A stretch of DNA of 64,000 nucleotides, taken from Dehalococcoidia bacterium UBA6803. Lineage in GTDB: Bacteria; Chloroflexota; Dehalococcoidia; GIF9; AB-539-J10. Positions 1 through 64,000 of this stretch are shown in pieces. Position numbers and translations under genes: made by a program. The notes under the pieces were generated by a model. It was not told the origin of the DNA. It searched no databases and worked only from the letters and a program-made list of their open reading frames with translations. How positions within the stretch are numbered: the stretch's first letter is position 1; the number at the start of each line of letters is the position of its first letter. The DNA lies in contig DKFF01000008.1 of NCBI GenBank assembly GCA_002452795.1, forward strand, positions 18,271 through 82,270, written 5' to 3'.

Positions 1-2035
1 ACATGCGGGCCAGCGCCACCATGGCCGCCCCTTTATCGCCCAGCAGGTTGATCAGGTGTTCCGGCGAAGGCTCGGCCGTATCCACCATCTTTTTCTCGCG
101 TCCGTCCATCACGCTCCAGTCGGTTTCAGCGCCCCGGCTGATATACAGCCGGGCATACTTGATGCAGCGCGGGCCGATGATGACCGGAATGCCCAGCCGG
201 TTGCAGCCGGTGGCCAGCGCCAGTTCCTCTTCCCCACAGGCGCCCCAGGCCAGCCCACAGGCGCCCACGCGGTTGAGAATGTAGTCGGCCACCACCTCGT
301 AATTGGCTCTCAGCGGCAGGGCCGCGAAGATGCTGGCGATCTTGATGGCCGCGCCTGAGATATGCGCCGCGGCGAAACCGGATCCCATATTAACGATTCC
401 TCCCGCTTCGAAATCGGGCGGGTATTTTTCATAGATTGTCTTGCCCTCGGCGTCCTTTTTGATGGCTGCGGCGATGGCGGAATCCCCCGCCAGCACGACG
501 ATATACTTGCGGCGGGCGAACTCCCCGGCGATATCGGCGATATCATCAGGCGAGCCAGGATAGTTGGAGCCACCCACAATGGCGATCACGCCGGGTATAT
601 TGCCCAGCACCAGGGGTGCGCCCACCTTGCGTATCTCGGTGTCCATAACCGGCCCTCGTCCGGAGCGCATCTTGCCGGACTCCCGGCGGGCGGCGGCCTG
701 CAGCATACGTATGACAGGTATCTTTCCCTTCCCGGCCGATTCACATTTTCCGCAGCCAGTGCACTTTTCGAATACTTCTGAAAACAAATCGAATTCGTGG
801 CGGGCCGCTGCCTCAATCGCATCAGAGATGGGCAGCTTGTTGGGGCAGGCCGCATTACAGGCCCTGGCATCCTTGACCGCGGCCGCCATGGCGGTCACTT
901 CTTCTCTGCTCAGCAGTTGCTTTTTACGTTTAACTGCAAGCTTGATGGCGGCCTCGGCGGCAACGGCCGCAGCCTTGCGGGGATCCAGCACCAGCCGTCC
1001 GGCGCCACGGCCCAGTTCAGATGCTATCTGCCCGGGATCCAGCTCGGAGGCATCCTCCAGACCGTAGACAGCACGGGCGTCAGTGGCAATAAAGGCTGCC
1101 CCCGCGTCGGCAGCTTCTTGCGCAATATCGGTTAATAGATTACCGCCTCCACACATGACCACGTCGGCAATGCCGCAACGCAGGAAAAACAGCAGGCGGG
1201 AGAGCGGCCCGGCTATCCTGGCCCGGGGGCTGTACCTGACCAGGTCATGCGCTACCGGGCCTGCCCCCACCACCTCCACTTTTTCTTCCAGCCCGGCATT
1301 TCTTAAATAATCCACCAGGCAAACTGCAGCGACAGTATCGCATCCCACAATCAGAATAACGGCTTTGGACTGATCAACCGCTGCCCATCCGACATCCACC
1401 AGAGGCGTATCAGCCAGCGAAGCCGGAAAGCCCAGACCCGCGATACAGGCGATCTCGCCTGCTTCCATAGCAACGTGGCTGAGCATCGAGGCCTGCATGA
1501 CCCTCGACTCAAACTCCATATTGGACGTTTCCTGTCCCGTGTTGGCGGCAGCCAGCAGGAAGGCAAGCTGGTGTTCCAGGTAACCCAGCACCGGGGGCAG
1601 GTCGGACAGCTTCTCCGGCTTGAGCCCGATTACGGTGCGGATGTGGGGGGCTTCGATGGCCACCCTGTCGCCCAGCTCTATCTTTGTTTCAGCGCCTTTT
1701 ACATCGATGGCATAGTGAACCATGCGACGTGCGCCGGCGATAGAGCGGGACAATCCTTCGCAGCAAGCCTGCAGAGTAAGACGGGCCTGCATCGTGTTAG
1801 CATCCATGCCGCAGGAACCTTTCCTGCCTTCCGAGAGGTCGCATTCACCGTACGAGCAAAGGTTGCACTTATCGGTCACGGGCACATAAAGAGGAGGCCA
1901 GGTCCTGAGCAGCCTGCGGTCCCAATTCCTAAGGTCGAGCATACCCGGCAGCAGGGTATGCCCTACCGGCTCCCAAGTATCATCAGCGCGGATAAATTCA
2001 CCGGCTTCCCTGTTTTGCCGCTCAGTTTTAGCCAC
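1..2035 (-). CDS. CdhA-like protein (Ni-CODH / acetyl-CoA decarbonylase-synthase alpha-subunit family), N-terminal ~678 codons; C-terminus lies beyond window start
   Basis: Minus-strand frame open from GTG at 2033-2035 (8 nt after AGGAGG that overlaps the cdhD stop) to the window edge; absent from the ORF track only because it has no stop inside the window. By-eye translation gives an N-terminal Cys motif CNLCSYGECDLSEGRKGSCGMD, a ferredoxin-like insert (ACNAACP ... CTGCGKCES) and C-terminal blocks IVGGSNYPG / NMGSGFAAAHISG / NRVGACGLAWGAC that match archaeal CdhA from memory; positions aligned to C-cluster ligands are substituted. Confidence 0.6.
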   Translation of the reverse strand, partial: MAKTERQNREAGEFIRADDTWEPVGHTLLPGMLDLRNWDRRLLRTWPPLYVPVTDKCNLCSYGECDLSEGRKGSCGMDANTMQARLTLQACCEGLSRSIAGARRMVHYAIDVKGAETKIELGDRVAIEAPHIRTVIGLKPEKLSDLPPVLGYLEHQLAFLLAAANTGQETSNMEFESRVMQASMLSHVAMEAGEIACIAGLGFPASLADTPLVDVGWAAVDQSKAVILIVGCDTVAAVCLVDYLRNAGLEEKVEVVGAGPVAHDLVRYSPRARIAGPLSRLLFFLRCGIADVVMCGGGNLLTDIAQEAADAGAAFIATDARAVYGLEDASELDPGQIASELGRGAGRLVLDPRKAAAVAAEAAIKLAVKRKKQLLSREEVTAMAAAVKDARACNAACPNKLPISDAIEAAARHEFDLFSEVFEKCTGCGKCESAGKGKIPVIRMLQAAARRESGKMRSGRGPVMDTEIRKVGAPLVLGNIPGVIAIVGGSNYPGSPDDIADIAGEFARRKYIVVLAGDSAIAAAIKKDAEGKTIYEKYPPDFEAGGIVNMGSGFAAAHISGAAIKIASIFAALPLRANYEVVADYILNRVGACGLAWGACGEEELALATGCNRLGIPVIIGPRCIKYARLYISRGAETDWSVMDGREKKMVDTAEPSPEHLINLLGDKGAAMVALARM

Positions 2036-2047
2036 AGCGCCATCCTC

Positions 2048-2986
2048 CTATAGTTTTCCTTCAATAGCATCCCTGATCAGCCGGCAGTTGTCCGGGTGTC
2101 GCAGCACCAGAATATCTGCTCCGGCCAGCAACAGGCTGATGGCTGTCGTGCTTTCCCATTGCAGGCCCTGCTCTCTATCTGAACGCGCCTGGTTGGTCTT
2201 CCAGCATTCAGCACCGAGGTCGGCAATGACCGGCATCTGCATCGAGGTATCGCCAAAGATCACGCCCACCTGCCGGGTGCGTTCCATGATGGTAAAACTA
2301 TATTCCATACCATAGCCCAGCGCAGAACTGAGCGGATCGATGACTATTTTCTCGGGAGGCAGGCGCTTGAGCAGTTTAACGTTCAGCTCCTTCTCCAGGT
2401 TAATATCGATGGGCGTCTGGGCAATGATACAGTGGCCGTTTTCCGCCACTGCTCCGGCAATGGCTTCGTAATTCTCCTTGACCGCGGGGCCGAGCAGCAA
2501 ATTGGCGCCCTTGCAGGCGGCTGCCACGGCAGACAGCACCTCGATATCCTTTTTGTCGTCACCGCTGCCATAGACTATCAACGGCCGGTCGATGCTGTCG
2601 CTGATCTTTTTGACCAGGGCAGCGGCCTCATCAGCGGGTTTATTGGCGCCTTGCGGATCAGTGCCGTCCAGATGCAGGCAGACCAGGTCGGCGCCCAATT
2701 CAATACATTCATGTGCCCATTTCACCGGGTCATTAAGCACATCCCTGAACGGCGCCCTAATCCATTCCGCCCATCCGGCAGCCCCGTTGTCGTCTATTTG
2801 CAGCGCCACTACCTGGCGGTTGACTGCCTGCCCTTCAAAATAATGGAGCGGGAGTATGTTCTGGCCGCCGATCTTCAGCGCCTTGCTGCCGCTGCCGAGG
2901 ACCACCTCTTTAACCTTACCGGTATATGTTTCCAGCGGAACTTTATAATCCATCGATATCTCCCGGCTAAGACTCCAGCCAGGCAT
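2048..2986 (-). CDS. cdhD: acetyl-CoA decarbonylase/synthase delta subunit (corrinoid Fe-S protein small subunit, CdhD/AcsD)
   Basis: 312 aa; near-colinear similarity to Moorella AcsD recalled (HYFEGQ..NRPV, DPxxWA, LDGxDPxGAN, GYGxEYSFxIMERxR). Confidence 0.85.
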   Translation of the reverse strand: MPGWSLSREISMDYKVPLETYTGKVKEVVLGSGSKALKIGGQNILPLHYFEGQAVNRQVVALQIDDNGAAGWAEWIRAPFRDVLNDPVKWAHECIELGADLVCLHLDGTDPQGANKPADEAAALVKKISDSIDRPLIVYGSGDDKKDIEVLSAVAAACKGANLLLGPAVKENYEAIAGAVAENGHCIIAQTPIDINLEKELNVKLLKRLPPEKIVIDPLSSALGYGMEYSFTIMERTRQVGVIFGDTSMQMPVIADLGAECWKTNQARSDREQGLQWESTTAISLLLAGADILVLRHPDNCRLIRDAIEGKL

Positions 2987-3845
2987 TTGAATAGAGGGCC
3001 TCGCCCATCAGCACCATGGCTGTCTTAACATAATTGCATTCCTGCTGCGATAGAGAGGCAATGTCCACCGGCTCCCCATCCATCACCTTGTAGATAAGCT
3101 CCCTGACTTTGACCAGGCCGCCCTTGTTCAACTGGACAAGTTCCGGGTCAAGCACATCGGCAATGGCCGAGTACAAGCCGTTTTTCTCCAGCATGACCAT
3201 ATATGTTCGGTTGAGTGTTCCCCTCAGTTGGCCTGGCGTCCCGTTGGAGACATTGGAAAGGCCCACCACCGATTTCACTCCGGGCAGCAGGTCACCCAGA
3301 ATCTTGATGAACTCCAACGCCTCGCGCGCCTGCTTCTGGTCAGCGCTGACCGGCAGGATGATGGGATCGACCCAGATGTCTTCATTCTGGATGCCCAGCC
3401 CGTTGGCATAAGCCACGGTTTCCATAACACTCTCTACCCGTGAATCCACATCTGGCGGGCAGCCCTGGTCAGTAATGACTGAAATAATAACCTGCGTATT
3501 ATATTTTACCGCCAGCGGCAGCATGATTTCCCTGCTTTCAGCCTTGCCTGAAGCTGAATTCAACAGCGGACGTTTTTTGCAAAGTTTTAACCCGGCCTCC
3601 ATGGCCAGAGGGTTCATGGTATCGAGTGAAATGGGGAGGTCGGTTACCGCCTGGACCGTATTTACCAGCCATGAAGCGACTTCTTCGGGGTCTTTGCGGG
3701 CCGGGCCCAGGTTGAGGTCGAGCAGGTCGGCGCCGGCCGCGGCCTGTGCCCGGGCCAACTCCTGGATATAAGCAGGTTTACGTTCCCTGACCGCTTCACT
3801 GACAGCCTTTGAAATAATGTGGATGTTCTCGCCGATTAATATCAT
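2967..3845 (-). CDS. acsE: methyltetrahydrofolate:corrinoid/iron-sulfur protein methyltransferase (AcsE-type MeTr, pterin-binding domain)
   Basis: 292 aa; MILIGENIH..DLNxGPA..LSLDTxN..GLSNVS motif series as in Moorella AcsE; overlaps cdhD by 20 nt. Confidence 0.85.
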   Translation of the reverse strand: MILIGENIHIISKAVSEAVRERKPAYIQELARAQAAAGADLLDLNLGPARKDPEEVASWLVNTVQAVTDLPISLDTMNPLAMEAGLKLCKKRPLLNSASGKAESREIMLPLAVKYNTQVIISVITDQGCPPDVDSRVESVMETVAYANGLGIQNEDIWVDPIILPVSADQKQAREALEFIKILGDLLPGVKSVVGLSNVSNGTPGQLRGTLNRTYMVMLEKNGLYSAIADVLDPELVQLNKGGLVKVRELIYKVMDGEPVDIASLSQQECNYVKTAMVLMGEALYSNAWLES

Positions 3846-3946
3846 ATGTATAACAGAATTATATTTTCGGGCATTCTAACATCCTCAGCGCATCACGGGC
3901 AAGGAAAAGCGTTATACGGGTCCTCCAAATAGCGTATAATCTAATA

Positions 3947-4414
3947 ATGCCTGATAAAAAAAGGGTCATTATTTACTGCGACGGCGCCTGCTCGGGCAAC
4001 CAGTACCGCACCAACACCGGTGGATGGGGGGCCATACTTAAATACGGAGATAAGATTAAGGAAGTCTATGGCGGAGAGCCCAATACCACCAACCAGCGCA
4101 TGGAGCTGACGGCCTGCATCAGGGCGCTGGAACAGATTAAATCCGGCGGATACGACATCGATATATACACTGACAGCGCCTACTTGGCCAACTGTATGCT
4201 GCAGAAATGGTATCTGAAATGGCAAAAAAACGGCTGGAAAAACTCCAAAAAGGAACCCGTGGAAAACCGCGACCTTTGGGAGCAGTTGATTACGTATCTC
4301 CCTTTACATAATATTGCTTTCCATAAGGTGGACGCCCATTGCGGTGATGAACTTAACGAGAGGGCCGACGAGCTGGCCAGACTGGGCATTGCCGGAGTAA
4401 AAAAGGCTTTCTGA
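3947..4414 (+). CDS. rnhA: ribonuclease HI
   Basis: 155 aa; IYCDGACSGNQ ... TNQRMEL ... TDSxY ... HKVDAHCGDELNERADELA. Confidence 0.9.
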   Translation: MPDKKRVIIYCDGACSGNQYRTNTGGWGAILKYGDKIKEVYGGEPNTTNQRMELTACIRALEQIKSGGYDIDIYTDSAYLANCMLQKWYLKWQKNGWKNSKKEPVENRDLWEQLITYLPLHNIAFHKVDAHCGDELNERADELARLGIAGVKKAF

Positions 4415-4501
4415 CCGACGTGTCAACTCAAATAAAAATATTACCGAAAAAGACCGCGGATCCCATTATTAGTTCAATTAATAACCTGACAAGACACTAG
4501 T

Positions 4502-4735
4502 TTAAGCCTTAACCCGTTTGCGCAGCCGTTCCAGGATCCACATGCGGGCCAGCGTGGTCGGTCCTACACCAAGATCCCTGGCCTCTTTCCTGATTTCCTC
4601 CCACTTGTCCGCAGAGAGGCGGACGGGAATGACCTTGTTCAGCGGTTTCTTCACTTCTATTTGGACAACCTCGTCGCTTTCGTCCCAGGCATTACCCTGC
4701 TCGATTTCTTTAATCGCTTTATCTATATCGGCCAT
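4502..4735 (-). CDS. brnA: BrnA-type antitoxin (ribbon-helix-helix)
   Basis: Starts at MADIDKAIKEIEQG (ATG 4733-4735), 1 nt after brnT stop; small RHH-like protein ending ...LARMWILERLRKRVKA. Confidence 0.6.
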   Translation of the reverse strand: MADIDKAIKEIEQGNAWDESDEVVQIEVKKPLNKVIPVRLSADKWEEIRKEARDLGVGPTTLARMWILERLRKRVKA

Positions 4736-4736
4736 A

Positions 4737-5021
4737 TTACTTGCCTCCAGTTGACTTCTTGTAAAGCTGCCTCTCACTATCGGTCATCTCCCTGGCAGTG
4801 GCCACTTTCCAGCTGCCGCCTCCCAGGTTAACCAGCACCACCAGGATATATCTCCCGGCTGCCATCTGGCAGAAGACCTTATACAGCCCTTCTCTGCCTT
4901 TCCTGACATGCCGTTTCTCCGATAGACAGGCCTCCTCGACTTCATTAAAAGTAACGCTGTGCTTGCTCTCGATCTTATCCAGTATATGGTCGTCAATCTC
5001 TAAAGACTCGATGTAAAGCAC
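4737..5021 (-). CDS. brnT: BrnT-type toxin (DUF497 / RelE-fold ribonuclease)
   Basis: 94 aa; SKHSVTFNEVEEACLS ... RYILVVLVNLGGGSWKVATAREMTDSERQLYKK matches the BrnT pattern; toxin-first order typical of brnTA. Confidence 0.6.
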   Translation of the reverse strand: MLYIESLEIDDHILDKIESKHSVTFNEVEEACLSEKRHVRKGREGLYKVFCQMAAGRYILVVLVNLGGGSWKVATAREMTDSERQLYKKSTGGK

Positions 5022-5048
5022 CGAATTTTCCCTCTTTTCACCTCAAAT

Positions 5049-5067
5049 TGTATACGGTCTGTATACA
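5049..5067. promoter_or_regulatory. palindromic operator-like site TGTATAC-ggtc-TGTATACA upstream of brnT
   Basis: Two copies of self-complementary TGTATACA half-sites 28-46 nt upstream of the brnT start, where TA autoregulatory operators usually lie. Confidence 0.35.
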
Positions 5068-5089
5068 CTTGTCAAGGCAAAGCCATTAA

Positions 5090-5658
5090 TTTTTACCCCT
5101 GGAGAGAGAATATTCTAGTTTCCAGTCCGTGAAAGCTGATTACGACATAGAGGGACTGCAAGACAAGCCTAAACCTGGTCGTCCTCGCCGGATTGGGCAG
5201 GATAAAATCGCCGAGATTGTGGCCACCACCATGGCGCCATCACACTATTGGCAGCGCTAAACATAGCTACTGGGGAAGTTATCGGGGAGCGCCATCCCAG
5301 ACATCGTCACCAGGAGTTTCTCAAGTTTCTCAGACGACTGGACAAGGATGTGCCAGATAAGCAGTTGCATCTGATTCTGGATAACTACGGCGCCCATAAA
5401 CACGAGAAAGTGCAGAAACGGCTTAGGCGACATAAGCGTTTTCATCTTCATTTTACTCCTGCTGGAGCATCCTGGATGAATATGGTGGAAATCTGGTTTG
5501 GCATACTGACCAACCAGGCGATTCGCAGGGGCAGCTTTGATAGCGTTGGCCACCTCATCGAGGCAATAAAGGCCTTCGTTAGCCGGTGGAATGAAGGAGC
5601 AAAACCCTTTGTATGTATAAAAACGGCCGAACAAATCCTGGCAAAGGCGGTTAGATAA
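5090..5658 (+). pseudogene. IS630-family transposase remnant (N-terminal HTH segment, internal deletion/frameshift, C-terminal DDE segment)
   Basis: Frame A ...GLQDKPKPGRPRRIGQDKIAEIVATT... stops at 5258-5260; frame B (5248..5658) LAALNIATGEVIGERHPRHRHQEFLKFL ... ILDNYGAHK ... FTPAGASWMNMVEIWF = IS630 DDE core; about 70 codons between the two blocks are missing. Confidence 0.6.
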
Positions 5659-5676
5659 TGAAAGCTATTTACTGGA

Positions 5677-5976
5677 CTAGATACTAATTATAAGGCGTGG
5701 AATATAATCACCGGCCGCTACCGCTCCGCAATGATGCGCCAGGTCAGTCTCAAAGTTGCCCGGCGCCGTAGTCTGCCAGCTTAACCGCTCAATTGGCACA
5801 TACCGTAAGAGACGGTTGGGCGGTTGGGGCTTGCGTCGGGTTAGCTTCAGGGTATCCTGTCCCATTTCAGTCAGTAATTGGCTACGTTCCTTTCTCCCCG
5901 ATTGGACATACCTCGACCGAACCAGTTTCAGGTATTTTCTTCGTTCGTTTATGTTCATCCTTCCGTTGCTCGGCAT
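5677..5976 (-). pseudogene. truncated transposase N-terminal fragment (family unassigned)
   Basis: 99 aa MNINERRKYLKLVRSRYVQSGRKERSQLLTEM... resembles transposase N-terminal helper regions; too short to carry a catalytic domain; lies next to the IS630 remnant. Confidence 0.3.
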
Positions 5977-5986
5977 GATCCTCCCT

Positions 5987-6051
5987 CAGTAACATTTTTA
6001 TCTGAGTGAATCATACCCTACTCGGTAACATTTTAGATGAGTGAATACGAC
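5987..6051. repeat. pair of ~24-bp imperfect direct repeats (GTAACATTTT-nnn-TGAGTGAAT)
   Basis: 5987-6016 and 6023-6051, immediately upstream (on the minus strand) of the transposase fragment; candidate IS-end or transposase-binding repeats. Confidence 0.3.
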
Positions 6052-6207
6052 CAAGTGCATTTTAGCCCCTGATATGCTATACTTATAATGAATTTGCAAG
6101 TCCTAGTATTTTTCCTGCAAAAAAATACTATATATTGTGATATTAATTTCAAAATTATCGCCTCAAAAGAGGTCTCTGACAGGCGAAATTCCTGGAAGTG
6201 ATAAATC

Positions 6208-8127
6208 ATGACCCCTGAACCAAATCATAATGGCATCAATGGAGACTATAGCGCACAAAACATCCGCGTGCTGGACGGACTCGAAGCTGTCCGCCTACGG
6301 CCCGGCATGTATATCGGCGATACGGGCAAAGACGGCCTGCACCATCTGGTCTATGAAATAGTCTACAACAGCATCGATGAGGCCATGGCCGGCTACTGCA
6401 ACCGTATACAGGTCATCATCAATGCAGATAACTCCGTAACCGTGACCGATAACGGACGCGGCATCCCGGTGGACATCCATCCGGAAAAGGGCGTCTCGGC
6501 CCTGGAACTGGTCATGACCACGCTGCACGCCGGCGGTAAATTCGGCGACGGCGCTTACAGCGTTTCCTCCGGTCTGCACGGCGTCGGCGCCTCGGTCGTC
6601 AATGCCCTTTCCAAATGGATGAGGTCCGAGATCAAGCGTGACGGTAAAATATGGCGCCAGGAATACAAGGTCGGTGTGCAACAGGGCGAGGTCAAGGCCA
6701 TAGGTAAAACTACCGAGACCGGGACTACCCAGACCTTCATGGCCGATGACGAAATTTTCGGTGAGATCGATTATGATTTCAACGTGTTGGCCGAACGCCT
6801 CAGGGAGCTGGCCTTCCTCAACAAGGGCACCGAGATCAGCTTGCGGGATGAAAGGTCAGATAAGGAGGTAACCTATTTCTTCGAGGGCGGCATCGCCAGC
6901 CTGATACGCCGTATCAACAAAAACAGGCAGGTACTGGATAAACCGATCTATATCTCCGGAAGCGTCAACAGCACGGCAGTTGAAGTGGCCATCCAGTACA
7001 ACGACGGCTATTCGGAAAACGTCACTGCTTTCGCCAACTGTGTCAACACCAAGGAGGGCGGCACCCACCTGACCGGTTTCAGGGCTGCTCTGACCCGCGT
7101 GTTAAACGATTATGCACGCAAGAACAAATTCCTCAAGGATAGCGATCCCAACCTGTCCGGCGATGATGTCCGCGACGGGCTGACGGCAGTGGTCAGCGTC
7201 AAGGTGGGCTCACCCCAGTTCGAGGGCCAGACCAAGGCCAAGCTGGGCAATCCAGAGGTTAAAGGCCAGGTAGAAACGATCACCAACGACGGGCTGAACG
7301 AGTACCTGGAAAAACATCCTGAGGAAGGCAAGTCGATTATCGACAAATGCCTGCTGGCCGCCAAAGCCAGGGAAGCGGCGCGCAAAGCGCGCGACCTTAT
7401 ACTCAAGAAAACCGGACTTGAGTTCGGCACGTTGCCGGGCAAGCTGGCCGACTGTGCCAGCAACAACCCCAGGGACTGCGAGTTATACCTGGTAGAAGGC
7501 GATTCAGCCGGCGGATCGGCCAAGCAGGGCCGCGACCGCAATTTCCAGGCCATCCTCCCGCTGCGCGGCAAGATCCTGAACGTGGAAAAGGCTGCCAAGG
7601 ATAAGATCTTCGACCATGAAGAAATACGCGCTCTGATCACTGCGCTGGGTACGGGAATTGGCGAAGCCTATGATTACTCCAAGCTGCGCTACCACCAGAT
7701 CATAATTATGACCGATGCGGATGTTGATGGCGCACATATCCGCACGCTGCTTTTAACTTTCTTCTACCGCAACATGGCCGACCTGATCCAGAACGGCCAC
7801 CTGTTCATCGCCCAACCACCCCTCTACCGTCTGGCCGCCGGCAAACAGCAGTACTGGGTATACTCGGACGCCGAGAAGGATGCCAAGCTCAGCGCCATGA
7901 AGAGCAGCAAGGTGGACGTTCAGCGTTACAAGGGCCTTGGCGAGATGAGCCCGGAGCAGTTGTGGGATACAACGATGAACCCGGCCACAAGAACGTTGCT
8001 CAAAGTGCAGGTCGACGATGCTATGAAGGCCGATGAGATCTTCCATATACTGATGGGCAATGAAGTGCCGCCGCGCAAGTCATTTATCCAGGCCCATGCC
8101 CGCTCCGTTAAAAATCTGGATATATAG
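6208..8127 (+). CDS. gyrB: DNA gyrase subunit B
   Basis: 639 aa; GHKD ATPase, TOPRIM (EGDSAGGS) and C-terminal motifs all present. Confidence 0.95.
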   Translation: MTPEPNHNGINGDYSAQNIRVLDGLEAVRLRPGMYIGDTGKDGLHHLVYEIVYNSIDEAMAGYCNRIQVIINADNSVTVTDNGRGIPVDIHPEKGVSALELVMTTLHAGGKFGDGAYSVSSGLHGVGASVVNALSKWMRSEIKRDGKIWRQEYKVGVQQGEVKAIGKTTETGTTQTFMADDEIFGEIDYDFNVLAERLRELAFLNKGTEISLRDERSDKEVTYFFEGGIASLIRRINKNRQVLDKPIYISGSVNSTAVEVAIQYNDGYSENVTAFANCVNTKEGGTHLTGFRAALTRVLNDYARKNKFLKDSDPNLSGDDVRDGLTAVVSVKVGSPQFEGQTKAKLGNPEVKGQVETITNDGLNEYLEKHPEEGKSIIDKCLLAAKAREAARKARDLILKKTGLEFGTLPGKLADCASNNPRDCELYLVEGDSAGGSAKQGRDRNFQAILPLRGKILNVEKAAKDKIFDHEEIRALITALGTGIGEAYDYSKLRYHQIIIMTDADVDGAHIRTLLLTFFYRNMADLIQNGHLFIAQPPLYRLAAGKQQYWVYSDAEKDAKLSAMKSSKVDVQRYKGLGEMSPEQLWDTTMNPATRTLLKVQVDDAMKADEIFHILMGNEVPPRKSFIQAHARSVKNLDI

Positions 8128-8206
8128 GCAGCTTTACCGGCCAGTTGCGCATGGGATACCCCTCACCATAACGTATTGACCTGATCGGCTTATGTCAATA
8201 CCGGGA

Positions 8207-8812
8207 TTATGACGGTAAATAAAGCCCCTTAACCCTTATATACTGCTCCACCTCTTCCGGGACGAAATAACGTATGGATTTCCCCCCCGCTATGTTAGCC
8301 CTGATCTCGCTGGAGCTTATATCGATAAAAGGTTTTTCCAGGATAACCATACGTTCTTTGATCCCGGGTATGGCAGATTCCAGCGCTCCCATATCCGGTT
8401 TTGTGAAACCCGGCCGCGGAAATGATACCAATCGCGCCATTTTGGTAATCCGGTAAGGCTCTTTCCAGAACGGCACCGTGGCAAGGCTGTCCCAACCCAG
8501 CAACAGGTATAGATCCGTATTAACGCCGACCTCCCGCGCCAAAGCGTCCAGGGTATCCACGGTGTAGGAGGGACCTTTACGGTCGACCTCAACAGTCGAG
8601 ATGGTAAAGGATGGATTTGAATTGATAGCCAGCCTGACCATGGCCACCCTGTGCTCTGCCGGTGTGATCTGCCGGTCTGATTTCATCCACGGTTCTCCAA
8701 CAGGGATGAAGACCACCATTTCCAGACCAAACTCCACCCTTGCCTGCTCAGCAATGATCAGGTGGGCCAGATGCACAGGATCGAAAGTGCCACCCATTAA
8801 GCCGACTCTCAT
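8207..8812 (-). CDS. nadD: nicotinate-nucleotide adenylyltransferase
   Basis: 201 aa; GGTFDPVHLAHL N-terminal signature. Confidence 0.85.
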   Translation of the reverse strand: MRVGLMGGTFDPVHLAHLIIAEQARVEFGLEMVVFIPVGEPWMKSDRQITPAEHRVAMVRLAINSNPSFTISTVEVDRKGPSYTVDTLDALAREVGVNTDLYLLLGWDSLATVPFWKEPYRITKMARLVSFPRPGFTKPDMGALESAIPGIKERMVILEKPFIDISSSEIRANIAGGKSIRYFVPEEVEQYIRVKGLYLPS

Positions 8813-9874
8813 TCAAGCCTGCCTGTCCACCGGCCTGGGCCGGAAGATAATTTCGGGCGCTGGCTCTTCACTTTGCATGACGCCAGCATCCGTGACCATT
8901 TTGTGCACTGTCGCGACCAAATCTTTTAGCCCCGACTCCCCTATGGCCGATACCTGGAACAGTCTGACGCCCTCCACAGCCAGTTTTTCCGTTAAATTAG
9001 ACAAAGCTGTGTTATCTACGGTCTCATCCATTTTATTCGCCGCCACAACATACTTTTTACCGGCAAACTCCTGGTTGAATTCCTTCACTTCCTCCTTCAA
9101 GCAGGCCAGGTCTTCTTCTATCTGTTGCGAAGTGGCATCCAGCAGATAGACAAGAACAGCGGCCCTGGAAAGATGCCTGAGAAACCGCGAGCCGATCCCT
9201 TTTCCCTTGCGCGAACCCTCAATAATAGCCGGCATTTCTGCCCACACATACCTATTTCGCCCGTCGTCAACTGTTCCCATGACAGGTTCCTGCGTGGTGA
9301 AAAAATAATCCGCAGCCTTCGGTTTTGCTCCGGATATGGCTGAGAGAAGTGTGGATTTTCCGCTGTTCGGCATGCCTATGATACCCACATCGACCGGCAG
9401 GGAAATCTGAAGCTCTACATCAATTCGTTCTCCTTCTTCACCACTTTGAAATTCCCGCGGCGCCTTGTGCGTCGCTGTGGCAAAATGCACATTGCCTTTG
9501 CCTCCTCTGCCCCCCTTTGCAATCATTACCCTTTGACCATTAATCCTGAAATCCGCTTTTTGCACTAACTCACCGTTCTTCCTGACATAAGCTATAGTCC
9601 CGACGGGTATCTTTATACAAAGATCCGATCCATTCAAACCATGCATCTTATTCTTACCGCCCGGACCGCCATTTTCTGCTTTATAGAACAGTTTATGTTT
9701 AAAAGACGCCAGATCTTTAAGATCGATACTTGCCTCTAAAAATACATTTCCTCCCCGTCCTCCATCACCGCCATCCGGCCCTCCAAAAGGCAGGAATTTC
9801 TCCCTCCTGAAACTGGCCAGACCATTGCCGCCAGTACCTGCTTTCACAACTATTTCTACATTATCAACAAACAT
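8813..9874 (-). CDS. obg: GTPase Obg
   Basis: 353 aa; Obg fold glycine-rich N-terminus (GGNGLASFRREKF..GGPDGGDGGRGG) plus GTPase G1-G4 motifs. Confidence 0.9.
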   Translation of the reverse strand: MFVDNVEIVVKAGTGGNGLASFRREKFLPFGGPDGGDGGRGGNVFLEASIDLKDLASFKHKLFYKAENGGPGGKNKMHGLNGSDLCIKIPVGTIAYVRKNGELVQKADFRINGQRVMIAKGGRGGKGNVHFATATHKAPREFQSGEEGERIDVELQISLPVDVGIIGMPNSGKSTLLSAISGAKPKAADYFFTTQEPVMGTVDDGRNRYVWAEMPAIIEGSRKGKGIGSRFLRHLSRAAVLVYLLDATSQQIEEDLACLKEEVKEFNQEFAGKKYVVAANKMDETVDNTALSNLTEKLAVEGVRLFQVSAIGESGLKDLVATVHKMVTDAGVMQSEEPAPEIIFRPRPVDRQA

Positions 9875-10058
9875 ATTTATACTAATTATTTATGTTAATG
9901 CATTGTAGATATATATAATAATAGCAATATTAAGCACGTTAATCCTGGTGAAGGAGGTAAAAATAACTTTAGAAATGGCATAGATAGTGAGATAAAAAGT
10001 GTAAAAAAATCCGAAGTTATCCACAAAACCGCATGATTTATCCACAAGGATATAGATA
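9875..10058. other. candidate oriC: AT-rich tract plus two perfect DnaA boxes (TTATCCACA at 10017-10025 and 10038-10046)
   Basis: Intergenic region between obg start and dnaA stop; 55-bp A+T-rich stretch (9875-9930) followed by two same-orientation consensus DnaA boxes 12 bp apart. Confidence 0.45.
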
Positions 10059-11423
10059 TCAATGAGTCTTTTGGGATGCTTTAAGCAGATCGCGGATATC
10101 TTCTATAGATTTGCTCAGTTGCGAATCCACAATTATTTCAGAAGAGATCTTTTCGCAGCCGTGGATGACAGTAGAATGATCTCGATTACCCAGGACCTTG
10201 CCAATCTCAGAGAGGTTACATTGGTTTTGCTGCCGCAGAAGATACATGACGATATGGCGGGCGCGCGAAGTCTTCAAGTCTCTCTTTTTGCCTGTAATAT
10301 CATCGGGTGAAATGGAGTAATAGTTTGCTACCGCATTGATAACAGCGGAAGGCTGGAAATAACCTACATTCTGTTTGGAGACATTGATCATATCGCCCAG
10401 AAGCTGTTTCGCTATATTCACGTCAAGCGTGTAACCGTTGAGTCGGGCATAAGTTGCCAGCCTGAGAAGCGCACCTTCCAACTCCCTGACACTGTGATAA
10501 AAATGCGTGGCAAGGAAGTTCAATACGGCAATGTCCAAGTTTATACGCAGTTGTTGCGTTTTCAACTCGAGTATGGCAAGGCGGGTCTTGTGATCAGGAG
10601 GATAGATATCAGCTACCAATCCGCCTTCCAGCCTGGAGCGAAGACGTTCGTTAAGAGAAGCGATCTCTTTAGGCGGCCTATCCGATGTAATGACGACCTG
10701 ACGGCTGTCAGCCAGGTAATCGTTAAGAATATGGAAAAGGCATTCCTGGGTCTGAGTTTTGCAGCTTAAAAACTGGATGTCGTCCACCAGTAATACATCG
10801 AGATTACTGAACCTGTTTCTAAACTCTTCGTTTTTATGGTTTCTGATCGAGTTGATGAACTCATTGGTAAACTGCTCTGCGCTTATGTAAAGAACATTGA
10901 GGTCAAGGGACCTGGAAGCGTGTCCGATGGCATGCAGAAGATGTGTTTTGCCGGTGCCTGTTGCACCATATATATAGAGAGGATTAAAAGCCTCTCCAGG
11001 ATTGCCGGAGATCTCCATGGCTGCAGTAAAAGGAAGACGATTACAATCGCCCGCGATGAATGTACTGAAAGTATATTTATTGCTGAGGTTGGATGATTTG
11101 AGCAGGGGCTCACCTTCCTTCAAGCTGATGCCGCCATCGTGTATACTATGTGCTTTTTGCATACAGGTATTGTGCGAGACAGCCTGGACCTGGAACTGAA
11201 CCTCTACGTTTTGACCAGTGATGGAGCAGAGTATCCTGCTTACTATTGAATAAAGCCTGCTTTTCAACCACTCGGCAATGAACGTACTGGGGACGGCTAC
11301 GGTGAAAACGCCATTGGAGTAATCAATGCCCTTGGTATCTTTAAGCCATGTGTTGAAATTAGCTTTATTAACTTGAAGCTGCAGCTCACCGAGAGCCGCC
11401 TGCCAGATTTTATCAGCTTGCAT
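10059..11423 (-). CDS. dnaA: chromosomal replication initiator protein DnaA
   Basis: 454 aa; AAA+ Walker A GATGTGKTHLLHAIG, DnaA domain IV C-terminus. Confidence 0.95.
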   Translation of the reverse strand: MQADKIWQAALGELQLQVNKANFNTWLKDTKGIDYSNGVFTVAVPSTFIAEWLKSRLYSIVSRILCSITGQNVEVQFQVQAVSHNTCMQKAHSIHDGGISLKEGEPLLKSSNLSNKYTFSTFIAGDCNRLPFTAAMEISGNPGEAFNPLYIYGATGTGKTHLLHAIGHASRSLDLNVLYISAEQFTNEFINSIRNHKNEEFRNRFSNLDVLLVDDIQFLSCKTQTQECLFHILNDYLADSRQVVITSDRPPKEIASLNERLRSRLEGGLVADIYPPDHKTRLAILELKTQQLRINLDIAVLNFLATHFYHSVRELEGALLRLATYARLNGYTLDVNIAKQLLGDMINVSKQNVGYFQPSAVINAVANYYSISPDDITGKKRDLKTSRARHIVMYLLRQQNQCNLSEIGKVLGNRDHSTVIHGCEKISSEIIVDSQLSKSIEDIRDLLKASQKTH

Positions 11424-11663
11424 CCGTACCTAATCCATAATATAAATTTTTCACGGGCGCCAAAAAAGGGTAAAAAATCTCTCCTGGGAATTAAAGACGC
11501 AGACTTTTAACTTAATTAATAAAAGATTAGATTTAGCGTCTGCTGATTGTCTTCCGTGGCACCCCTCCCGAGAACAATGAATAGATTACCACAGCGGTCA
11601 TTTGGGCTGTCAATAGTTATTTTGACATAATGGGAAAAAATCTATAAATTTTACTTCGGTACG

Positions 11664-12599
11664 ATGCGCATCATATTTATGGGTTCAGCAACGTTCGCAA
11701 CGCCCTCCTTACAATCACTTATGTCAAACAAATACGACATAAGCGCTGTTTATACACAGCCCGATAAAAAGACCGGGCGCGGGCAGCAGTTAATGGCCAG
11801 TGCGGTCAAGCGGTATGCGCTTTCGCAGGGATTGAAAGTGATACAGCCGGAGACCTTCAAAGATCCTGCCGAAGTGGAAAACTTGAGGGCACTGAAGCCC
11901 GACCTGATCGTAGTAGCAGCCTATGGGCAGATCCTGCCTGAATCAGTTTTACAAATACCTGTATATAAGTGTATCAATATCCATCCCTCCCTGCTGCCCA
12001 GGTACAGGGGCCCTTCCCCTATAAGCGCGGCCATATTGAACGGAGATAATGTTACGGGGGTGACGATCATGCTGGTGGAGAAGAAAGTGGATAGCGGTCC
12101 TGTACTGGCGCAGAAAGAAACTAAAATTGCAGATGAAGATACAACGGAGACGCTGACGGAAAAATTGGCCTTACTGGGGGCAGCGATGTTAATCGAAGTG
12201 ATACCGGGCTGGATTGAGGGTAAAATACAGCCGAAGCCGCAGGATGAAAGCCGCGCCAGCCATACTAGAATGGCAAGCAAAGAAGACGGCAGGCTGAACT
12301 GGGAGCTCCCGGCAATTCAATTGTGGCGCATGGTCAGGGCTTATTACCCCTGGCCTGGTTGCTTTACAATCTGGAACAATGCCAGGTTGAAGGTGATCAG
12401 CGCGGTGCCTCTGTCGGGTACTGCTGGCGGGAAGGCCGGTGAAGTAATCGAGCTGCCGCGTGGCGCACCGGCGCGGGCGGCTGTACGAACAGGAAAGGGT
12501 TTGCTCGGCCTGGTAAAGGTGCAGTTTGAAGGAAAAAAAGAGATGCCGGTTGCAGATTTCGTGGCAGGCCACCGGGATTTTATCGGCTCAGTTCTTTGA
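11664..12599 (+). CDS. fmt: methionyl-tRNA formyltransferase
   Basis: 311 aa; MRIIFMGS ... formyltransferase N- and C-domains. Confidence 0.9.
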   Translation: MRIIFMGSATFATPSLQSLMSNKYDISAVYTQPDKKTGRGQQLMASAVKRYALSQGLKVIQPETFKDPAEVENLRALKPDLIVVAAYGQILPESVLQIPVYKCINIHPSLLPRYRGPSPISAAILNGDNVTGVTIMLVEKKVDSGPVLAQKETKIADEDTTETLTEKLALLGAAMLIEVIPGWIEGKIQPKPQDESRASHTRMASKEDGRLNWELPAIQLWRMVRAYYPWPGCFTIWNNARLKVISAVPLSGTAGGKAGEVIELPRGAPARAAVRTGKGLLGLVKVQFEGKKEMPVADFVAGHRDFIGSVL

Positions 12600-12661
12600 C
12601 TAAAATCTCACAGCGACATAAACTTATTAAGTACAATCCTCAGGTTCAGGAGTAAGAAGAC

Positions 12662-13363
12662 ATGATATTGTATTTGATATTAATGATACCGCCGCTTATC
12701 TTTATGATATATGCGCAGTTCAAGGTGAAGAACACCTATTCCAAATATGCCAAGATCGGCAACCACAAAGGCATCACGGGCGCACAGGCAGCAGCGCAGA
12801 TGCTCAGAGCCAACGGGATCAATATCCCAATAGAGACTGTAGCAGGCAAGCTGACCGACCATTACGACCCTGCCAAGAAGGTGCTCAGGCTGTCGCCGGA
12901 AGTGGGCGGGACGGCATCTGTGGCAGCTATCGGTATCGCCCTGCACGAGGTAGGCCATGCAGTGCAGCACCACACCAAATACGGCATGATGGGAATACGT
13001 ACATTCCTGGTCCCGGCAGCCAATATCGGCAGCAACCTCGGCTGGATATTCATCTTCGCCGGTGTGCTGCTGATGGGGTTTGGCGAGGTCTTCGCTGAAT
13101 TCGGCACACTGATAGCCATGATCGGGCTGATCCTGTTCTCGGCGGCTGTGCTGTTTACACTGGTTACGCTGCCGGTGGAATTCGATGCCAGCAACAGGGC
13201 CAGGCGTATGATGAAAGATACCGGCATACTGGTTGGGCAGGAGTACCAGGGGGCCAGCGCTGTGCTTTCGGCAGCGGCGCTGACTTATGTGGCAGCCATG
13301 CTGCAGGCAGTGGCCCAGCTCCTCTATTTCGGCCTGATGATTTTCGGCGTAAGACGGGATTGA
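12662..13363 (+). CDS. zinc metallopeptidase, YugP family (membrane Zn peptidase)
   Basis: 233 aa; HEVGHAVQH zinc motif and several TM helices. Confidence 0.7.
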   Translation: MILYLILMIPPLIFMIYAQFKVKNTYSKYAKIGNHKGITGAQAAAQMLRANGINIPIETVAGKLTDHYDPAKKVLRLSPEVGGTASVAAIGIALHEVGHAVQHHTKYGMMGIRTFLVPAANIGSNLGWIFIFAGVLLMGFGEVFAEFGTLIAMIGLILFSAAVLFTLVTLPVEFDASNRARRMMKDTGILVGQEYQGASAVLSAAALTYVAAMLQAVAQLLYFGLMIFGVRRD

Positions 13364-13440
13364 CATTTCAAATAGCGCTATAGTTGGGGCCAACCGCTTC
13401 TACGCCAGTTGGCCCTTTTTTTGTCACGCGGGCGGTCATA

Positions 13441-14250
13441 ATGAATAAGAAAATGAACAAGAAAATTCCTGAATTCAGCGAAGAAGAACTGGGCACATTC
13501 CAGGCGTTCCGGCGGATTATACAGCGTCTGCGCTCTCCGGACGGATGTCCCTGGGACAGGAAGCAGACCCACGTTTCGCTCAGACCCTACCTGCTGGAAG
13601 AAAGCTACGAAGTACTTGAGAGTATCGATAATAATGATATATCCAGCCTGAGTGAGGAGCTGGGCGACCTCTGGCTGCAGATCATGTTGCATTCACAGAT
13701 TGCAGAGGAGCAGGGTGAGTTCAAGCTGGAAGACGTGCTACGCAAGATCAATGCCAAGCTGATCTTCCGCCATCCCCACGTCTTTGGCGGTAAAGATGTA
13801 AAAGATGCCGAAGAGGTTTCGTTCAACTGGCAGGAGTTGAAAGGACGGGAGAAACCGGAAAACAGCTCGATACTGTCAGGTGTACCGAAGGAGATGCCCG
13901 CCCTGGCAGCGAGCCAGTCTCTGCAGCAGAGGGCAGCCTCTGTCGGCTTCGACTGGGACAAGTTGGATGATGTAATGGAAAAGCTGGTTGAGGAAGTTAA
14001 CGAGCTGAGGAATGCTGCCAGCAAATCTGAGCAGGAGAGTGAATTCGGTGATATCCTGTTTACACTGGCCAATATAGCGCGCCGTATGGATATTGAACTG
14101 GAAGCAGCCTTAAGGCAGACTAATGCGCGTTTTACCCGCCGCTTTAACTATATTGAACAAGCCTGCCATGCCAGCGGCGCAGATATAAAAAGCCTGACGT
14201 TGGCAGAAATGGATAGCCTCTGGAATGAGGCCAAGGAAAGACAGGAATAA
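13441..14250 (+). CDS. mazG: nucleoside triphosphate pyrophosphohydrolase MazG
   Basis: Tandem MazG domains (CPWDRKQTH ... EELGDLW); ATG at 13441 chosen over upstream GTG/TTG in the longer ORF. Confidence 0.8.
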   Translation: MNKKMNKKIPEFSEEELGTFQAFRRIIQRLRSPDGCPWDRKQTHVSLRPYLLEESYEVLESIDNNDISSLSEELGDLWLQIMLHSQIAEEQGEFKLEDVLRKINAKLIFRHPHVFGGKDVKDAEEVSFNWQELKGREKPENSSILSGVPKEMPALAASQSLQQRAASVGFDWDKLDDVMEKLVEEVNELRNAASKSEQESEFGDILFTLANIARRMDIELEAALRQTNARFTRRFNYIEQACHASGADIKSLTLAEMDSLWNEAKERQE

Positions 14251-14253
14251 GCT

Positions 14254-14331
14254 GGTCGGGGAGAGAGGACTCGAACCTCCGACCTCAGCGTCCCGAACGC
14301 TGCGCGCTAACCAGGCTGCGCTACGCCCCGC
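14254..14331 (-). tRNA. tRNA-Pro (anticodon CGG), CCA encoded
   Basis: Reverse complement CGGGGCGTAGCGCAGCCTGGTTAGCGCGCAGCGTTCGGGACGCTGAGGTCGGAGGTTCGAGTCCTCTCTCCCCGACCA folds as a cloverleaf; anticodon loop UUCGGGA; close to E. coli proK. Confidence 0.85.
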
Positions 14332-14415
14332 CCACGATATTATAGGCGGCTTTAACTTCTGCGGCAAGAATTGTAAACTAGAGGGCGAAGTGCTGTGACC
14401 TCTTGAAGGATCTAT

Positions 14416-15600
14416 ATGAAGTATTGCGTTTTAATCATTGATGGGGCGGCCGGCTGGCCGTTGCCCTGGCGGGGAGGGAAAACCAGCCTGGAACTGGCGC
14501 GTACGCCGAACATGGATGCTCTGGCCAGAGAAGGGATGCTGGGAATGGCCAGCACCGTGCCGACGGGGATGGAACCGAGCAGCGCCTGTGCTTGTATGTC
14601 GGTGCTGGGTTATGATCCTGTACTTTATTATCATGGGCGAGGAGCTATTGAGGCCCGGAGCATGGGAATTACTGTCGACAAAGGAGAAGCTGTTTTTCGC
14701 TGCAACCTGGTATCTGTGCAGGCGGGACAAATGGCAAGCTATAGTTCCGGCTATATCAGCAGTGGTGAAAGCCGGACACTCATTGCCTTCCTGAATGAAA
14801 AGATGGGAGGAGAGGAAGTGTTTTTCTATCCTGGAGTTGGCTACAGGCATATCTGCAAGATTAAAGGACACACAGAAACCCTGCGCGCCGTCTGTACTCC
14901 TCCTCATGATATTCCAGGACAAGAGATAAAGGAGTTTCTCCCTCGCGGCAGAGGGAGCGGCGTGTTGCGCGACTTGATGAAACGCTCAGCTGCCGTGCTG
15001 GAAGGACACCCTGTTAACCTGGAACGGCGAAAGAAGGGGGAGTTTCCTGCCTCTGCGATATGGCTTTTCTGGGGAAGCGGGCAAATACCGGATTTGCCTG
15101 CTTTTCGCAAAGTATATGGACTGGAGGCGTCTTTAACCTCCGGAGTTGATTTATTGCGGGGGTTGGCTAAAATGATGGAGGTTGAGGTATTGGACATAGC
15201 CGGCGTGACCGATGGCCCCGATAACGATTATGCCGCCCAGGCGGAGGAAGCGCTGCGAGCTCTTGCGAGGAAAGACATGGTGGTAGTCCATGTAGAAGCT
15301 CCCGATGAGGCAGGACATGCCGGTGATATTGATGCTAAAGTGGAAGCAATACAGCAGGTAGACCGAGAAATCGTGAGGCGTATTCGTGATTGGGAGGGAG
15401 GGCCTCTGCGCGTTTTAATTATGCCTGACCATCCAACTCCGATTGAATTTAGAACGCATGTAAGGGAGGAAGTTCCCTTTCTATTATGGGGCAGGGGAAT
15501 TGTCTCCAACGGAGGGCAGAGATTTACCGAAAGGGAGGCGAGGAGCACGGCTTTTCATGAGGGAAAAGGCTATAATCTTATGAGCAGGCTGGTGGAGTGA
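14416..15600 (+). CDS. ApgM-family cofactor-independent phosphoglycerate mutase-like enzyme (possibly the 'proposed homoserine kinase' subfamily)
   Basis: 394 aa; archaeal-type iPGM family signatures; sits directly upstream of aspartate kinase. Confidence 0.7.
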   Translation: MKYCVLIIDGAAGWPLPWRGGKTSLELARTPNMDALAREGMLGMASTVPTGMEPSSACACMSVLGYDPVLYYHGRGAIEARSMGITVDKGEAVFRCNLVSVQAGQMASYSSGYISSGESRTLIAFLNEKMGGEEVFFYPGVGYRHICKIKGHTETLRAVCTPPHDIPGQEIKEFLPRGRGSGVLRDLMKRSAAVLEGHPVNLERRKKGEFPASAIWLFWGSGQIPDLPAFRKVYGLEASLTSGVDLLRGLAKMMEVEVLDIAGVTDGPDNDYAAQAEEALRALARKDMVVVHVEAPDEAGHAGDIDAKVEAIQQVDREIVRRIRDWEGGPLRVLIMPDHPTPIEFRTHVREEVPFLLWGRGIVSNGGQRFTEREARSTAFHEGKGYNLMSRLVE

Positions 15601-15607
15601 AAAGGCA

Positions 15608-16831
15608 ATGTCTTTGATAGTTCAAAAATATGGCGGCAGTTCGCTGGCAGATATAGCCAAAATTAAGCGGGTAGCCCGGCGAGTGGCTAAGGTTCGCGAA
15701 CAGGGAGAACAGGTGGTGGTAGTTGTCTCAGCTATGGGGAAAACTACGGACCATCTGATTGAAATGGCCCACCGGGTGTCTGATCAACCTGATGCCAGAG
15801 AATTGGACAGGTTGCTTTCTACGGGAGAGGCAATTTCCAGCACGCTCCTGGCGATGTCCTTGAAGAAGCTGGGATGTCCGGCGATCAGCCTCAGCGGAGC
15901 GCAGGCGGGTATCCATACCGATTCCAGCTATAGTCGGGCTCGGATACTTAATATTGAAACGGGGCGTATTTTTCGCGAGATGAGCAAGGGAAAAGTGGTT
16001 ATTGTAGCTGGTTTTCAGGGGATTACCCGGGATATGAATATTGCAACGCTGGGGAGGGGTGGCTCGGATACCACAGCGGTTGCTCTGGCTATCGGGTTGA
16101 AAGCAGATATGTGCCAGATTTATACTGATGTTGAAGGGATTTATACTGCTGACCCTCGCCTTGTCCCGGAAGCAGTTAAGATGGAGAAAGTTGATTACGA
16201 TGAGATGCTGGAGCTGGCCAGTTCAGGGGCGAAGGTAATGCATGCCAGAGCGGTAGAACTGGGAGGGATATATGGCATGCCGATTTTGGTAGCTTCCAGT
16301 TTCAGCGATAGGGCAGGGACGATTATTTGCAGGGAGGCGTCGTTTATGGAGAATATTAATAAGGTCAGAGGAATTGCTCATGATACCAATGTAGCGAAAA
16401 TCACAGTTGTCCGGGTGCCGGATCAGCCAGGCGTTGCCGCAGCTATCTTTGTTCCCTTGGCTGAGGCAGGGATAAGCGTAGATACTATTGTCCAGAACGC
16501 CAGCATTGAAAACTGCACCGACCTTACTTTTACCGTAACTCGTGACGATCTGCCTCGGGCGATAGAGGTGACGGAGAAGGTGACTCAACGCATAGGGGCG
16601 GAGAGGTGTGTTAGCGCCGTCGGACTGGCCAAGATCAGCGTCGTGGGTACGGGCATGCAGAGCACCCCGGGTTATGCAGCCAAGATGTTTCGTTCTATGA
16701 AAGATGCGGAGATAAACATACAGATGATCACTACCTCCGAGATAAAAATCACCTGTATTATTTCCGAAGGCAGGGTTGAAGACGCCGTACGGGTGTTGCA
16801 TAAAGAATTCGGACTAGCTAGGGGAGAGTAA
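15608..16831 (+). CDS. lysC: aspartate kinase
   Basis: 407 aa; KYGGSSL N-terminus, two C-terminal ACT domains. Confidence 0.9.
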   Translation: MSLIVQKYGGSSLADIAKIKRVARRVAKVREQGEQVVVVVSAMGKTTDHLIEMAHRVSDQPDARELDRLLSTGEAISSTLLAMSLKKLGCPAISLSGAQAGIHTDSSYSRARILNIETGRIFREMSKGKVVIVAGFQGITRDMNIATLGRGGSDTTAVALAIGLKADMCQIYTDVEGIYTADPRLVPEAVKMEKVDYDEMLELASSGAKVMHARAVELGGIYGMPILVASSFSDRAGTIICREASFMENINKVRGIAHDTNVAKITVVRVPDQPGVAAAIFVPLAEAGISVDTIVQNASIENCTDLTFTVTRDDLPRAIEVTEKVTQRIGAERCVSAVGLAKISVVGTGMQSTPGYAAKMFRSMKDAEINIQMITTSEIKITCIISEGRVEDAVRVLHKEFGLARGE

Positions 16832-16858
16832 AGGAACCGCAGTTGAGAGAACAGCGTT

Positions 16859-17761
16859 TTGCCAACTTGCCGATATTGTTTCGGTTGTTTGGCGGGGGAA
16901 CGCTTTTTGTGTGAGGAGCAGATGGAACGCTATTGTCGGCAGGAAGAGGGACAGTCCTGGTTGCGAAAGCAATTGGTGCGGGAAGCCGTGTCTTTGGCGC
17001 TGAGAGATTGTTGGGAAGAAGCGGTACTAGTTAACGAGAAAATACTAGAGCAATTCCCCGAAGACGCAGAAGCTTATAACCGCCTTGGCAAGGCGTTGGC
17101 GGAATTGGGGAGGAATTATCAGGCTAAGAAGGCTTATATGAAGGTCATGGAAATCAATCCGGGTAACGCTATTGCCAGGAAAAATCTGGCCCGTCTGTCC
17201 CGGTTGCCTGAAGAGGAGGTTCCTGAAAGTGCTAAACGGGGCAAGCTCTCCTCGGAGGTGTTCATTGCCGAGAGAGGAAAGGTGGGCATAGCCAAGCTGA
17301 TTGATTTGGGGCAGAGAGAGGAACTAGATAGATTGAGCCCCGGGGATATTGTGTATCTGAAAGAGAAGGGACAGCGATTGGTAGCCATGGATGGACGGGG
17401 AAAGTATCTGGGGAAAGTGGAACAGAGGCACGAGGTGAGATTGATGAACCTGATCAGGGGGGGGAACAAGTATGACGCAGTTGTCCTGGGGATACGACAG
17501 CAAGAAGTGAGATTGATTATCCGGGAAGTGTTTAGCTCGCCGGCGCAGAAGGGACGGCTCTCTTTCCCTGCTCGTGGTGCAGTGATACAGAGAGAGGAGA
17601 AAGGGATGGAACATTTTCTTGAGGCAGACGGGGATGTGATTCTTGCCCCTGAATATTTCAGAGAAGAGGAAGACAGTTTGAAGGAAGAAGAGAGAGAAAA
17701 GATACCTGAAGGCTTTTTTGTGATTGATGATGTTGACAAAACAGAAGAGGGGAAAGAATGA
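16859..17761 (+). CDS. TPR-repeat protein with Cys-rich N-terminus and acidic C-terminus
   Basis: 300 aa; TPR-like [40 protein letters not shown]; stop overlaps gyrA start (ATGA). Confidence 0.55.
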
Positions 17762-20232
17762 AGGAACCAGAAAAACAAGGGACTGGGGCAGTGTTGCCCG
17801 TAAACATTGAGGAGGAAATGAAGACCTCTTACCTTGATTATGCCATGAGCGTCATTGTTTCCCGGGCGTTGCCTGACGTGCGCGATGGGCTCAAGCCTGT
17901 GCAGCGGCGTATCCTGTATGCCATGAATGACTTAGGGTTGCAACGCCGCAGCCCGTATAAGAAAAGCGCGCGTATTGTAGGAGAGGTTCTGGGGAAATAC
18001 CATCCCCATGGAGATAGTTCGGTATACGAAGCCATGGTGCGGATGGCGCAACCTTTTTCCCTGAGGAATCCGCTTGTCGAGGGTCAGGGTAATTTTGGTA
18101 GTGTGGATAACGATCCTCCTGCGGCGATGCGTTATACGGAGGCCAGGCTAGCGGCTGTAGCACAAGAGATGCTGGTTGACCTAGAAAAAGAAACAGTCAA
18201 CTTCGTGCCTAATTTTGACGAATCTTTGCAAGAGCCTGCCGTGCTACCCGCTAGATTACCCAATTTATTGGTAAATGGCGCTTCAGGTATAGCTGTGGGC
18301 ATGGCGACTACAATTCCGCCGCATAATCTGGGAGAAGTTTGTGACGCCATTGCTTACTTGATAGAGAATCCTGATGCTTCTACGGAAGAGCTGATGAGGT
18401 TTGTTCAAGGGCCTGATTTTCCTACAGCAGGCATTATAATGGGGCGCGAAGGAATTAAAAATGCTTATGTTTCGGGAAAAGGCAAGGTAGTAGTGCGAGC
18501 GAAGGTGGAGACAATTCCGCTGAAGGGAGATAGGCAACAACAGTTGGTTATTACTGAGCTTCCTTACGAGGTAAACAAAGCCGCCCTGGTAGAGAGAATA
18601 GCGGAACTGGCTAGGAGCAGGAAAATAGAAGGGATCCTGGAGGTGCGGGACGAGTCAGATCGTCGTGGTATGCGGGTAGTAATTGAACTTAAGAAGGCGG
18701 CACAGCCGCAGCATATACTGAACAATTTATTCAAATACACTTCAATGCAGTCGTCTTTCTATATCAACATGGTGGCATTGGTGGAGGGACAACCCAAGTT
18801 GATCAATCTCAGAGAAGCACTGGGCTGTTACATTGATTTTCGCCGTGAAATTATTACCCGTCGTTCTCGGTTTGATCTCAATAAGGCGCGGGACAGAGCA
18901 CACATTTTGGAGGGATTACGGGTTGCATTGGATAACATGGACAGGATTATTAAATTGATTCGCGAGTCAGAGACTGTCGATATCGCCCGTGCCAATTTGA
19001 TGGCGGTTTTCGATCTGTCTCACCTTCAGTCTCAGGCGATTCTGGATATGCAACTGCGCCGGTTGGCGCATCTGGAGAGGGAAAAGATCATGGAGGAATA
19101 CGCCGAAGTGTTGAAGAGCATTTCCTACTTTGAGGATCTGTTGGCGTATCCTCAAAAGATATTGTTTTTGACCAAACAGGACGTGCTTGCCCTTAAGAGT
19201 CAATACGCCGATCCCAGGCGGACTGTTGTTCTGGCAGAGGAGGCTATGGAATTTTGCCGCGAAGATCTGGTTCCCCACCAGATGGTGGTGGTTACCTTGA
19301 CTGAGCAAGGGTTCATTAAGAGGCTTCCTATCAGCACCTATCGGTTGCAGCATCGCGGAGGGAAGGGGGTTATGGGCATGGTAACCAGGCAGGCGGATAT
19401 ACTGCAGAAAGTACTTGTGGCAGATACGCACGATTCCCTGTTTTTCTTTACTGCTTCAGGCAAGGTTTATACGCTGAAGTGTTATGAGGTTCCGGAAGAA
19501 GTATCTCGCACAGCTAAAGGTGTCGCACTGGTCAATTTGCTTTCTGTTGACCTGAAAGATCAGGTAACGGCGCTGGTATCCGTCCGGGAGATTTCTTCGG
19601 ACAGATTTTTGTTGATGGCTACAGAAGCAGGGCTAGTGAAAAAGACTCCCCTGGACAAGTTTGCTTCTATACGGCGAAGCGGGCTTGTGACAATGGGTCT
19701 CAGGTCTGGGGACAGGCTGGTCGTCTCCAGAATAGTGTCTGATTTAGAGGAGGTGGTAATGGTAAGTCAGGCGGGACAGGCTGTCCGGTTTGGGGTAAAG
19801 GATCTGAGAAGCGCCTCCCGCACTAGTGGAGGAGTGAGAGGTATCCGTTTAGGTGGGGAAGATAAGGTTGCTGGCGTTGATGTCGTTTTTGACGAAGCGT
19901 ATGCTTTGCTGGTGACAGACAACGGGTATGGCAAGCTTACTCCTATAAAGAATTATCCCCTCCATCGTCGGGGAGGCAAAGGGGTGCGGGCCTACCGAGT
20001 TAATGACAAAACGGGCGGATTAATTTCCTTCAAGTTGGTGACGCCTGCTGGATCTCTGGTGTTGCTCTCGGGTAGGGGTAAAGTTAATTGTATTAGATTG
20101 GAGCAGATTGCGAAACAGAGCAGGAATAGCAGCGGAGTGCGATTGATGTCTATGGACGAAGGAGATAGAGTGGTCTCCATTGCTGTGCCCGAACAGGAAG
20201 TTGGGCAGGAGGGGCGGGGAAGCCTGCAATAG
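17758..20232 (+). CDS. gyrA: DNA gyrase subunit A
   Basis: 824 aa; GyrA N-terminal domain with active-site Tyr region, C-terminal beta-pinwheel repeats. Confidence 0.95.
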
Positions 20233-20289
20233 TCTGTTCGCCATTGGCTGCAATGATGGAAGTGAATCTGGAAGGCCAGAGAATATTAG

Positions 20290-22134
20290 CTATCGTAGGG
20301 TAGGGAGGTTTCCTTGTTCTTTTTTTGCCCGCACCAATTTTTCCCGGCAGGGAAGTTGCCAGCGCTGTAATCCACAGGCATTGCAGTGCTCATGGTCACA
20401 GGTCGGAGTTTCTTTCCCCTGTCGCAACTTGAAGTATTCTTCCTTCAGGAAAGAGGAAGTTACCCCTGTGTCAATATGCGCCCAGGGCAATAATTCCTCC
20501 AGGTCTCGTTCCCGGTTGGCATAAAAGGAGATGTCAAGCTCACATCGAGCAAAGGCAGCTTCCCACTTGTGGAAAGAAAAGAGTTCCCGCCATGCGTCAA
20601 ATTTGCATCCTTCTTGCCATGCTTGGTGAATAACCTTGCCCAAGCGACGGTCTCCCCTGGACAGGGCTGCCTCTATGCGGCATGCCTCCAGATTGGGCCA
20701 GGACAGCTTCACCTTTCGTTTGCGCAATGATTCTTTTAAAACGTCAAGCTTGGGAAGTAGCAGTTCCTCGGTTTCTTGTGCCAACCACTGGCAAGCAGTG
20801 TGAGGCTTGGGTATCAGAACGGAAGTGCCTATACGCAGCTGTGGTTTTTTCTGCAGGTGAAGTATGGCCTCTGCCAGCGTGGCGATGCTTCGGACATCCT
20901 CCATGGTCTCGGAAGGAAGCCCCAGCATAAAATAAAGCTTGAATTTTTTCCATCCGTCTCCTACAAGAGTGGCCAGGGCATCTAGAATGGCTTTATCGGT
21001 AAGATTTTTGTTGATGACTTTACGCAGCCTTTCGTTACCTGCCTCAGGGGCAAAAGTTAAGGTCATTTTGCGTTGTGATGAAGATAGCAAACTGGATATT
21101 TCTGGGGAGATCATGTCCAGGCGCAGGCTGGGGAGAGAGAAGGAAAGATTGTTGCTGTAATGTTGCTGGATAAGCCTGGAAACGAGGCATGTGATTTCAG
21201 GGTAATCCAGGACGCTGAAAGAGAGCAGCGACAATTCGCTGTAGCCACAGTTTTTCAGCAGGGCATTTGTAGCCGCCAAGATCTCTTCTTGGGGGCGCTT
21301 TCTCTCAGGTCGGTATAGTGTGCTTGCCTGGCAGAAACGGCAGCCACGATTACAGCCTCTCTGAATTTCTATAACGCCGCGGTCGTGGACTGTTTCTATG
21401 TAGGGAACCACAGGTTTGACAACAGGAGAAGGCAGATTGTTAACCAGTCTGCGCTTGATCTTGGGCTTGGCCTCGGGAACTAGGGGAAGAAAAGCCTCCA
21501 AGGTACCGTCAGCGTAATATTTCACCTGGTAGAAGGAAGGAACATAGATGCCGTCTATAGTAGCTGCTTGACGCAACAAAGAGGTCTTGTTGCCACTATG
21601 CAGCCGGAAAGCGTCCAGTAATTCCAGAATTACCTCTTCTCCCTCCCCGATTACGAAGAGATCAATAAAATTTGCCATAGGCTCAGGGTTGCAAGAGCAA
21701 CAGCCGCCGGCGATTATCAGAGGAGAAGAGGCAGTCCTCTGGGAGGCTAGCAGGGGGATTTGAGCTAGGTTCAACATGTTCAGGCAGTTGGTATAAGTAA
21801 GTTCGTATCCCAAGGAAAATCCGACGATATCGAAGTTTTTCAAGGGATGGCGTGTTTCCAGGCTGAAGAGAGGAAGTTTTTCCCTGCGCATGATGTTTTC
21901 CATATCTATCCAGGGAGCAAATACTCTTTCTGCTAAAATGTCTGGCTCTCTGTTTAGGATGTCGTAAAGAATAGTTATAGCCAGATTGGACATGCCTATC
22001 TCGTAGATTTCAGGGTAACACAGGGCGACTTTGATATTGATGGAACGCCAGTCCTTGCTAATGCTGTTCCATTCACCTCCTGTATAGCGGGCTGGCTTGG
22101 TAACACGGTTCAGTATATAGTTCAAGGAAGACAT
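20290..22134 (-). CDS. B12-binding-domain radical SAM protein (TIGR03960-like with fused C-terminal domain)
   Basis: Start at MSSLNYILNRVTKPARYTGGEWN (ATG 22132-22134); CNRGCRFC radical SAM motif; C-terminal CDHEHCNACG. Confidence 0.7.
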   Translation of the reverse strand: MSSLNYILNRVTKPARYTGGEWNSISKDWRSINIKVALCYPEIYEIGMSNLAITILYDILNREPDILAERVFAPWIDMENIMRREKLPLFSLETRHPLKNFDIVGFSLGYELTYTNCLNMLNLAQIPLLASQRTASSPLIIAGGCCSCNPEPMANFIDLFVIGEGEEVILELLDAFRLHSGNKTSLLRQAATIDGIYVPSFYQVKYYADGTLEAFLPLVPEAKPKIKRRLVNNLPSPVVKPVVPYIETVHDRGVIEIQRGCNRGCRFCQASTLYRPERKRPQEEILAATNALLKNCGYSELSLLSFSVLDYPEITCLVSRLIQQHYSNNLSFSLPSLRLDMISPEISSLLSSSQRKMTLTFAPEAGNERLRKVINKNLTDKAILDALATLVGDGWKKFKLYFMLGLPSETMEDVRSIATLAEAILHLQKKPQLRIGTSVLIPKPHTACQWLAQETEELLLPKLDVLKESLRKRKVKLSWPNLEACRIEAALSRGDRRLGKVIHQAWQEGCKFDAWRELFSFHKWEAAFARCELDISFYANRERDLEELLPWAHIDTGVTSSFLKEEYFKLRQGKETPTCDHEHCNACGLQRWQLPCREKLVRAKKEQGNLPTLR

Positions 22135-22386
22135 CCTGCTATTATACCTGCAGGGTACCATCTCCTCAAGAGAATCAGGGTTATTAGGAAAAGGAGAGCA
22201 CAATTTGACAATCCTTAGTGCCTTGTGATAATTTCTTATCCTGTCGCTTGCCGAAACGGAAGAGCCGTGGTTTTATGAACTCCTGCCTGAGGTGTTTCGC
22301 GGACAGAAGAGGTTTTGAATAAGGCAGGATGGGGAAAGCTGGCGGCTTTTTAATTGTCCGGAAGCAAAACGAGGAGACAAAAGATA

Positions 22387-22806
22387 ATGCCGACTATTAA
22401 TCAACTTGTGCGTAAGGGGAGACGTAAGTCCCCGAAGGCGACTAAGGCTCCGGCATTGCATGTTAACTATAATGCTCTTAGTGGTAAGAGCAGGTGGAAC
22501 CGTGTGGGTGCGCCGCAAAAAAGGGGTGTTTGCATTCAGGTTAAGGTTGTTACACCGAAGAAGCCGAATTCTGCCTTACGCAAGGTTGCCCGTGTCAGGT
22601 TGACTAATGGCATGGAAGTAAATGCTTATATCCCTGGAGAAGGACATAATCTTCAGGAACATTCGGTAGTTTTGATTCGTGGTGGCAGGGTTAAGGATGT
22701 TCCTGGTATTCGTTATCATATTATACGGGGCACTCTGGATACTGAAGGAGTGACTGGCAGGCAACGGGGACGTAGTCGATATGGCACTAAGAAATCCGCA
22801 AAGTAG
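22387..22806 (+). CDS. rpsL: 30S ribosomal protein S12
   Basis: [14 protein letters not shown]...; ATG at 22387 inside the longer ORF. Confidence 0.95.
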
Positions 22807-22844
22807 AAGCAAAGAATAGGAAAAGGAAGAGAACGAGGTAGCCA

Positions 22845-23321
22845 ATGCCAAGAAGAGCAAGCAGAAAAACAGCGAGGAGGCAAATTGCTTCTGACGCTAA
22901 ATATGGCAGTGTGACTGTATCGACATTGATAAACAAGGTCATGCGGCGTGGACAGAAGGCTACTTCTGAGAGAATAGTCTATGGGTCTCTTGAAATTGTG
23001 GAGCAAGAGGCAAAAGAAGAGCCCATAGGGGTTCTGGAACGGGCGCTAAAAAATGTGACGCCTTTGCTAATGATCAAGCCGCGAAGAGTTGGAGGGGCTA
23101 CCTATCAGGTTCCCATGGAGGTGCCTGTCGTTCGGGGAAGGTCTTTGGCCATGTGCTGGCTTTTAAATTCGGCACGGGCACGAGCAGGCAAATCCATGAA
23201 GGAAAAGTTGGCGCGAGAAATACTTGATGCAGTGCAGGGGCAGGGCGCATCGGTGAAAAAACGTAGTGAGATTCACAAAATGGCTGAAGCAAATAAGGCC
23301 TTTGCTCATTATCGGTGGTAA
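22845..23321 (+). CDS. rpsG: 30S ribosomal protein S7
   Basis: 158 aa S7. Confidence 0.95.
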
Positions 23322-23377
23322 ACAACATGATTGTAGTAGCGCAAGCGAAAAAAGAGACGAAAGTGGAGAGCGGATTT

Positions 23378-25459
23378 ATGCCCAGGTCATTTCCCCTGGA
23401 GGCGGTTAGAAATATAGGGATTATTGCCCATATTGATGCGGGCAAGACCACTGTCACTGAAAGGGTGCTCTATCATACGGGTCGCACATACAAGATTGGG
23501 GGAGTAGACGAGGGGACAGCGGTGATGGATTGGATGCAACAGGAGAGAGAGAGGGGAATTACCATTACCTCCGCTGCTACAACTTGCCATTGGAAAGATC
23601 ACCGTATCAATATTATTGATACGCCGGGGCATGTGGATTTTACGGCGGAAGTGGAGCGTAGCCTCAGGGTGTTGGATGGAGGGGTTGTGGTTCTGGACGC
23701 GGTTGCTGGAGTGGAAGCTCAATCCGAGGTAGTATGGCATCAGGCGGATCGGCATCACGTGGCCAGGATTTGTTTTGTGAATAAGATGGACAGGGTGGGG
23801 GCGGATTTTGAACGTGTGTTGACGATGATGGAACAGCGGTTGCATGCCCGAACGTTACCCTTGCAAATTCCTTTGGGGACAGAAAATCTTTTCAGGGGGG
23901 TAATTGATCTCATAGAGGAGCACGCCATAATTTTTCCCGAGGAAGCGGATGGAGAGTTGCAGGTATCGCCTGTGCCGGAAGAAATTAGACAGCAGGCGAA
24001 AAAGTCTCGGCAGGCGTTGATAGAAAAGTTGGCAGAAAATGATGACCGGGTGATGTTGATGTATCTTGAAGGGGAGGAAATCTCTGTTGCCGAGCTTAAA
24101 GCGAGTATACGTAGATTAACAGTGACGGGGCGAATAGTGCCAGTGTTGTGTGGCAGTGCATTGAAGGGTAGAGGAATTCGTCCTTTGCTTGATGCTGTCG
24201 TGGAGTATTTGCCATCGCCTCTTGATTTGCCATCGATTCGCGTCCTTGACCCCGATGTGCAGAAAGAAGTGTATTGCCGAGCAGATGATGACGAACCTTT
24301 TTCGGCTCTGGCTTTCAAGGTAGTTTCTGATCCCTTTATGGGCAAATTGACCTATATACGGGTATATTCCGGAAGAGCCGAGACGGGAATGCAGGTTATG
24401 AATTCTTCCAGAGGAACGAAAGAGCGTCTGGGCAGATTATGTCTTATGCATGCTAATTGCCGTGAAGAGATCAAGCAGATTGATACAGGAGCGATTGTCG
24501 CTATTTTAGGACTTAAAAAAACACTCACAGGTGACACGCTTTGCAGTCCTTCGCGCATTGTCCTTTTTGAGGCTATTAAGTTTCCGGAACCTATCCTTTC
24601 TATGGCGATTGAACCTAAGAGCAAAGTTGACCAGGAAAAACTGGAAGGGGGCCTTTCCAAGCTCGTCAATGAAGACCCGACTCTCAGGTTCTATACCGAT
24701 TTTGAGACGGGGCAGGGCATCATTGCCGGAATGGGGGAATTACATCTTGAAGTGATGGTTGACCGCCTGTTCACTGAGCATGGAATACGAGTTAGTGTGG
24801 GTAGGCCGCAAGTGGCTTACAAGGAAACAGTTACCGTATCGGCGGAGGCCGAGGGTAAGTTTGTGCGTCAGTCCGGAGGTAGAGGCCAGTATGGGCAGGT
24901 AAAGATCAGGCTGGAGGCGGGAGAAAGAGGCAGTGGCTTTAAATTTATTGACCAGATTCGGTCAGGTGCAATTCCTCGGGAGTTTATTTCTTCTGTGGAG
25001 GCAGGGATCAGGGAAGCTCTAAGCAATGGAGGGGTGGCAGGGTACCCACTGGTAGATGTGCAAGTGGTTCTTTGTGATGGCAGTTTTCACGAAGTAGATT
25101 CCTCCGAGATGGCTTTTAAAATTGCAGGGTCTATGGCATTGAAGAATGGTGTGCGCAAAGCCAGCCCTATTATTCTGGAACCGATTATGAAGATGGAAAT
25201 TATATCGCCGTCACAGTTTATGGGTGATGTTATTGGCGACTTGGCCGCCAGGCGTGGGCGTATTGATGGAATAGAAACATACGAAGAGAGCTGTGCAGTG
25301 CATTGTTTCATTCCATTGTCAGAGACTTTTGGCTATGCTAGTGCTCTAAGGTCTCTCAGCCAGGGAAGGGCGAACTATTCCATGGATTTCTACTCCTACG
25401 ATAAGTTGCCGGACGCCCTTGCCTGTCAATTGATAGTCGCAACAGGGGAGAGGAAGTAA
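23378..25459 (+). CDS. fusA: elongation factor G
   Basis: Start at [25 protein letters not shown] (ATG 23378, GGAGAG RBS); full five-domain EF-G. Confidence 0.95.
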
Positions 25460-25768
25460 GTGACCAAACAGAAAATTCGTGTGAAGATTAAGGGATTTGA
25501 TCACAGGTTGGTTGATCAGTCCGTGGTGCAGATTGTGGAAGCGGCGGAGCGTACCGGAGCGGTTATTGTTGGCCCGGTGCCTTTGCCCACTCGTATTGAG
25601 AAGTTTTGTGTCATTCGTGCCTCAAATATTGACAAAGACTCTAGAGAACAGTTTGAGATACGGACACATAAGCGGTTCATTGATATTCTTGAACCGAGTG
25701 CTAAGACTATAGATGCGCTGACGCAGCTCAGTTTGCCATCGGGTGTGGAGATAGAGATTAAGTCGTAG
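25460..25768 (+). CDS. rpsJ: 30S ribosomal protein S10
   Basis: 102 aa, GTG start immediately after the fusA stop. Confidence 0.9.
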
Positions 25769-25776
25769 GAAAAAAA

Positions 25777-26403
25777 ATGATAAAGGGAATTCTTGGTAGA
25801 AAAATAGGGATGACGCAGGTCTTCCTGGAGGGGGGAGAGGCGGTACAGGTGACGGCTATCGAGGCCGGCCCATGTTTTGTCATCCAGGTGAAGAGCAAGG
25901 GCAGCGATGGTTATGACGCTGTGCAACTGGGTTTTCTTGAAGCTAAGAAGCTTAATGCTCCTCTTGCCGGGCGTTTTAAAGAAATGGGAAAGCTTCGCTT
26001 TCTGCGGGAATTTGAAATTGACGAGGTATCCTCGGTCAACAGAGGCGACAGAGTAGATGTCAGTTTTCTTAAACCGGGGGATTTGGTAACCGTATCAGGG
26101 GTATCCAAGGGCAGAGGATTTGCCGGGGTGGTGAAGCGGCATCATTTTGCTGGCGGGCCCAAAACACACGGGCAGTCCGATCGTCATCGAGCCCCGGGGT
26201 CTATAGGGGCGACCACCTATCCCGGGCGAGTGATTAAGGGAATGAAGATGGCGGGACATATGGGAAACAGAAAGGTGACCGTACGTAATTTACGGGTGGT
26301 TGAAGTTGATCCGGAACGTAATCTTTTGCTAGTTAAAGGGGGTGTCCCTGGAGCCAGCAGTGGTTTATTGACAATTAAAAGAAGCGGGGAAGGATCAGCG
26401 TGA
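25777..26403 (+). CDS. rplC: 50S ribosomal protein L3
   Basis: 208 aa L3. Confidence 0.95.
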   Translation: MIKGILGRKIGMTQVFLEGGEAVQVTAIEAGPCFVIQVKSKGSDGYDAVQLGFLEAKKLNAPLAGRFKEMGKLRFLREFEIDEVSSVNRGDRVDVSFLKPGDLVTVSGVSKGRGFAGVVKRHHFAGGPKTHGQSDRHRAPGSIGATTYPGRVIKGMKMAGHMGNRKVTVRNLRVVEVDPERNLLLVKGGVPGASSGLLTIKRSGEGSA

Positions 26404-27074
26404 AAATACCGGTATATAATTTGTCAGGTGAGGTTGTGGAGCAGATAGAGGTGGATGGAGAAGTTTTTGGCATCCCTTTTAACCAGGCGGTGGTACATCA
26501 GGCGTTGGTACGGCAGCTGGCAAACAGGCGGCAGGGAACAGTGAGCACGAAGACGCGAAGAGATGTTGTGGGGAGTACGCGTAAGCTTTATGCGCAGAAG
26601 GGCACAGGGCGGGCCCGAAGAGGAGACATCAAATCTCCTTTGCTTAGGGGAGGAGGGGTAGTATTTGGACCTAAGCCGCGTGATTATGGACAGTCCATGC
26701 CCAGGAAGATGCGGCAGCTGGCCTTGAAGTGTGTTCTTTCTGCCAAAGTGGAGGAAGAGGAGATGAAGATAGTGAAAGAGCTGGTGCTGGAAATACCTAA
26801 AACCAGGGAGATGAGTAAGGTGTTGTCAGGGCTGGCGGTTGAGTTTCCTATGTTGCTTGTCACCGAAAAAGCCGAGGCCGGTTTGGTCATGGCCTCCCGT
26901 AATCTGCAGGGAGTGAAAGTTTTGCCATCCTCTCTGGTTAATGTACTTGATTTGATGTCATGTCACACGGTGCTGGTTTCTGAGTTGGCTCTACGTAATA
27001 TGGAAAGGCTCTGGGGAAAAAGAGAGAAGCATCCTATGGAAACACGAGATGACGTCGAAAAGGCAGGTGAATAA
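26400..27074 (+). CDS. rplD: 50S ribosomal protein L4
   Basis: 224 aa L4. Confidence 0.9.
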
Positions 27075-27078
27075 CAGG

Positions 27079-27363
27079 ATGCATTTTTATGAAGTGTTGC
27101 GGCGCCCCTTAATTACGGAGAAATCAGCTTTACTGCAAGAGAGCAATCAGTATACTTTTGAGGTGAGCAAGTGTGCTACCAAGAGCCAGATTAGGGAAGC
27201 GGTGGAGAGAGCGTTTCACGTGGAAGTTGCAGATGTTAATGTGATGATCGTTCATGGCAAGACGCGACGGATGGGACTGAGGCAGGTGGTAAGGCCGTCC
27301 TGGAAGAAGGCAGTAGTCACTTTGAAAGAGGGGCATAAAGTTGCCTTTTTCGAAGGTGTTTAA
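27079..27363 (+). CDS. rplW: 50S ribosomal protein L23
   Basis: Start MHFYEVLRRPLITEKS (ATG 27079, AGGTGA RBS). Confidence 0.9.
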   Translation: MHFYEVLRRPLITEKSALLQESNQYTFEVSKCATKSQIREAVERAFHVEVADVNVMIVHGKTRRMGLRQVVRPSWKKAVVTLKEGHKVAFFEGV

Positions 27364-27398
27364 TATGATTAGCGGGAATACTTTCCGAGGAGTTGAAA

Positions 27399-27494
27399 TT
27401 GGGCTCAGTTCTTAAGTGGCGAAAGAAGAAAATGTCGAAGCATAAGCACAAGAAGTTGCTTAAGAAGAATCGTTGGAAGAAGACGCACTCGTAG
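27399..27494 (+). CDS. small highly basic protein, bS22-like (31 codons, TTG start)
   Basis: GAGGAG at 27387-27392, TTG at 27399; translation [32 protein letters not shown], stop at 27492-27494; lies in the 211-bp rplW-rplB spacer; closely resembles the mycobacterial bS22 peptide as recalled (MGSVIKKRRKRM.KKKHRKLL...). Confidence 0.5.
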
Positions 27495-27574
27495 CGTGTG
27501 CAAGGGCGGAGGATGTAGCGGGTCAGCGTTTGGGCCAGAGTATAAAATTTGGTGATTTGTGGTGTGATAAAGTT

Positions 27575-28399
27575 ATGGCATTGAAGATATATAAGCCGAC
27601 TTCTCCTGGCAGAAGAGGGATGACGGGGTTTGCTTTTGAGGAGATTACCAAAAAGACACCGGAGAGATCTCTTGTTATACCATTGAAGAAGTTGGCGGGA
27701 CGAAATTCTCGTGGGGTGATTACTGTTCGGCACAGGGGGGGGGGAGCTAAGCGCATGCTTCGTATTGTCGATTTTAAGAGGAGAAAGCTTGGCGTGGCTG
27801 GGCGGGTGGCCGCTATAGAGTATGATCCCAATCGCTCCGCCAGAATAGCGCTGATTCATTACCTTGACGGGGAAAAGAGGTATATTCTTGCTCCTCTGGG
27901 TTTGCAGGTAAATGATATGGTAGAGGCAGGAGAGAATAGTGAACCGAAAGTGGGTAACGCCTTGCCGTTGAAGGCAGTTCCCGTAGGTACGCTGGTGCAT
28001 AATCTTGAATTGCAGCCAGGACGAGGAGGGCAGGTGGTACGCAGCGCCGGTGTAGGCGCACAGGTGTTAGGGAAGGAAGGTAGACATGTGCTGGTGCGTT
28101 TACCTTCGGGAGAGGTGCGGCGGTTCCTGCAGGATTGTTTTGCTACAATCGGGCAGGTAGGCAATGTGGAGCATGAGAGTATATGCTTGGGGAAGGCAGG
28201 GCGCAAACGATGGCTGGGGATAAGGCCTTCTGTACGGGGTTCCGCTATGACTCCCAGGGATCATCCTCATGGTGGAGGGGAAGGCAGGGCTCCTATAGGG
28301 ATGCATCCCAAGACACCATGGGGAAAGCCTGCGTTGGGCTACAAGACGCGTAAGCGCAAGAAATCTTCGGATAATATGATAGTGACACGGAGGGAATGA
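27575..28399 (+). CDS. rplB: 50S ribosomal protein L2
   Basis: Start [15 protein letters not shown] (ATG 27575); 274 aa. Confidence 0.95.
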
Positions 28400-28403
28400 G
28401 GGT

Positions 28404-28697
28404 ATGTCGCGATCTACTAAAAAAGGGCCCTATTGTGATCCCAAATTATTAAAGAAAATAGAATTGATTAACAGTTCCGGAGAGAAAGCGGCAATAAAGA
28501 CGTGGTCCCGTGCGTCTACTATTTTGCCTCAGATGATAGGGCATACTATTGCGGTACACAATGGGCGCAAACATGTCCCTGTCTTCATCACCGAGAGCAT
28601 GGTGGGGCAGAAGCTGGCAGAGTTTTCCCCTACCAGGACGTTCAGGGGACACGTTACCAAAGCCCAAGTGACCACTCAAGGCAAAAAACAGGTGTAA
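28404..28697 (+). CDS. rpsS: 30S ribosomal protein S19
   Basis: 97 aa S19. Confidence 0.95.
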
Positions 28698-28703
28698 ATG
28701 TAG

Positions 28704-29042
28704 ATGAAAGTGAAAGCTGTGGCAAAGGATATTGGATATTCTCCGCGAAAAGTTCGCCTGGTAGCGAATATGATTCGCGGGAAGAAGGTTGATCGGGCGC
28801 TGGATATTCTCAGATTTATGACTACTCCCGCGGCAACTGCTGTGGCTAAAACGGTGCGATCGGCTGCTGCGAATGCCGAGAATAATTTTCAGATGTTACC
28901 GGCAGAGCTTAGGGTAACAGAGATAATGGTTGACCAGGGGCGTACACTGAAGAGACACAGGCCTCAGTCCAGGGGTAGAATTGACCCGATTTTGCGGCGG
29001 TCTGCGCATATTACGGTTTTTGTTGCAGAGGAGGAAAAATAG
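28704..29042 (+). CDS. rplV: 50S ribosomal protein L22
   Basis: 112 aa L22. Confidence 0.95.
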   Translation: MKVKAVAKDIGYSPRKVRLVANMIRGKKVDRALDILRFMTTPAATAVAKTVRSAAANAENNFQMLPAELRVTEIMVDQGRTLKRHRPQSRGRIDPILRRSAHITVFVAEEEK

Positions 29043-29714
29043 TTGGGACAGAAAGTTGATCCACGGGGTTTTCGTCTGGGAGTTATCCGGGATTGGGATG
29101 CTCGGTGGTATGCAGAGAAGGACTATGCAAAGTTTCTGCAGCAGGATCTGCAGATGCGCAGCATGGTGAAGCGCAAATGCAGCAATGGTTATGTCGCGCG
29201 GATGGAGATTGAACGTATCAGCGGAGAAGTAATGGTAACTCTTTATTCTTCCCGTCCTGGCATTTTGATTGGCAGAGGGGGACAGAACGTAGAGGCTTTA
29301 AAGTCGGACATGGAGAAGCTCGTAGAGGAAAAGATCCGTTTGACAATAAAGGAAGTGGAAAACCCTGAGGTCGAAGCTGTTCTGGTAGCGAGAAATATAG
29401 CGGAGCGGCTTGAGGGCCGGGTGACTTTCCGTTGGGCGATGAAGCAAACTGCGGGCAGGACCATGCAGGCCGGTGCCCTGGGGGTTAAGATAAAGTGTGC
29501 AGGTAGGCTGGGGGGGCAGGAGATTGCCCGTTCCGAGACGTTGCATCTGGGCAGGGTTCCGTTGCATACTTTGCGTGCTAACATTGATTACGGTTTTAGC
29601 GAAGCGCGTACCGCAATGGGTCGAATTGGCGTTAAAGTCTGGATTTACAAGGGAGACATTCTCCCTGAAGAGAGGAAGAGTGGTGTTACAGCCGAAGAGG
29701 GTGAAGCATCGTAA
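29043..29714 (+). CDS. rpsC: 30S ribosomal protein S3
   Basis: 223 aa, TTG start; KH domain motifs. Confidence 0.9.
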
Positions 29715-30102
29715 AGTGCATAGAGGCAGGATGAAAGGTTCTGCTTCCAGGGGCGCTAGCGTAGCTTTTGGTGAATTTGGTTTGAGAGTAGAGGAATCTA
29801 CTTGGATTACTGCCAGGCAAATTGAGGCTGCTCGTCGGGTGCTGGTGCGTTTTTTACGCAAGGGTGGGCACATGTGGATCAGGATTTTTCCGGATAAGCC
29901 TGTGACTAAAAAGCCGGCGGAGACCAGAATGGGGGGAGGAAAGGGCGCAACGGAGGAATGGGTGGCTGTAGCGAAGCGGGGCAGGGTAATTTTTGAAGTT
30001 GAGGGAATAGGTGAAGAAGAGGCTAGGAGGGGATTACGCCAGGCTGCACATAAGCTTCCTGTAAGCACCAGTTTTGTGATGAAAGAGGGGGAGGGGAGTT
30101 GA
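29683..30102 (+). CDS. rplP: 50S ribosomal protein L16
   Basis: GTG at 29683 gives [19 protein letters not shown]; overlaps rpsC end. Confidence 0.9.
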
Positions 30103-30302
30103 AGGCTAGCGATATCCGTGCGTTAAATGATGACGAGCTTCGAAAGAAGCTGTTGGAGGCGCGAGAAGAGCTTTTCAACCTTCGTTTTCGGCATGCGACG
30201 CGACAGTTGATAAATCACAGGGAGCTTCCGGTTGCGAAGAGGAAGATTGCCCGCCTGGAAACTATTTTGAGAGAAAGAGACATTAATATAGAGGATGATT
30301 AG
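30099..30302 (+). CDS. rpmC: 50S ribosomal protein L29
   Basis: 67 aa, TTG start. Confidence 0.9.
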
Positions 30303-30609
30303 TATGGGAAACAGAAAGACTAGAATAGGACAAGTTATAAGCGACAAAATGGAGAAAACCGTAGTTGTGGTTGTGGAGACGAAAAATAAGCATCCTCTTT
30401 ACAGGAAGACCGTGAGTCATGCCAGGAAGTACAAAGCCCATGATGAAGGCAATACGTGTAGAGTAGGGGATGTGGTAAAAGTCATTGAAACAAGGCCTTT
30501 CTCCAAGGGAAAGCACTGGCGTGTTGAGCAAGTGCTTTCCAGGGGAGAAATTACGGGGAAGGAATTAGCGGAGAGCAAAAAAGATGATTCAGAGCTATAC
30601 CAGGCTTAA
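30295..30609 (+). CDS. rpsQ: 30S ribosomal protein S17
   Basis: 104 aa (alternative ATG at 30304); C-terminal ~20-aa extension overlaps rplN start. Confidence 0.9.
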
Positions 30610-30952
30610 AGTTGCCGATAATACTGGTGCTAGGCAGATCATGTGTATCACCGTGCTTGGTGGTACGAGGCGAAGGTATGCGTGTGTGGGAGATGTTATC
30701 GTTGCTACGGTAAAGAGGGCTATCCCGCATGGCACGGTGAAGGAAGGAGAAGTAGTGCGGGCGGTAGTTGTGCGTGTAGCTAAGCCATATCGGCGTTTTG
30801 ATGGGTCCCATATCAGGTTTGATGAAAATGCTGCAGTGATACTTGATGACAAAGGAAACCCCAGGGGGACACGTGTTTTTGGTCCCGTGGCGCGAGAGTT
30901 GAGAGATAAGAATTTTTTAAAGATAATTTCACTGGCGCCAGAGGTTTTATGA
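30584..30952 (+). CDS. rplN: 50S ribosomal protein L14
   Basis: 122 aa [17 protein letters not shown]. Confidence 0.95.
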
Positions 30953-30953
30953 T

Positions 30954-31265
30954 ATGAAAATTAGAAAGAATGATACGGTTGCTATTATAGCGGGCAAAGA
31001 TAAGGGAAAAAGGGGGACGGTACGGGTGGCTCTCCCAGGGAAAAGCGTGATAGTAGTGGAAGGGTTGAATATGATCAAGCGGCATTCCCGTACCCAGGGC
31101 GCTGCTCGCCAAGCTGGGATTATTGATATGGAAGCGCCGATGCACGTTTCCAATGTCATGCTGGTATGCAGCAAGTGTGATAAACCCGTTCGTGTGGGAA
31201 GGCGTTTCCTTGACGATGGCAAGAAAGTGCGTGTTTGTCGTGCCTGTCACGAGGTGATAGATTAA
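30954..31265 (+). CDS. rplX: 50S ribosomal protein L24 (with C-terminal C4 zinc-ribbon extension)
   Basis: 103 aa; KOW motif plus CSKCDK...CRACH tail. Confidence 0.9.
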
Positions 31266-31299
31266 AGTTAGTGGACAGGGTTCATCGGGGAAGATAGAT

Positions 31300-31845
31300 A
31301 TGGCAAATGATTTGAAAGAAAAATATTTAAGGGAGACAGCTCCTCGGATGAAAGAGGAGTTTGGGTATGCTAACGTGATGCAAGTACCCAGGATGAAGAA
31401 GATTGTCCTTAGCATTGGCCTGGGTGAAGCAATACAGAACCCCAAAGCTCTGGAGGCAGCGGAAGGAGATTTGGCGATGATTTCCGGGCAACACCCGGTA
31501 ATAACCCGGGCCAAGAAGTCCATCGCTGCTTTTAAGGTGAGGGAAGGTATGCCTATAGGCATGATGGTGACGCTGCGAGGTAAGCGGATGTATGATTTCT
31601 TTTCCAGGTTGACGAATGCCGTATTGCCCCGTCTGCGTGATTTCCAGGGGCTATCCAAAGATTCTTTCGACGGCAGAGGGAATTATAGCTTGGGGATAAA
31701 GGAGCAGATCGTTTTTCCTGAGATTGATTATGATAAGGTGGACAGAGTACGCGGGCTCCAGGTGACTATTATTACCTCGGCTAACAGTGATGGCGAGTCC
31801 ATGAAATTACTAGAACTGATGGGTTTTCCCTTTAGGAGGAATTAA
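31300..31845 (+). CDS. rplE: 50S ribosomal protein L5
   Basis: 181 aa L5. Confidence 0.95.
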
Positions 31846-31846
31846 G

Positions 31847-32032
31847 GTGGCAAAGGTATCTAAAGTAGTACAGTCAAAGCGTATTCCGAAGTACAAGGTG
31901 CAGCAGTATAGTCGGTGTCAGTTATGCGGCAGACCCCGGGCGTATATGCGCAAGTTCGGCTTGTGCCGTATCTGTTTTCGCGAGCTTGCTCTTTCAGGGC
32001 AAATCCCAGGCGTGCGAAAGTCGAGTTGGTGA
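31847..32032 (+). CDS. rpsN: 30S ribosomal protein S14 type Z (zinc-binding)
   Basis: 61 aa with CxxC...CxxC. Confidence 0.9.
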
Positions 32033-32043
32033 GGAGCGAATTA

Positions 32044-32439
32044 ATGGCAGTTACTGATACAATTGCAGATATGTTGACCCGGATACGCAATGCTATCATG
32101 GCTTGCCATGATAGCGTGGTTGTGCCTTCCTTCCGAGTGGGGGTTGTTATTGCTAGGATCCTTGAGCAAAAAGGGCTTATTTCCGGCTATGAGGAGTTGC
32201 AGGGCAAACCGCAGCAAGCGATCAGGATACACCTCAAATATGATGGCAAGCAGCCTGTTATTCGTGGCTTGGAACGGGTTAGCAAGCCGGGATTGCGGGT
32301 CTATGTGGGCAAGGGAGAGATTCCGCGTGTTTATGGGGGACTGGGGTTTGCTATGGTATCTACATCTAAGGGGATTATGACAGGGCAGGAGGCATGGCGG
32401 CGAGGGATTGGTGGCGAGCTCCTGTGCTATATTTGGTAA
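32044..32439 (+). CDS. rpsH: 30S ribosomal protein S8
   Basis: Start MAVTDTIADMLTRIRNA (ATG 32044). Confidence 0.95.
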   Translation: MAVTDTIADMLTRIRNAIMACHDSVVVPSFRVGVVIARILEQKGLISGYEELQGKPQQAIRIHLKYDGKQPVIRGLERVSKPGLRVYVGKGEIPRVYGGLGFAMVSTSKGIMTGQEAWRRGIGGELLCYIW

Positions 32440-32455
32440 ACGAGGAGAACTGAAA

Positions 32456-33004
32456 ATGTCTCGAGTAGGTCAGCGTCCAATACCGATTCCTTCAGGGGTG
32501 GATGTGAAGATCGTGGGTAGGGAAGTGTCGGTGAAGGGAAACAAAGGTGAATTATCTCGTTTTCTTCACGAGGATATTGCTGTTGCCCTAAAAGAGGGTG
32601 AGTTAGTTGTGTCCCGGCGAACTGATAGTAAAGAACATCGAGCCCTGCACGGGTTGATGCGTAGTTTGCTGTCCAATATGATTATAGGAGTAAGCGAAGG
32701 ATTCGAGAAAATCCTAGAATTGAATGGAGTGGGATATAGGGGGCATGCAAGCGGTAAAAAGCTAGTATTCCAGGTGGGTTTTTCCCATCCTGTAGAGTTC
32801 GTGCTCACTGAGGGGGTATCGGTTTCCATCAATGAGGGAAACCGTGTTTGCGTGGTGGGCATTGACAGGGAAGCTGTAGGGGAGGCAGCTGCTAATATCC
32901 GTAAAATTCGCCCTGCTGACGCGTATAAGGGTAAGGGCTTCAAATATCTTGGGGAGACGTTGCGGCTGAAGCCAGGCAAAGCGGGCAAAGCGGGTAAGGC
33001 TTAA
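32456..33004 (+). CDS. rplF: 50S ribosomal protein L6
   Basis: Start [12 protein letters not shown] (ATG 32456, GGAG RBS); C-terminal [10 protein letters not shown] tail. Confidence 0.9.
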
Positions 33005-33042
33005 CAGGAAGGATCGATTTAAAGAAAGCGGAGAGAGCAAGT

Positions 33043-33408
33043 ATGGCAAAATTGAGCCCAAGAGCAATGCGCATCGTGCGGCATGCACGAATACGAAAGA
33101 GTCTATCTGGCACATCTGTACGCCCGCGACTGAATGTTTTTCGTAGTCTGAACCATGTTTATGCTCAAATTATTGATGATTCTCAGGGGCACACTCTCCT
33201 CTCTGTAAGCACTCTGTCTACAGAGGTCAGAGATAAAGAGGGGAAGAAAGCGAAAGTGAAGCAGGCTGAGGTTGTAGGTACGATGTTGGCCCAGCGGGCC
33301 ATGGCAATGGGCATCAATAAAGTTGTTTTTGACCGTGGCGGTTACAGGTATCACGGTAGAGTTAAGGCGCTGGCAGAAGCGGCTCGTAAAGAAGGACTAT
33401 TATTCTAA
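33043..33408 (+). CDS. rplR: 50S ribosomal protein L18
   Basis: 121 aa L18. Confidence 0.95.
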
Positions 33409-33450
33409 AATGTCATATGAGCCGAAAAGATTTTCGGGGAAGGATTTGTT

Positions 33451-34008
33451 ATGAAGGCAGTAACTAAAGCAGAGGGAAAGAGGGCGAAAATTGATTTCTC
33501 TGAGGTTGCGATTAAGGAGAAGTTAATATCCATTGATCGTGTCACTAAGGTGGTGAAGGGGGGCAGACAGCTTCGATTCAGGGCGTTGATGGTGGCAGGT
33601 GACGGTAGAGGGCATGTAGGTTTTGCGTCGGCTAAAGCCAGGGGGGTTCCTGATGCGATTCACAAGGCCTCTGCTGTTGCACGGAAGAACATGATAGAAG
33701 TTCTTGTGGAAAACACTACCATTCCCCACGAGATTCTAGCTAAATTTGGAGCGTCACGGGTATTGCTTAAGCCAGCTGCGCCAGGAACAGGGATCATCGC
33801 CAGTGATTCAGTCAGAGCGGTGCTTGAAGCGGCGGGCATTAAAAATATTGTTAGCAAGTCATTGGGTAGCTCTAATCGAGGAAACACAGTTAAGGCTACT
33901 GTGATAGCTCTGAGCAATTTGAGACAGAGAAAACGGCATGCGGTTGTTATCGATAAGGTTGCGCCAAGGAAGGAAACGGAGGAGGAATTGAGCAGTGAGG
34001 CAGAATGA
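33451..34008 (+). CDS. rpsE: 30S ribosomal protein S5
   Basis: 185 aa S5. Confidence 0.95.
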
Positions 34009-34450
34009 AGTGAGGTCTGCTCCTGGCTCCAGAAGTGAAGTTAAGCGCGTGGGGAGAGGGAATGGCAGTGGGCACGGCACTTATTCAGGCAGAGGTTGCA
34101 AGGGACAAAAATCCCGTTCTGGAGGTGGAGTTCGCCCTGGTTTTGAGGGCGGCCAATTATCTTTGATCAAGAGATTGCCGAGGAAGCGAGGATTTACCAG
34201 CATCTTCAGGACGGAGTATAGTATCGTTTCTGTAGAAAAGTTAAATGTTTTCCCCCCGGGCACAGAAGTTACTCCTGAGGCATTGCTTCAGGCAGGGCTG
34301 ATTAAATCGCTGAAGAAACCGATCAAGATTCTTGGTGGTGGAGAGGTCTATCATGCTTTATTGATCAAGGCTGACAGGTTTTCTGCCAGTGCACAAGACA
34401 AGATTGTGGCGGCGGGAGGAAAGGTGGAGAAGGCTAGGGATGCAACGTAG
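33995..34450 (+). CDS. rplO: 50S ribosomal protein L15
   Basis: 151 aa; follows rpsE directly, no rpmD (L30) between them. Confidence 0.9.
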
Positions 34451-35756
34451 CGAAAGCCAACCACGCCTCATCCAGGCGATGATGGATGCATTCAGGTTGC
34501 CTGACTTGAGGCGAAAGATACTTTTTACACTGGGTATCTTGGTCGTTTTTCGTTTTGTGGCGCATATTCCTCTGCCAGGAGCGGACCTGGCAGCTTTAGG
34601 TAATTTTTACGACGAGACGCCCCTTATGGGCATGCTGGACCTTTTCAGCGGTGGGGCAATGAAGAGCTTCAGTGTGTTGGCTATGGGGGTTTATCCTTAT
34701 ATCACCGCTACCATCGTTATGCAGTTGTTGACCCCGGTTCTCCCCGGCCTGGCGGCGCTGGCGCAGGAGGGAGAGACCGGGAGGCAGAAAATCAATCGCA
34801 TTACCCATATCATTACTGTGCCGCTGGCCGCCCTGCAGGGGTATAGTCAGGTGGCTTTATTACAGAGTCAACATATTGTGGGGTATTTGTCTCCAGAGAT
34901 GATGGCGGTTGCCCTGTTGTCTATGACGGCGGGAACGATGTTTTTGGTCTGGCTGGGAGAGTTGATCACCGAGAGAGGGATAGGCAACGGTATTTCGATA
35001 GTAATTTTTGGAGGAATAGTTGCCCAGTTGCCAGATATGGTGGGGCGGGGTTTTGTTGCCAAAGAGGATCCTGCTGGATTAATCACCTTTGTTATTCTCG
35101 GACTTATTACCCTGGTGTTGGTGGTTGTTTTTACCGAGGCGCACCGCCGTATCCCGGTACAATATGCTCGCAGTACTTTTCGTGGCGGCCGTATGTATCG
35201 CCAGTCAGGGTCAAGTTATATTCCGCTGAAGGTAAATACCGCAGGGATGATTCCTATTATTTTTGCTATAGCAATCATGACTTTTCCGTGGACGATCTCG
35301 ACATGGTTTATGAACGCTCCGGGGCAGGATCCGAATTTTTGGAATTCGGTATATCACCTGTTCAATCCCGGAAACAGTGCCCCCCTGGGACTGGCTTATT
35401 GGCTGCCATATTTTGCCTTGGTGGTAGGTTTTGCTTTCTTTTATACTATGATCACATTTGAACAAATGAAATTACCCAGCACGTTGCAACAACAGGGCGG
35501 TTTTATTCCTGGTGTTCGTCCAGGGAAGCCTACAGTCGATTATTTAAACGGGGTCATTAAGCGGATTACCTGGGGAGGAGCACTTTTCTTGGCTGTGGTG
35601 GCTATCTTGCCCTTTGTTGCCCGTGAGGTTACCGGCGTTGTGGTTCTTTCCTTTCAGAGCACTGCTTTGCTGATAGTGGTGGGGGTGGCACTTGATACCA
35701 TGAAGCAGATGGAATCGCAGTTAACCATGCGGCGTTATGAAGGTTTTTTGAAGTAA
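34440..35756 (+). CDS. secY: preprotein translocase subunit SecY
   Basis: Ten-TM SecY; start codon uncertain (ATG 34440, or ATGATG at 34479/34482). Confidence 0.9.
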
Positions 35757-35766
35757 GGAGAAGACG

Positions 35767-36423
35767 ATGTATGTTATTTTGCTGGGAGCACCGGGTGCAG
35801 GTAAGGGGACCCAGGCAGCGATTCTTGTCGACGAGTTGAAATTACCCCATGTATCTTCGGGAGATTTGTTTCGTTCAAACTTGGAAGGCAGGACCGAGAT
35901 GGGATTACTGGCCAAGTCATATATGGAGGAAGGGAAGTTGGTGCCCGATGAGGTGACTATCAGGATGACACTTGAAAGGATAGCGGAAACTGATTGTGTT
36001 TCGGGGTGTCTTTTTGATGGTTTTCCCAGAACGCTGGAACAGGCCAGTGCGCTGGATGCGGCAATGCTCAAGCAAAACAGGAAGATAGATATGGCTGTGT
36101 ATATCCGTGTGCCAGAAGAAGAGCTGGTAAAGCGGCTCAGCGGGAGATGGATTTGTTCCGGGTGCTTGTTGCCGTATCATAACGTGGCCTCTCCGCCGAA
36201 GATATCGGGGAAATGCGATAAATGTGGGGGAGAATTATATCAGCGAACTGATGATAAGGAAGAAGTGGTGAGAGAGCGACTGAAGGTATTTTTTAATCAA
36301 ACCATGCCCGTGCTTGATTATTATAGGGAACAGGATAAACTGATTGAGGTGGATGGCAGTGGGGAAATTTCCAAGATAGCGGAAGAGATACTTGCTGCTA
36401 TTAGGAGTAAGAGTAGCCATTAA
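35767..36423 (+). CDS. adk: adenylate kinase (zinc-binding lid)
   Basis: 218 aa; GAPGAGKGTQ P-loop; CSGC...CDKCG lid. Confidence 0.95.
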   Translation: MYVILLGAPGAGKGTQAAILVDELKLPHVSSGDLFRSNLEGRTEMGLLAKSYMEEGKLVPDEVTIRMTLERIAETDCVSGCLFDGFPRTLEQASALDAAMLKQNRKIDMAVYIRVPEEELVKRLSGRWICSGCLLPYHNVASPPKISGKCDKCGGELYQRTDDKEEVVRERLKVFFNQTMPVLDYYREQDKLIEVDGSGEISKIAEEILAAIRSKSSH

Positions 36424-37161
36424 ATGGTGATTTTAAAATCCCTTGAAGAAGTGGTCATTATGCGCCAGGGCGGTGAAATATTAAAGGCTATTCTGGCGAA
36501 ATTGAGGGAGGCAGTTAAGCCGGGGATCAAGACGATATCTCTGGATGCCATGGTGGTGGCGGAATTGAACAGGAGGGGGGCCGAGGCCTCTTTTAAAGGC
36601 TATCAGGGTTTTCCTGCCAGCCTGTGTGTTTCCGTAAACGACGAGATAGTGCACGGCATTCCCGGTGACAGGGAATTGAAAGAAGGGGATATCGTTTCGC
36701 TGGATGTGGGGGTAAAATGGAAGGGTTTCCACACAGACGCGGCGATCACAGTTGGTGTAGGGAAAATAAGCCCTGACGCCGAGAGGCTTATAGCGATCAC
36801 GGAACAGAGCCTTGAAGAGGGCGTTGCGCATGCCAGGCATGGTGTATATTTGAAAGATGTTTCTGCGGCAGTGCAGCGGTGTGCGGAAGGAAATGGTTTT
36901 TCGGTGGTTAGGGAGTATTCTGGTCATGGTGTGGGCAGAGAATTGCATGAAGATCCTCAAATACCGAACTTTGTCTGCGGACGGGGAATTTTGTTGCGAC
37001 AGGGAATGACATTAGCAATAGAGCCTATGATTAATATTGGTGATTGGCGAACCAGATTGGCGGCTAACCGTTGGACGGTGTTAACGGTGGATGGCAGTCT
37101 TTCAGCTCATTTTGAACATACGATAGCCATCACTGATAATGAAGCAGAGGTGCTTGCTTAG
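36424..37161 (+). CDS. map: methionine aminopeptidase type I
   Basis: 245 aa; pita-bread fold metal ligands. Confidence 0.9.
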
Positions 37162-37166
37162 AGATA

Positions 37167-37385
37167 ATGGCTAAGAGGGAACGATTAGAAGTTGAGGGCA
37201 AGGTGGTGGAATGTTTGCCCGGCACCATGTTTTACGTTGATCTGGCGAATGGGCACAGGGTACGGGCGCACATTTCGGGAAAAATGAGGAAGCATTATAT
37301 CAAGATTTTGCCAGGGGATAGGGTGCTGGTTGAGCTTTCTCCTTATGATCTGAGCCGGGGCCGTATTACTTATAGATTGAGGTAA
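37167..37385 (+). CDS. infA: translation initiation factor IF-1
   Basis: 72 aa S1-like. Confidence 0.95.
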
Positions 37386-37459
37386 GGCGGCCTCCTTTGA
37401 CGAGCAGGTGGGAAAAGGTTAAGATAGGGGGATTTTCGTTTTTGTGGGGTGAAGAAAAA

Positions 37460-37573
37460 GTGAAAGTAAGAGCGTCTGTTAAACGTCGTTGCAGAAAATG
37501 CAGGGTTGTTCGAAGGGAAGGCGTGGTAAGGGTTCTCTGTGAGAATCCTAGACATAAGCAAAGGCAGGGTTAG
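37460..37573 (+). CDS. rpmJ: 50S ribosomal protein L36
   Basis: GTG start; [37 protein letters not shown]; below the ORF-track size cutoff. Confidence 0.85.
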
Positions 37574-37575
37574 AA

Positions 37576-37965
37576 ATGGCACGTATTGCTGGCGTAGATC
37601 TCCCCAAGGAGAAACAAATTTTAATAGCTTTGCAGTATATCTATGGTATTGGGCATACCATGAGCCGCAGAGTTCTGGCTAATGCTGAAGTGGACCCCTG
37701 TATAAAAGTTAAGGATCTCAATGCAGAGCAAATTAGTCGGCTACGAGATATTATTGAAGAGCAACATAAAGTGGAAGGTGATCTTCGCAGAGAAGTACAA
37801 TCTAATCTTAAGAGGTTAATGGAGATAGGCAGTGTACGCGGGATGAAGCACCGTATGCATTTACCTGTCCATGGACAGAGGACGCGTACTAATGCTCGCA
37901 CGAGGAAAGGGCCCAAAAAGACGGTTGCAGGTAGAGGGCAGCGGCGCGGTGTAGCTAAGAAGTAA
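37576..37965 (+). CDS. rpsM: 30S ribosomal protein S13
   Basis: 129 aa. Confidence 0.95.
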
Positions 37966-37983
37966 GGAGGGTTTGATTGACAA

Positions 37984-38379
37984 ATGCCCAGGAAAAGAAA
38001 AACTGGAGTAAATAAGAAGGCGCAGAAGGGAGTTGTTGAGGGAAAGGTCTACATCCAGTCCACTTTTAATAACACCATAGTCACTGTTACTGATTTGCGA
38101 GGCAATGTGCTTTCTTGGAGCAGCGCAGGCAAAACGGGATTTAAGGGTTCCAGAAAAGGTACTCCTTATGCAGCTCAGCTGGCAGCGCAGGAAGCGACAC
38201 AGCAGGCTATGAATAATAATGGTTTGCGGCAGGTGCAGATTTATGTCAAGGGCCCTGGTAGCGGTAGAGAAGCCGCCATTCGTGCCCTGCAAGCCTCTGG
38301 CTTGGTCGTTACCAGCATTAAGGATGTTACTCCTGTTCCTCATAACGGCTGCCGGCCACGAAAGAAGAGGAGGGTGTAG
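37984..38379 (+). CDS. rpsK: 30S ribosomal protein S11
   Basis: 131 aa. Confidence 0.95.
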
Positions 38380-38382
38380 GGA

Positions 38383-39015
38383 ATGGGACGTTATACGGGG
38401 GCTAAATGTCGTTTGTGCCGTTACGTTGGCACAAAGCTAATGCTCAAAGGGGAGAGATGTTTTTCAGCCAAGTGTGCTCTTGAGAAAAAAAAGGAGGCTC
38501 CTGGTCGTCAGCCGTTGAATCGCCGGCGCAGGAAGGTGTCTGCATGGGGCGAGCGCCTGAAGGAAAAACAGAAAGTGCGTTTTAGTTATGGAGTAATGGA
38601 GAAGCAATTTCGTGGGACTTTTGCCAGGGCTACTAGAGCGCCTGGTGATACGGGGGACAATTTGTTTATTTTATTGGAGAGACGTCTGGATAATGTTACT
38701 TATCGTTTGGGTTTTGCCGGGTCACGAGCGCAGGCAAGACAGATAGTGCGGCACGGTCATATTTGGCTGAATGGGCGTAAGACGGACATTCCTTCATGCT
38801 TGGTAAAGGAAGGCGACGTTATTGAATGGAAGGAGCGCAGCCAGAAGACGGGGTGTTATGATATGGCGGTCGAGGAAGCCAAGGGCAAGAGTGTGCCGGT
38901 ATGGTTGAGTTTGGATGTAGAGAAGATGAAGGGCAAAATGCTACGATTGCCCGAAGCAGAAGAGGTGGTTGCTGGCTTTGATGGCAGGGCTATCGTAGAG
39001 TTTTATTCGAGATAA
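38383..39015 (+). CDS. rpsD: 30S ribosomal protein S4
   Basis: 210 aa with N-terminal Cys4. Confidence 0.95.
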   Translation: MGRYTGAKCRLCRYVGTKLMLKGERCFSAKCALEKKKEAPGRQPLNRRRRKVSAWGERLKEKQKVRFSYGVMEKQFRGTFARATRAPGDTGDNLFILLERRLDNVTYRLGFAGSRAQARQIVRHGHIWLNGRKTDIPSCLVKEGDVIEWKERSQKTGCYDMAVEEAKGKSVPVWLSLDVEKMKGKMLRLPEAEEVVAGFDGRAIVEFYSR

Positions 39016-39046
39016 ATTAAGTAAATGGCAAGGGGGAGTTTATAAG

Positions 39047-40024
39047 TTGATTGCATTGCCTGTGTCTGGAATTAAAAGCATTGAAAGCGTGGGTAATTAT
39101 GGCCGTTTTGTAATTGAGCCCTTGCAAGTAGGGTTTAGTATTACTGTAGGGAATGCCATGCGGCGGGTGATGCTTAGTTCCCTTTCCGGCGCTGCGGTGA
39201 CCTGGATTAAGGTTGAAGGGATTCAGCATGAGTTTTCCGCTATCCCCTGTATCAGGGAAGATATGCTGGATTTTTTGATGAATGTTAAGGAAATAAGACT
39301 GCGGCCATTGACGCATGATCCGGGGAAATTGTATTTGGATGTAAAAGGGGAAGGGGAGGTTTGTGCCTCTGATATTACTCCGTCCTCGAATTTTGAGATA
39401 GTTAATCCTGAATTACATCTGGCGACGCTTGATTCAGTGGAAGCCAGTCTTTCTGTAGAGTTTAATATAGAGGTGGGAAGGGGTTACATGCCTGCATTCT
39501 CGGCGGAAGGTTTACCGATGGGGGCGTTGCCTGTGGATGCTGTTTTTTCACCTGTGCACAAAGTGAATTTTTTGGTGGAAGCGATTCAACCTGGCCGTGA
39601 AGGAAGCCCTGAGAGGCTTGTTTTCGAAGTGTGGACCGATGGGACCATCGCGCCAGGAGAGGCGATCAGGCAGGGTGCTGTTATTTTGACAGAACAGTTA
39701 ATGCCTCTGAAAGATTTGAAGAACCAGGTGGAGAAGTGGCAGGAAGCGGGACAGGAGACGGATGCGCTTGCCTTAACCAATATGTCGTTGGAGGAAATGG
39801 GGATGGGGACGCGTGCCTACAATAGCTTGCGCAGAGGAGGGGTTACGACATTGGGGCAACTTCTAGAGATAATGCAAGACGTAGGTTTATCATCATTGCC
39901 TGGCATGGGGGCTAAGTCCCAGGACGAAGTGAAGGAAATTGTTGCGAGGATGGGGTTTACTGTCGGTAGCAAAGGGAAAAAGAAGGAAAAGGATGAGACA
40001 TCAGGTAGCGGGCAGGAAATTTAG
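39047..40024 (+). CDS. rpoA: DNA-directed RNA polymerase subunit alpha
   Basis: 325 aa, TTG start; NTD and CTD plus a Lys/Glu-rich C-terminal tail. Confidence 0.9.
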   Translation: MIALPVSGIKSIESVGNYGRFVIEPLQVGFSITVGNAMRRVMLSSLSGAAVTWIKVEGIQHEFSAIPCIREDMLDFLMNVKEIRLRPLTHDPGKLYLDVKGEGEVCASDITPSSNFEIVNPELHLATLDSVEASLSVEFNIEVGRGYMPAFSAEGLPMGALPVDAVFSPVHKVNFLVEAIQPGREGSPERLVFEVWTDGTIAPGEAIRQGAVILTEQLMPLKDLKNQVEKWQEAGQETDALALTNMSLEEMGMGTRAYNSLRRGGVTTLGQLLEIMQDVGLSSLPGMGAKSQDEVKEIVARMGFTVGSKGKKKEKDETSGSGQEI

Positions 40025-40343
40025 CAGAACAGCAGGACATCGCAGGGCGTTATACCGCAACTTGGTGATGTCTTTGCTGGAGCATGAAAAGATGGTCACT
40101 ACTGAAGCTAAAGCCAGAGAGATTCGTGGTTTGGCTGAAAAGATGATTACCTTGGGCAAAGAAGGGAGCGTTGCTTCAAGGCGACAGGCGTTGGCTTTTG
40201 TTGGCAACGGAAAGATAGTAAAAAAGCTTTTTGATGATATTGCCATCAGGTATAATGGCCGCCAAGGTGGCTACACCCGAATAGTCAAGTTGGGGTTTCG
40301 CTCAGGGGATAGTGCTCCTGTGGCACGAATTGAGCTGGTTTAG
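39993..40343 (+). CDS. rplQ: 50S ribosomal protein L17
   Basis: Start MRHQVAGRKFSRTAGHRRA (ATG 39993, AAGGAAAAGG RBS); overlaps rpoA by 32 nt. Confidence 0.9.
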   Translation: MRHQVAGRKFSRTAGHRRALYRNLVMSLLEHEKMVTTEAKAREIRGLAEKMITLGKEGSVASRRQALAFVGNGKIVKKLFDDIAIRYNGRQGGYTRIVKLGFRSGDSAPVARIELV

Positions 40344-40349
40344 CGCGGA

Positions 40350-41138
40350 GTGAGTTTTGCTAAGTTTATTTTGGTTGTGGAGTATCAGGGTACGCGATAT
40401 CATGGGTCACAGTGGCAGGCGAAAGGGGATACCATTCAAGGGGTGATAGAGGAAGCCTTGAGCAAGATTTGCAAAGAGCATAGTCGGGTTATGATGGCAA
40501 GTAGAACTGACGCAGGAGTCCATGCCAGAGGGCAGGTGGCCAGTGCTTGGGCTGAGACAAAGCTTACCGCTTCTGTGATGATGCGAGCTTTGAATCATTA
40601 TTTGCCGGGTGATATTGCGGTGAAGGAGGCATACGGAGCTGGCGCTGATTTTAGTGTACGGAAGGACGCCATAAGCAGGGAATATCGGTACGATGTCTTT
40701 AATGGAGACACCAGGTCTCCTTTTGCCAGGGATTTTGCCTTGTTTATGTCTCAGGAACTGGATATTTTAGAGATGAACAGGGCGTGCCAGTTTCTCTTGG
40801 GAGAGCACGATTTTAGTTCCTTTGTCTCCGCGGTTAAAGAAAAGAGGAGCATGGTGCGCACTGTGTATAATGCCGAAGTTAGACGCAGCGGTAAATTTGT
40901 CATTTTTGAGATGAAAGCAAGCTCTTTTTTGCCGCATCAAGTGCGTAATACCGTGGGGCTATTGCTCAGAGTGGGAACGGGAAAAGTGGACGTAGAGGGG
41001 TTTTGCCATATTATGGAAGCAAGAGAACTTGGCATGGCAGGGCCCACAGTCCCTGCTTGTGGTTTGTGTTTGGCTAAGGTGAATTATGCCAGGCCACTTG
41101 AGGACATGCTTTCAGAGACAGGATTTGCAGGAGAATAG
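40350..41138 (+). CDS. truA: tRNA pseudouridine(38-40) synthase
   Basis: 262 aa TruA; catalytic Asp in the RTDAGVHA motif. Confidence 0.9.
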   Translation: MSFAKFILVVEYQGTRYHGSQWQAKGDTIQGVIEEALSKICKEHSRVMMASRTDAGVHARGQVASAWAETKLTASVMMRALNHYLPGDIAVKEAYGAGADFSVRKDAISREYRYDVFNGDTRSPFARDFALFMSQELDILEMNRACQFLLGEHDFSSFVSAVKEKRSMVRTVYNAEVRRSGKFVIFEMKASSFLPHQVRNTVGLLLRVGTGKVDVEGFCHIMEARELGMAGPTVPACGLCLAKVNYARPLEDMLSETGFAGE

Positions 41139-41140
41139 AA

Positions 41141-41575
41141 GTGAAAACATATAGTACCAGAGCCAGAGATATACAGAGAGAGTGGCATGTGATTGATGCT
41201 CGTGGGCAGGCGCTGGGCAGGCTTGCTACCCGGGTGGCGGGATTGCTGATGGGGAAGCACAAACCGATTTATGCTCCCCACCTTGACACCGGTGATTGTG
41301 TGGTGGTGATTAATGCTGACAGGGTGTATATGTCTGGAAACAAGGCACAACAGAAGGTTTATTATCGTCATTCTGGATATCCTGGAGGCTTAAAAACAAT
41401 AGCTTTTAAAGATATGGCCGCAGCTCATCCTGACAGAGTCGTAGAACTGGCAATCAAGAGAATGCTGCCCCATAATCGTTTGGGCAGGGCAATGTTTAAG
41501 AAGCTCAGGGTTTATGCAGGTGAGGAACATCCTCATCTGTCTCAGCTGGCGGCGAAAGTGAAAGGTGATAACTAA
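41141..41575 (+). CDS. rplM: 50S ribosomal protein L13
   Basis: 144 aa. Confidence 0.95.
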   Translation: MKTYSTRARDIQREWHVIDARGQALGRLATRVAGLLMGKHKPIYAPHLDTGDCVVVINADRVYMSGNKAQQKVYYRHSGYPGGLKTIAFKDMAAAHPDRVVELAIKRMLPHNRLGRAMFKKLRVYAGEEHPHLSQLAAKVKGDN

Positions 41576-41970
41576 TGAGCACAGAGAGGTATGTTTGGGG
41601 AACAGGAAAGCGCAAAACTGCGATAGCTCAGGTAAAGCTTTTTGCCGGAGGAGGGGGAGTTATTGTTAATGACAAACCTTATGAGGAGGTTTTCCCTCGT
41701 CTGGAGCATCGTTGCAGGATAGAGGAGCCTTTTTTGGTCACCGAAACCGTGGGCAAGTTTCATGGCGTAGTTAAGGTGGTTGGTGGAGGGCTGAGCGGGC
41801 AGAGTGACGCCATTCGACATGGCATCGCCCGGGCACTGGCTAAGGAAAATGAGTTGCTTAAGCCTGTTCTGCGCAAAGAGGGGCTGCTTACCAGGGACCC
41901 CCGAATTAAGGAACGCAAAAAATACGGGCTTAGGCGTGCTCGCAAGGCACCACAGTATACCAAGCGATAA
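41575..41970 (+). CDS. rpsI: 30S ribosomal protein S9
   Basis: 131 aa ending ...RKAPQYTKR. Confidence 0.95.
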   Translation: MSTERYVWGTGKRKTAIAQVKLFAGGGGVIVNDKPYEEVFPRLEHRCRIEEPFLVTETVGKFHGVVKVVGGGLSGQSDAIRHGIARALAKENELLKPVLRKEGLLTRDPRIKERKKYGLRRARKAPQYTKR

Positions 41971-41991
41971 GAACCTATTGTTTTCGGGGGG

Positions 41992-42585
41992 TTGTCTTTG
42001 TCTGGAAGACGGGGAGAGAAAGGTCGCTTTTATCCTGGCAGGGATGATGTGGTTCTGGTGGTGGTGGATATGCAGGACAGCGTGCTGGCGGCTATGGAAG
42101 ATGGCGTAGCCAGACTGGTTAAAGACAACATGGGTGTCCTGATAGATTCCTTTCGTTTCATGAATATCCCACTGCTGATTACTGAACAGTATCCGCAGGG
42201 GTTGGGACGAACCGTCGCGACTCTTCGGGAGAAAATAGCAGAATTTTATTTGCCTGTCGAGAAAACGACCTTTAGTTGTTACAGACAGACGCACTTTCAG
42301 GAAAAATTGCAGAAAGAGGGAAGCCGACATGTGGTGCTGGCGGGGGTGGAAACGCATATCTGTGTTTTGCAGACAGCTCTGGATTTGCTGGATGCAGGGT
42401 ATGAAGTGAGTGTGGTTGGGGACGCCACCTGTTCACGCTATAAGTTTGACTGGCGAGTGGGGCTAAGAGAGATAGAACGGGCAGGCGGAGTAGTAACCAG
42501 CACCGAAGCCATAATTTTTTGCTTGCTCAAGGAAGCGGGAACTGCAGAATTCAAGGCTATTTCCCCTTTGATCCAGGGAAGGTAA
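41992..42585 (+). CDS. isochorismatase-family cysteine hydrolase
   Basis: 197 aa; LVVVDMQ ... VLAGVETHICVLQTALDLLDAGYEV. Confidence 0.7.
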   Translation: MSLSGRRGEKGRFYPGRDDVVLVVVDMQDSVLAAMEDGVARLVKDNMGVLIDSFRFMNIPLLITEQYPQGLGRTVATLREKIAEFYLPVEKTTFSCYRQTHFQEKLQKEGSRHVVLAGVETHICVLQTALDLLDAGYEVSVVGDATCSRYKFDWRVGLREIERAGGVVTSTEAIIFCLLKEAGTAEFKAISPLIQGR

Positions 42586-42639
42586 AAGCCACTTATAATG
42601 AAGGCAAATTAATGATGCCATCGTGGCGCTTGGCGGGCG

Positions 42640-43779
42640 TTAAGTTTTTATCCCGACGGTGATTTCTGTGCCTTTGCCCGGTTGCGATTTTATGGAGAAG
42701 GTGCCGCCGAGCAAGCGGGCTCGCTCCTGCATGCCGATCAGTCCCAGCTTGCCTTTGCTGGCAAATCCACCTGCCACTTCAGGCACCTTGAATCCTCTGC
42801 CGTTGTCGGCAATGGTCAAGTTGACTTTATCGGGAGCAAACTCGACCTTAACCAGTACCTCCGTTGCCATGGCATGTTTCCTGACGTTGCGCAGTGCTTC
42901 CTGGGCGATGCGGAATAAGGCCAGTTCGATCTCCGGTGGCAGGCGATAACTAGAACCGGTTGTCTCAAAACGTGTATTAATCTCTTTTTCTTCATTGTGA
43001 AATTTGTTTGTTAGGTTTACCAAAATTGGCGTTAGTCCCAGTTGGTCCAAGTCACCAGGGCGAAGTTCTTGTGCAAAGAAGCGAGCTTTTTTTGCTGTAT
43101 TGTTGATATTGCTTTGGAGTTGTTCCAATTGGGAAAAGATTTTCTCCGGTGCAAACTCTCTGTTTCCGATTAGCATGTCGATCTTCAAAGATATGGTTGT
43201 CAATTCTTGGAGGAAGGTGTCGTGTAACTCGCGAGCAATATACTTCCTTTCCCCCTCTTGGGCGCGGGTGATTTCTGCGAGGTAGAATTGCATATTCTCC
43301 TGCCTTTGTCGCTGCTCGGTTATATCTCTGGCTGTAGTCATAATGCCTATTATTTGCTCATTTTTCTTTATCAAAGAGGGTGCGGACTCGGTGATCATTT
43401 TTTCGCCGTTCTTTCTGAAGATCTCATATTCGTAGTAGCATTGCTTAATGCACCGATCCCTAAGCCATTTCTGTTGCTCTTTCATGAGGGATTCAAAGCT
43501 TTTCGGGGAGAGAAGGCGTGATACGTGTAGCCCGACCAGTTCTTCGGCCGTATTGTAGCCGAAGAGATCTACTGCTCGTTGGTTGACTGCAAGAATCATT
43601 CCCTCAAGGGTGCGAATGAAAATGACATAATTGGTTTGAGTGAAAATGCTTGAGTAGAGAGCCTTCGTAGTCGTGAGGAGCTTGCTCTTTCTTTGTAGTT
43701 CTTTCTGGAGGTGAAATATTTCTACAAGAGCCCTCTTTTTGCTGATTCTCCTGTTGGGTTTGAAAAAGTTAGTCCTCAT
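42640..43779 (-). CDS. cytoplasmic PAS-domain sensor histidine kinase (HisKA_3 / NarX-type)
   Basis: 379 aa; no TM segments; PAS region, H-box ARELHDTFLQ, HATPase_c with DNGRGF and G-box. Confidence 0.8.
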   Translation of the reverse strand: MRTNFFKPNRRISKKRALVEIFHLQKELQRKSKLLTTTKALYSSIFTQTNYVIFIRTLEGMILAVNQRAVDLFGYNTAEELVGLHVSRLLSPKSFESLMKEQQKWLRDRCIKQCYYEYEIFRKNGEKMITESAPSLIKKNEQIIGIMTTARDITEQRQRQENMQFYLAEITRAQEGERKYIARELHDTFLQELTTISLKIDMLIGNREFAPEKIFSQLEQLQSNINNTAKKARFFAQELRPGDLDQLGLTPILVNLTNKFHNEEKEINTRFETTGSSYRLPPEIELALFRIAQEALRNVRKHAMATEVLVKVEFAPDKVNLTIADNGRGFKVPEVAGGFASKGKLGLIGMQERARLLGGTFSIKSQPGKGTEITVGIKT

Positions 43780-44449
43780 GTTCGGTTACTTTAAAAATAT
43801 CGTCGAGTGCCAGCCAATTTTCTTTTAAGGCGTAAAGCACAGCCTCGGTGCGAGATCCGACTTTTAATTTTTTGAAAGTGTTTACCATGTGAGTTTGAAC
43901 AGTGCGTTCACTGATCACAAACTCCTCGGCGATTTCCCTGTTGGTTAACCCGCCACCTGCCAGTTTAAGTATTTCTAACTCGCGTGGAGACAATATCACG
44001 GATTTTTGTCCGGTTTTGGTAGCATTAACCACTAACTGATGTACGATTTGGCTGGCGGATTGAAAAGAAAACACCGCTTCTCCTGCATACACCATGCGGA
44101 TGGCATCGGTTAGCTTATTTATAGGAGAATTCTTTAACAAATATCCTGCTACTCCCGCCTCTAAAGAAGCTGAAATATATGACGCGTAGTTATAAGCGGT
44201 GAGTATGATGATAGCTGTCCTCGGACAAAATATTTTAATCTGCCGGGCGGCTTCGATGCCGCCAACGACAGGCATAGAAACATCGAGGATGACCACATCT
44301 GGCAACAGCTCCGTTGTTAAGCTGATTGCTTCTTCGGCAGTGGTTGTCTTTGCTACTATAAGTAAGTCCGCCTCTTTTTCTAGAAGAAGAGACAGTCCTT
44401 CTAAGACCAAAGTGTGGTCATCCGCTAAGAGAACTTTAATTTTCTCCAT
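43769..44449 (-). CDS. NarL/LuxR-family response regulator
   Basis: Start MEKIKVLLADDH (ATG 44447-44449, AAGGGG RBS); receiver domain plus LuxR HTH; overlaps the kinase gene by 11 nt. Confidence 0.8.
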   Translation of the reverse strand: MEKIKVLLADDHTLVLEGLSLLLEKEADLLIVAKTTTAEEAISLTTELLPDVVILDVSMPVVGGIEAARQIKIFCPRTAIIILTAYNYASYISASLEAGVAGYLLKNSPINKLTDAIRMVYAGEAVFSFQSASQIVHQLVVNATKTGQKSVILSPRELEILKLAGGGLTNREIAEEFVISERTVQTHMVNTFKKLKVGSRTEAVLYALKENWLALDDIFKVTEHED

Positions 44450-45015
44450 AATCAAGCCCCTTTTTGCTGAAGAATATGAACAAACTTTGCGGGAGGTTAA
44501 GTCTATTTCCATTGTAACATATGTTGTTTGAAGGTTTGCCTTCGAGTCGTTTGTGACGTCCAATTGTTAATTTATGCTTTGTATAGGGCAAGGTAGTGCC
44601 AGAAGGGGAGGGTGTTAATGCTACTGCTTGTTCAGGTTATGCGTGGACACAAGAGTTGATAGAGGCAGTGACCGAATGTGAGGTAGGGGAGGCCTTGGGC
44701 GAAGCATATGCTTCTCATGGCATGATATCGGTTGGTATATTATCATGGGGGATGCCAATCTGGCTGTGTTTAATTTATCTGTATTTGTTATGAGGTTGTA
44801 TGTATCGTGGTAAGTAGTTTTCTGGAGGTGGAAATACGTAGTTTGTCTGATATGAAGATTGTATTTGAGAGGATATACTTAAGTTGCTAATAAGAGGTGG
44901 TATCTGCGGGCGGTTATTTGGGTTATAAGAGATTTGGGCCCGGAGAGGAAACTGAAGATGTGTTGTGCATTTGAGTCGAGAGAATTTTAACGTAGAGAAG
45001 TTAAAGGAGGTAAAA

Positions 45016-47628
45016 ATGGCAACAGCAGTGGAAAAAATAATGAAAATGAACGAGAAAGAGGAAGGGAAGGAGTATTTACTGGACCCGGAGGAGGCGGGGG
45101 TAAAGCTGGATACCCCAGGTGAACCTACAAGTAAGGCATGGGCAGTTGTTACTCCGGAGATGTGGAAATTCAGGTTCTCAGTCGCAGACAAGATACAAGT
45201 TGATGAGCCGGATTATTTCGCTGATAAGGATGCCTATACAGATATGGGGCCGTTCATGGCAATGAAGGAAGCCTGTGACGAGAATCCGGAGGCTACAGTT
45301 GCGCGTATAGTTGCTGTGGCATTCGCAAAATCTCTTGACCGTCAACGTCTGCCAATTAGGCCATACGAGATGGTCATTGGCTTGTATTCCAGTGATGAGC
45401 ACGGCATGCCGGGAGATCCGCAAAAGCAGAACTGGCAGCAATTGGTGGCGAACTTTAAGAACGCGCCGGAAAGGATGATGTACTGGAAAGGTGACGAAAA
45501 AGTCAGGCTTTCCAAACAGGAGATGGATGAGCTCACAGCAAAGATAGGCAATAAATTTAATGCAGTGTCAAGAGTTGTTGGCAAACTGACGCCTGAAGAG
45601 CAGCACCTGTACTTTTGTCCTGAAGCTCCCGGGAGATACTTTGAAGCGTTTGGCTCTGTACAGCGTGCCAGTGCCGACCATGGCTGGTATATGAGGCTGG
45701 GCTGGAGAAAACTGGTAGAGATGAAGAAGGAGAAGCTGGGGGAGTACGAGAAGGAATTTGAGCGTGTCAAATTAGCTGAGCCACTTGACTATCACAAGAC
45801 TGATGAGATACAGGACAGGATTGATAACGCTAAAGCTAGCATCCTGGTTGGTGAGGCGGTCATCAGGTGGATAAAGAGGTGGGCAGAGGCAGCGAGGAAA
45901 GCTGCCCCTCAGATGCCCGACGAGAAGTCAAAATGGATAGCCGAACAGGCAGCAGCGAATTGTGATTGGGTCGCGGAGAACGCGCCCCGCACCTTCTGGG
46001 AAGCCGTGCAGATGTTCTGGCTTAGCTATTGTGTTTTTCGTGGTTTAGAATCCTGCCACCCTGGTGCATTCAAGCCGGATGATCTTTTATGGGAATGGTA
46101 TGAACGCGACGTGGTAAAAGAGAAAACGCTGGACAGGACTACAGCGGGCGAGATAATAGCTTGTTGGGCAGCTAAGTACCACGAAACGGCCGGATTTGGG
46201 CCTGCGAGGTTTGGTGGCTTGGGCAAGTCAGCTCAGGGAACCAGAGACTATACGGTCTGGACGATTGGTGGGCAGGATGGGCATGGTTGTGACGCCACGA
46301 ATGAGCTTACTCGTTTAATCCTGGATGTCTGGGACGGATACAGACTTCATTTTCCCGACCTTAAATTCAGATGGCACCCTGCGACTAAAAGGGACGATTT
46401 TAGAAGAGTCGTTGAGGTAGCCAGAACAGGATTGGGGCTTCCCTCTCTGCGGAACGATCCAATGGCCATTGAGACTCTTTTGAGCCAGTATCCGGGAGAG
46501 TTGACCCTGGAGCAGGCGAGACAGTGGGGAATCGTAGGCTGCAATACGCCGGGATGTATTGTTGATTCCAAAGGGCCTGTCAGGCGGGAGGTTTCTTATG
46601 CGGACATTGAGAAGGCGCCGGAATTCGCGCTCTTCAATGGCAGAGACCCGGAGCCGGGGTTCGAGTGGGTTAAGTCGATAGAGACCGGAGACCCCACCAA
46701 GTTTAAGGATTTTGAGGAGTTTTACCAGGCCTGGCTCAGGCAGTATGAATGGTTCGTGACCATGGAACTCAGGTACCGAAACAGGTTTCTTGAGGAACTG
46801 GAAAAGACAAACAAAATGCCGTTTGTAAGCCTTCTGTATAAATGCTGCATGGAATCAGGGCTGGATGCGCTTCAAGACCCTGCCATAGCAAGATTTAGTT
46901 TTCAGAGCATAGTCGGCTGGGTGGATTCGATAGATAGCCTCATAGGGGTGAAATACTGGGTTTACGATAAGAAGAAGTACACTATGGAGCAACTCCTGAA
47001 GGCATTGAAAGCTGACTGGGTAGGCTATGAGGACATGAGGCGGGATTTCCGGAACGCGCCCAAGTTCGGGAACGATGATGACTATGCCGATGAAATAATG
47101 GCAAGGGCAACCGACGACGTCTTTATAGTGCACAAGACAAAGACTCTGGACAGGAGAGGTTACCCGGTCTACCCCAATCAGCTTCCCGTAAGCCGTATGT
47201 TTCAGTCTGCTCCCATGGTAGGGGCATTGCCTAACGGGAGAAAGCGCGGTGACCAGCTGTGTGATGGAGGGATTAACCCTCATGCCGATTTTGATAAAGC
47301 CGGGCTCTGGGGAAGGATGAGGTCAGCCCTAAAGGTTGATCAAGGTAAAGCCAGGGCGTACATTTACAATCAGAGGGTTGATTATTCCTCGGTGGCAGGT
47401 GAGGTTGGTCTGGCTAAGTTTGCGGATTATTGCTGGGACAGCCTTGCGCAGGGGCAGACTCAGATGCAGTTCAACTTTGTCTCGACTGAAGTGTTGCGGG
47501 ATGCGCAGAAGAGTCCGGAGAAATATCCCTATCTTACGGTAAGGGTATCCGGCTATAATGCCTTCTTTACCGGGCTGCCTGTCTTTATGCAGAATGCGGT
47601 GGCAAGCCGCGTAGAGCAGAAATTGTAG
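45016..47628 (+). CDS. glycyl radical enzyme, uncharacterized subfamily (870 aa)
   Basis: ATG at 45016 with AAGGAGG RBS; C-terminal glycyl-radical motif RVSGYNAFF; Cys loop VGCNTPGCIV; PFL-fold conserved blocks throughout. Confidence 0.85.
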   Translation: MATAVEKIMKMNEKEEGKEYLLDPEEAGVKLDTPGEPTSKAWAVVTPEMWKFRFSVADKIQVDEPDYFADKDAYTDMGPFMAMKEACDENPEATVARIVAVAFAKSLDRQRLPIRPYEMVIGLYSSDEHGMPGDPQKQNWQQLVANFKNAPERMMYWKGDEKVRLSKQEMDELTAKIGNKFNAVSRVVGKLTPEEQHLYFCPEAPGRYFEAFGSVQRASADHGWYMRLGWRKLVEMKKEKLGEYEKEFERVKLAEPLDYHKTDEIQDRIDNAKASILVGEAVIRWIKRWAEAARKAAPQMPDEKSKWIAEQAAANCDWVAENAPRTFWEAVQMFWLSYCVFRGLESCHPGAFKPDDLLWEWYERDVVKEKTLDRTTAGEIIACWAAKYHETAGFGPARFGGLGKSAQGTRDYTVWTIGGQDGHGCDATNELTRLILDVWDGYRLHFPDLKFRWHPATKRDDFRRVVEVARTGLGLPSLRNDPMAIETLLSQYPGELTLEQARQWGIVGCNTPGCIVDSKGPVRREVSYADIEKAPEFALFNGRDPEPGFEWVKSIETGDPTKFKDFEEFYQAWLRQYEWFVTMELRYRNRFLEELEKTNKMPFVSLLYKCCMESGLDALQDPAIARFSFQSIVGWVDSIDSLIGVKYWVYDKKKYTMEQLLKALKADWVGYEDMRRDFRNAPKFGNDDDYADEIMARATDDVFIVHKTKTLDRRGYPVYPNQLPVSRMFQSAPMVGALPNGRKRGDQLCDGGINPHADFDKAGLWGRMRSALKVDQGKARAYIYNQRVDYSSVAGEVGLAKFADYCWDSLAQGQTQMQFNFVSTEVLRDAQKSPEKYPYLTVRVSGYNAFFTGLPVFMQNAVASRVEQKL

Positions 47629-47672
47629 CATCTCGCAGAGATAAGCGAGGGAGACTACCGCAACGAGAGTTG

Positions 47673-47712
47673 GCCGGTGTGGCGATCTCCGGTCGGGGGT
47701 TGCCACACCGGC
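47673..47712 (+). promoter_or_regulatory. intercistronic stem-loop between the GRE and its activase (GGCCGGTGTGGC ... GCCACACCGGC)
   Basis: 11-12-bp near-perfect inverted repeat with 18-nt loop; no U-tract; AAGGAGG RBS for the activase follows. Confidence 0.3.
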
Positions 47713-47755
47713 TCTGTGTAGCGGTGAGTATTTATGTAAAGGAGGTTGTCTGCTT

Positions 47756-48682
47756 ATGTCGATTGAGGCAATAATTAAGACTGTAGATGAGCATGCGGTT
47801 CATGATGGCCCGGGGGCGAGGGCGCTTGCTTTCATAAAGGGTTGCAACTTGCATTGTAAATGGTGTCAGAATCCGGAGCTCATAAAGTTTGAGCCCCAGA
47901 TATGGTTCCATAAAGCGTTTTGCAAAGGATGTGGTGTATGCGAAGCGGCATGTCCTGTTAAGGCTATTGATTTAAATGCAGACGCCATGCACAGAATTGA
48001 TAGAGAGAAGTGCCTGGGAATTGAATGCAGCAAGTGTGTTCGGGTATGTTCGTATAATGCATTGCAGACGGTTGGTGTTAAGATCACTGCCGAGGAACTC
48101 TGGAGGTGGCTGGCGAAGTATAAAAGTTTTTATCAGGGTTCAGGGGGAGGGATAACGCTCAGTGGCGGAGATCCTTTACATTCGCCGGATTTCTCGGCTG
48201 AGGTACTTGAGCTTTGTAAAAGGGACAATATACATACGGCTATTGAAACGAGTTTATATGCCAGTTACGACAATTTGTGGAAGGTGGCGAGGCACTGCGA
48301 CCTTATTCTGTGTGATATTAAGCACATGGACAGCAAAAAGCATAAAGAGGGGACGGGTGTATCCAACGAACTGATTCTTGAGAATCTTCAGCGGCTTAAT
48401 GCGGATTTTCCTGGCGAAATCGTGGTGCGGGTGCCACTGATTCCCGGATACAATGACGACGAAGAGAACATTCGCCAAACAGCGGAGTTTCTTTCTCCAC
48501 TGGAACGGGTAAAAGGGATAGACCTGTTGCCCTTCAATAATTTCCCCGTGACGAAATTCGAGGCGCTTGGTATAGACTGGGAGTATACGAACGTTCTCAG
48601 TCAAACGGACGAGCAGTTGAACAAGCTTCATGAAATAGTGAAACCTTATAAAGCTCATTGCACGGTAGGGGGGATGTGGTAG
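47756..48682 (+). CDS. glycyl radical enzyme activating enzyme (radical SAM, with two auxiliary ferredoxin-like [4Fe-4S] motifs)
   Basis: 308 aa; CNLHCKWC radical SAM motif; CKGCGVCEAACP and CLGIECSKCVRVC insert typical of non-PflA-type activases. Confidence 0.85.
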   Translation: MSIEAIIKTVDEHAVHDGPGARALAFIKGCNLHCKWCQNPELIKFEPQIWFHKAFCKGCGVCEAACPVKAIDLNADAMHRIDREKCLGIECSKCVRVCSYNALQTVGVKITAEELWRWLAKYKSFYQGSGGGITLSGGDPLHSPDFSAEVLELCKRDNIHTAIETSLYASYDNLWKVARHCDLILCDIKHMDSKKHKEGTGVSNELILENLQRLNADFPGEIVVRVPLIPGYNDDEENIRQTAEFLSPLERVKGIDLLPFNNFPVTKFEALGIDWEYTNVLSQTDEQLNKLHEIVKPYKAHCTVGGMW

Positions 48683-48742
48683 GCATTACGATTGTCTGAC
48701 AAATCGGATAACTGCTTTTCAGAGGTTCTCTTCCGTGCAGGA

Positions 48743-49816
48743 CTAAAGCTCACTCAGCCGTTTTTTCAGGTGGCCGATTGTTTTTACTGGAGTGGGGTCG
48801 ATTTCGTTCAACATTGCCAGGTAGTAACTTGTCCAGTCTCCGAAGAAGACCGTGCTCATCATCTGGCACAGTAGGCTTTTGCCTTTGCTGTCCACGATCC
48901 GGCGATCGACGCCACTTTTTCCCAAAAGCTCGTCGGTTATGTGGTAGCGTGCCAGGATGCGCTGGTGCAGGTCAGAAGAACGCAACATCACCACGAAGAG
49001 TTTTTTTGCCATTTCCCGGGGGAATTCATATCCGACTACGGCATTATGATTGAGCTCGGGGAAGGCTTCGTAAAAAGCCCAGGCTTTGCCGTTTTCGTTG
49101 AGTTGTCCTTTCCAGCGTCGGGCTACGGGAGAAAGAAAGCCTGCTCCATAAAGCACCGCTATTTTGCCGTAGAGACTGAGCGCTAACTTTTTGGCTGGAT
49201 TTTCCCGGAGGGGTACATTTTCCTGTAGCCTGCCGCGTAATTCCTCCAGCATTTGCACGGTTTCGCTGACATTTTCTTCCTCGTTGCCAGTAATTCCCAA
49301 TTTGCTGGCGAAGGCGAGGAGTGGGAAAAACCCCCAGCCCAGGGCGGCTCTGGGGGGAGAAATATAATTTATAGAGAAAACGGGAACGCCTGCCTCCTCT
49401 GCTGCCTCTCGCAAAGACCCACCCGTGGTGATAGCCAGTTTTTTGCAGTCTGTTTCCAGTGATTGAGAGAAGGCGGATAAAGTTTCCTCGGTCATGCCTG
49501 AATAACTTGCGGCGATGACCAGTGTTCGCTCATTGACAAAAGTGGGTAGACCATAATCCCTGTGAACGTAAATGGGAGCTCTGCTCGAAGCAGAAACCAG
49601 GCTGCCTAACAAATCACCGCTGATGGCAGACCCTCCCATCCCACAGATGACGATTTTATCGATGTCCGCATAATCAGCAGGTAGCTTGAAGTCACTGGCT
49701 TTTTGCCATGCCTCCAGGCACTGCCCGGGTAGCCCGTGCAGATGAGATGCCATGCCCTCTGTATCGTATTGCTTATATATGTCCTGATTATCCAGGTCTA
49801 CCATGTCCTTAAACAC
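48743..49816 (-). CDS. bifunctional phosphoglucose/phosphomannose isomerase (SIS-domain, archaeal type)
   Basis: 357 aa; SIS motif ICGMGGSAISGDL. Confidence 0.7.
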   Translation of the reverse strand: MFKDMVDLDNQDIYKQYDTEGMASHLHGLPGQCLEAWQKASDFKLPADYADIDKIVICGMGGSAISGDLLGSLVSASSRAPIYVHRDYGLPTFVNERTLVIAASYSGMTEETLSAFSQSLETDCKKLAITTGGSLREAAEEAGVPVFSINYISPPRAALGWGFFPLLAFASKLGITGNEEENVSETVQMLEELRGRLQENVPLRENPAKKLALSLYGKIAVLYGAGFLSPVARRWKGQLNENGKAWAFYEAFPELNHNAVVGYEFPREMAKKLFVVMLRSSDLHQRILARYHITDELLGKSGVDRRIVDSKGKSLLCQMMSTVFFGDWTSYYLAMLNEIDPTPVKTIGHLKKRLSEL

Positions 49817-51227
49817 CCGCTATCTTTCTGCCTTCGTCCAGCAGTTCCCTGACTTTCTCGGGGCTTTCGTCCTCTGCGTAGATTCTGACCAAAGGCTCCG
49901 TACCCGAGAAGCGAATAAGCAGCCAGGAATCTTCGGAGGTAAAAAAACGAAAGCCGTCGGTAGTATCCATCCTGAGCACTTTACTGCCCGCGATGGCCTG
50001 CGGCATGCTATCAGATAGTCGCTTGAGCATTTCTCCGCGGCTGTCCGGGGAGATATGAGTATCAATACGGTCGTAATAATGCGGGCCAACCTTACTGTAA
50101 AGGTAATCCAGAAGTTCGCCCGGGGTCTTTCCTGTTTTTACCATGAAATCCAGGAAGTAAAGCCCGGCCAAGAGGCCATCCCTCTCGGGAATATGCCCAC
50201 GGAAGCCGTATCCGCCGCTTTCTTCTCCTCCCACGAGGGCATTTTCCCGTATCATCAAGGGGGCAACCCACTTGAAACCTATCGGCGTTTCATAAACGGG
50301 AACAGTAAATATCTCCCCCAGGCGTTTCAGCATGCTGGTGCAATTTAATGACTTGATTATGGCTCCTCGCTCCCCGCGCACTTCCAGAAGATAAAGGGCA
50401 AGCAGGGCGAAAACCTGGTGCTGGTTCAAGAAATTTCCCTGCTCGTCTATTATACCCAGGCGGTCAGCATCACCGTCAGTGGCCAGGCCGACGGCTGCTT
50501 TACTATCGACAACCCGGATGGAGAGCTCCTCCAGGTTTTTGGCAATAGGCTCCGGCTGAATGCCGGGGAAAGAAGGATTTTGCTCTCCATGTATTTCGAC
50601 AAGCGTAGTCTCTCTGCCCTGCAGGAGATTTTTGAAATATCCATTGCCAGCGCCATACATGGAGTCAACAATGATCCTCAGTTTATGCCGCCTCAGTTCC
50701 TCTATGTCCACGAGTGTTTTTAGATGTTTCAGGTAGCTGATATCGGGGTCGAGATAATTGACTGTGCCCTGCTTCAGAGCATCGCCCAGATAAACTCGTT
50801 TGACTTCTTTGATGCTGGAGATACCGGCGATATTTTTCTCCACTCTGCGAGTGGTTTCGTCTGTGGCGCTCTCTCCCCTGGATAGCCTGAACTTAAAACC
50901 GTTCCACGAATAGGGGTTGTGGCTGGCAGTGATGATAATGGCGCCGTCAGACAGGGTATCAGGGACGGTATAGCTTACTACTGGAGTAGGAGTTGGCTTT
51001 GAACATAAGTATACTTTGATCTGGTTACCAGCGATTACTTCGGCGGCAGCCACTGCGAAATCCTTAGAGCCGAAACGAGTATCGTAACCGATCACCAGGC
51101 TTAGATCTTTGTCGGGATTTTCCTGTTTAAAGTAGCTTGCCACCCCCTGCGCGCAGATGCGCACGTTGTCAAAAGTGAAGTCCTCGGCAATGACTCCCCG
51201 CCAGCCATCGGTGCCAAACTTGATCAT
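49809..51227 (-). CDS. phosphoglucomutase/phosphomannomutase
   Basis: 472 aa; active-site TASHNP; four-domain PGM/PMM. Confidence 0.85.
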   Translation of the reverse strand: MIKFGTDGWRGVIAEDFTFDNVRICAQGVASYFKQENPDKDLSLVIGYDTRFGSKDFAVAAAEVIAGNQIKVYLCSKPTPTPVVSYTVPDTLSDGAIIITASHNPYSWNGFKFRLSRGESATDETTRRVEKNIAGISSIKEVKRVYLGDALKQGTVNYLDPDISYLKHLKTLVDIEELRRHKLRIIVDSMYGAGNGYFKNLLQGRETTLVEIHGEQNPSFPGIQPEPIAKNLEELSIRVVDSKAAVGLATDGDADRLGIIDEQGNFLNQHQVFALLALYLLEVRGERGAIIKSLNCTSMLKRLGEIFTVPVYETPIGFKWVAPLMIRENALVGGEESGGYGFRGHIPERDGLLAGLYFLDFMVKTGKTPGELLDYLYSKVGPHYYDRIDTHISPDSRGEMLKRLSDSMPQAIAGSKVLRMDTTDGFRFFTSEDSWLLIRFSGTEPLVRIYAEDESPEKVRELLDEGRKIAGV

Positions 51228-51233
51228 GCTCTA

Positions 51234-52421
51234 TTATAGTCCAGCGCTGGCTCTTAACGCTGCAACTCTATCTGTTTTCTCCCAGGGCAAATCAAGGTCT
51301 TCTCTGCCGAAGTGTCCATAAGCAGCGGTCTGCCTGTAAATGGGACGGCGCAGGTTCAATGTCCTGATGATTGCCTCGGGACGCAGATCGAAATGTTCAT
51401 TGATCAATCCAAGTATAGCCTCATCTGCTATTTTCCCTGTGTGGAAAGTTTCGACTGAGAGAGAAAGAGGGTGAGCTTTGCCAATGGTATAGGCAACCCG
51501 TATCTCGATGCGGTCAGCAATGCCTGCCGCCACTATGTTCTTGGCGATATACCTGGACATATAAGCGGCGCTACGGTCAACTTTCGTGGGATCTTTGCCG
51601 GAAAAAGCCCCGCCGCCATGATGGGCGGCGCTTCCATAAGAGTCAACGATGATTTTACGCCCGGTGAAGCCCGTATCGCTGACAGGCCCACCGATGACAA
51701 ATTGCCCGGTGCTGTTGATGAAAAATTCAGAACTGGAGTCCAGTAAATCAGCGGGGATGGCCTCTCTGATCACCTGCTTTATCAGGTCGTTTTCGATGGC
51801 GGCGTGATTTATTCCGGGGTCGTGTTGGGCGGCAATCACGACACGGGCAACTCTTTTAGGCTTGCCGTAGCAATACTCAATGGTTACCTGGGATTTGCCG
51901 TCAGGGCGCAGATATGGAACAATCCCCTCTTTTCTCACCAGGGCTAACCTTCGGCACAGTTTGTGTGCCAGGGAGATGGACAGGGGCATAAATTCCGGTG
52001 TGACGTTGTGCGCATAACCGACCATCATGCCCTGGTCGCCGGCACCTGTTTTGCTCAATTCGTCTTCCTGTTGACCGCCTTTCTTTTCCAGTGATTGGCT
52101 CACTCCCATATCTATGTCGGAAGATTGCTTCTTTAATGAAACGATTACGCCAACGGTACGATAGTCATAACCGTATTCTGGATTGGTGTAACCAGCATCC
52201 TTGATTACCTGTTTTACCACATCGGGGATATCCACATAACAGTTGCAGGAGATTTCTCCCAGGACTATCACCATGCCCAGTGTCACAGCTGTCTCGCAGG
52301 CGACGCGGGCGTAGGGGTCTTTTTCTAGCATGGCGTCCAGAATGGCGTCGGATATCTGGTCACAAAGCTTATCAGGATGTCCTTCAGTGACTGATTCCGA
52401 CGTGATTAAGCATGACTTCAT
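51234..52421 (-). CDS. metK: S-adenosylmethionine synthetase
   Basis: Start [18 protein letters not shown] (ATG 52419-52421); GHPDK and GAGDQG motifs. Confidence 0.9.
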
Positions 52422-52483
52422 TTCTTTAAAAGCGTCTTTGCAAGGTCCCGACATGATCATCCTCCTTGATTTATTATTTTATG

Positions 52484-53806
<1,323 letters not shown>

Positions 53807-53910
53807 ACAACGGGCAGAAATATTAAACACGAAGAATATCCTTTTGTGTGTTAAATGCGCAAATTGCCATGTGAAAAAGTGGTTTGGTAGGTTTGCTCGG
53901 GTCATTTAGG

Positions 53911-54438
53911 TTACATCCCCAACATCGGGCGGCATTCCGGGCAAAAAAGCAGTTCTTTTCGGTCGGTATCTGCCAGACAGCCCGAGAAATGCATGATGCA
54001 CCCGGGATTGGTGCAATGAGCAAGTCCAAAAGTGTGCCCCAGTTCGTGCACTATTTCCTTGAGGGCTCTTTTCAAGAGGAGAACTTCATCCGGAGTAGAG
54101 CCGTAAAATTCCTCTCGCAGACGGCACAGGGAGACAATCGCTGTTCCTGTCGCCGGGCTGGCCTGTCCGAAAACGAAATTGAGTCCCCGTGTATAAAGGT
54201 CAATATCGGTTATGCCTACGGCCCGCGCTTCTTTCTCCCCTTCCCCAGGGGCATTTTCGAGCGAGGACAAGAGCATGGAAGAGGAGTACTGGTTTCTGTC
54301 AGGGACATAGAAAACGTCTATTTGCTTCGTGTTCTGTCGTATTTCTACGAGGCAGCCGAAAAACGCCGATAGATTGGAGCGGAGCGTCTCCATGATGTTG
54401 TCATTGATGGAGCCTATCTGTTCGAGAATGATTTTCAT
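53911..54438 (-). CDS. archaemetzincin-like zinc metalloprotease
   Basis: 175 aa; HELGHTFGLAHC plus C-terminal CPEC Cys4. Confidence 0.7.
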   Translation of the reverse strand: MKIILEQIGSINDNIMETLRSNLSAFFGCLVEIRQNTKQIDVFYVPDRNQYSSSMLLSSLENAPGEGEKEARAVGITDIDLYTRGLNFVFGQASPATGTAIVSLCRLREEFYGSTPDEVLLLKRALKEIVHELGHTFGLAHCTNPGCIMHFSGCLADTDRKELLFCPECRPMLGM

Positions 54439-54611
54439 TAAGTAACTTCCTTAAGAGAATGCCTCTGGTGTCGATATTAGCGGAATGCATGATCACCAAC
54501 AAAAGAACTTCAAGAATTTTATCAGCATCGGGCGCTTATTTCACTGCTGCTGTATAATATAGCGGGGTTATGAATAGAGGGTAAATATATTTTTACAAGG
54601 GGGTTTATGTT

Positions 54612-55406
54612 ATGGATTGGGGTATGGCAAATCGTATGGCACAATTAATCAAGGAGGATGGACGCTGTTTCTTCATGCCCATTGACCACGGGTATTTCCA
54701 GGGGCCAACGAGGAAACTGGAGGAACCTCGCAAGGCTCTGGAACCCCTTCTTCCCTATATTGATGCGGTTTTTGTGACCAGAGGAGTGCTGCGCACTTCA
54801 GTAGACCCCGCCGCTGCCAAGCCTGTTATTCTCAGGGTATCTGGCGGTACCAGCATGGTAGGGAAAGACCTGGCTCATGAAGGAACCACTACTTCCATGG
54901 AAGAGGCTATCCGCCTGAATGTGGCGGCGGTGGGGAACTCCATTTTTGTGGGTACTGATTATGAACATGATTCGCTGCTCAATTTGGCAAAGCTGGTTGA
55001 TGAAGGCAACCGCTACGGCATACCGGTGATGGCAACTACGGCGGTTGGCAAAGAGCTGGAGAAGAGAGATGCTCGTTACCTCGCCTTGTGTTGCCGCATC
55101 GCTGCCGAGTTGGGTGCCAGCGTGGTCAAAACCTACTGGTGTGAGAATTTTGAGAAAGTGGTGCAGGGGTGCCCCGTGCCTGTAGTTATGGCAGGTGGCC
55201 CCAAAGTGAGCACCGAGCTTGAGGTTTTCGAGTTTGTTCATGACGGGCTGCAGAACGGCGCTGTGGGAGTAAACCTGGGCAGAAATGTCTGGCAGAATGA
55301 TTATCCTGTGGCTATGGCTCGTGCCTTGCGCGCCATCATTCACGAAAACGCCTCGCCTCGCGAAGCGCAGGAGATATACGAGAGCATAAAGCAAGGGAGG
55401 GCGTAG
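54612..55406 (+). CDS. class I aldolase, DhnA/FbaB family (MJ0400-like: fructose-bisphosphate aldolase / ADH synthase group)
   Basis: 264 aa; colinear with the M. jannaschii MJ0400 sequence as recalled (PIDHG, VVKTYW, GCPVPVVMAGGPK, GVNLGRNVWQ). Confidence 0.75.
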   Translation: MDWGMANRMAQLIKEDGRCFFMPIDHGYFQGPTRKLEEPRKALEPLLPYIDAVFVTRGVLRTSVDPAAAKPVILRVSGGTSMVGKDLAHEGTTTSMEEAIRLNVAAVGNSIFVGTDYEHDSLLNLAKLVDEGNRYGIPVMATTAVGKELEKRDARYLALCCRIAAELGASVVKTYWCENFEKVVQGCPVPVVMAGGPKVSTELEVFEFVHDGLQNGAVGVNLGRNVWQNDYPVAMARALRAIIHENASPREAQEIYESIKQGRA

Positions 55407-55407
55407 T

Positions 55408-56463
55408 GTGAAGCAGGGGCAAATGATGCGGGTGGCTATGTGGTATAACAACCGCGACGTGCGGTTGGAAGAGATTCCTGTGCCTCAAATCGGCGCGGGA
55501 GAGCTTCTCGTGCGGGTGGAGGCCAGTGGCATTTGCGGCAGCGATGGGATGGAATGGTATCGCCTGCACAAGGCACCGCTGGTGCTGGGGCATGAAATAG
55601 CAGGTGTGGTCGTCGCTGTGGGAGAGGGAGAACGGCGTTATAGAGAAGGGGACAGGGTAACAGTGGCTCATCACGTGCCCTGTAACACCTGCCATTATTG
55701 CTTGAGTGGACATCACGGCGTCTGCGAAGCGCTTCTTTCTGAAACGCATTTTGACCCGGGCGGCTTCGCCGAGTACATCCGCGTGCCGGCGATTAATGCG
55801 GATAGAGGTGTGTTTCCGCTTCCTCAGGAGGTGTCTTTCGAGGAAGCCACTTTTGTAGAGCCGTTAGCTTGTGTTCTACGCGGTCAGAGGATGGCGCATC
55901 TGCGACCCGGTGGCAGTGTACTGGTCGTGGGTAGTGGTATTGCCGGGCTTTTACATGTCAAGCTGGCGCGTTCTCTGGGGGCGGGGTGCATTGTGGCCAC
56001 GGATGTTGTTGAGCACCGCTTGGCGGCAGCCAAAAAATTTGGCGCCAATGCTGTTTTTGCCGCGGGGGATTATACGCCTGAGTGTCTGCGAGGGGTTAAT
56101 AACGGCAGACTGGCTGACCTGGTAATAATATGTACAGGGGCAGTGGCAGCCGTAAAACAGGCACTGCAATCTGTGGACAGGGGCGGAACGGTGCTTTTCT
56201 TTGCCCCTGCGAATGAAGGAGATGCTGTTCCCCTGTCGATAAACGAGCTTTTCTGGCGCAAAGAAGTAACGCTTACCAGCAGTTATGCCGGGCCGCCAGC
56301 AGATTCCACATCGGCGCTAGAGCTACTTCGCTCGGGTAGCATTGATGTTCGTGAGATGATTACTCATCGCCTGGGGCTTGAGGAAACGGAAAAGGGCTTT
56401 TACCTTCTTGTCCACCCGCAAGAAGGGCAGGCAATCAAGGTAATTATCGAACCCCAGCGGTAG
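55408..56463 (+). CDS. zinc-dependent alcohol/polyol dehydrogenase (MDR superfamily)
   Basis: 351 aa; GICGSDG...GHEIAGVV catalytic-Zn motifs; structural-Zn Cys4 CNTCHYCLSGHHGVC; Rossmann GSGIAGL. Confidence 0.75.
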   Translation: MKQGQMMRVAMWYNNRDVRLEEIPVPQIGAGELLVRVEASGICGSDGMEWYRLHKAPLVLGHEIAGVVVAVGEGERRYREGDRVTVAHHVPCNTCHYCLSGHHGVCEALLSETHFDPGGFAEYIRVPAINADRGVFPLPQEVSFEEATFVEPLACVLRGQRMAHLRPGGSVLVVGSGIAGLLHVKLARSLGAGCIVATDVVEHRLAAAKKFGANAVFAAGDYTPECLRGVNNGRLADLVIICTGAVAAVKQALQSVDRGGTVLFFAPANEGDAVPLSINELFWRKEVTLTSSYAGPPADSTSALELLRSGSIDVREMITHRLGLEETEKGFYLLVHPQEGQAIKVIIEPQR

Positions 56464-56502
56464 AGGGCGTAAGCGCAGAGGTTGCTTTCGGCGGAGCGGT
56501 GG

Positions 56503-57366
56503 TTACTGCAGGTATTTTCCTAAAAGCAATTTCAGAGAATCCTTCGTTTCGCGCGAAATACTTTCCGGCGCGCTGGCGATAGCGTCTTTGAGTGCGTGTC
56601 CGCAGGCGCAGGTTCTCTCCGCTGGAATGTCATCGACTGCTGTCTTTAATATCTTCTTGGCCGTACCAATGCCTTTTTGCAGATTGCCGATAATCATCTC
56701 TGTGGTCACGGAATCGTGTCTGGGATGCCAGCAGTCAAAATCAGTAACAGAGGCGAGCGTGGCATAACAGATTTCCGCCTCCCGGGCCAACTTGGCCTCA
56801 GGAATGGCTGTCATGCCGATGATGCTGGCGCCCCAGGAGCGGTAAAGCTCCGATTCTGCCCTGGTGGAGTACTGAGGGCCCTCCATGGCCAGGTAAATGC
56901 CTCCTTCGTGGATGTTTGCTCCTGTGCGCCGGCCGGCCTGGGACAGCAGGTGGCTGAGGTCGGGACAGAAGGGGTCGGCGAAAGCGATATGCACCACGAT
57001 GCCGTCGGAGAAAAAGGTACTGTCTCTCCCTTTAGTGCGGTCAATAATCTGGTCTGGAACGACTATGTCCATGGGAGGAAGCTCTTCCTTGAGACTGCCC
57101 ACGGCACTCACTGAAATAATTCTCTCGACCCCTAGGGATTTTAAGGCATAGATGTTGGCTCGCACGGGCACCGCCGTTGGGTAAATGAAATGTCCTTTGC
57201 CGTGTCTGGGTAGAAAAGCGACAGCTTTCCCTTCCAGTTGTCCCAATGTTATGGCAGCGCTGGGCTTGCCGAAAGGGGTGTCTATGGTAACTTCTCTTAT
57301 TTCGCTCATCCCCTCTATCTGATCCAACCCGCTGCCGCCGATGATACCTATCTGTGCCTCTGCCAT
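56503..57366 (-). CDS. mtnP: S-methyl-5'-thioadenosine phosphorylase
   Basis: 287 aa PNP/MTAP family (IGIIGGSGL ...). Confidence 0.85.
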   Translation of the reverse strand: MAEAQIGIIGGSGLDQIEGMSEIREVTIDTPFGKPSAAITLGQLEGKAVAFLPRHGKGHFIYPTAVPVRANIYALKSLGVERIISVSAVGSLKEELPPMDIVVPDQIIDRTKGRDSTFFSDGIVVHIAFADPFCPDLSHLLSQAGRRTGANIHEGGIYLAMEGPQYSTRAESELYRSWGASIIGMTAIPEAKLAREAEICYATLASVTDFDCWHPRHDSVTTEMIIGNLQKGIGTAKKILKTAVDDIPAERTCACGHALKDAIASAPESISRETKDSLKLLLGKYLQ

Positions 57367-57469
57367 GAATGTATTCCTCCTTACGCTATTCAGGGACTAT
57401 TTTAACAGAATTGATCAGGATTAAACCCGCTTTTCCCTGCCTGTGTTCATTGTGGCAGGACGGTTGGAT

Positions 57470-58090
57470 TCAGAGTGGCACTGGTAAATCCTTTATCTGA
57501 CATCCCTGGCATTCCTCTGGCAGGCTGAGATTTTCCAGGTGGAAATCCAGCTTCTTGAGGTCGCGTACCAAGGCGCAAAGAGGCAGCCCGACAACATTGA
57601 GGTAACAGCCTGCACAGGAGGCGACAGGACGGAAAGAGGAGTCCTGGATGGCGTATGCACCTGCCTTGTCCATCGCCTCTCCTGAAGCGATGTAGGTCAC
57701 TGCGTCACTCTTATTGTAGCGCCGCATAGTCACCCTGGTAATGCAGCAGGACGAAGCCAGTCTGCCTTGAAAGAGAGAAGCTATCGCGGTGATGACGAGA
57801 TGCTCCCGTCCGCGGAGAGCAAGAAGCATTGCCAGTGCCTCTTTTTCATCGGTGGGCTTGCCCCAAAATCTACCGTCAATGGCCACTGTTGTATCTGCGG
57901 ACACCACCACTCCCTCTCCTTTGCAGGATTGCGCCTTGCGGATAGCAAGATTGACCAGCGCCTCGGGTTTGTCCGAGCGCAGCGTTTCGTCCACCATGGG
58001 TGTAAAAATCGAGAAGGGGACACCCAGTGCCTTTATGAGCTCTCTTCTCCGTGGGGAGGCGGAAGCAAGGGTAAGATTATCTAATTTCAA
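57470..58090 (-). CDS. maf: Maf-like nucleoside-triphosphate pyrophosphatase
   Basis: TTG start giving MKLDNLTLASASPRRRELI; Maf fold motifs; start codon uncertain; overlaps upstream gene end. Confidence 0.7.
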   Translation of the reverse strand: MKLDNLTLASASPRRRELIKALGVPFSIFTPMVDETLRSDKPEALVNLAIRKAQSCKGEGVVVSADTTVAIDGRFWGKPTDEKEALAMLLALRGREHLVITAIASLFQGRLASSCCITRVTMRRYNKSDAVTYIASGEAMDKAGAYAIQDSSFRPVASCAGCYLNVVGLPLCALVRDLKKLDFHLENLSLPEECQGCQIKDLPVPL

Positions 58091-59243
58091 GGACGGTGAC
58101 ACACTCCATATGATAAGTATAAGGAAAAAGGTCCACTGGCTGCACCTCCGATACTTTGTACGTAGGCGAAAGAGCTTTGATGTCCCGCACCAGGGTGGTG
58201 AGGTTGCAGGATACATAAACAATTTTTGGGGGCAGGAGGGTTAAAAGAGCTCGGAGCATTTCTTCAAGACATCCTGCTCTGGGAGGGTCAAGAATCACCA
58301 CGTCGGGATGCTCCTCGGTCTCCTTCATGACTTCCTCCGCTTTCCCCTTAATGAGACGGACATTTTTCACCCCGTCCAGATTGCGCGCGGCGTCCTGGCA
58401 GGCGGCAGAGGATTCCTCCACGGCGATCACTTTTTCTGCCATGCCTGAGAAGGCTAGAGAAAAGGTGCCCACCCCGGCGTAGGAGTCAACCAGGAGATTG
58501 GATCCCTTGACCCACTGCCCCATAACCTCGATGATTTTTTCCGCGCCTTGCGTATTGACCTGGAAGAAAGAGGCGGCAGAAACCTGAAAGCGATGCCCTG
58601 AAAGAACCTCGTGGTAAAAAGATTGCCCCGTGGGAATACCAGCGGTCTTAATCTCGGGCTGAATGAGAACTTCGCCTGTGGCGCTGCCACACCTGATGCT
58701 CAAGTGGGCGGTTTCCGCGCAGCAGCCGCTGAGACTTTCCAGTGCGGCATTGATTTTCTTGTTCATGAGCAGGCAGGAAGTAACAGGTACAAAGTGACGG
58801 CTTTGCCTGTTCACGAATCCCGGGACGCCTTCTCTGACGGTGAAACGGGCATGGTTGCGGTAATACAGCGTTTCCGGAGAAGAGATTATGGGTAGAACGC
58901 GCTCTTCTTCTATGCCTGCTGGCAAAAGCGCCTCTTTTATTCCCAGGGATTTTATCTCTAGTTGCCGGGCGTAACTGACATGCTGCCACTGGCAGCCTGA
59001 GCATTCTCCAAAATAGGGGCAGAGAGGAAGGATGCGCTCCGGGGAGGGCGTGGATATCTCCAGTACGCGGCAGAAAGAGCGCCTTTTTCTACTGACAATT
59101 TCTATCGTTACTTCTTCGCCAGGCAGAGTGGTGGGGATGGGGGGCAACCCTCTCTCCCCTGCGGCAAGACCCTCTCCCAGATCGTTCAGGCCGTCGATCC
59201 TTACTTGCAGAAGCTCGCGGGTTTCCTTCGGCTCGTTTCTCAT
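58077..59243 (-). CDS. 23S rRNA (uracil-C5)-methyltransferase RlmD/RumA-like (TRAM + Fe-S + SAM MTase)
   Basis: 388 aa; CPYFGECSGCQWQH cluster; SAM-binding motifs. Confidence 0.8.
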   Translation of the reverse strand: MRNEPKETRELLQVRIDGLNDLGEGLAAGERGLPPIPTTLPGEEVTIEIVSRKRRSFCRVLEISTPSPERILPLCPYFGECSGCQWQHVSYARQLEIKSLGIKEALLPAGIEEERVLPIISSPETLYYRNHARFTVREGVPGFVNRQSRHFVPVTSCLLMNKKINAALESLSGCCAETAHLSIRCGSATGEVLIQPEIKTAGIPTGQSFYHEVLSGHRFQVSAASFFQVNTQGAEKIIEVMGQWVKGSNLLVDSYAGVGTFSLAFSGMAEKVIAVEESSAACQDAARNLDGVKNVRLIKGKAEEVMKETEEHPDVVILDPPRAGCLEEMLRALLTLLPPKIVYVSCNLTTLVRDIKALSPTYKVSEVQPVDLFPYTYHMECVTVLEIR

Positions 59244-59291
59244 AATGATCGCTTGATTATACTGGATTGCGAAAGGGGAGAGAGCGTGAAT

Positions 59292-60329
59292 TCAGGCGAG
59301 CGCTTTCCTCAAGCCCTCTGCATATGGCTCGTGAAGTACCCCTTTTTCGGTGACGATAGCGCTGATATAGCGATGCGGGGTAACATCAAAAGCCGGGTTT
59401 GCCGCCGCAATGCCTTCCGCAGCGACGCGTATTCCCTTGATGTGGGTTATCTCTTCAGGGGCGCGCTCCTCGATGGGGATTTCTGCCCCTGAAGCAAGAG
59501 AGAGGTCAATGGTGCTGGTGGGAGCGGCGATATAGAAGGGTATGTTGTTCTCGTGCGCCAGCACCGAAACGGTGTAAGTACCGATCTTGTTGGCGGCGTC
59601 TCCGTTAGCGGCAATCCTGTCTGCCCCGACCACGGCGCAGTTGATTTTGCCTCTGTTCATAAAATGTCCGACCATGGAATCAGTGATGAGAGTTACGGGG
59701 ATACCCATCTGTTTCAGCTCCCAGACGGTCAACCTGGCTCCCTGAAGGAGAGGGCGGGTCTCTGCGGAGAAGACCGTTATCTTCTTTCCTGTGTCATATG
59801 CCGCCTTGATGATGCCCAGAGCGGTGCCATATCCGGCAGTGGCCAGCGGGCCGGCGTTGCAATAGGTGAGCACGGTATCGCCGTGCCTGATAAGCTCTGC
59901 GCCCAACAGGCTGAGGCGCCCGGTGGCCTCTATTTCCTGTCTGTGAATCTCCTCCGCTTCTCTTACCAGGCGCTCCTTCAGTTCGCCAAAATTGCTTTCT
60001 GCCGCGGCTTTACGCATGCGGCCAATGGCGTGAAAAAGGTTGATGGCGGTGGGCCTGGTGGCGGCGAAATCGGCCATCACCTGGGTGAGCGCGTGGCGAA
60101 ACTCCTCCTCACTGTCTGTTTTTATGCCCAGTGCTCCCAGGGCGATACCATAAGCGGCGGCCACGCCGATGGTCGGCGCCCCTCTCACCTGCATCGTTTT
60201 GATAGCCAGAACTACATCGCGGTAGTCTGCTGTGTTTATAAAAGCCTGCTCATGGGGAAGCCTGCTCTGGTCAAGGATTCTTAAGCTATCTCCGAACCAT
60301 TCCAGCGCTTTTATGCCTGTTTCATCCAT
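59292..60329 (-). CDS. mtnA: S-methyl-5-thioribose-1-phosphate isomerase
   Basis: 345 aa eIF2B-like MtnA family. Confidence 0.85.
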   Translation of the reverse strand: MDETGIKALEWFGDSLRILDQSRLPHEQAFINTADYRDVVLAIKTMQVRGAPTIGVAAAYGIALGALGIKTDSEEEFRHALTQVMADFAATRPTAINLFHAIGRMRKAAAESNFGELKERLVREAEEIHRQEIEATGRLSLLGAELIRHGDTVLTYCNAGPLATAGYGTALGIIKAAYDTGKKITVFSAETRPLLQGARLTVWELKQMGIPVTLITDSMVGHFMNRGKINCAVVGADRIAANGDAANKIGTYTVSVLAHENNIPFYIAAPTSTIDLSLASGAEIPIEERAPEEITHIKGIRVAAEGIAAANPAFDVTPHRYISAIVTEKGVLHEPYAEGLRKALA

Positions 60330-60381
60330 GTTTTTGTCCTTTTTCCTTGCATCCTGCGGCGGTATAACAGGGGAATTTTAC

Positions 60382-61911
60382 CTAACTCAGCCTGCTCGCG
60401 ATGGTATCTGCCACAATTTTGCCTGATAGGGCGGCAGCGGCTACGCTTCCCCTGGAAAAGGTCCAGTGCCCCACGGCGTAGAGATTTTCTATCGGCGTGG
60501 CGAACTCTCCCTCTTTCTTCTGGATAAAGGACAGGCGTGGGTCACGGTTCCACCCTGTTGAAGCTCCGCCGCTGTTTCCTGTGAAGAGCTCATGGGTTAG
60601 AGGAGTGGCGACATCTATCACCTGGATGCGTGCTGCCAATCCCGGTATGATATCGTCTGCGGTGGCGATCATCTGGTCGGCTACTTTTTCCTTCAGCCTG
60701 CGGTAGGACTGTGTCCTGTTATTATTTTTGCCTGCACGCCATTTTTTCTGCCAGTCATATGTGGCCGGAGATTGCAAGACGACTGAACTTTGTCCTATTG
60801 GTGCCAGGCTTCTGTCGCAAAGAGAGGGAACGGAGATAGAAAGGTTGCATTTTTCGTAAAAGTGGGAGTTGCTGGCATCGTCCAGGTTTACTGGCTTGCA
60901 GGAAGGATAGTACAGGACACGCTGTGCCTCCATGAATTCTCTCATCTCCTCGGGGGCATAATCTATCCCCAGGTAAACGGTAGCAACTGTTTCGGAAACT
61001 GGCGCCGCCTTTATTTTTTCCAGCCAGGAAGGAGAAAGGTGCTTACCCTCAATCAATCTGGTGAAAGCTTGTTTGTAATCGCCGGCGCTGATTACATAAG
61101 GGGCATAAATTTCCTCCCCTTCCCCTGTGACGATGCCCCTTGCCCTTCCTTTTTCGACGATGATTTGCTTCACTTCGGTGCGGAAGCGCATATCGCCACC
61201 GTGCTCGATGAAATTATCGGTCAGGCGGTTGGAGAGAGCCTGCATGCCTCCCATAGGGTACCAGTAGTCGTGAAACCAGGAATGCCACATATCTCCCAGG
61301 CAGAAGGCACTCATGTTGCGATCGCCGAGTTGAGAAAAGAGCGCACGCAGGGTCTCATCTGTGAAATGCTTATCTATGATCTCTGTAGCCAGCAGTTTCT
61401 CGTATTTACCTGCACGTCGCAGGTTGCCCAGGCGGGGAAGCCAGTCAAGCATTGTTCTTGCCTTTGTCCTGTCGTTTTCCAGCAGAGAAGTCTGTCTTTT
61501 GGTAGAAATGGCGACGGCAGTAATCAGGCCGTCCAGTTCGCGAAAAAAGCTTTCTATGCTTGCTGTCTCCTGCGGGAAAGCCCTTGTGAAGGCCCTGGTA
61601 GCGGCGGTAATGGAACTGAGTGGTGCCCTGAGACCGGGGGTGATCAGTCGAAAATCCGAGTGAGAGAACCTCGTCTCGTCAAAGAGGTCAAGTTTTTTCA
61701 GCAGAGGGAAAAGAACTCCGCTGGAGCTGAAGGACTGACAACCATTGTCGAAATAAAAGCCCCTGCGTTTGAACCCATGAAGATAGCCTCCTGGCTTACA
61801 GTGCCGTTCACAAATAAGCACCCTGTGGTTATTCTGGGCTAGAAAATTGCCGCTTATCAAGCCGCCGGCACCAGCGCCAATGATGATAACATCGTAATCC
61901 TGCTTTTGCAT
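60382..61911 (-). CDS. FAD-dependent oxidoreductase, phytoene-desaturase (CrtI) family
   Basis: 509 aa; N-terminal DVIIIGAGAGGL dinucleotide-binding motif. Confidence 0.7.
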   Translation of the reverse strand: MQKQDYDVIIIGAGAGGLISGNFLAQNNHRVLICERHCKPGGYLHGFKRRGFYFDNGCQSFSSSGVLFPLLKKLDLFDETRFSHSDFRLITPGLRAPLSSITAATRAFTRAFPQETASIESFFRELDGLITAVAISTKRQTSLLENDRTKARTMLDWLPRLGNLRRAGKYEKLLATEIIDKHFTDETLRALFSQLGDRNMSAFCLGDMWHSWFHDYWYPMGGMQALSNRLTDNFIEHGGDMRFRTEVKQIIVEKGRARGIVTGEGEEIYAPYVISAGDYKQAFTRLIEGKHLSPSWLEKIKAAPVSETVATVYLGIDYAPEEMREFMEAQRVLYYPSCKPVNLDDASNSHFYEKCNLSISVPSLCDRSLAPIGQSSVVLQSPATYDWQKKWRAGKNNNRTQSYRRLKEKVADQMIATADDIIPGLAARIQVIDVATPLTHELFTGNSGGASTGWNRDPRLSFIQKKEGEFATPIENLYAVGHWTFSRGSVAAAALSGKIVADTIASRLS

Positions 61912-61973
61912 CCTGTTCCCTTTCCAGGGAAGTAGTATAGACGCTGGCAGCGTTTCATGTAAACACGGTCGCC

Positions 61974-62023
61974 CTGGCCAGCATCCTTCTTGGGATTACG
62001 AGTTTATCCGGGATGCTGGCCAG
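61974..62023. promoter_or_regulatory. 13-bp perfect inverted repeat (CTGGCCAGCATCC ... GGATGCTGGCCAG) with 24-nt loop
   Basis: Between the DUF4349 gene end and the oxidoreductase gene start on the minus strand; terminator or operator candidate. Confidence 0.25.
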
Positions 62024-62041
62024 AAGGGAGTTTTATGGGAA

Positions 62042-62875
62042 TTAACTCGCCTTTCTGCGCCGTCGCTTGAGCCAGATTACGAGGGGTGGAATCCATGCCC
62101 AGCAGAAAATGCCCAGCCAGATTAACGCTGTCAGCAGTCCTCTGCCGAAAGAAACCAATCCCTGGAAAGCGGCCTTTAAGGGACCCAGAGCGCTCCAGGA
62201 AGTGACCAGCGTTCCTTGTTCTTCCAGGCTTGTCGTGATGAGGGACATATCCGTTGTTCGGTCCAGATAGTTTATACGTCCCTGGATTTGCTCAATCTGC
62301 CCGCGCACGCTGGAAAGAGCTTGTTGTACTTTCAGTATTTCTTCAACTGTCGTAGCTTTTTCTAACAGCGCTAAGTACTGGGATTCAGTGGCCTGCAGAT
62401 TATGCAGTTGAGCCTGAAGATCAATATACTCCTCGGTGACGTCCTGGCTCGCTGTACTTTCCGCTGGCACGCTGATAGCTATATCGCGCAGTTTGTCCAG
62501 GGCATTATTGAAACTCTCTGCGGGTATGCGAAAAGAGACGCTGCCGTGAGTTCTGTCGCCGTATTCATATTTGTTCGAGGAGACCACATAACCGTTCAGG
62601 CTTTCTGCTATTGCAGCGATTTCAGTCATAGCCCCCGTAATACTCTCCACCTCCAGAGTGATATTGCCGGACTTGATGGTCTTACGATCCGTGGAGAGTT
62701 CTATTCCCGCGCCGGCATCTACCTCGTAGCGCATCGCCGAGTCTTCCCCTTTGGGCGAATACAGTGCCTCCCCGCTGGAACCGAGAGGGGAATTTATCTG
62801 TGGCGCCGCGCAGGCACTTATCGGCATCAAGCCGATAATCACCAAAGGCAGCGTAATTTTGAGCCATTTCTTCAT
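62042..62875 (-). CDS. DUF4349-like lipoprotein with C-terminal TM segments
   Basis: 277 aa; signal peptide with lipobox (LMPISAC); coiled-coil middle; C-terminal hydrophobic helices. Confidence 0.55.
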   Translation of the reverse strand: MKKWLKITLPLVIIGLMPISACAAPQINSPLGSSGEALYSPKGEDSAMRYEVDAGAGIELSTDRKTIKSGNITLEVESITGAMTEIAAIAESLNGYVVSSNKYEYGDRTHGSVSFRIPAESFNNALDKLRDIAISVPAESTASQDVTEEYIDLQAQLHNLQATESQYLALLEKATTVEEILKVQQALSSVRGQIEQIQGRINYLDRTTDMSLITTSLEEQGTLVTSWSALGPLKAAFQGLVSFGRGLLTALIWLGIFCWAWIPPLVIWLKRRRRKAS

Positions 62876-63004
62876 TTTATTGCCTCCCTGGATAAAACCT
62901 TTTCTTCTTCAGCAATATAAACGAGGGGGAAACCTAAAAGTTTAGACCTCTGGCAGGGAGAATTTTCCCTGCCAGAGGTGAAACGTTCTTCTGTAGTAGC
63001 CCTG

Positions 63005-63970
63005 TCAATCTTTTTCGGCAGGCGTTGATGTATCGGCTGCGCCCCTGGGCAGGGTATCGTGTGGCTCGGGGGCAGAAGGCTTGAGCCTTTTGGAGATCAC
63101 CAGAAGCACAACGCCCACTACAAGGGTGATGCTGGCATATATCACCATGGGTTGGCTCAAATCGCTAGCGAACAATGATGCTTTCTCTGTAAACTGTGTG
63201 GGAATGTCAAGCTGGAGGCGAGAAAGCACCTGCAATAGGAAATTGGACATAACCAGTGCCCCGGTCAGGCTCACTGCCCCAGCTATGGTGCAAGCGACAC
63301 CGACATGGTGGGCCAAATCCTTGATGCGCCGCCACTGCAGGAAGGCTATCAGTGCTACCATTAACACGGCCAGGCCGATGAGTCCTTTGAAAACGGTGTC
63401 GGTGTAACCAAGGATATCTCTTGTCCGTTCCAGTTGTGTCATCACCTCTGTCCCCAGGAGCTCTTCGTCTACGGCAAATTCTTGTGGTATGTCCTCTTCC
63501 ACCATGGTCTGCATTTCAGCGATGAAGTTGTCGATGTCGCTCCGGGAAACTCCCGTATCTGTGGGAATATTTTCACGAATGATTTGCTCCAGTTTGTCTG
63601 AGACGGTGGTCTTCATTTGTGCCATAGGAATGACGATGCTTAAGTGTTCAGTTTCTCCCTGGAGATAAGCATAGCCGCCATTGACGGCGTTGGTAGTTTG
63701 CTCTTTGATCCATGGTTCAAGTTCAGTGAAGACTTCGTTCATGATTTGTTTCAGGGAGACGTTGATCGTGGCGATGGCTTTTGCCTGTTCTAACTGTGTC
63801 ATCACCTCCGTTCCCAGGAAGCTCTCGTCGATAGTTACCTGTTCTGCTATCTCGCTATCAATCTTGGCACAGACTTGTTCAATGGCGGCATCCTGCGCGG
63901 CTGCAGGCAGGATCGCTATTTCTGACGGTGGATTATCCCGCATTGCCTGTGCCAGGTTATCTTTAAGCAC
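63005..63970 (-). CDS. hypothetical membrane protein with internal tandem duplication (N-terminus may extend beyond the listed start)
   Basis: 321 aa; duplicated ...LGTEVMTQLE... segments mirrored by DNA repeats near 63421-63480 and 63781-63840; C-terminal TM helices. Confidence 0.45.
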   Translation of the reverse strand: MLKDNLAQAMRDNPPSEIAILPAAAQDAAIEQVCAKIDSEIAEQVTIDESFLGTEVMTQLEQAKAIATINVSLKQIMNEVFTELEPWIKEQTTNAVNGGYAYLQGETEHLSIVIPMAQMKTTVSDKLEQIIRENIPTDTGVSRSDIDNFIAEMQTMVEEDIPQEFAVDEELLGTEVMTQLERTRDILGYTDTVFKGLIGLAVLMVALIAFLQWRRIKDLAHHVGVACTIAGAVSLTGALVMSNFLLQVLSRLQLDIPTQFTEKASLFASDLSQPMVIYASITLVVGVVLLVISKRLKPSAPEPHDTLPRGAADTSTPAEKD

Positions 63971-64000
63971 AGGCTTTAATTCTGTAAGCGAGACGGTGAT

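Follow-up and report, generated by a model that had tools for sequence, protein, structure and literature searches.

A single-subunit glycyl radical enzyme from an uncharacterised lineage beside the X-succinate synthases in a Dehalococcoidia contig

Results

The window, by which we mean the whole 64-kb stretch of DNA analysed here, contains on its plus strand a stop-free open reading frame of 870 aa whose translation is a glycyl radical enzyme (GRE), together with the gene for its activating enzyme. The only genes that accompany this pair are those of a two-component system transcribed in the opposite direction. The features are as follows.

42640..43779, minus strand: PAS sensor histidine kinase (HisKA_3), divergent from the GRE gene (Pfam)
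43769..44563, minus strand: NarL/LuxR-type response regulator (Pfam Response_reg and GerE)
44564..45015, plus strand: 452-nt region upstream of the GRE gene (pairwise alignment with locus L001)
45016..47628, plus strand: GRE, 870 aa, X-succinate synthase-like, single subunit (translation, Pfam, Shine-Dalgarno sequence, AF2 model, fold matches)
46534..46557, plus strand: Cys loop VGCNTPGC, residues 507-514 (C509 falls on MASS C477 and BSS C493)
46585..46587, plus strand: Arg524 (Cys+15), predicted binder of a fumarate or succinyl carboxylate (aligned with BSS R508 and MASS R492)
47194..47196, plus strand: Arg727, which takes the place of BSS Leu711 and is predicted to anchor an anionic X group (gapless alignment, anchors on both sides)
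47542..47568, plus strand: glycyl radical motif RVSGYNAFF, residues 843-851 (aligned with BSS G829; invariant in the family)
47756..48682, plus strand: GRE activating enzyme (radical SAM) with two ferredoxin-like auxiliary cluster motifs (TIGR02494; Cys motifs)

The ATG at 45016 follows AAAGGAGGTAAAA, which provides a Shine-Dalgarno sequence, and the alternative GTG start at 44965 (887 aa) is less likely. The product matches the Pfam models PFL-like (PF02901, E 4.6e-97) and Gly_radical (PF01228, E 8e-18), values that put the assignment beyond chance, and its AF2 model (pLDDT 88, pTM 0.91) finds its best fold matches in the alpha chains of MASS and BSS (TMq 0.84-0.85), with eliminases at 0.78-0.80. 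The gene thus encodes a genuine GRE, as the initial annotation had concluded from RVSGYNAFF, and the motif and the alignment with BSS G829 predict G846 (47551-47553) as the radical site. When the protein is aligned by HMMER to the solved alpha chains, C509 (46540-46542), the predicted thiyl-radical cysteine, falls on the catalytic cysteines C477 of MASS and C493 of BSS, so that the sequence singled out earlier as the thiyl loop is the true one. C509, G508 and P512 are the same in each of 34 family members, and the loop has neither the Glu of the CxE motif (it reads C-N-T) nor an adjacent Cys-Cys pair.

The initial annotation also drew attention to the second cysteine of the loop. This residue, C514, occurs in only part of the closest subclade and is replaced by V, S, P or T in the rest of the family, and it is therefore unlikely to be catalytic. 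A pyruvate or 2-ketoacid formate-lyase working with C509 and the downstream C514 could be imagined from these two cysteines within six residues, and one source calls a relative 'pyruvate-formate lyase', but the cysteines are not adjacent, the second is not conserved, the PFL model TIGR01255 gives 42 bits against a cut-off of 994, and the match to PFL in the PDB is confined to the C-terminal part (E 1e-9), all of which makes this reading highly improbable. Membership among the eliminases, decarboxylases or formate-lyases was rejected on the loop motif and on curated scores (HypD, HpsG, CutC, IAD and HPAD all far under their cut-offs), as had been proposed from the absence of CxE and CC.

The activase carries C30x3Cx2C followed by C56x2Cx2Cx3C and C86x4Cx2Cx3C, the motifs of the two auxiliary clusters noted previously. 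It scores above the TIGR02494 cut-off (314 bits versus 174) and far under that of the BssD model TIGR04003 (208 bits, cut-off 496), and is therefore not of the BssD type. The module of histidine kinase, response regulator, GRE and activase is repeated in a Dehalococcoidia MAG (L001, GRE 91% identical) with different flanking genes, and the final ~170 nt of the region upstream of the GRE gene are conserved in pairwise alignment with that locus; the region is likely a promoter or leader, and gave no Rfam match to a riboswitch or other known RNA. For the response regulator, the public gene call in L089 is shorter (226 aa). The two-component genes are ~6% lower in GC, and base composition otherwise gives no clear signal of horizontal transfer. 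By tblastn, homologues of TRAP, MmgE/PrpD, fumarase, malic enzyme, IclR, PNPOx and MFS proteins had no match within the 64-kb window, and neither bbs- or mas-type genes nor small-subunit genes were found in it, in agreement with the earlier observation that subunit and pathway genes are missing nearby. By RpoA, which is 54-59% identical to that of its closest named relatives, the host is a deep Chloroflexota/Dehalococcoidia lineage. The statement that Dehalococcoides-type organisms normally lack GREs does not extend to the class, since our genome scan found GREs in the Dehalococcoidia MAGs L001, L018, L021 and L060, and assA- and bssA/nmsA-like genes are on record from MAGs of this class (bioRxiv 10.1101/2020.02.02.928283).

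The lineage of the GRE is rare and uncharacterised, and branches off next to the X-succinate synthases (XSS; fumarate hydroalkylases). The protein reaches none of the curated family cut-offs, which bears out the earlier view that it lies outside the characterised GRE families, and its best solved relatives are the alpha chains of MASS (E 4e-99, 33% identity) and BSS (E 8e-81, 31%), which are 40% identical to each other. Placing the protein in a GRE phylogeny had been suggested as a check. In a neighbour-joining tree (200 bootstraps) of family members, BSS/MAS, other GREs with CxxP and Arg+15, and CxE GREs, the family is monophyletic, its sister is a GCISPAP clade, and every GRE with CxxP and Arg+15, BSS and MAS among them, falls in a single clade apart from the CxE GREs, each grouping with 100% bootstrap; within that clade the family is a separate deep branch outside the BSS/NMS/IBS and ASS/MAS clades. 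The resemblance to XSS seen at the outset is thus upheld by relatives, fold and tree alike. When all ORFs of 30-130 aa lying no more than 2.5 kb from the GRE were clustered across ~35 family loci, no conserved small subunit emerged, and the small ORFs that recur there are shadow ORFs inside the GRE or activase genes. Our literature search found no characterised GRE linked to itaconate, methylsuccinate, tricarballylate, TRAP or fumarase.

Pocket residues were assigned by sequence alignment to BSS and MASS, in which the N-terminal BSS residues E189, Y197 and S199 are not reliably mappable. Arg524 is invariant across the family and aligns with BSS R508 and MASS R492, whose role in fumarate binding has been described (PMC12358834, PMC4848970); in the same column of 49 CxE-type GREs, Arg is outside the six commonest residues. 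Invariant as well are C509, G846 and F629 (BSS W613), while positions 405, 406, 412, 527, 631, 633 and 727 of the X pocket differ between subclades, as would be expected if the fumarate site is constant and the partner site variable. Further residues that contact fumarate in BSS are altered in the alignment (Q707 to L723, N615 to S631), and these changes count against the proposed reading of the fumarate site. Position 727 corresponds to BSS L711, which touches toluene (PMC4848970), and is Arg in all members at least 66% identical and L, W, M, F, H or Y in remoter clades. Since the pocket of this subclade combines Arg727 with small or polar residues, its sequence suggests that the partner X probably carries a carboxylate or other anionic group.

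Sequences of this kind are usually labelled in metagenome studies as canonical hydrocarbon-activating, fumarate-adding enzymes (assA/bssA/nmsA-like). The label can appeal to MASS and BSS as the closest solved relatives, to the JGI annotation 'benzylsuccinate synthase' of one relative, to the many family sequences from hydrocarbon-rich samples (cold-seep MAGs and records named hydrocarbon metagenomes) and to the hydrophobic residues at position 727 in remoter clades. However, ~35 loci contain no genes for beta, gamma or delta subunits, which have been described as a feature of fumarate-adding enzymes alone (PMC6776118), and by alignment the pocket is not hydrophobic, the BSS residues I384, F385, L391 and L711 being replaced by S405, A406, Y412 and R727, with Arg at the toluene-contact position. 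In addition, the activase is far under the BssD cut-off, the family falls outside the BSS and ASS clades, and its gene contexts are mostly those of organic-acid transport and C4 metabolism; the window is also free of bbs- and mas-type genes. A hydrocarbon-activating role is accordingly quite unlikely, and we argue against using the family as an assA/bssA-like marker; its sequences may be counted as such markers of hydrocarbon degradation, including in Dehalococcoidia.

The operons of relatives point to the metabolism of C4-dicarboxylates or 2-substituted succinates. At 66-78% identity, the GRE is found beside TRAP DctPQM genes (L090, L091/L176, L092, L094, L170, L177), an MmgE/PrpD protein (L084, L090, L091/L176, L170), a class I fumarase (L090, L092, L173, L177) and malic enzyme (L173, L176), and a Synergistaceae relative (57% identity) has the order TRAP-GRE-activase-FumC-malic enzyme-MFS-GntR, with a FumC that passes TIGR00979. 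The two fumarases are non-homologous and the GRE-linked TRAP binding proteins are divergent (21-54% identity), which indicates repeated independent recruitment; compared with the PDB these binding proteins are too distant for ligand inference (best E 1e-18). The GRE-linked MmgE/PrpD proteins are closest to IDS epimerase (E 1e-55 to 1e-65) and keep H85, D88, H99, Y145, H150, K198 and K266, so that every listed residue for catalysis or carboxylate binding is present, the second-base Tyr among them; known members of this branch epimerise C2 of 2-substituted succinates as free acids (PMC12290011). Other contexts are different in content. In L175 (66% identity) the neighbouring genes are for two AMP ligases, for an MCM-like mutase and its B12 subunit, and for beta-oxidation; L105 (54% identity) combines CoA transferases and acyl-CoA dehydrogenases with MCM and a carboxyltransferase; and L173 has its fumarase and malic enzyme with no transporter.

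Discussion

Our preferred explanation, which we put forward tentatively and with slightly less than even confidence, is that the protein is a single-subunit XSS-like enzyme able to convert fumarate and an anionic X-H to a 2-substituted succinate and back, with cleavage as its physiological direction. The activase would place a radical on Gly846, which would in turn generate a thiyl radical on Cys509. As in BSS and MASS, the amides of the Cys loop and Arg524 would hold a C4-dicarboxylate unit, which would be either fumarate itself or the succinyl portion of the substrate, and a second, variable pocket (Arg727 and small or polar residues in this subclade) would take the partner X, so that radical addition or beta-scission could connect fumarate and X-H with the 2-substituted succinate. 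In the corresponding pathway an X-succinate would be imported, converted by epimerisation to the isomer that the enzyme accepts, and split into fumarate and X-H, with fumarate passing through malate to pyruvate. We infer the cleavage direction, and with it a possible role in the Dehalococcoidia-like host, from the self-contained operons of relatives, which unite TRAP genes, an epimerase-like protein, fumarase and malic enzyme. The window's own lack of informative neighbours counts against this explanation. The initial annotation had called the substrate unknown; the conserved, predicted fumarate-binding Arg, the Arg of the putative X pocket and the operons of relatives now narrow the field.

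In its strongest form the proposal would make this the first glycyl radical 'X-succinate lyase', running XSS chemistry in reverse by abstraction of hydrogen from the succinyl CH2 followed by beta-scission to fumarate and an anionic X-H, a claim that we regard as rather doubtful. Retro-hydroalkylation is expected to be endergonic under standard conditions, which counts against cleavage. On the other hand, H/D exchange shows that BSS carries out the opening step of the reverse reaction, the abstraction of hydrogen from its product benzylsuccinate (PMC13573558).

The same active-site evidence would also serve for a forward synthase. This would join an organic acid X-H, imported by TRAP, to fumarate and so form a tricarboxylate, with fumarase and malic enzyme making the fumarate from pyruvate and MmgE/PrpD epimerising the product before CoA activation, mutase and beta-oxidation. 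Every characterised XSS runs in this direction (PMC13450708), and the gene sets of L175 and L105 resemble alkylsuccinate processing, their CoA ligases or transferases, B12 mutases, carboxyltransferase and beta-oxidation genes being the classic route after forward addition to fumarate and to that extent evidence against cleavage; so is L173, where fumarase and malic enzyme with no transporter also fit the supply of fumarate to a synthase. However, the operons with TRAP, epimerase, fumarase and malic enzyme contain no enzyme that would consume the product, and malic enzyme followed by an MFS transporter would be more simply understood as catabolism and export. We consider a forward synthase unlikely, if a serious alternative to cleavage.

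The chemistry could also be unrelated to fumarate, as in an isomerase, decarboxylase or eliminase acting on another imported C4-C6 acid, with Arg524 binding the substrate carboxylate and fumarase and malic enzyme acting downstream. The protein reaches no family cut-off, is only 31-33% identical to XSS and has replaced several BSS fumarate contacts, and new GRE classes are still turning up (PMC13450708). Yet the loop lacks the CxE Glu that eliminases, isomerases and decarboxylases use, the combination of CxxP and Arg+15 is specific to the XSS-like clade (100% bootstrap), and fumarase has been recruited twice from non-homologous families, which leaves such chemistry improbable.

No enzymes other than XSS are known to hydroalkylate fumarate, and those described to date are all multisubunit hydrocarbon activators that are hard to activate in vitro (PMC13450708). 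If our preferred explanation is true, a single-subunit relative with a polar pocket would extend fumarate hydroalkylation to organic acids and could serve as a simpler scaffold for biocatalytic C-C bond formation. If the enzyme works in the direction of cleavage, it would define a new class of GRE reaction, and central metabolism would receive fumarate by a new anaerobic route. Should it prove to be a lyase, its combination with fumarase, malic enzyme and a free-acid epimerase would amount to a previously unknown anaerobic catabolism of substituted succinates, and XSS-type chemistry would be shown to need no accessory subunits.

Comparison with known systems

The GRE eliminases and isomerases (HypD, CutC, glycerol/propanediol dehydratase, IslA, HpsG, YbiW) have the 10-stranded barrel in common with our protein (TMq 0.78-0.80) and, like it, are single-subunit enzymes with a two-auxiliary-cluster activase. 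They also give its highest partial NCBIfam scores (HypD, 316 bits), although the curated cut-offs of 1000-1100 bits are missed widely, and they fall in a different clade of the tree. Where these enzymes and the decarboxylases use the CxE Glu on the Cys loop (PMC13450708), our protein has C-N-T.

The MmgE/PrpD protein of the relatives, which is absent from the window, appears by sequence to resemble the branch of iminodisuccinate epimerase and (S)-(R)-methylsuccinate isomerase. The methylsuccinate isomerase is linked to itaconate and CoA-transferase genes, whereas the GRE-linked proteins have no such linkage.

BSS alpha (BssA/TutD, PDB 4pkc and 5bwe; TMq 0.85) differs from our protein in its Cys loop (L-C-M-S-P-G versus G-C-N-T-P-G), in the toluene contacts I384, F385 and L711 (S405, A406 and R727 here) and in the fumarate contacts W613, N615 and Q707 (F629, S631 and L723). 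BssB, BssC and the bbs genes are missing from our locus, as is a BssD-type activase (208 versus 496 bits). The two proteins share RVSGY and the equivalences C493 = C509, R508 = R524, G829 = G846 and V709 = V725.

MASS alpha (MasD/AssA, PDB 9o8u; TMq 0.84), the top sequence hit, needs beta, gamma and delta subunits, none of which is encoded beside our GRE. Its pocket is hydrophobic where ours has Arg727, its E690 corresponds to Leu723, and its glycyl motif reads RVAGY in place of RVSGY. Both proteins have a Cys loop of equal length with C-x-S/T-P (CMSPN in MASS, GC509NTPG here), the Arg at Cys+15 (MASS R492, our R524) and the C-terminal glycyl radical domain.

Results

The gene, its activase and the surrounding module

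An uninterrupted ORF encodes the glycyl radical enzyme (GRE), and the next gene encodes its activase. The features concerned are:

42640-48682, four-gene module (PAS histidine kinase, NarL-type regulator, GRE, activase)
44596-44793 (+), 65-aa ORF between regulator and GRE, a gene call in the public record
44845-45015, conserved region 5' of the GRE start
45016-47628 (+), GRE, 870 codons
GRE residues 507-514, Cys loop VGCNTPGC
GRE residues 843-851, glycyl radical motif RVSGYNAFF
47756-48682, GRE activase, passing TIGR02494
51234-53788 (-), SAM synthetase and S-adenosylhomocysteine (SAH) hydrolase

The ATG at 45016 is preceded by AAAGGAGG, and an alternative GTG at 44965 gives the 887-aa form found in public collections (stored entry P0001). 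Translation, Pfam (PFL-like, E 4.6e-97; Gly_radical, E 8e-18) and TIGR02494 bear out the initial annotation's description of the GRE motifs, the loop and the adjacent activase. Its interpretation, a candidate novel enzyme with an unusual loop in a group normally lacking GREs, is sustained in part: the underlying observation stands, but the second loop Cys that it stressed, C514, is not conserved among 34 aligned family members, and finding a GRE in Dehalococcoidia is in itself unsurprising, since cold-seep MAGs of that class are reported to carry assA and 'bssA/nmsA-like' GREs (bioRxiv 10.1101/2020.02.02.928283).

The activase scores 314 bits against the TIGR02494 cut-off of 174 and has, besides the radical-SAM CX3CX2C motif, two more motifs of four Cys. 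It is not of the BssD type, for which it scores 208 bits where 496 are required. The SAM synthetase and SAH hydrolase genes lie about 2.5 kb downstream on the opposite strand, and their proximity to a radical-SAM enzyme is probably coincidental housekeeping. Because the 65-aa ORF has no Pfam match on record and is not conserved in other family loci, it is unlikely to be a genuine small subunit.

On one side the GRE and activase are flanked by the divergent kinase and the regulator; beyond lie housekeeping genes, with a ribosomal protein operon upstream and, downstream of the activase, phosphoglucose isomerase (PGI) and phosphoglucomutase (PGM) along with the SAM and SAH genes. The same four genes occur in another Dehalococcoidia MAG (L001, positions 1103-6950; GRE 91% identical) between different neighbours (SurE, MFS and ThyX, against the ribosomal operon and PGI/PGM here), which suggests that the module moves as a unit. 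The window has its match in contig DJWI01000007.1 of GCA_002440925.1, and the RpoA of the query organism shares only 54-59% identity with its closest named Chloroflexi/Dehalococcoidia counterparts. In the comparison of these two loci, the only two sequences used, the ~170 nt leading up to the GRE start show good conservation (~3130-3285 in L001), with blocks such as TTTGGGCCCGG.GAGGA and AATTTTAA.GTAGA.AAGTTAAAGGAGG; the region has no Rfam match and may serve the adjacent regulator as promoter/operator, or else be a leader RNA.

A rare family beside the X-succinate synthases

No NCBIfam equivalog cut-off is reached by the GRE (best HypD, 316 bits against 1100), and the broad PFL2/glycerol-dehydratase subfamily model gives 284 bits against 678. 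The family is small, with ~70 clusters (90% identity) at no less than 44% identity to the query; a 50%-identity library contains three representatives, two of full length (1469 and 977 bits) and a partial one (810), below which come a sister clade at 708 bits and a continuum from 553 downward. In a neighbour-joining tree (588 columns, 200 bootstraps) the family is monophyletic and the 'GCISPAP...RRD' clade is its sister, while a single clade unites the GREs with CxxP and an Arg at Cys+15 (the query family and its sister, along with BSS, MAS/ASS and further unnamed lineages), set apart from CxE GREs, which have Glu two residues past the catalytic Cys; each grouping has 100% bootstrap support. 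The family falls outside both the BSS and the ASS/MAS clades, and BLAST identities of the query to MasD (33%) and TutD (31%) are below that between MasD and TutD (40%).

Among solved structures the best HMMER matches are the alpha chains of two X-succinate synthases (XSS, fumarate-adding), MASS (9o8u, E 4e-99) and BSS (4pkc, E 8e-81), followed by HypD, IslA, glycerol dehydratase and CutC. A confident AlphaFold2 model (pLDDT 88, pTM 0.91) likewise places MASS and BSS alpha on top in Foldseek (TMq 0.84-0.85; eliminases 0.78-0.80). A PFL-like enzyme is scarcely credible: PFL matches the C-terminal part only, at E 1e-9.

Remoter members (49-55% identity) on Geobacteraceae/Desulfobacteraceae-type contigs have two or three tandem paralogous GRE genes (L003, L006, L007, L087, L098) with hydrophobic X-pocket residues, and some MAGs hold several copies (CAYYRK, DAOWOF). 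In L006, L098 and L099 the GRE adjoins a VWA-like protein and a CxxCH-motif protein, both judged by eye from sequence.

A shared, predicted fumarate site and a divergent partner pocket

Like XSS, the GRE has a C-x-S/T-P-G loop of the same length and shape. C509 aligns with MASS C477 and BSS C493, and R524, at Cys+15, with MASS R492 and BSS R508; C509, P512, R524 and G846 are invariant in the 34-member alignment. Arg is outside the six commonest residues at the R524 column in 49 CxE-type GREs from a 1.84-billion-protein library. BSS and MASS have just two fumarate contacts in common, the Cys-loop oxyanion hole and the Cys+15 Arg, and disagree at every other one (PMC12358834). At three BSS fumarate contacts the GRE differs (W613 to F629, N615 to S631, Q707 to L723).

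By alignment, the partner pocket also departs from BSS: the toluene contacts I384 and L711 become S405 and R727, F385, which we take to belong to the toluene pocket, becomes A406, and of two residues contacting bound benzylsuccinate L391 becomes Y412 whereas V709 is kept as V725. I384 and L711 count among the strongest contacts that BSS makes with toluene (PMC4848970). All members with at least 66% identity have Arg at position 727; remoter clades have L, W, M, F, H or Y there. Fumarate-site residues are constant family-wide while X-pocket positions differ between subclades, which suggests, from alignment, that the enzyme takes two substrates, a C4-dicarboxylate at a fixed site and a partner at one that diversifies; the partner X of the query's subclade is probably anionic, judging by its predicted pocket.

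Clustering of the small ORFs near the GRE at ~35 family loci left shadow ORFs, within the GRE and activase genes themselves, as the only recurrent kind. The literature treats beta and gamma subunits as peculiar to fumarate-adding enzymes (PMC6776118; PMC13450708). Set beside these differences, a canonical hydrocarbon fumarate-adding enzyme is very unlikely, even with BSS and MASS as the closest structures.

Operons of the relatives

Gene order at loci carrying relatives of the GRE, with GRE identity (DctPQM, TRAP transporter genes)

L090, 78%: DctQMP - GRE - activase - MmgE/PrpD - class I fumarase alpha/beta
L091/L176, 78%: IclR - PNPOx - GRE - DctPQM - MmgE/PrpD - activase - malic enzyme
L092, 76%: GRE - DctPQM - fumarase
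L094, 71%: IclR - GRE - activase - DctPQM
L170, 77%: IclR - activase - DUF4125 - GRE - DctPQM - MmgE/PrpD
L173, 77%: AAA/CbbQ - VWA - activase - DUF4125 - GRE - PNPOx - fumarase alpha/beta - malic enzyme
L177, 66%: IclR - GRE - activase - DctQMP - PNPOx - fumarase
L084, 67%: AMP ligase - GRE - activase - MmgE/PrpD - MFS
L175, 66%: beta-oxidation genes, two AMP ligases, B12 mutase - GRE - activase
L081 (Synergistaceae), 57%: DctPQM - GRE - activase - FumC - malic enzyme - MFS - GntR

Fumarase has been recruited from two non-homologous families, FumC in L081 (TIGR00979, 774 bits against 665) and the L090 enzyme (passing NF004885), and the TRAP binding proteins share only 21-54% identity, which together point to repeated, independent coupling of the GRE to carboxylate uptake and fumarate/malate metabolism. 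The GRE-linked MmgE/PrpD proteins are orthologous (44-59% mutual identity), are closest to iminodisuccinate (IDS) epimerase (E 1e-55 to 1e-65; PrpD, E 1e-10) and retain H85, D88, H99, H150, K198, K266 and the second-base Tyr145. A 2025 study showed the family to bind a C4 1,4-dicarboxylate backbone; for members of the IDS-epimerase/methylsuccinate-isomerase type it showed epimerisation at C2, with 2-substituted succinates as free-acid substrates (PMC12290011). Homologues of the TRAP, MmgE/PrpD, fumarase, malic enzyme, IclR, PNPOx and MFS genes are absent from the whole 64 kb; in the query organism the GRE is an orphan module under a two-component system.

DUF4125 (PF13526) adjoins the activase in L088, L170 and L173 (among L088/L104 and L170-L174), and L088 and L173 both have a MoxR/CbbQ-type AAA ATPase (AAA_5), with a VWA protein next after it in L173; all three are candidate factors for GRE maturation. 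A similar ATPase, BssE, is encoded in bss operons. A small split-barrel PNPOx-like protein (113-140 aa) also recurs beside the GRE in close relatives (L091, L095, L173/L174, L177/L178); it is probably flavin-binding and may pass electrons to the activase.

Discussion

In the mechanism that we propose, the activase would generate a radical at Gly846 that passes to Cys509 as a thiyl radical, the Cys-loop amides and R524 would hold the C4-dicarboxylate unit, and the R727 pocket would hold X; an X radical would then add to fumarate, yielding a succinyl radical, or the steps would run backwards. For the query's subclade we favour cleavage, by which an imported, stereochemically mixed 2-substituted succinate would be taken to pyruvate, because the recurrent operon of transporter, epimerase, GRE, fumarase and malic enzyme forms a complete route to that product. 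XSS-type chemistry with this physiology has, in our judgement, slightly less than an even chance, and the assignment as a radical X-succinate lyase is put forward tentatively, with more doubt than confidence. Retro-addition is expected, by estimate, to be thermodynamically uphill, which counts against cleavage; BSS re-abstracts hydrogen from its own product (PMC13573558), a precedent for the first reverse step.

A forward synthase acting on a polar substrate, which we think rather unlikely, would draw on L175 and L105, whose ligase or CoA-transferase, mutase and carboxyltransferase genes are typical of forward fumarate addition, joined by beta-oxidation genes in L175 and acyl-CoA dehydrogenase genes in L105; fumarase and malic enzyme could also serve as a fumarate supply. 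Against it, the recurrent TRAP/epimerase/fumarase/malic-enzyme operon, which sometimes adds an MFS exporter, has no gene for an adduct-consuming enzyme. In L105 and L108, a clade at 54% identity, the genes 3' of the GRE (MCM large and small, biotin carrier, OAD beta, carboxyltransferase, acyl-CoA dehydrogenases) resemble a succinate-to-propionate or alkylsuccinate-processing set, and two CoA transferases and a TRAP system lie 5'.

A June 2026 review divides GREs into formate-lyases, decarboxylases, XSS, 1,2-eliminases, isomerases and aminoacyl radical enzymes, and stresses that whole clades are still uncharacterised (PMC13450708). None of its classes matches the query family, and targeted literature searches found no paper on it. 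Chemistry unrelated to fumarate is improbable beside the shared loop and Arg. The XSS of the review are all multisubunit hydrocarbon activators (PMC13450708); the GRE described here belongs to a rare single-subunit lineage of the XSS-like clade whose pocket is predicted to be polar, and it is worth experimental follow-up.

Follow-up and report, generated by a model that had tools for sequence, protein, structure and literature searches.

A conserved gene pair for an LsrF-family lyase and a zinc dehydrogenase, probably acting on the sugar left from S-adenosylmethionine by-products

A gene pair in the 64-kb stretch of DNA analysed here (the window) represents a conserved two-enzyme module, widespread and uncharacterised, in which a class I carbon-carbon lyase related to LsrF (ALD) is accompanied by a zinc-dependent dehydrogenase (ADH; see table). 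Judging from the genes found around it in the window and in related loci, the module probably degrades the sugar left from S-adenosylmethionine (SAM) by-products, possibly by a chemistry not yet described for the salvage of MTA and 5'-deoxyadenosine. A sequence-only reading had described the pair as an MJ0400-type aldolase and an alcohol dehydrogenase beside mtnP and mtnA. The positions of the two reading frames and the identities of their neighbours were as that reading gave them; the MJ0400-type label did not stand.

Table. The ALD-ADH pair, its mapped active-site residues and its neighbours, in window positions.
Feature	Position	Strand	Assignment	Basis
ALD	54612..55406	+	264 aa, DeoC/LacD family; predicted LsrF-family class I (Schiff-base) C-C lyase	NF006081, PDB match, residue mapping, clade placement
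ALD Lys173	codon 55128-55130	+	Predicted Schiff-base lysine (LsrF Lys203)	Residue mapping
ALD Asp25/His26			Equivalent to LsrF Asp57/His58	Residue mapping
ALD Asn221	codon 55272-55274	+	At the position of LsrF Asp251	Residue mapping
ADH	55408..56463	+	351 aa, NAD-type Zn-dependent medium-chain dehydrogenase (Zn-MDR), polyol/threonine-dehydrogenase subfamily	Pfam, PDB matches, motifs
MtnP	56503..57366	-	Phosphorylase of MTA, presumably also of 5'-deoxyadenosine	TIGR01694, 321 bits (cut-off 275)
MtnA	59292..60329	-	5-methylthioribose-1-P / 5-deoxyribose-1-P isomerase	TIGR00512, 431 bits (cut-off 279)
AhcY	52484..53788	-	S-adenosylhomocysteine (SAH) hydrolase; SAM-cycle context	TIGR00936, 624 bits
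MetK	51234..52460	-	SAM synthetase; SAM-cycle context	TIGR01034, 544 bits
Archaemetzincin gene	53911-54438		Between AhcY/MetK and the ALD-ADH pair
Intergenic region	54439..54611	+	5' of ALD, divergent from the archaemetzincin gene	Read from sequence

Over its whole length, ALD scored 347.4 bits against the NCBIfam LsrF equivalog NF006081, for which the cut-off is 297. ALD and E. coli LsrF share 45% sequence identity, the PDB matches of ALD were LsrF (252 bits), MJ0400 (141) and Thermoproteus FBPA (93), and 100 of 100 bootstraps grouped ALD and LsrF as one clade. The second-best model match was to the ADH-synthase (MJ0400/AroA') models, and both fell below cut-off: TIGR01949 gave 186.7 bits against 299.45, and NF005556 gave 192.9 against 241. 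Because ALD is LsrF-type rather than MJ0400-type, the analogy with DKFP metabolism drawn earlier falls away. The alternative offered with it, that ALD is simply the glycolytic FBP aldolase FbaB, is most improbable. ALD is a member of the DhnA/DeoC superfamily, is very highly conserved, and shares the window with PGI/PMI, PGM and iPGM genes, all of which would suit a glycolytic enzyme. Against this, the FBP aldolase IA model NF040816 gave 133 bits where 430 are required and the E. coli FbaB-type model NF006704 gave 57 against 277, no equivalent of the class IA Tyr146 was found in ALD by alignment, and a glycolytic role would account neither for the conserved pairing with a dehydrogenase nor for the Mtn and purine contexts described below.

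The residues to which roles have been given in LsrF, namely the Schiff-base Lys203, the Asp57/His58 pair and the Gly/Arg phosphate site (Diaz 2009, PMC2728841), are kept in ALD and in 76/76 orthologs (Lys203, Asp57, His58, Gly226/227/253 and Arg254). Like LsrF, ALD lacks the Tyr that is catalytic in MJ0400 and FBPA-IA; this Tyr of the beta5-alpha5 loop (MYPRGK) sits in an insertion that ALD does not have, and every ortholog shows Ala in the aligned column. ALD is nevertheless no copy of LsrF. LsrF Asp251, an acid/base residue peculiar to LsrF that neighbours the Schiff-base Lys, is replaced by Asn in 76/76 ALD orthologs, and in L050, L086 and L087 as well, whereas all other 50%-cluster representatives of the LsrF-like group keep the Asp. 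In ALD the LsrF dipeptide Asp251-Met252 reads Asn-Leu, Lys228 is Pro in the orthologs, and the 31-residue N-terminal swapped arm is missing. The ALD clade evolves very slowly, being 77% identical internally, against 43% among LsrFs; in the same loci ALD is 74-84% conserved where MetK and AhcY are 54-74% conserved. By these comparisons ALD is best taken as an LsrF-family Schiff-base enzyme belonging to a tight Asp251-to-Asn clade.

Annotation pipelines would make ALD a genuine LsrF, with phosphorylated autoinducer-2 as the compound it breaks down: the NCBIfam cut-off is passed, and PGAP and JGI give relatives the LsrF name. We consider this scarcely credible. When the Lsr proteins of E. coli K-12 were used as tblastn queries, no homolog of LsrK, LsrR, LsrB, LsrC or LsrD was found in the window or in ~100 related loci, the LsrA matches there were generic ABC ATPases, and LsrG gave one weak match, to an ABM domain. 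True lsr-operon LsrFs form a separate group that keeps Asp251 and, as noted, the ALD sequence lacks both that residue and the swapped N-terminal segment. Further, SAH is recycled in this organism through AhcY, a route without DPD.

ADH matched Pfam ADH_N and ADH_zinc_N, and its top PDB matches were threonine dehydrogenase (Tdh; the best solved relative, at 148 bits), sorbitol dehydrogenase (SDH), ketose reductase and galactitol-1-P dehydrogenase (GatD). The threonine, sorbitol and galactitol-1-P enzymes oxidise secondary alcohols. No specific equivalog model reached its cut-off on ADH; the Tdh models gave 168 bits against cut-offs of 380-458. The translation contains the catalytic zinc ligands (Cys in GICGSD, His-Glu in GHE and Glu in EPLAC), a four-Cys structural zinc site, and a Rossmann motif, GSGIAG (GxGxxG), together with an ATD bearing the NAD-type Asp. 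The 1-nt gap reported between the two genes holds if ADH starts at GTG 55408; the ATG at 55426 is the likelier start because orthologs begin at MRVAM, and the gap then becomes 19 nt. A purine-rich ribosome-binding site (RBS) lies ahead of both starts, and cotranscription of ALD and ADH is likely whichever is used. An AAGGGGG RBS stands 5 nt before the ALD ATG, and a TATAAT box lies upstream at ~54553-54558; since a consensus promoter scan of the intergenic region gave only minus-strand sites, the ALD promoter is a candidate only. Downstream, ADH and the convergent mtnP have stop codons 39 nt apart, and mtnA lies 1.9 kb past mtnP (the "2 kb" of the sequence-only reading), with Maf and an RlmD-like gene in the interval. 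MetK and AhcY are nearby as claimed, upstream and separated from the pair by the archaemetzincin gene.

The pairing of ALD with ADH exceeds chance. An ADH ortholog (57-72% identical) adjoins ALD in 50 of ~80 related loci, and is present in 28 of the 37 loci that are flanked by at least 5 kb on both sides; 29 of the 50 pairs are on the same strand with a spacing of 300 nt or less. Where ADH is missing from a fully flanked locus, some other oxidoreductase follows ALD in 7 of 9 cases. Six of these substitutes are class II aldolase-SDR fusions and one is an FAD_binding_2 protein; the substitute begins 15-53 nt after ALD in six loci and ~1.1 kb after it in L027. Searching by tblastn added one more fusion locus, L080, making seven in all. 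The fusion partner passes the rhamnulose-1-P aldolase/SDR model TIGR02632 (727 bits, cut-off 568). A class II aldolase accompanies ALD in nine loci, and in the Firmicutes loci L019/L009 a FucA/DrdA-like class II aldolase shares the ALD operon. Neither FucA nor the L019 class II aldolase, used as tblastn queries, picked up a class II (FucA-like, Ald2/DrdA) aldolase in the 64-kb window itself. The loci L086/L087 retain intact ALD, MtnK and MtnA with ADH as a pseudogene; ALD there looks constrained, with few substitutions and a dN/dS of 0.13, and an IS fragment lying upstream hints that the operon may be decaying.

The strongest functional evidence is the ALD-ADH-mtnK-mtnA operon of L050/L085 and L086/L087, whose genes share a strand and are spaced by no more than 50 nt (in L050, MtnK scores 513 bits against a cut-off of 275, and MtnA 374 bits). 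In L019/L009 an MTA/SAH/5'-deoxyadenosine deaminase homolog (PDB 4f0r match, 304 bits) comes directly after ALD-ADH. An MtnP ortholog is near the pair in L018, as is a PNP_UDP_1-family gene, a putative MtnP counterpart, in L094; MetK and AhcY recur near ALD in L005, L025, L069 and L094. Purine salvage genes recur too: an adenine deaminase gene follows ADH in six Dehalococcoidia loci, some labelled Dehalococcoidaceae, five of which also have Hpt (L025, L023, L038, L067, L084) and five PRT (L023, L038, L058, L067, L084), and Apt is present in the fusion-type loci. This comparative genomics bears out the earlier proposal that the pair is functionally tied to mtnP/mtnA and would handle the ribulose-1-phosphate derivatives of MTA and 5'-deoxyadenosine; the accompanying proposals on enzyme type, on replacement of a class II aldolase and on the role of the dehydrogenase fared less well. 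Linkage of the pair to mtnP/mtnA is rare overall (~5 of 90 loci), and MtnA is a stand-alone gene in other Dehalococcoidia.

The link to SAM by-products might be only partial, with the module acting on another ketose-1-phosphate, either ribulose-1-P from ordinary nucleoside ribose or a 6-deoxyhexulose-1-phosphate (fuculose- or rhamnulose-1-P). We regard this as improbable. It would suit the general purine character of the neighbours (Hpt, adenine deaminase, Apt, PurH, PurD), the match of the alternative partner to TIGR02632, the fucose-isomerase-like gene that heads the L050 operon, and the L019 class II aldolase, which resembles ribulose-1-P aldolase as well. Against it stand the operon partners MtnK and MtnA, both specific for 5-substituted ribose, and the neighbouring MtnP and MTA/5'-deoxyadenosine deaminase genes; nor was a rhamnose or fucose kinase seen adjoining the pair.

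We tentatively favour, at somewhat less than even odds, a mechanism in which dehydrogenation precedes cleavage, the pair forming the sugar-cleaving end of 5'-deoxynucleoside salvage. Going by their families, MtnP and MtnA would together convert 5'-deoxyadenosine or MTA to 5-deoxy- or 5-methylthio-ribulose-1-phosphate, with MtnK in the place of MtnP in other lineages. The NAD-dependent ADH would then oxidise the C4 hydroxyl, at the methyl-carbinol end of 5-deoxyribulose-1-P, giving CH3-CO-CHOH-CO-CH2OPO3, 3-hydroxy-2,4-pentanedione-5-phosphate (P-HPD). Because the structures match, 4-dehydro-5-deoxyribulose-1-P is constitutionally identical to P-HPD, the known LsrF substrate. ALD would form a Schiff base through Lys173 and cleave this beta-diketone to DHAP and an acetyl unit, the latter released as acetyl-CoA if ALD, like LsrF, makes use of CoA; with MTA as the source, methylthioacetyl-CoA would be formed. 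The unstable keto intermediate may be handed between tightly coupled ADH and ALD, as with threonine dehydrogenase and 2-amino-3-ketobutyrate CoA ligase. CoA-dependent thiolysis cannot be assumed, given that Asp251 is Asn and Lys228 is Pro, and the Asn change makes hydrolysis to the free acid possible instead. CoA-transferase A and B genes lie directly upstream in the L050 operon and downstream in L001, and an ADP-forming acetyl-CoA synthetase gene directly follows ADH in L028; such neighbours are few and could be due to chance. Other observations also count against the favoured mechanism: it has no need for the class II aldolase found in nine loci, mtnP/mtnA linkage is rare, and an ADH pseudogene beside an intact ALD in L086/L087 is unexpected if ADH must act first.

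A serious rival, albeit a less likely one, is the classical DHAP shunt, which is what had originally been proposed: ALD would be a retro-aldolase splitting 5-deoxy- or 5-methylthio-ribulose-1-P into DHAP and acetaldehyde or 2-(methylthio)acetaldehyde, and ADH would then turn the aldehyde into the alcohol. This scheme fits the Mtn and purine-salvage linkage as well as the dehydrogenase-first mechanism does. In the known shunt the terminal aldehyde is indeed reduced by an alcohol dehydrogenase (PMC10986504), ADH would be dispensable with ALD retained, as seen in L086/L087, ALD, with Asn for Asp251, is without a residue that may take part in the special thiolase chemistry of LsrF, and it retains Asp57, which acts as general base in class I aldolases. 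However, the catalytic Tyr of related aldolases (Diaz 2009, PMC2728841) is missing from ALD, as is LsrF Asp251, and among characterised enzymes ALD comes nearest to a thiolase rather than to an aldolase. As a retro-aldolase, ALD would be redundant where a class II aldolase shares its operon (L019/L009) or is fused to the partner (seven loci), which weakens the idea that ALD simply replaces that enzyme. The E. coli shunt cluster, mtnK-mtnA-ald2, lists no dedicated dehydrogenase (PMC10986504), and the partner found here is of the polyol/threonine-dehydrogenase type and may act before C-C cleavage rather than as an aldehyde reducer after it; the FAD oxidoreductase that takes its place in one locus is an unlikely aldehyde reductase.

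Still less probable is a biosynthetic direction, with ALD condensing DHAP and acetyl-CoA or an aldehyde and ADH reducing the product, for example P-HPD to 1-deoxyxylulose-5-P (DXP), or with the pair feeding a DKFP/ADH-synthase-type route to aromatic amino acids. ALD is better conserved than MetK and AhcY and often lies amid housekeeping genes, e.g., purH-purD-leuB; the ADH-synthase models are its second-best match; and on chemical grounds, reduction of P-HPD at the carbonyl beside CH2OP would give DXP. Yet ALD is under both ADH-synthase cut-offs and lacks the ADH-synthase Tyr, DHQ synthase II (AroB') was not recognised among the annotated recurrent neighbour clusters, the surrounding genes (MtnK, MtnP, deaminases, phosphoribosyltransferases) belong to salvage and catabolism, and the NAD-type Asp of ADH is atypical for a biosynthetic NADPH-dependent reductase.

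Of the known systems, LsrF, the P-HPD thiolase of the E. coli and Salmonella lsr operon (PDB 3GKF, 4P2V), is of the same family as ALD, shares its Schiff-base, Asp/His and phosphate-binding residues and its loss of the DhnA-type aldolase Tyr, and would share its substrate if the proposed dehydrogenation occurs. The two differ in the Asp251-Met252, Lys228 and N-terminal arm changes, and in partner, a zinc dehydrogenase rather than the isomerase LsrG, with lsrK, lsrG and lsrACDB absent from the window and ~100 loci. In addition, ALD hosts appear from their taxonomy to be anaerobes, and the window organism encodes AhcY, whose route makes no DPD. The DHAP shunt for MTA and 5'-deoxyadenosine consists of MtnP or MtnN plus MtnK, MtnA and the class II aldolase Ald2/DrdA (PMC10986504). 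The window encodes the same upstream enzymes, MtnP and MtnA, the L050 and L086 operons are laid out like mtnK-mtnA-ald2, and DHAP is the expected common product. Here, in contrast, the cleaving enzyme is predicted to be class I and LsrF-type rather than metal-dependent and class II, a dedicated dehydrogenase accompanies it, the C2 unit may leave as an acyl-CoA or an acid instead of an aldehyde, and some ALD operons have a class II aldolase as well. MJ0400/AroA' (2-amino-3,7-dideoxy-D-threo-hept-6-ulosonate synthase) and archaeal class IA FBP aldolase have in common with ALD the DhnA-type TIM-barrel superfamily, the Lys/Asp pair and the phosphate site, and a few ALD positions (GGP, Trp257) match these families and not LsrF; ALD is only ~33% identical to them, under their curated cut-offs and without their catalytic Tyr, and the DHQ synthase II partner of MJ0400/AroA' was not seen among its annotated neighbour clusters. 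The RhaEW-type rhamnulose-1-P aldolase/short-chain dehydrogenase (TIGR02632), which is absent from the window, stands in ADH's place after ALD in seven related loci and brings both a dehydrogenase domain and a ketose-1-phosphate-binding domain. Our working analogy is Tdh with 2-amino-3-ketobutyrate CoA ligase (Kbl), in which a Zn-MDR dehydrogenase turns CH3-CHOH into a labile ketone from which the partner, with CoA, makes acetyl-CoA; ALD differs in being a Schiff-base TIM barrel rather than a PLP enzyme, ADH is far under the Tdh equivalog cut-offs, and the substrate here would be a sugar phosphate.

A six-frame ORF list bore out the gene layout of the sequence-only reading, in which genes for a putative aldolase (ALD) and a Zn-dependent dehydrogenase (ADH) lie side by side, convergent to mtnP and close to mtnA. 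Because ADH orthologs begin at MRVAM, the true ADH start is probably the ATG at 55426, 19 nt past the ALD stop; a purine-rich sequence resembling a ribosome binding site precedes both candidate starts. The minus strand upstream of ALD carries the archaemetzincin gene and genes for AhcY and MetK, both above curated NCBIfam cut-offs, PGM/PMM and PGI/PMI. The divergent arrangement of the archaemetzincin gene and ALD was also found in three related loci (L005, L018 and L094). As mechanically called, the Maf ORF runs about 145 nt into the 3' end of the RlmD-like gene; since its Pfam match begins at residue 50, translation probably starts inside the called ORF, near 58078. The gene directly after MtnA, in the same orientation, encodes a flavin amine-oxidase/CrtI-family oxidoreductase that falls below every specific carotenoid-enzyme cut-off. 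Farther away are genes for a PFL-like glycyl-radical enzyme and its radical-SAM activase, with a two-gene regulatory system upstream of them and divergent, and for a further large radical-SAM protein. Glycyl-radical enzymes with their activases, and radical-SAM proteins, are generators of 5'-deoxyadenosine (5'-dAdo). The window also holds a probable replication origin near dnaA, gyrB and gyrA: the cumulative GC skew, taken over positions 1-14000, is lowest at about 8-10 kb and rises strongly beyond that point.

Features of the window and of related loci (coordinates without a locus handle are window positions)
Feature	Position	Strand	Remarks
ALD	54612-55406	+	264-aa ORF, six-frame ORF list
ADH	55408-56463	+	351-aa ORF, six-frame ORF list
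MtnP	56503-57366	-	convergent with ADH, stop codons 39 nt apart; above curated NCBIfam cut-off
Maf ORF as called	57470-58222		
RlmD-like methyltransferase	58077-59243		
MtnA	59292-60329	-	beyond Maf and RlmD-like methyltransferase; above curated NCBIfam cut-off
Amine-oxidase/CrtI-family oxidoreductase	60382-61911	-	509 aa
Archaemetzincin-family metalloprotease	53911-54438	-	divergent from ALD
PAS histidine kinase and LuxR-type response regulator	42640-44563	-	
PFL-like glycyl-radical enzyme	44965-47628		
Radical-SAM activase	47756-48682		
Large radical-SAM protein	20290-22203		
gyrB	6208-8127	+	
dnaA	10059-11423	-	
gyrA	17758-20232	+	
RhaEW-like aldolase-SDR fusion	~10.8-12.9 kb in L032, L043, L063, L066, L072, L080; ~11.9-14.2 kb in L027		690 aa; replaces ADH
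L050 cluster	L050:6900-14186	one strand	fucose-isomerase-like, CoA-transferase A, CoA-transferase B, ALD, ADH, MtnK, MtnA
ADH pseudogene	L086:941-1963; L087:6953-8011		in-frame stops, GICGSD and GHE motifs lost, internal deletion
Firmicutes operon	L019:9228-13247; L009:3872-8109		FucA/DrdA-like class II aldolase, ALD, ADH, MTA/5'-dAdo-type deaminase in a row
Second MtnK-MtnA cluster type	~5573-10315 in L088-L093		a 795-aa protein comes before it (checked in L088, L090)

The earlier family label for ALD, an MJ0400-type aldolase, did not hold. The best model was the NCBIfam LsrF equivalog NF006081 (3-hydroxy-5-phosphonooxypentane-2,4-dione thiolase), at 347 bits (cut-off 297), whereas the two ADH-synthase (MJ0400) models gave 187-193 bits, under their cut-offs, and the archaeal FBP aldolase IA model gave 133 bits against a cut-off of 430. 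Among solved structures, E. coli LsrF scored 252 bits, MJ0400 141 and Thermoproteus FBPA 93, and the predicted fold of ALD is already fixed by its 45% identity (BLASTP) to the first of these. Residues were mapped following Diaz et al. 2009 (PMC2728841), in E. coli LsrF numbering. ALD keeps Lys203, Asp57/His58 and the phosphate-binding Gly226/227/253 and Arg254, and it lacks the 31-residue N-terminal arm of LsrF. Like LsrF, ALD has no counterpart of the Tyr that serves in catalysis in FBPA-IA and MJ0400. With scores under the curated cut-offs and this Tyr absent, ALD was rejected both as an MJ0400/ADH synthase and as an FBP aldolase IA. A role in AI-2 processing was likewise rejected, since neither the window nor about 100 loci were found to carry lsr genes besides the LsrF homolog.

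The distinctive Asp251-Met252 of LsrF is Asn-Leu in the window ALD and in 76/76 orthologs examined, and Lys228 of LsrF is invariantly Pro in ALD; all other LsrF-like 50%-identity cluster representatives have Asp at position 251. In a neighbour-joining tree the ALD clade and the ALD plus LsrF clade each had 100/100 bootstraps, and monophyly of the Asp251 LsrFs was unreliable, at 38/100. Because the Asp251 proteins are not reliably monophyletic, Asp is probably the ancestral residue and Asn the derived one. Chimeric gene calls in which LsrD or LsrB is joined to LsrF fall in the Asp251 group, which is thus the group of genuine lsr-operon LsrFs. The multi-domain protein matches P0148 and P0188, considered as Rosetta-stone fusions of ALD, are such chimeras from lsr operons and are uninformative on ALD.

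Pfam matches to ADH_N and ADH_zinc_N make ADH a medium-chain dehydrogenase of the Zn-dependent type. Its sequence carries GICGSD, GHE and EPLAC as catalytic motifs, the four Cys of a structural zinc site and a GSGIAG motif; in the translation an Asp ends beta2 (ATD), which indicates NAD. It reaches no specific NCBIfam equivalog cut-off. The solved structures closest to it belong to threonine 3-dehydrogenase, sorbitol dehydrogenase, ketose reductase and galactitol-1-phosphate 5-dehydrogenase, which oxidise secondary alcohols (polyols and related compounds). Comparison of the substrate pocket with those of sorbitol and threonine dehydrogenases gave a Tdh-like His-His ahead of the structural Zn lobe and nothing further.

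In the known DHAP shunt, methylthioadenosine (MTA) or 5'-dAdo is converted to a ribulose-1-phosphate derivative by MtnP (or MtnN and MtnK) and MtnA, and in the last step a class II aldolase, Ald2, produces DHAP and an aldehyde (PMC10986504). Judged from sequence and gene context, the ALD-ADH module probably turns MtnA-derived ketose-1-phosphates into DHAP. As to how, we tentatively put forward an oxidative order of events, with ADH acting first. ADH would oxidise 5-deoxyribulose-1-phosphate at the C4 hydroxyl, and the product, CH3-CO-CHOH-CO-CH2OPO3, would be exactly 3-hydroxy-2,4-pentanedione-5-phosphate (P-HPD), the substrate that names LsrF; the LsrF-type ALD would then split P-HPD into DHAP and an acetyl unit. 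The same dehydrogenase would convert the methylthio substrate to the methylthio analogue of P-HPD. Such an order would explain why an LsrF relative is paired with a secondary-alcohol-type dehydrogenase, and also the loss of the aldolase Tyr. The sequence-only reading had the steps reversed, in a DHAP-shunt-like salvage: retro-aldol cleavage by ALD, then reduction of the aldehyde by ADH. This main rival, which we regard as somewhat less likely, fits the Asn substitution at position 251 but sits poorly with the dehydrogenase type of ADH and with the catalytic residues absent from ALD. The oxidative model for its part is weakened by the invariant Asp251-to-Asn and Lys228-to-Pro changes, which make use of CoA by ALD uncertain. 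Its fuller form is a somewhat more doubtful proposition: a dedicated 5-deoxyribulose-1-phosphate 4-dehydrogenase would yield P-HPD or its methylthio analogue, and LsrF-type, possibly CoA-dependent, cleavage would release DHAP and acetyl-CoA, with no free aldehyde, from by-products of radical-SAM and polyamine metabolism.

The pairing of ALD and ADH was surveyed in one genome per GTDB species, giving 80 loci whose ALD is 74-84% identical to that of the window; most are from MAGs, in which bins may be mislabelled. By tblastn and ORF clustering, an ADH ortholog (57-72% identity) was present in 50 loci, on the same strand every time, downstream of ALD in 49/50 and less than 300 nt away in 29/50, and other neighbour families reached 14 loci at most. 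Among the 37 loci having at least 5 kb on either side, 28 had the ortholog. Of the nine others, which lacked ADH, six had a class II aldolase-SDR fusion (727 bits against TIGR02632, cut-off 568), one had an FAD_binding_2 oxidoreductase beginning 53 nt after ALD, and two had nothing obvious. The fusion lies directly after ALD, with a gap of 15-39 nt in five loci, except in L027, where the gap is about 1.1 kb and another ORF sits between. Apt and an AtzE-like amidase are near most fusion loci, L032 being an exception and L080 having been checked for Apt only. Because the loci without ADH mostly carry the SDR fusion or the flavoprotein, an oxidoreductase partner accompanies ALD almost always; that the partner can be swapped and yet is almost never missing would be explained by the oxidative model.

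Beyond Dehalococcoidia, to which the window organism belongs, the pair occurs in Thermodesulfobacteriota-type loci (purH-purD-leuB-ALD-ADH), in Desulfotomaculum-like Firmicutes, and in bins that bear the labels Methanolliviera and Hadarchaeum. Across all these groups (L005-L084) ALD is 74-84% identical to that of the window, and in the same loci MetK (54-72%) and AhcY (62-74%) are less conserved. The oxidative model would explain so strong a constraint by a labile intermediate passed between two enzymes, as in Tdh/Kbl. Within the Firmicutes lineage (L019 and L009) ADH identity is 88-100%, and it drops to 68% for the next matches, from Chloroflexota, which suggests that the module was transferred horizontally.

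Gene neighbourhoods link the pair to MTA and 5'-dAdo salvage. In the window and L018 the distance from ADH to MtnP is 0-4 kb, and L094 has an MtnP-like PNP_UDP_1 gene within 4 kb of ADH; MetK and AhcY are upstream in the window, L005 and L094. In L025 AhcY, MetK and PGM are upstream of ALD-ADH-Hpt-adenine deaminase, all on one strand except AhcY, an arrangement unlike that of the window. The gaps in the L050 cluster are 2-43 nt, except for 158 nt ahead of ALD, and its MtnK (513 bits, cut-off 275) and MtnA (374 bits, cut-off 279) exceed their model cut-offs; the arrangement was seen again on a metagenome contig (L085). L086 and L087 have ALD, an ADH remnant, MtnK (80% identical to that of L050) and MtnA, and all but ADH are intact; a dN/dS comparison of the pseudogene with its neighbours had few substitutions. 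An integrase fragment lies upstream of the operon in L087. An ADH pseudogene beside an intact ALD weakens the oxidative model and fits the retro-aldol rival.

The L019 and L009 hosts are true, Desulfotomaculum-like Firmicutes with sporulation genes. Their class II aldolase matches PDB 4c24 (133 bits) and 6btd (122 bits), and their deaminase is nearest MTA/SAH deaminase (PDB 4f0r, 304 bits; TM0936, 270 bits), with 403 bits against the NCBIfam 5'-deoxyadenosine deaminase model. The recurrence of class II aldolases beside ALD weakens the oxidative model, and one in the same operon is also a poor fit with cleavage by ALD and reduction by ADH. An adenine deaminase is downstream of ADH in six Dehalococcoidia loci, some labelled Dehalococcoidaceae, with Hpt in five and a further phosphoribosyltransferase in five; Apt is present in the fusion-type loci. 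The neighbours of ALD-ADH cover the base and sugar halves of a 5'-deoxynucleoside. CoA-transferase genes adjoin the pair in L050 and L001, two independent cases only, and an ADP-forming acetyl-CoA synthetase does so in L028; the oxidative model would explain these neighbours.

Linkage of ALD-ADH to mtn genes is infrequent (about 5/90 loci). Assembly GCA_013388845.1 carries both MtnA (L101) and ALD-ADH (L053). In 3/3 other Dehalococcoidia genomes checked MtnA stands alone, with no known downstream enzyme adjoining; it adjoins YebC-RuvC-RuvA in two and is several kb from them in the third, contexts that are neutral. A metagenome scan centred on MtnK found ALD-ADH in 3/9 loci; the other six (L088-L093) lay among glycosidase and transporter genes, and neither ALD nor ADH nor a FucA-like gene was detected there. 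The 795-aa protein of L088 and L090 has no Pfam or NCBIfam match, and the L088 cluster is surrounded by glycosidase, GPH-transporter and DhaL genes.

To our knowledge, each radical-SAM reaction yields 5'-dAdo. Because it is highly conserved and has operon links to MtnK/MtnA, MtnP, MTA/5'-dAdo deaminase and adenine salvage, ALD-ADH is a candidate for the missing step in disposal of the 5'-dAdo sugar in radical-SAM-rich anaerobes such as Dehalococcoidia. The family names now given in very many MAGs, 'AI-2 thiolase/aldolase' and 'sorbitol/L-iditol dehydrogenase', are probably incorrect for this pair. If ADH acts first, the route passes through the exact substrate of LsrF and acetyl-CoA replaces a toxic aldehyde, which would be a new chemistry for this salvage and would suggest how AI-2 degradation arose in evolution. 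Were the oxidative CoA route true, the AI-2-quenching LsrF would have been recruited from a widespread, probably older enzyme for salvage of SAM by-products that already acted on the same molecule, and the name 'AI-2 thiolase', annotated thousands of times in Dehalococcoidia and other anaerobes, would be wrong.

A search of the available literature found no paper linking LsrF-like or class I aldolase enzymes to 5-deoxyribose, MTA salvage or Dehalococcoidia. ALD is of the same family as LsrF and its working is predicted to be LsrF-like, but it lacks both Asp251 and the lsr context, which define LsrF proper, so ALD should be treated as a distinct subfamily within the LsrF family. The ALD-ADH system would share with the DHAP shunt its inputs and the product DHAP, but it uses a different enzyme for the cleavage and has a dehydrogenase of its own. 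For the handing of a labile intermediate from one enzyme to the other, Tdh/Kbl offers the analogy.
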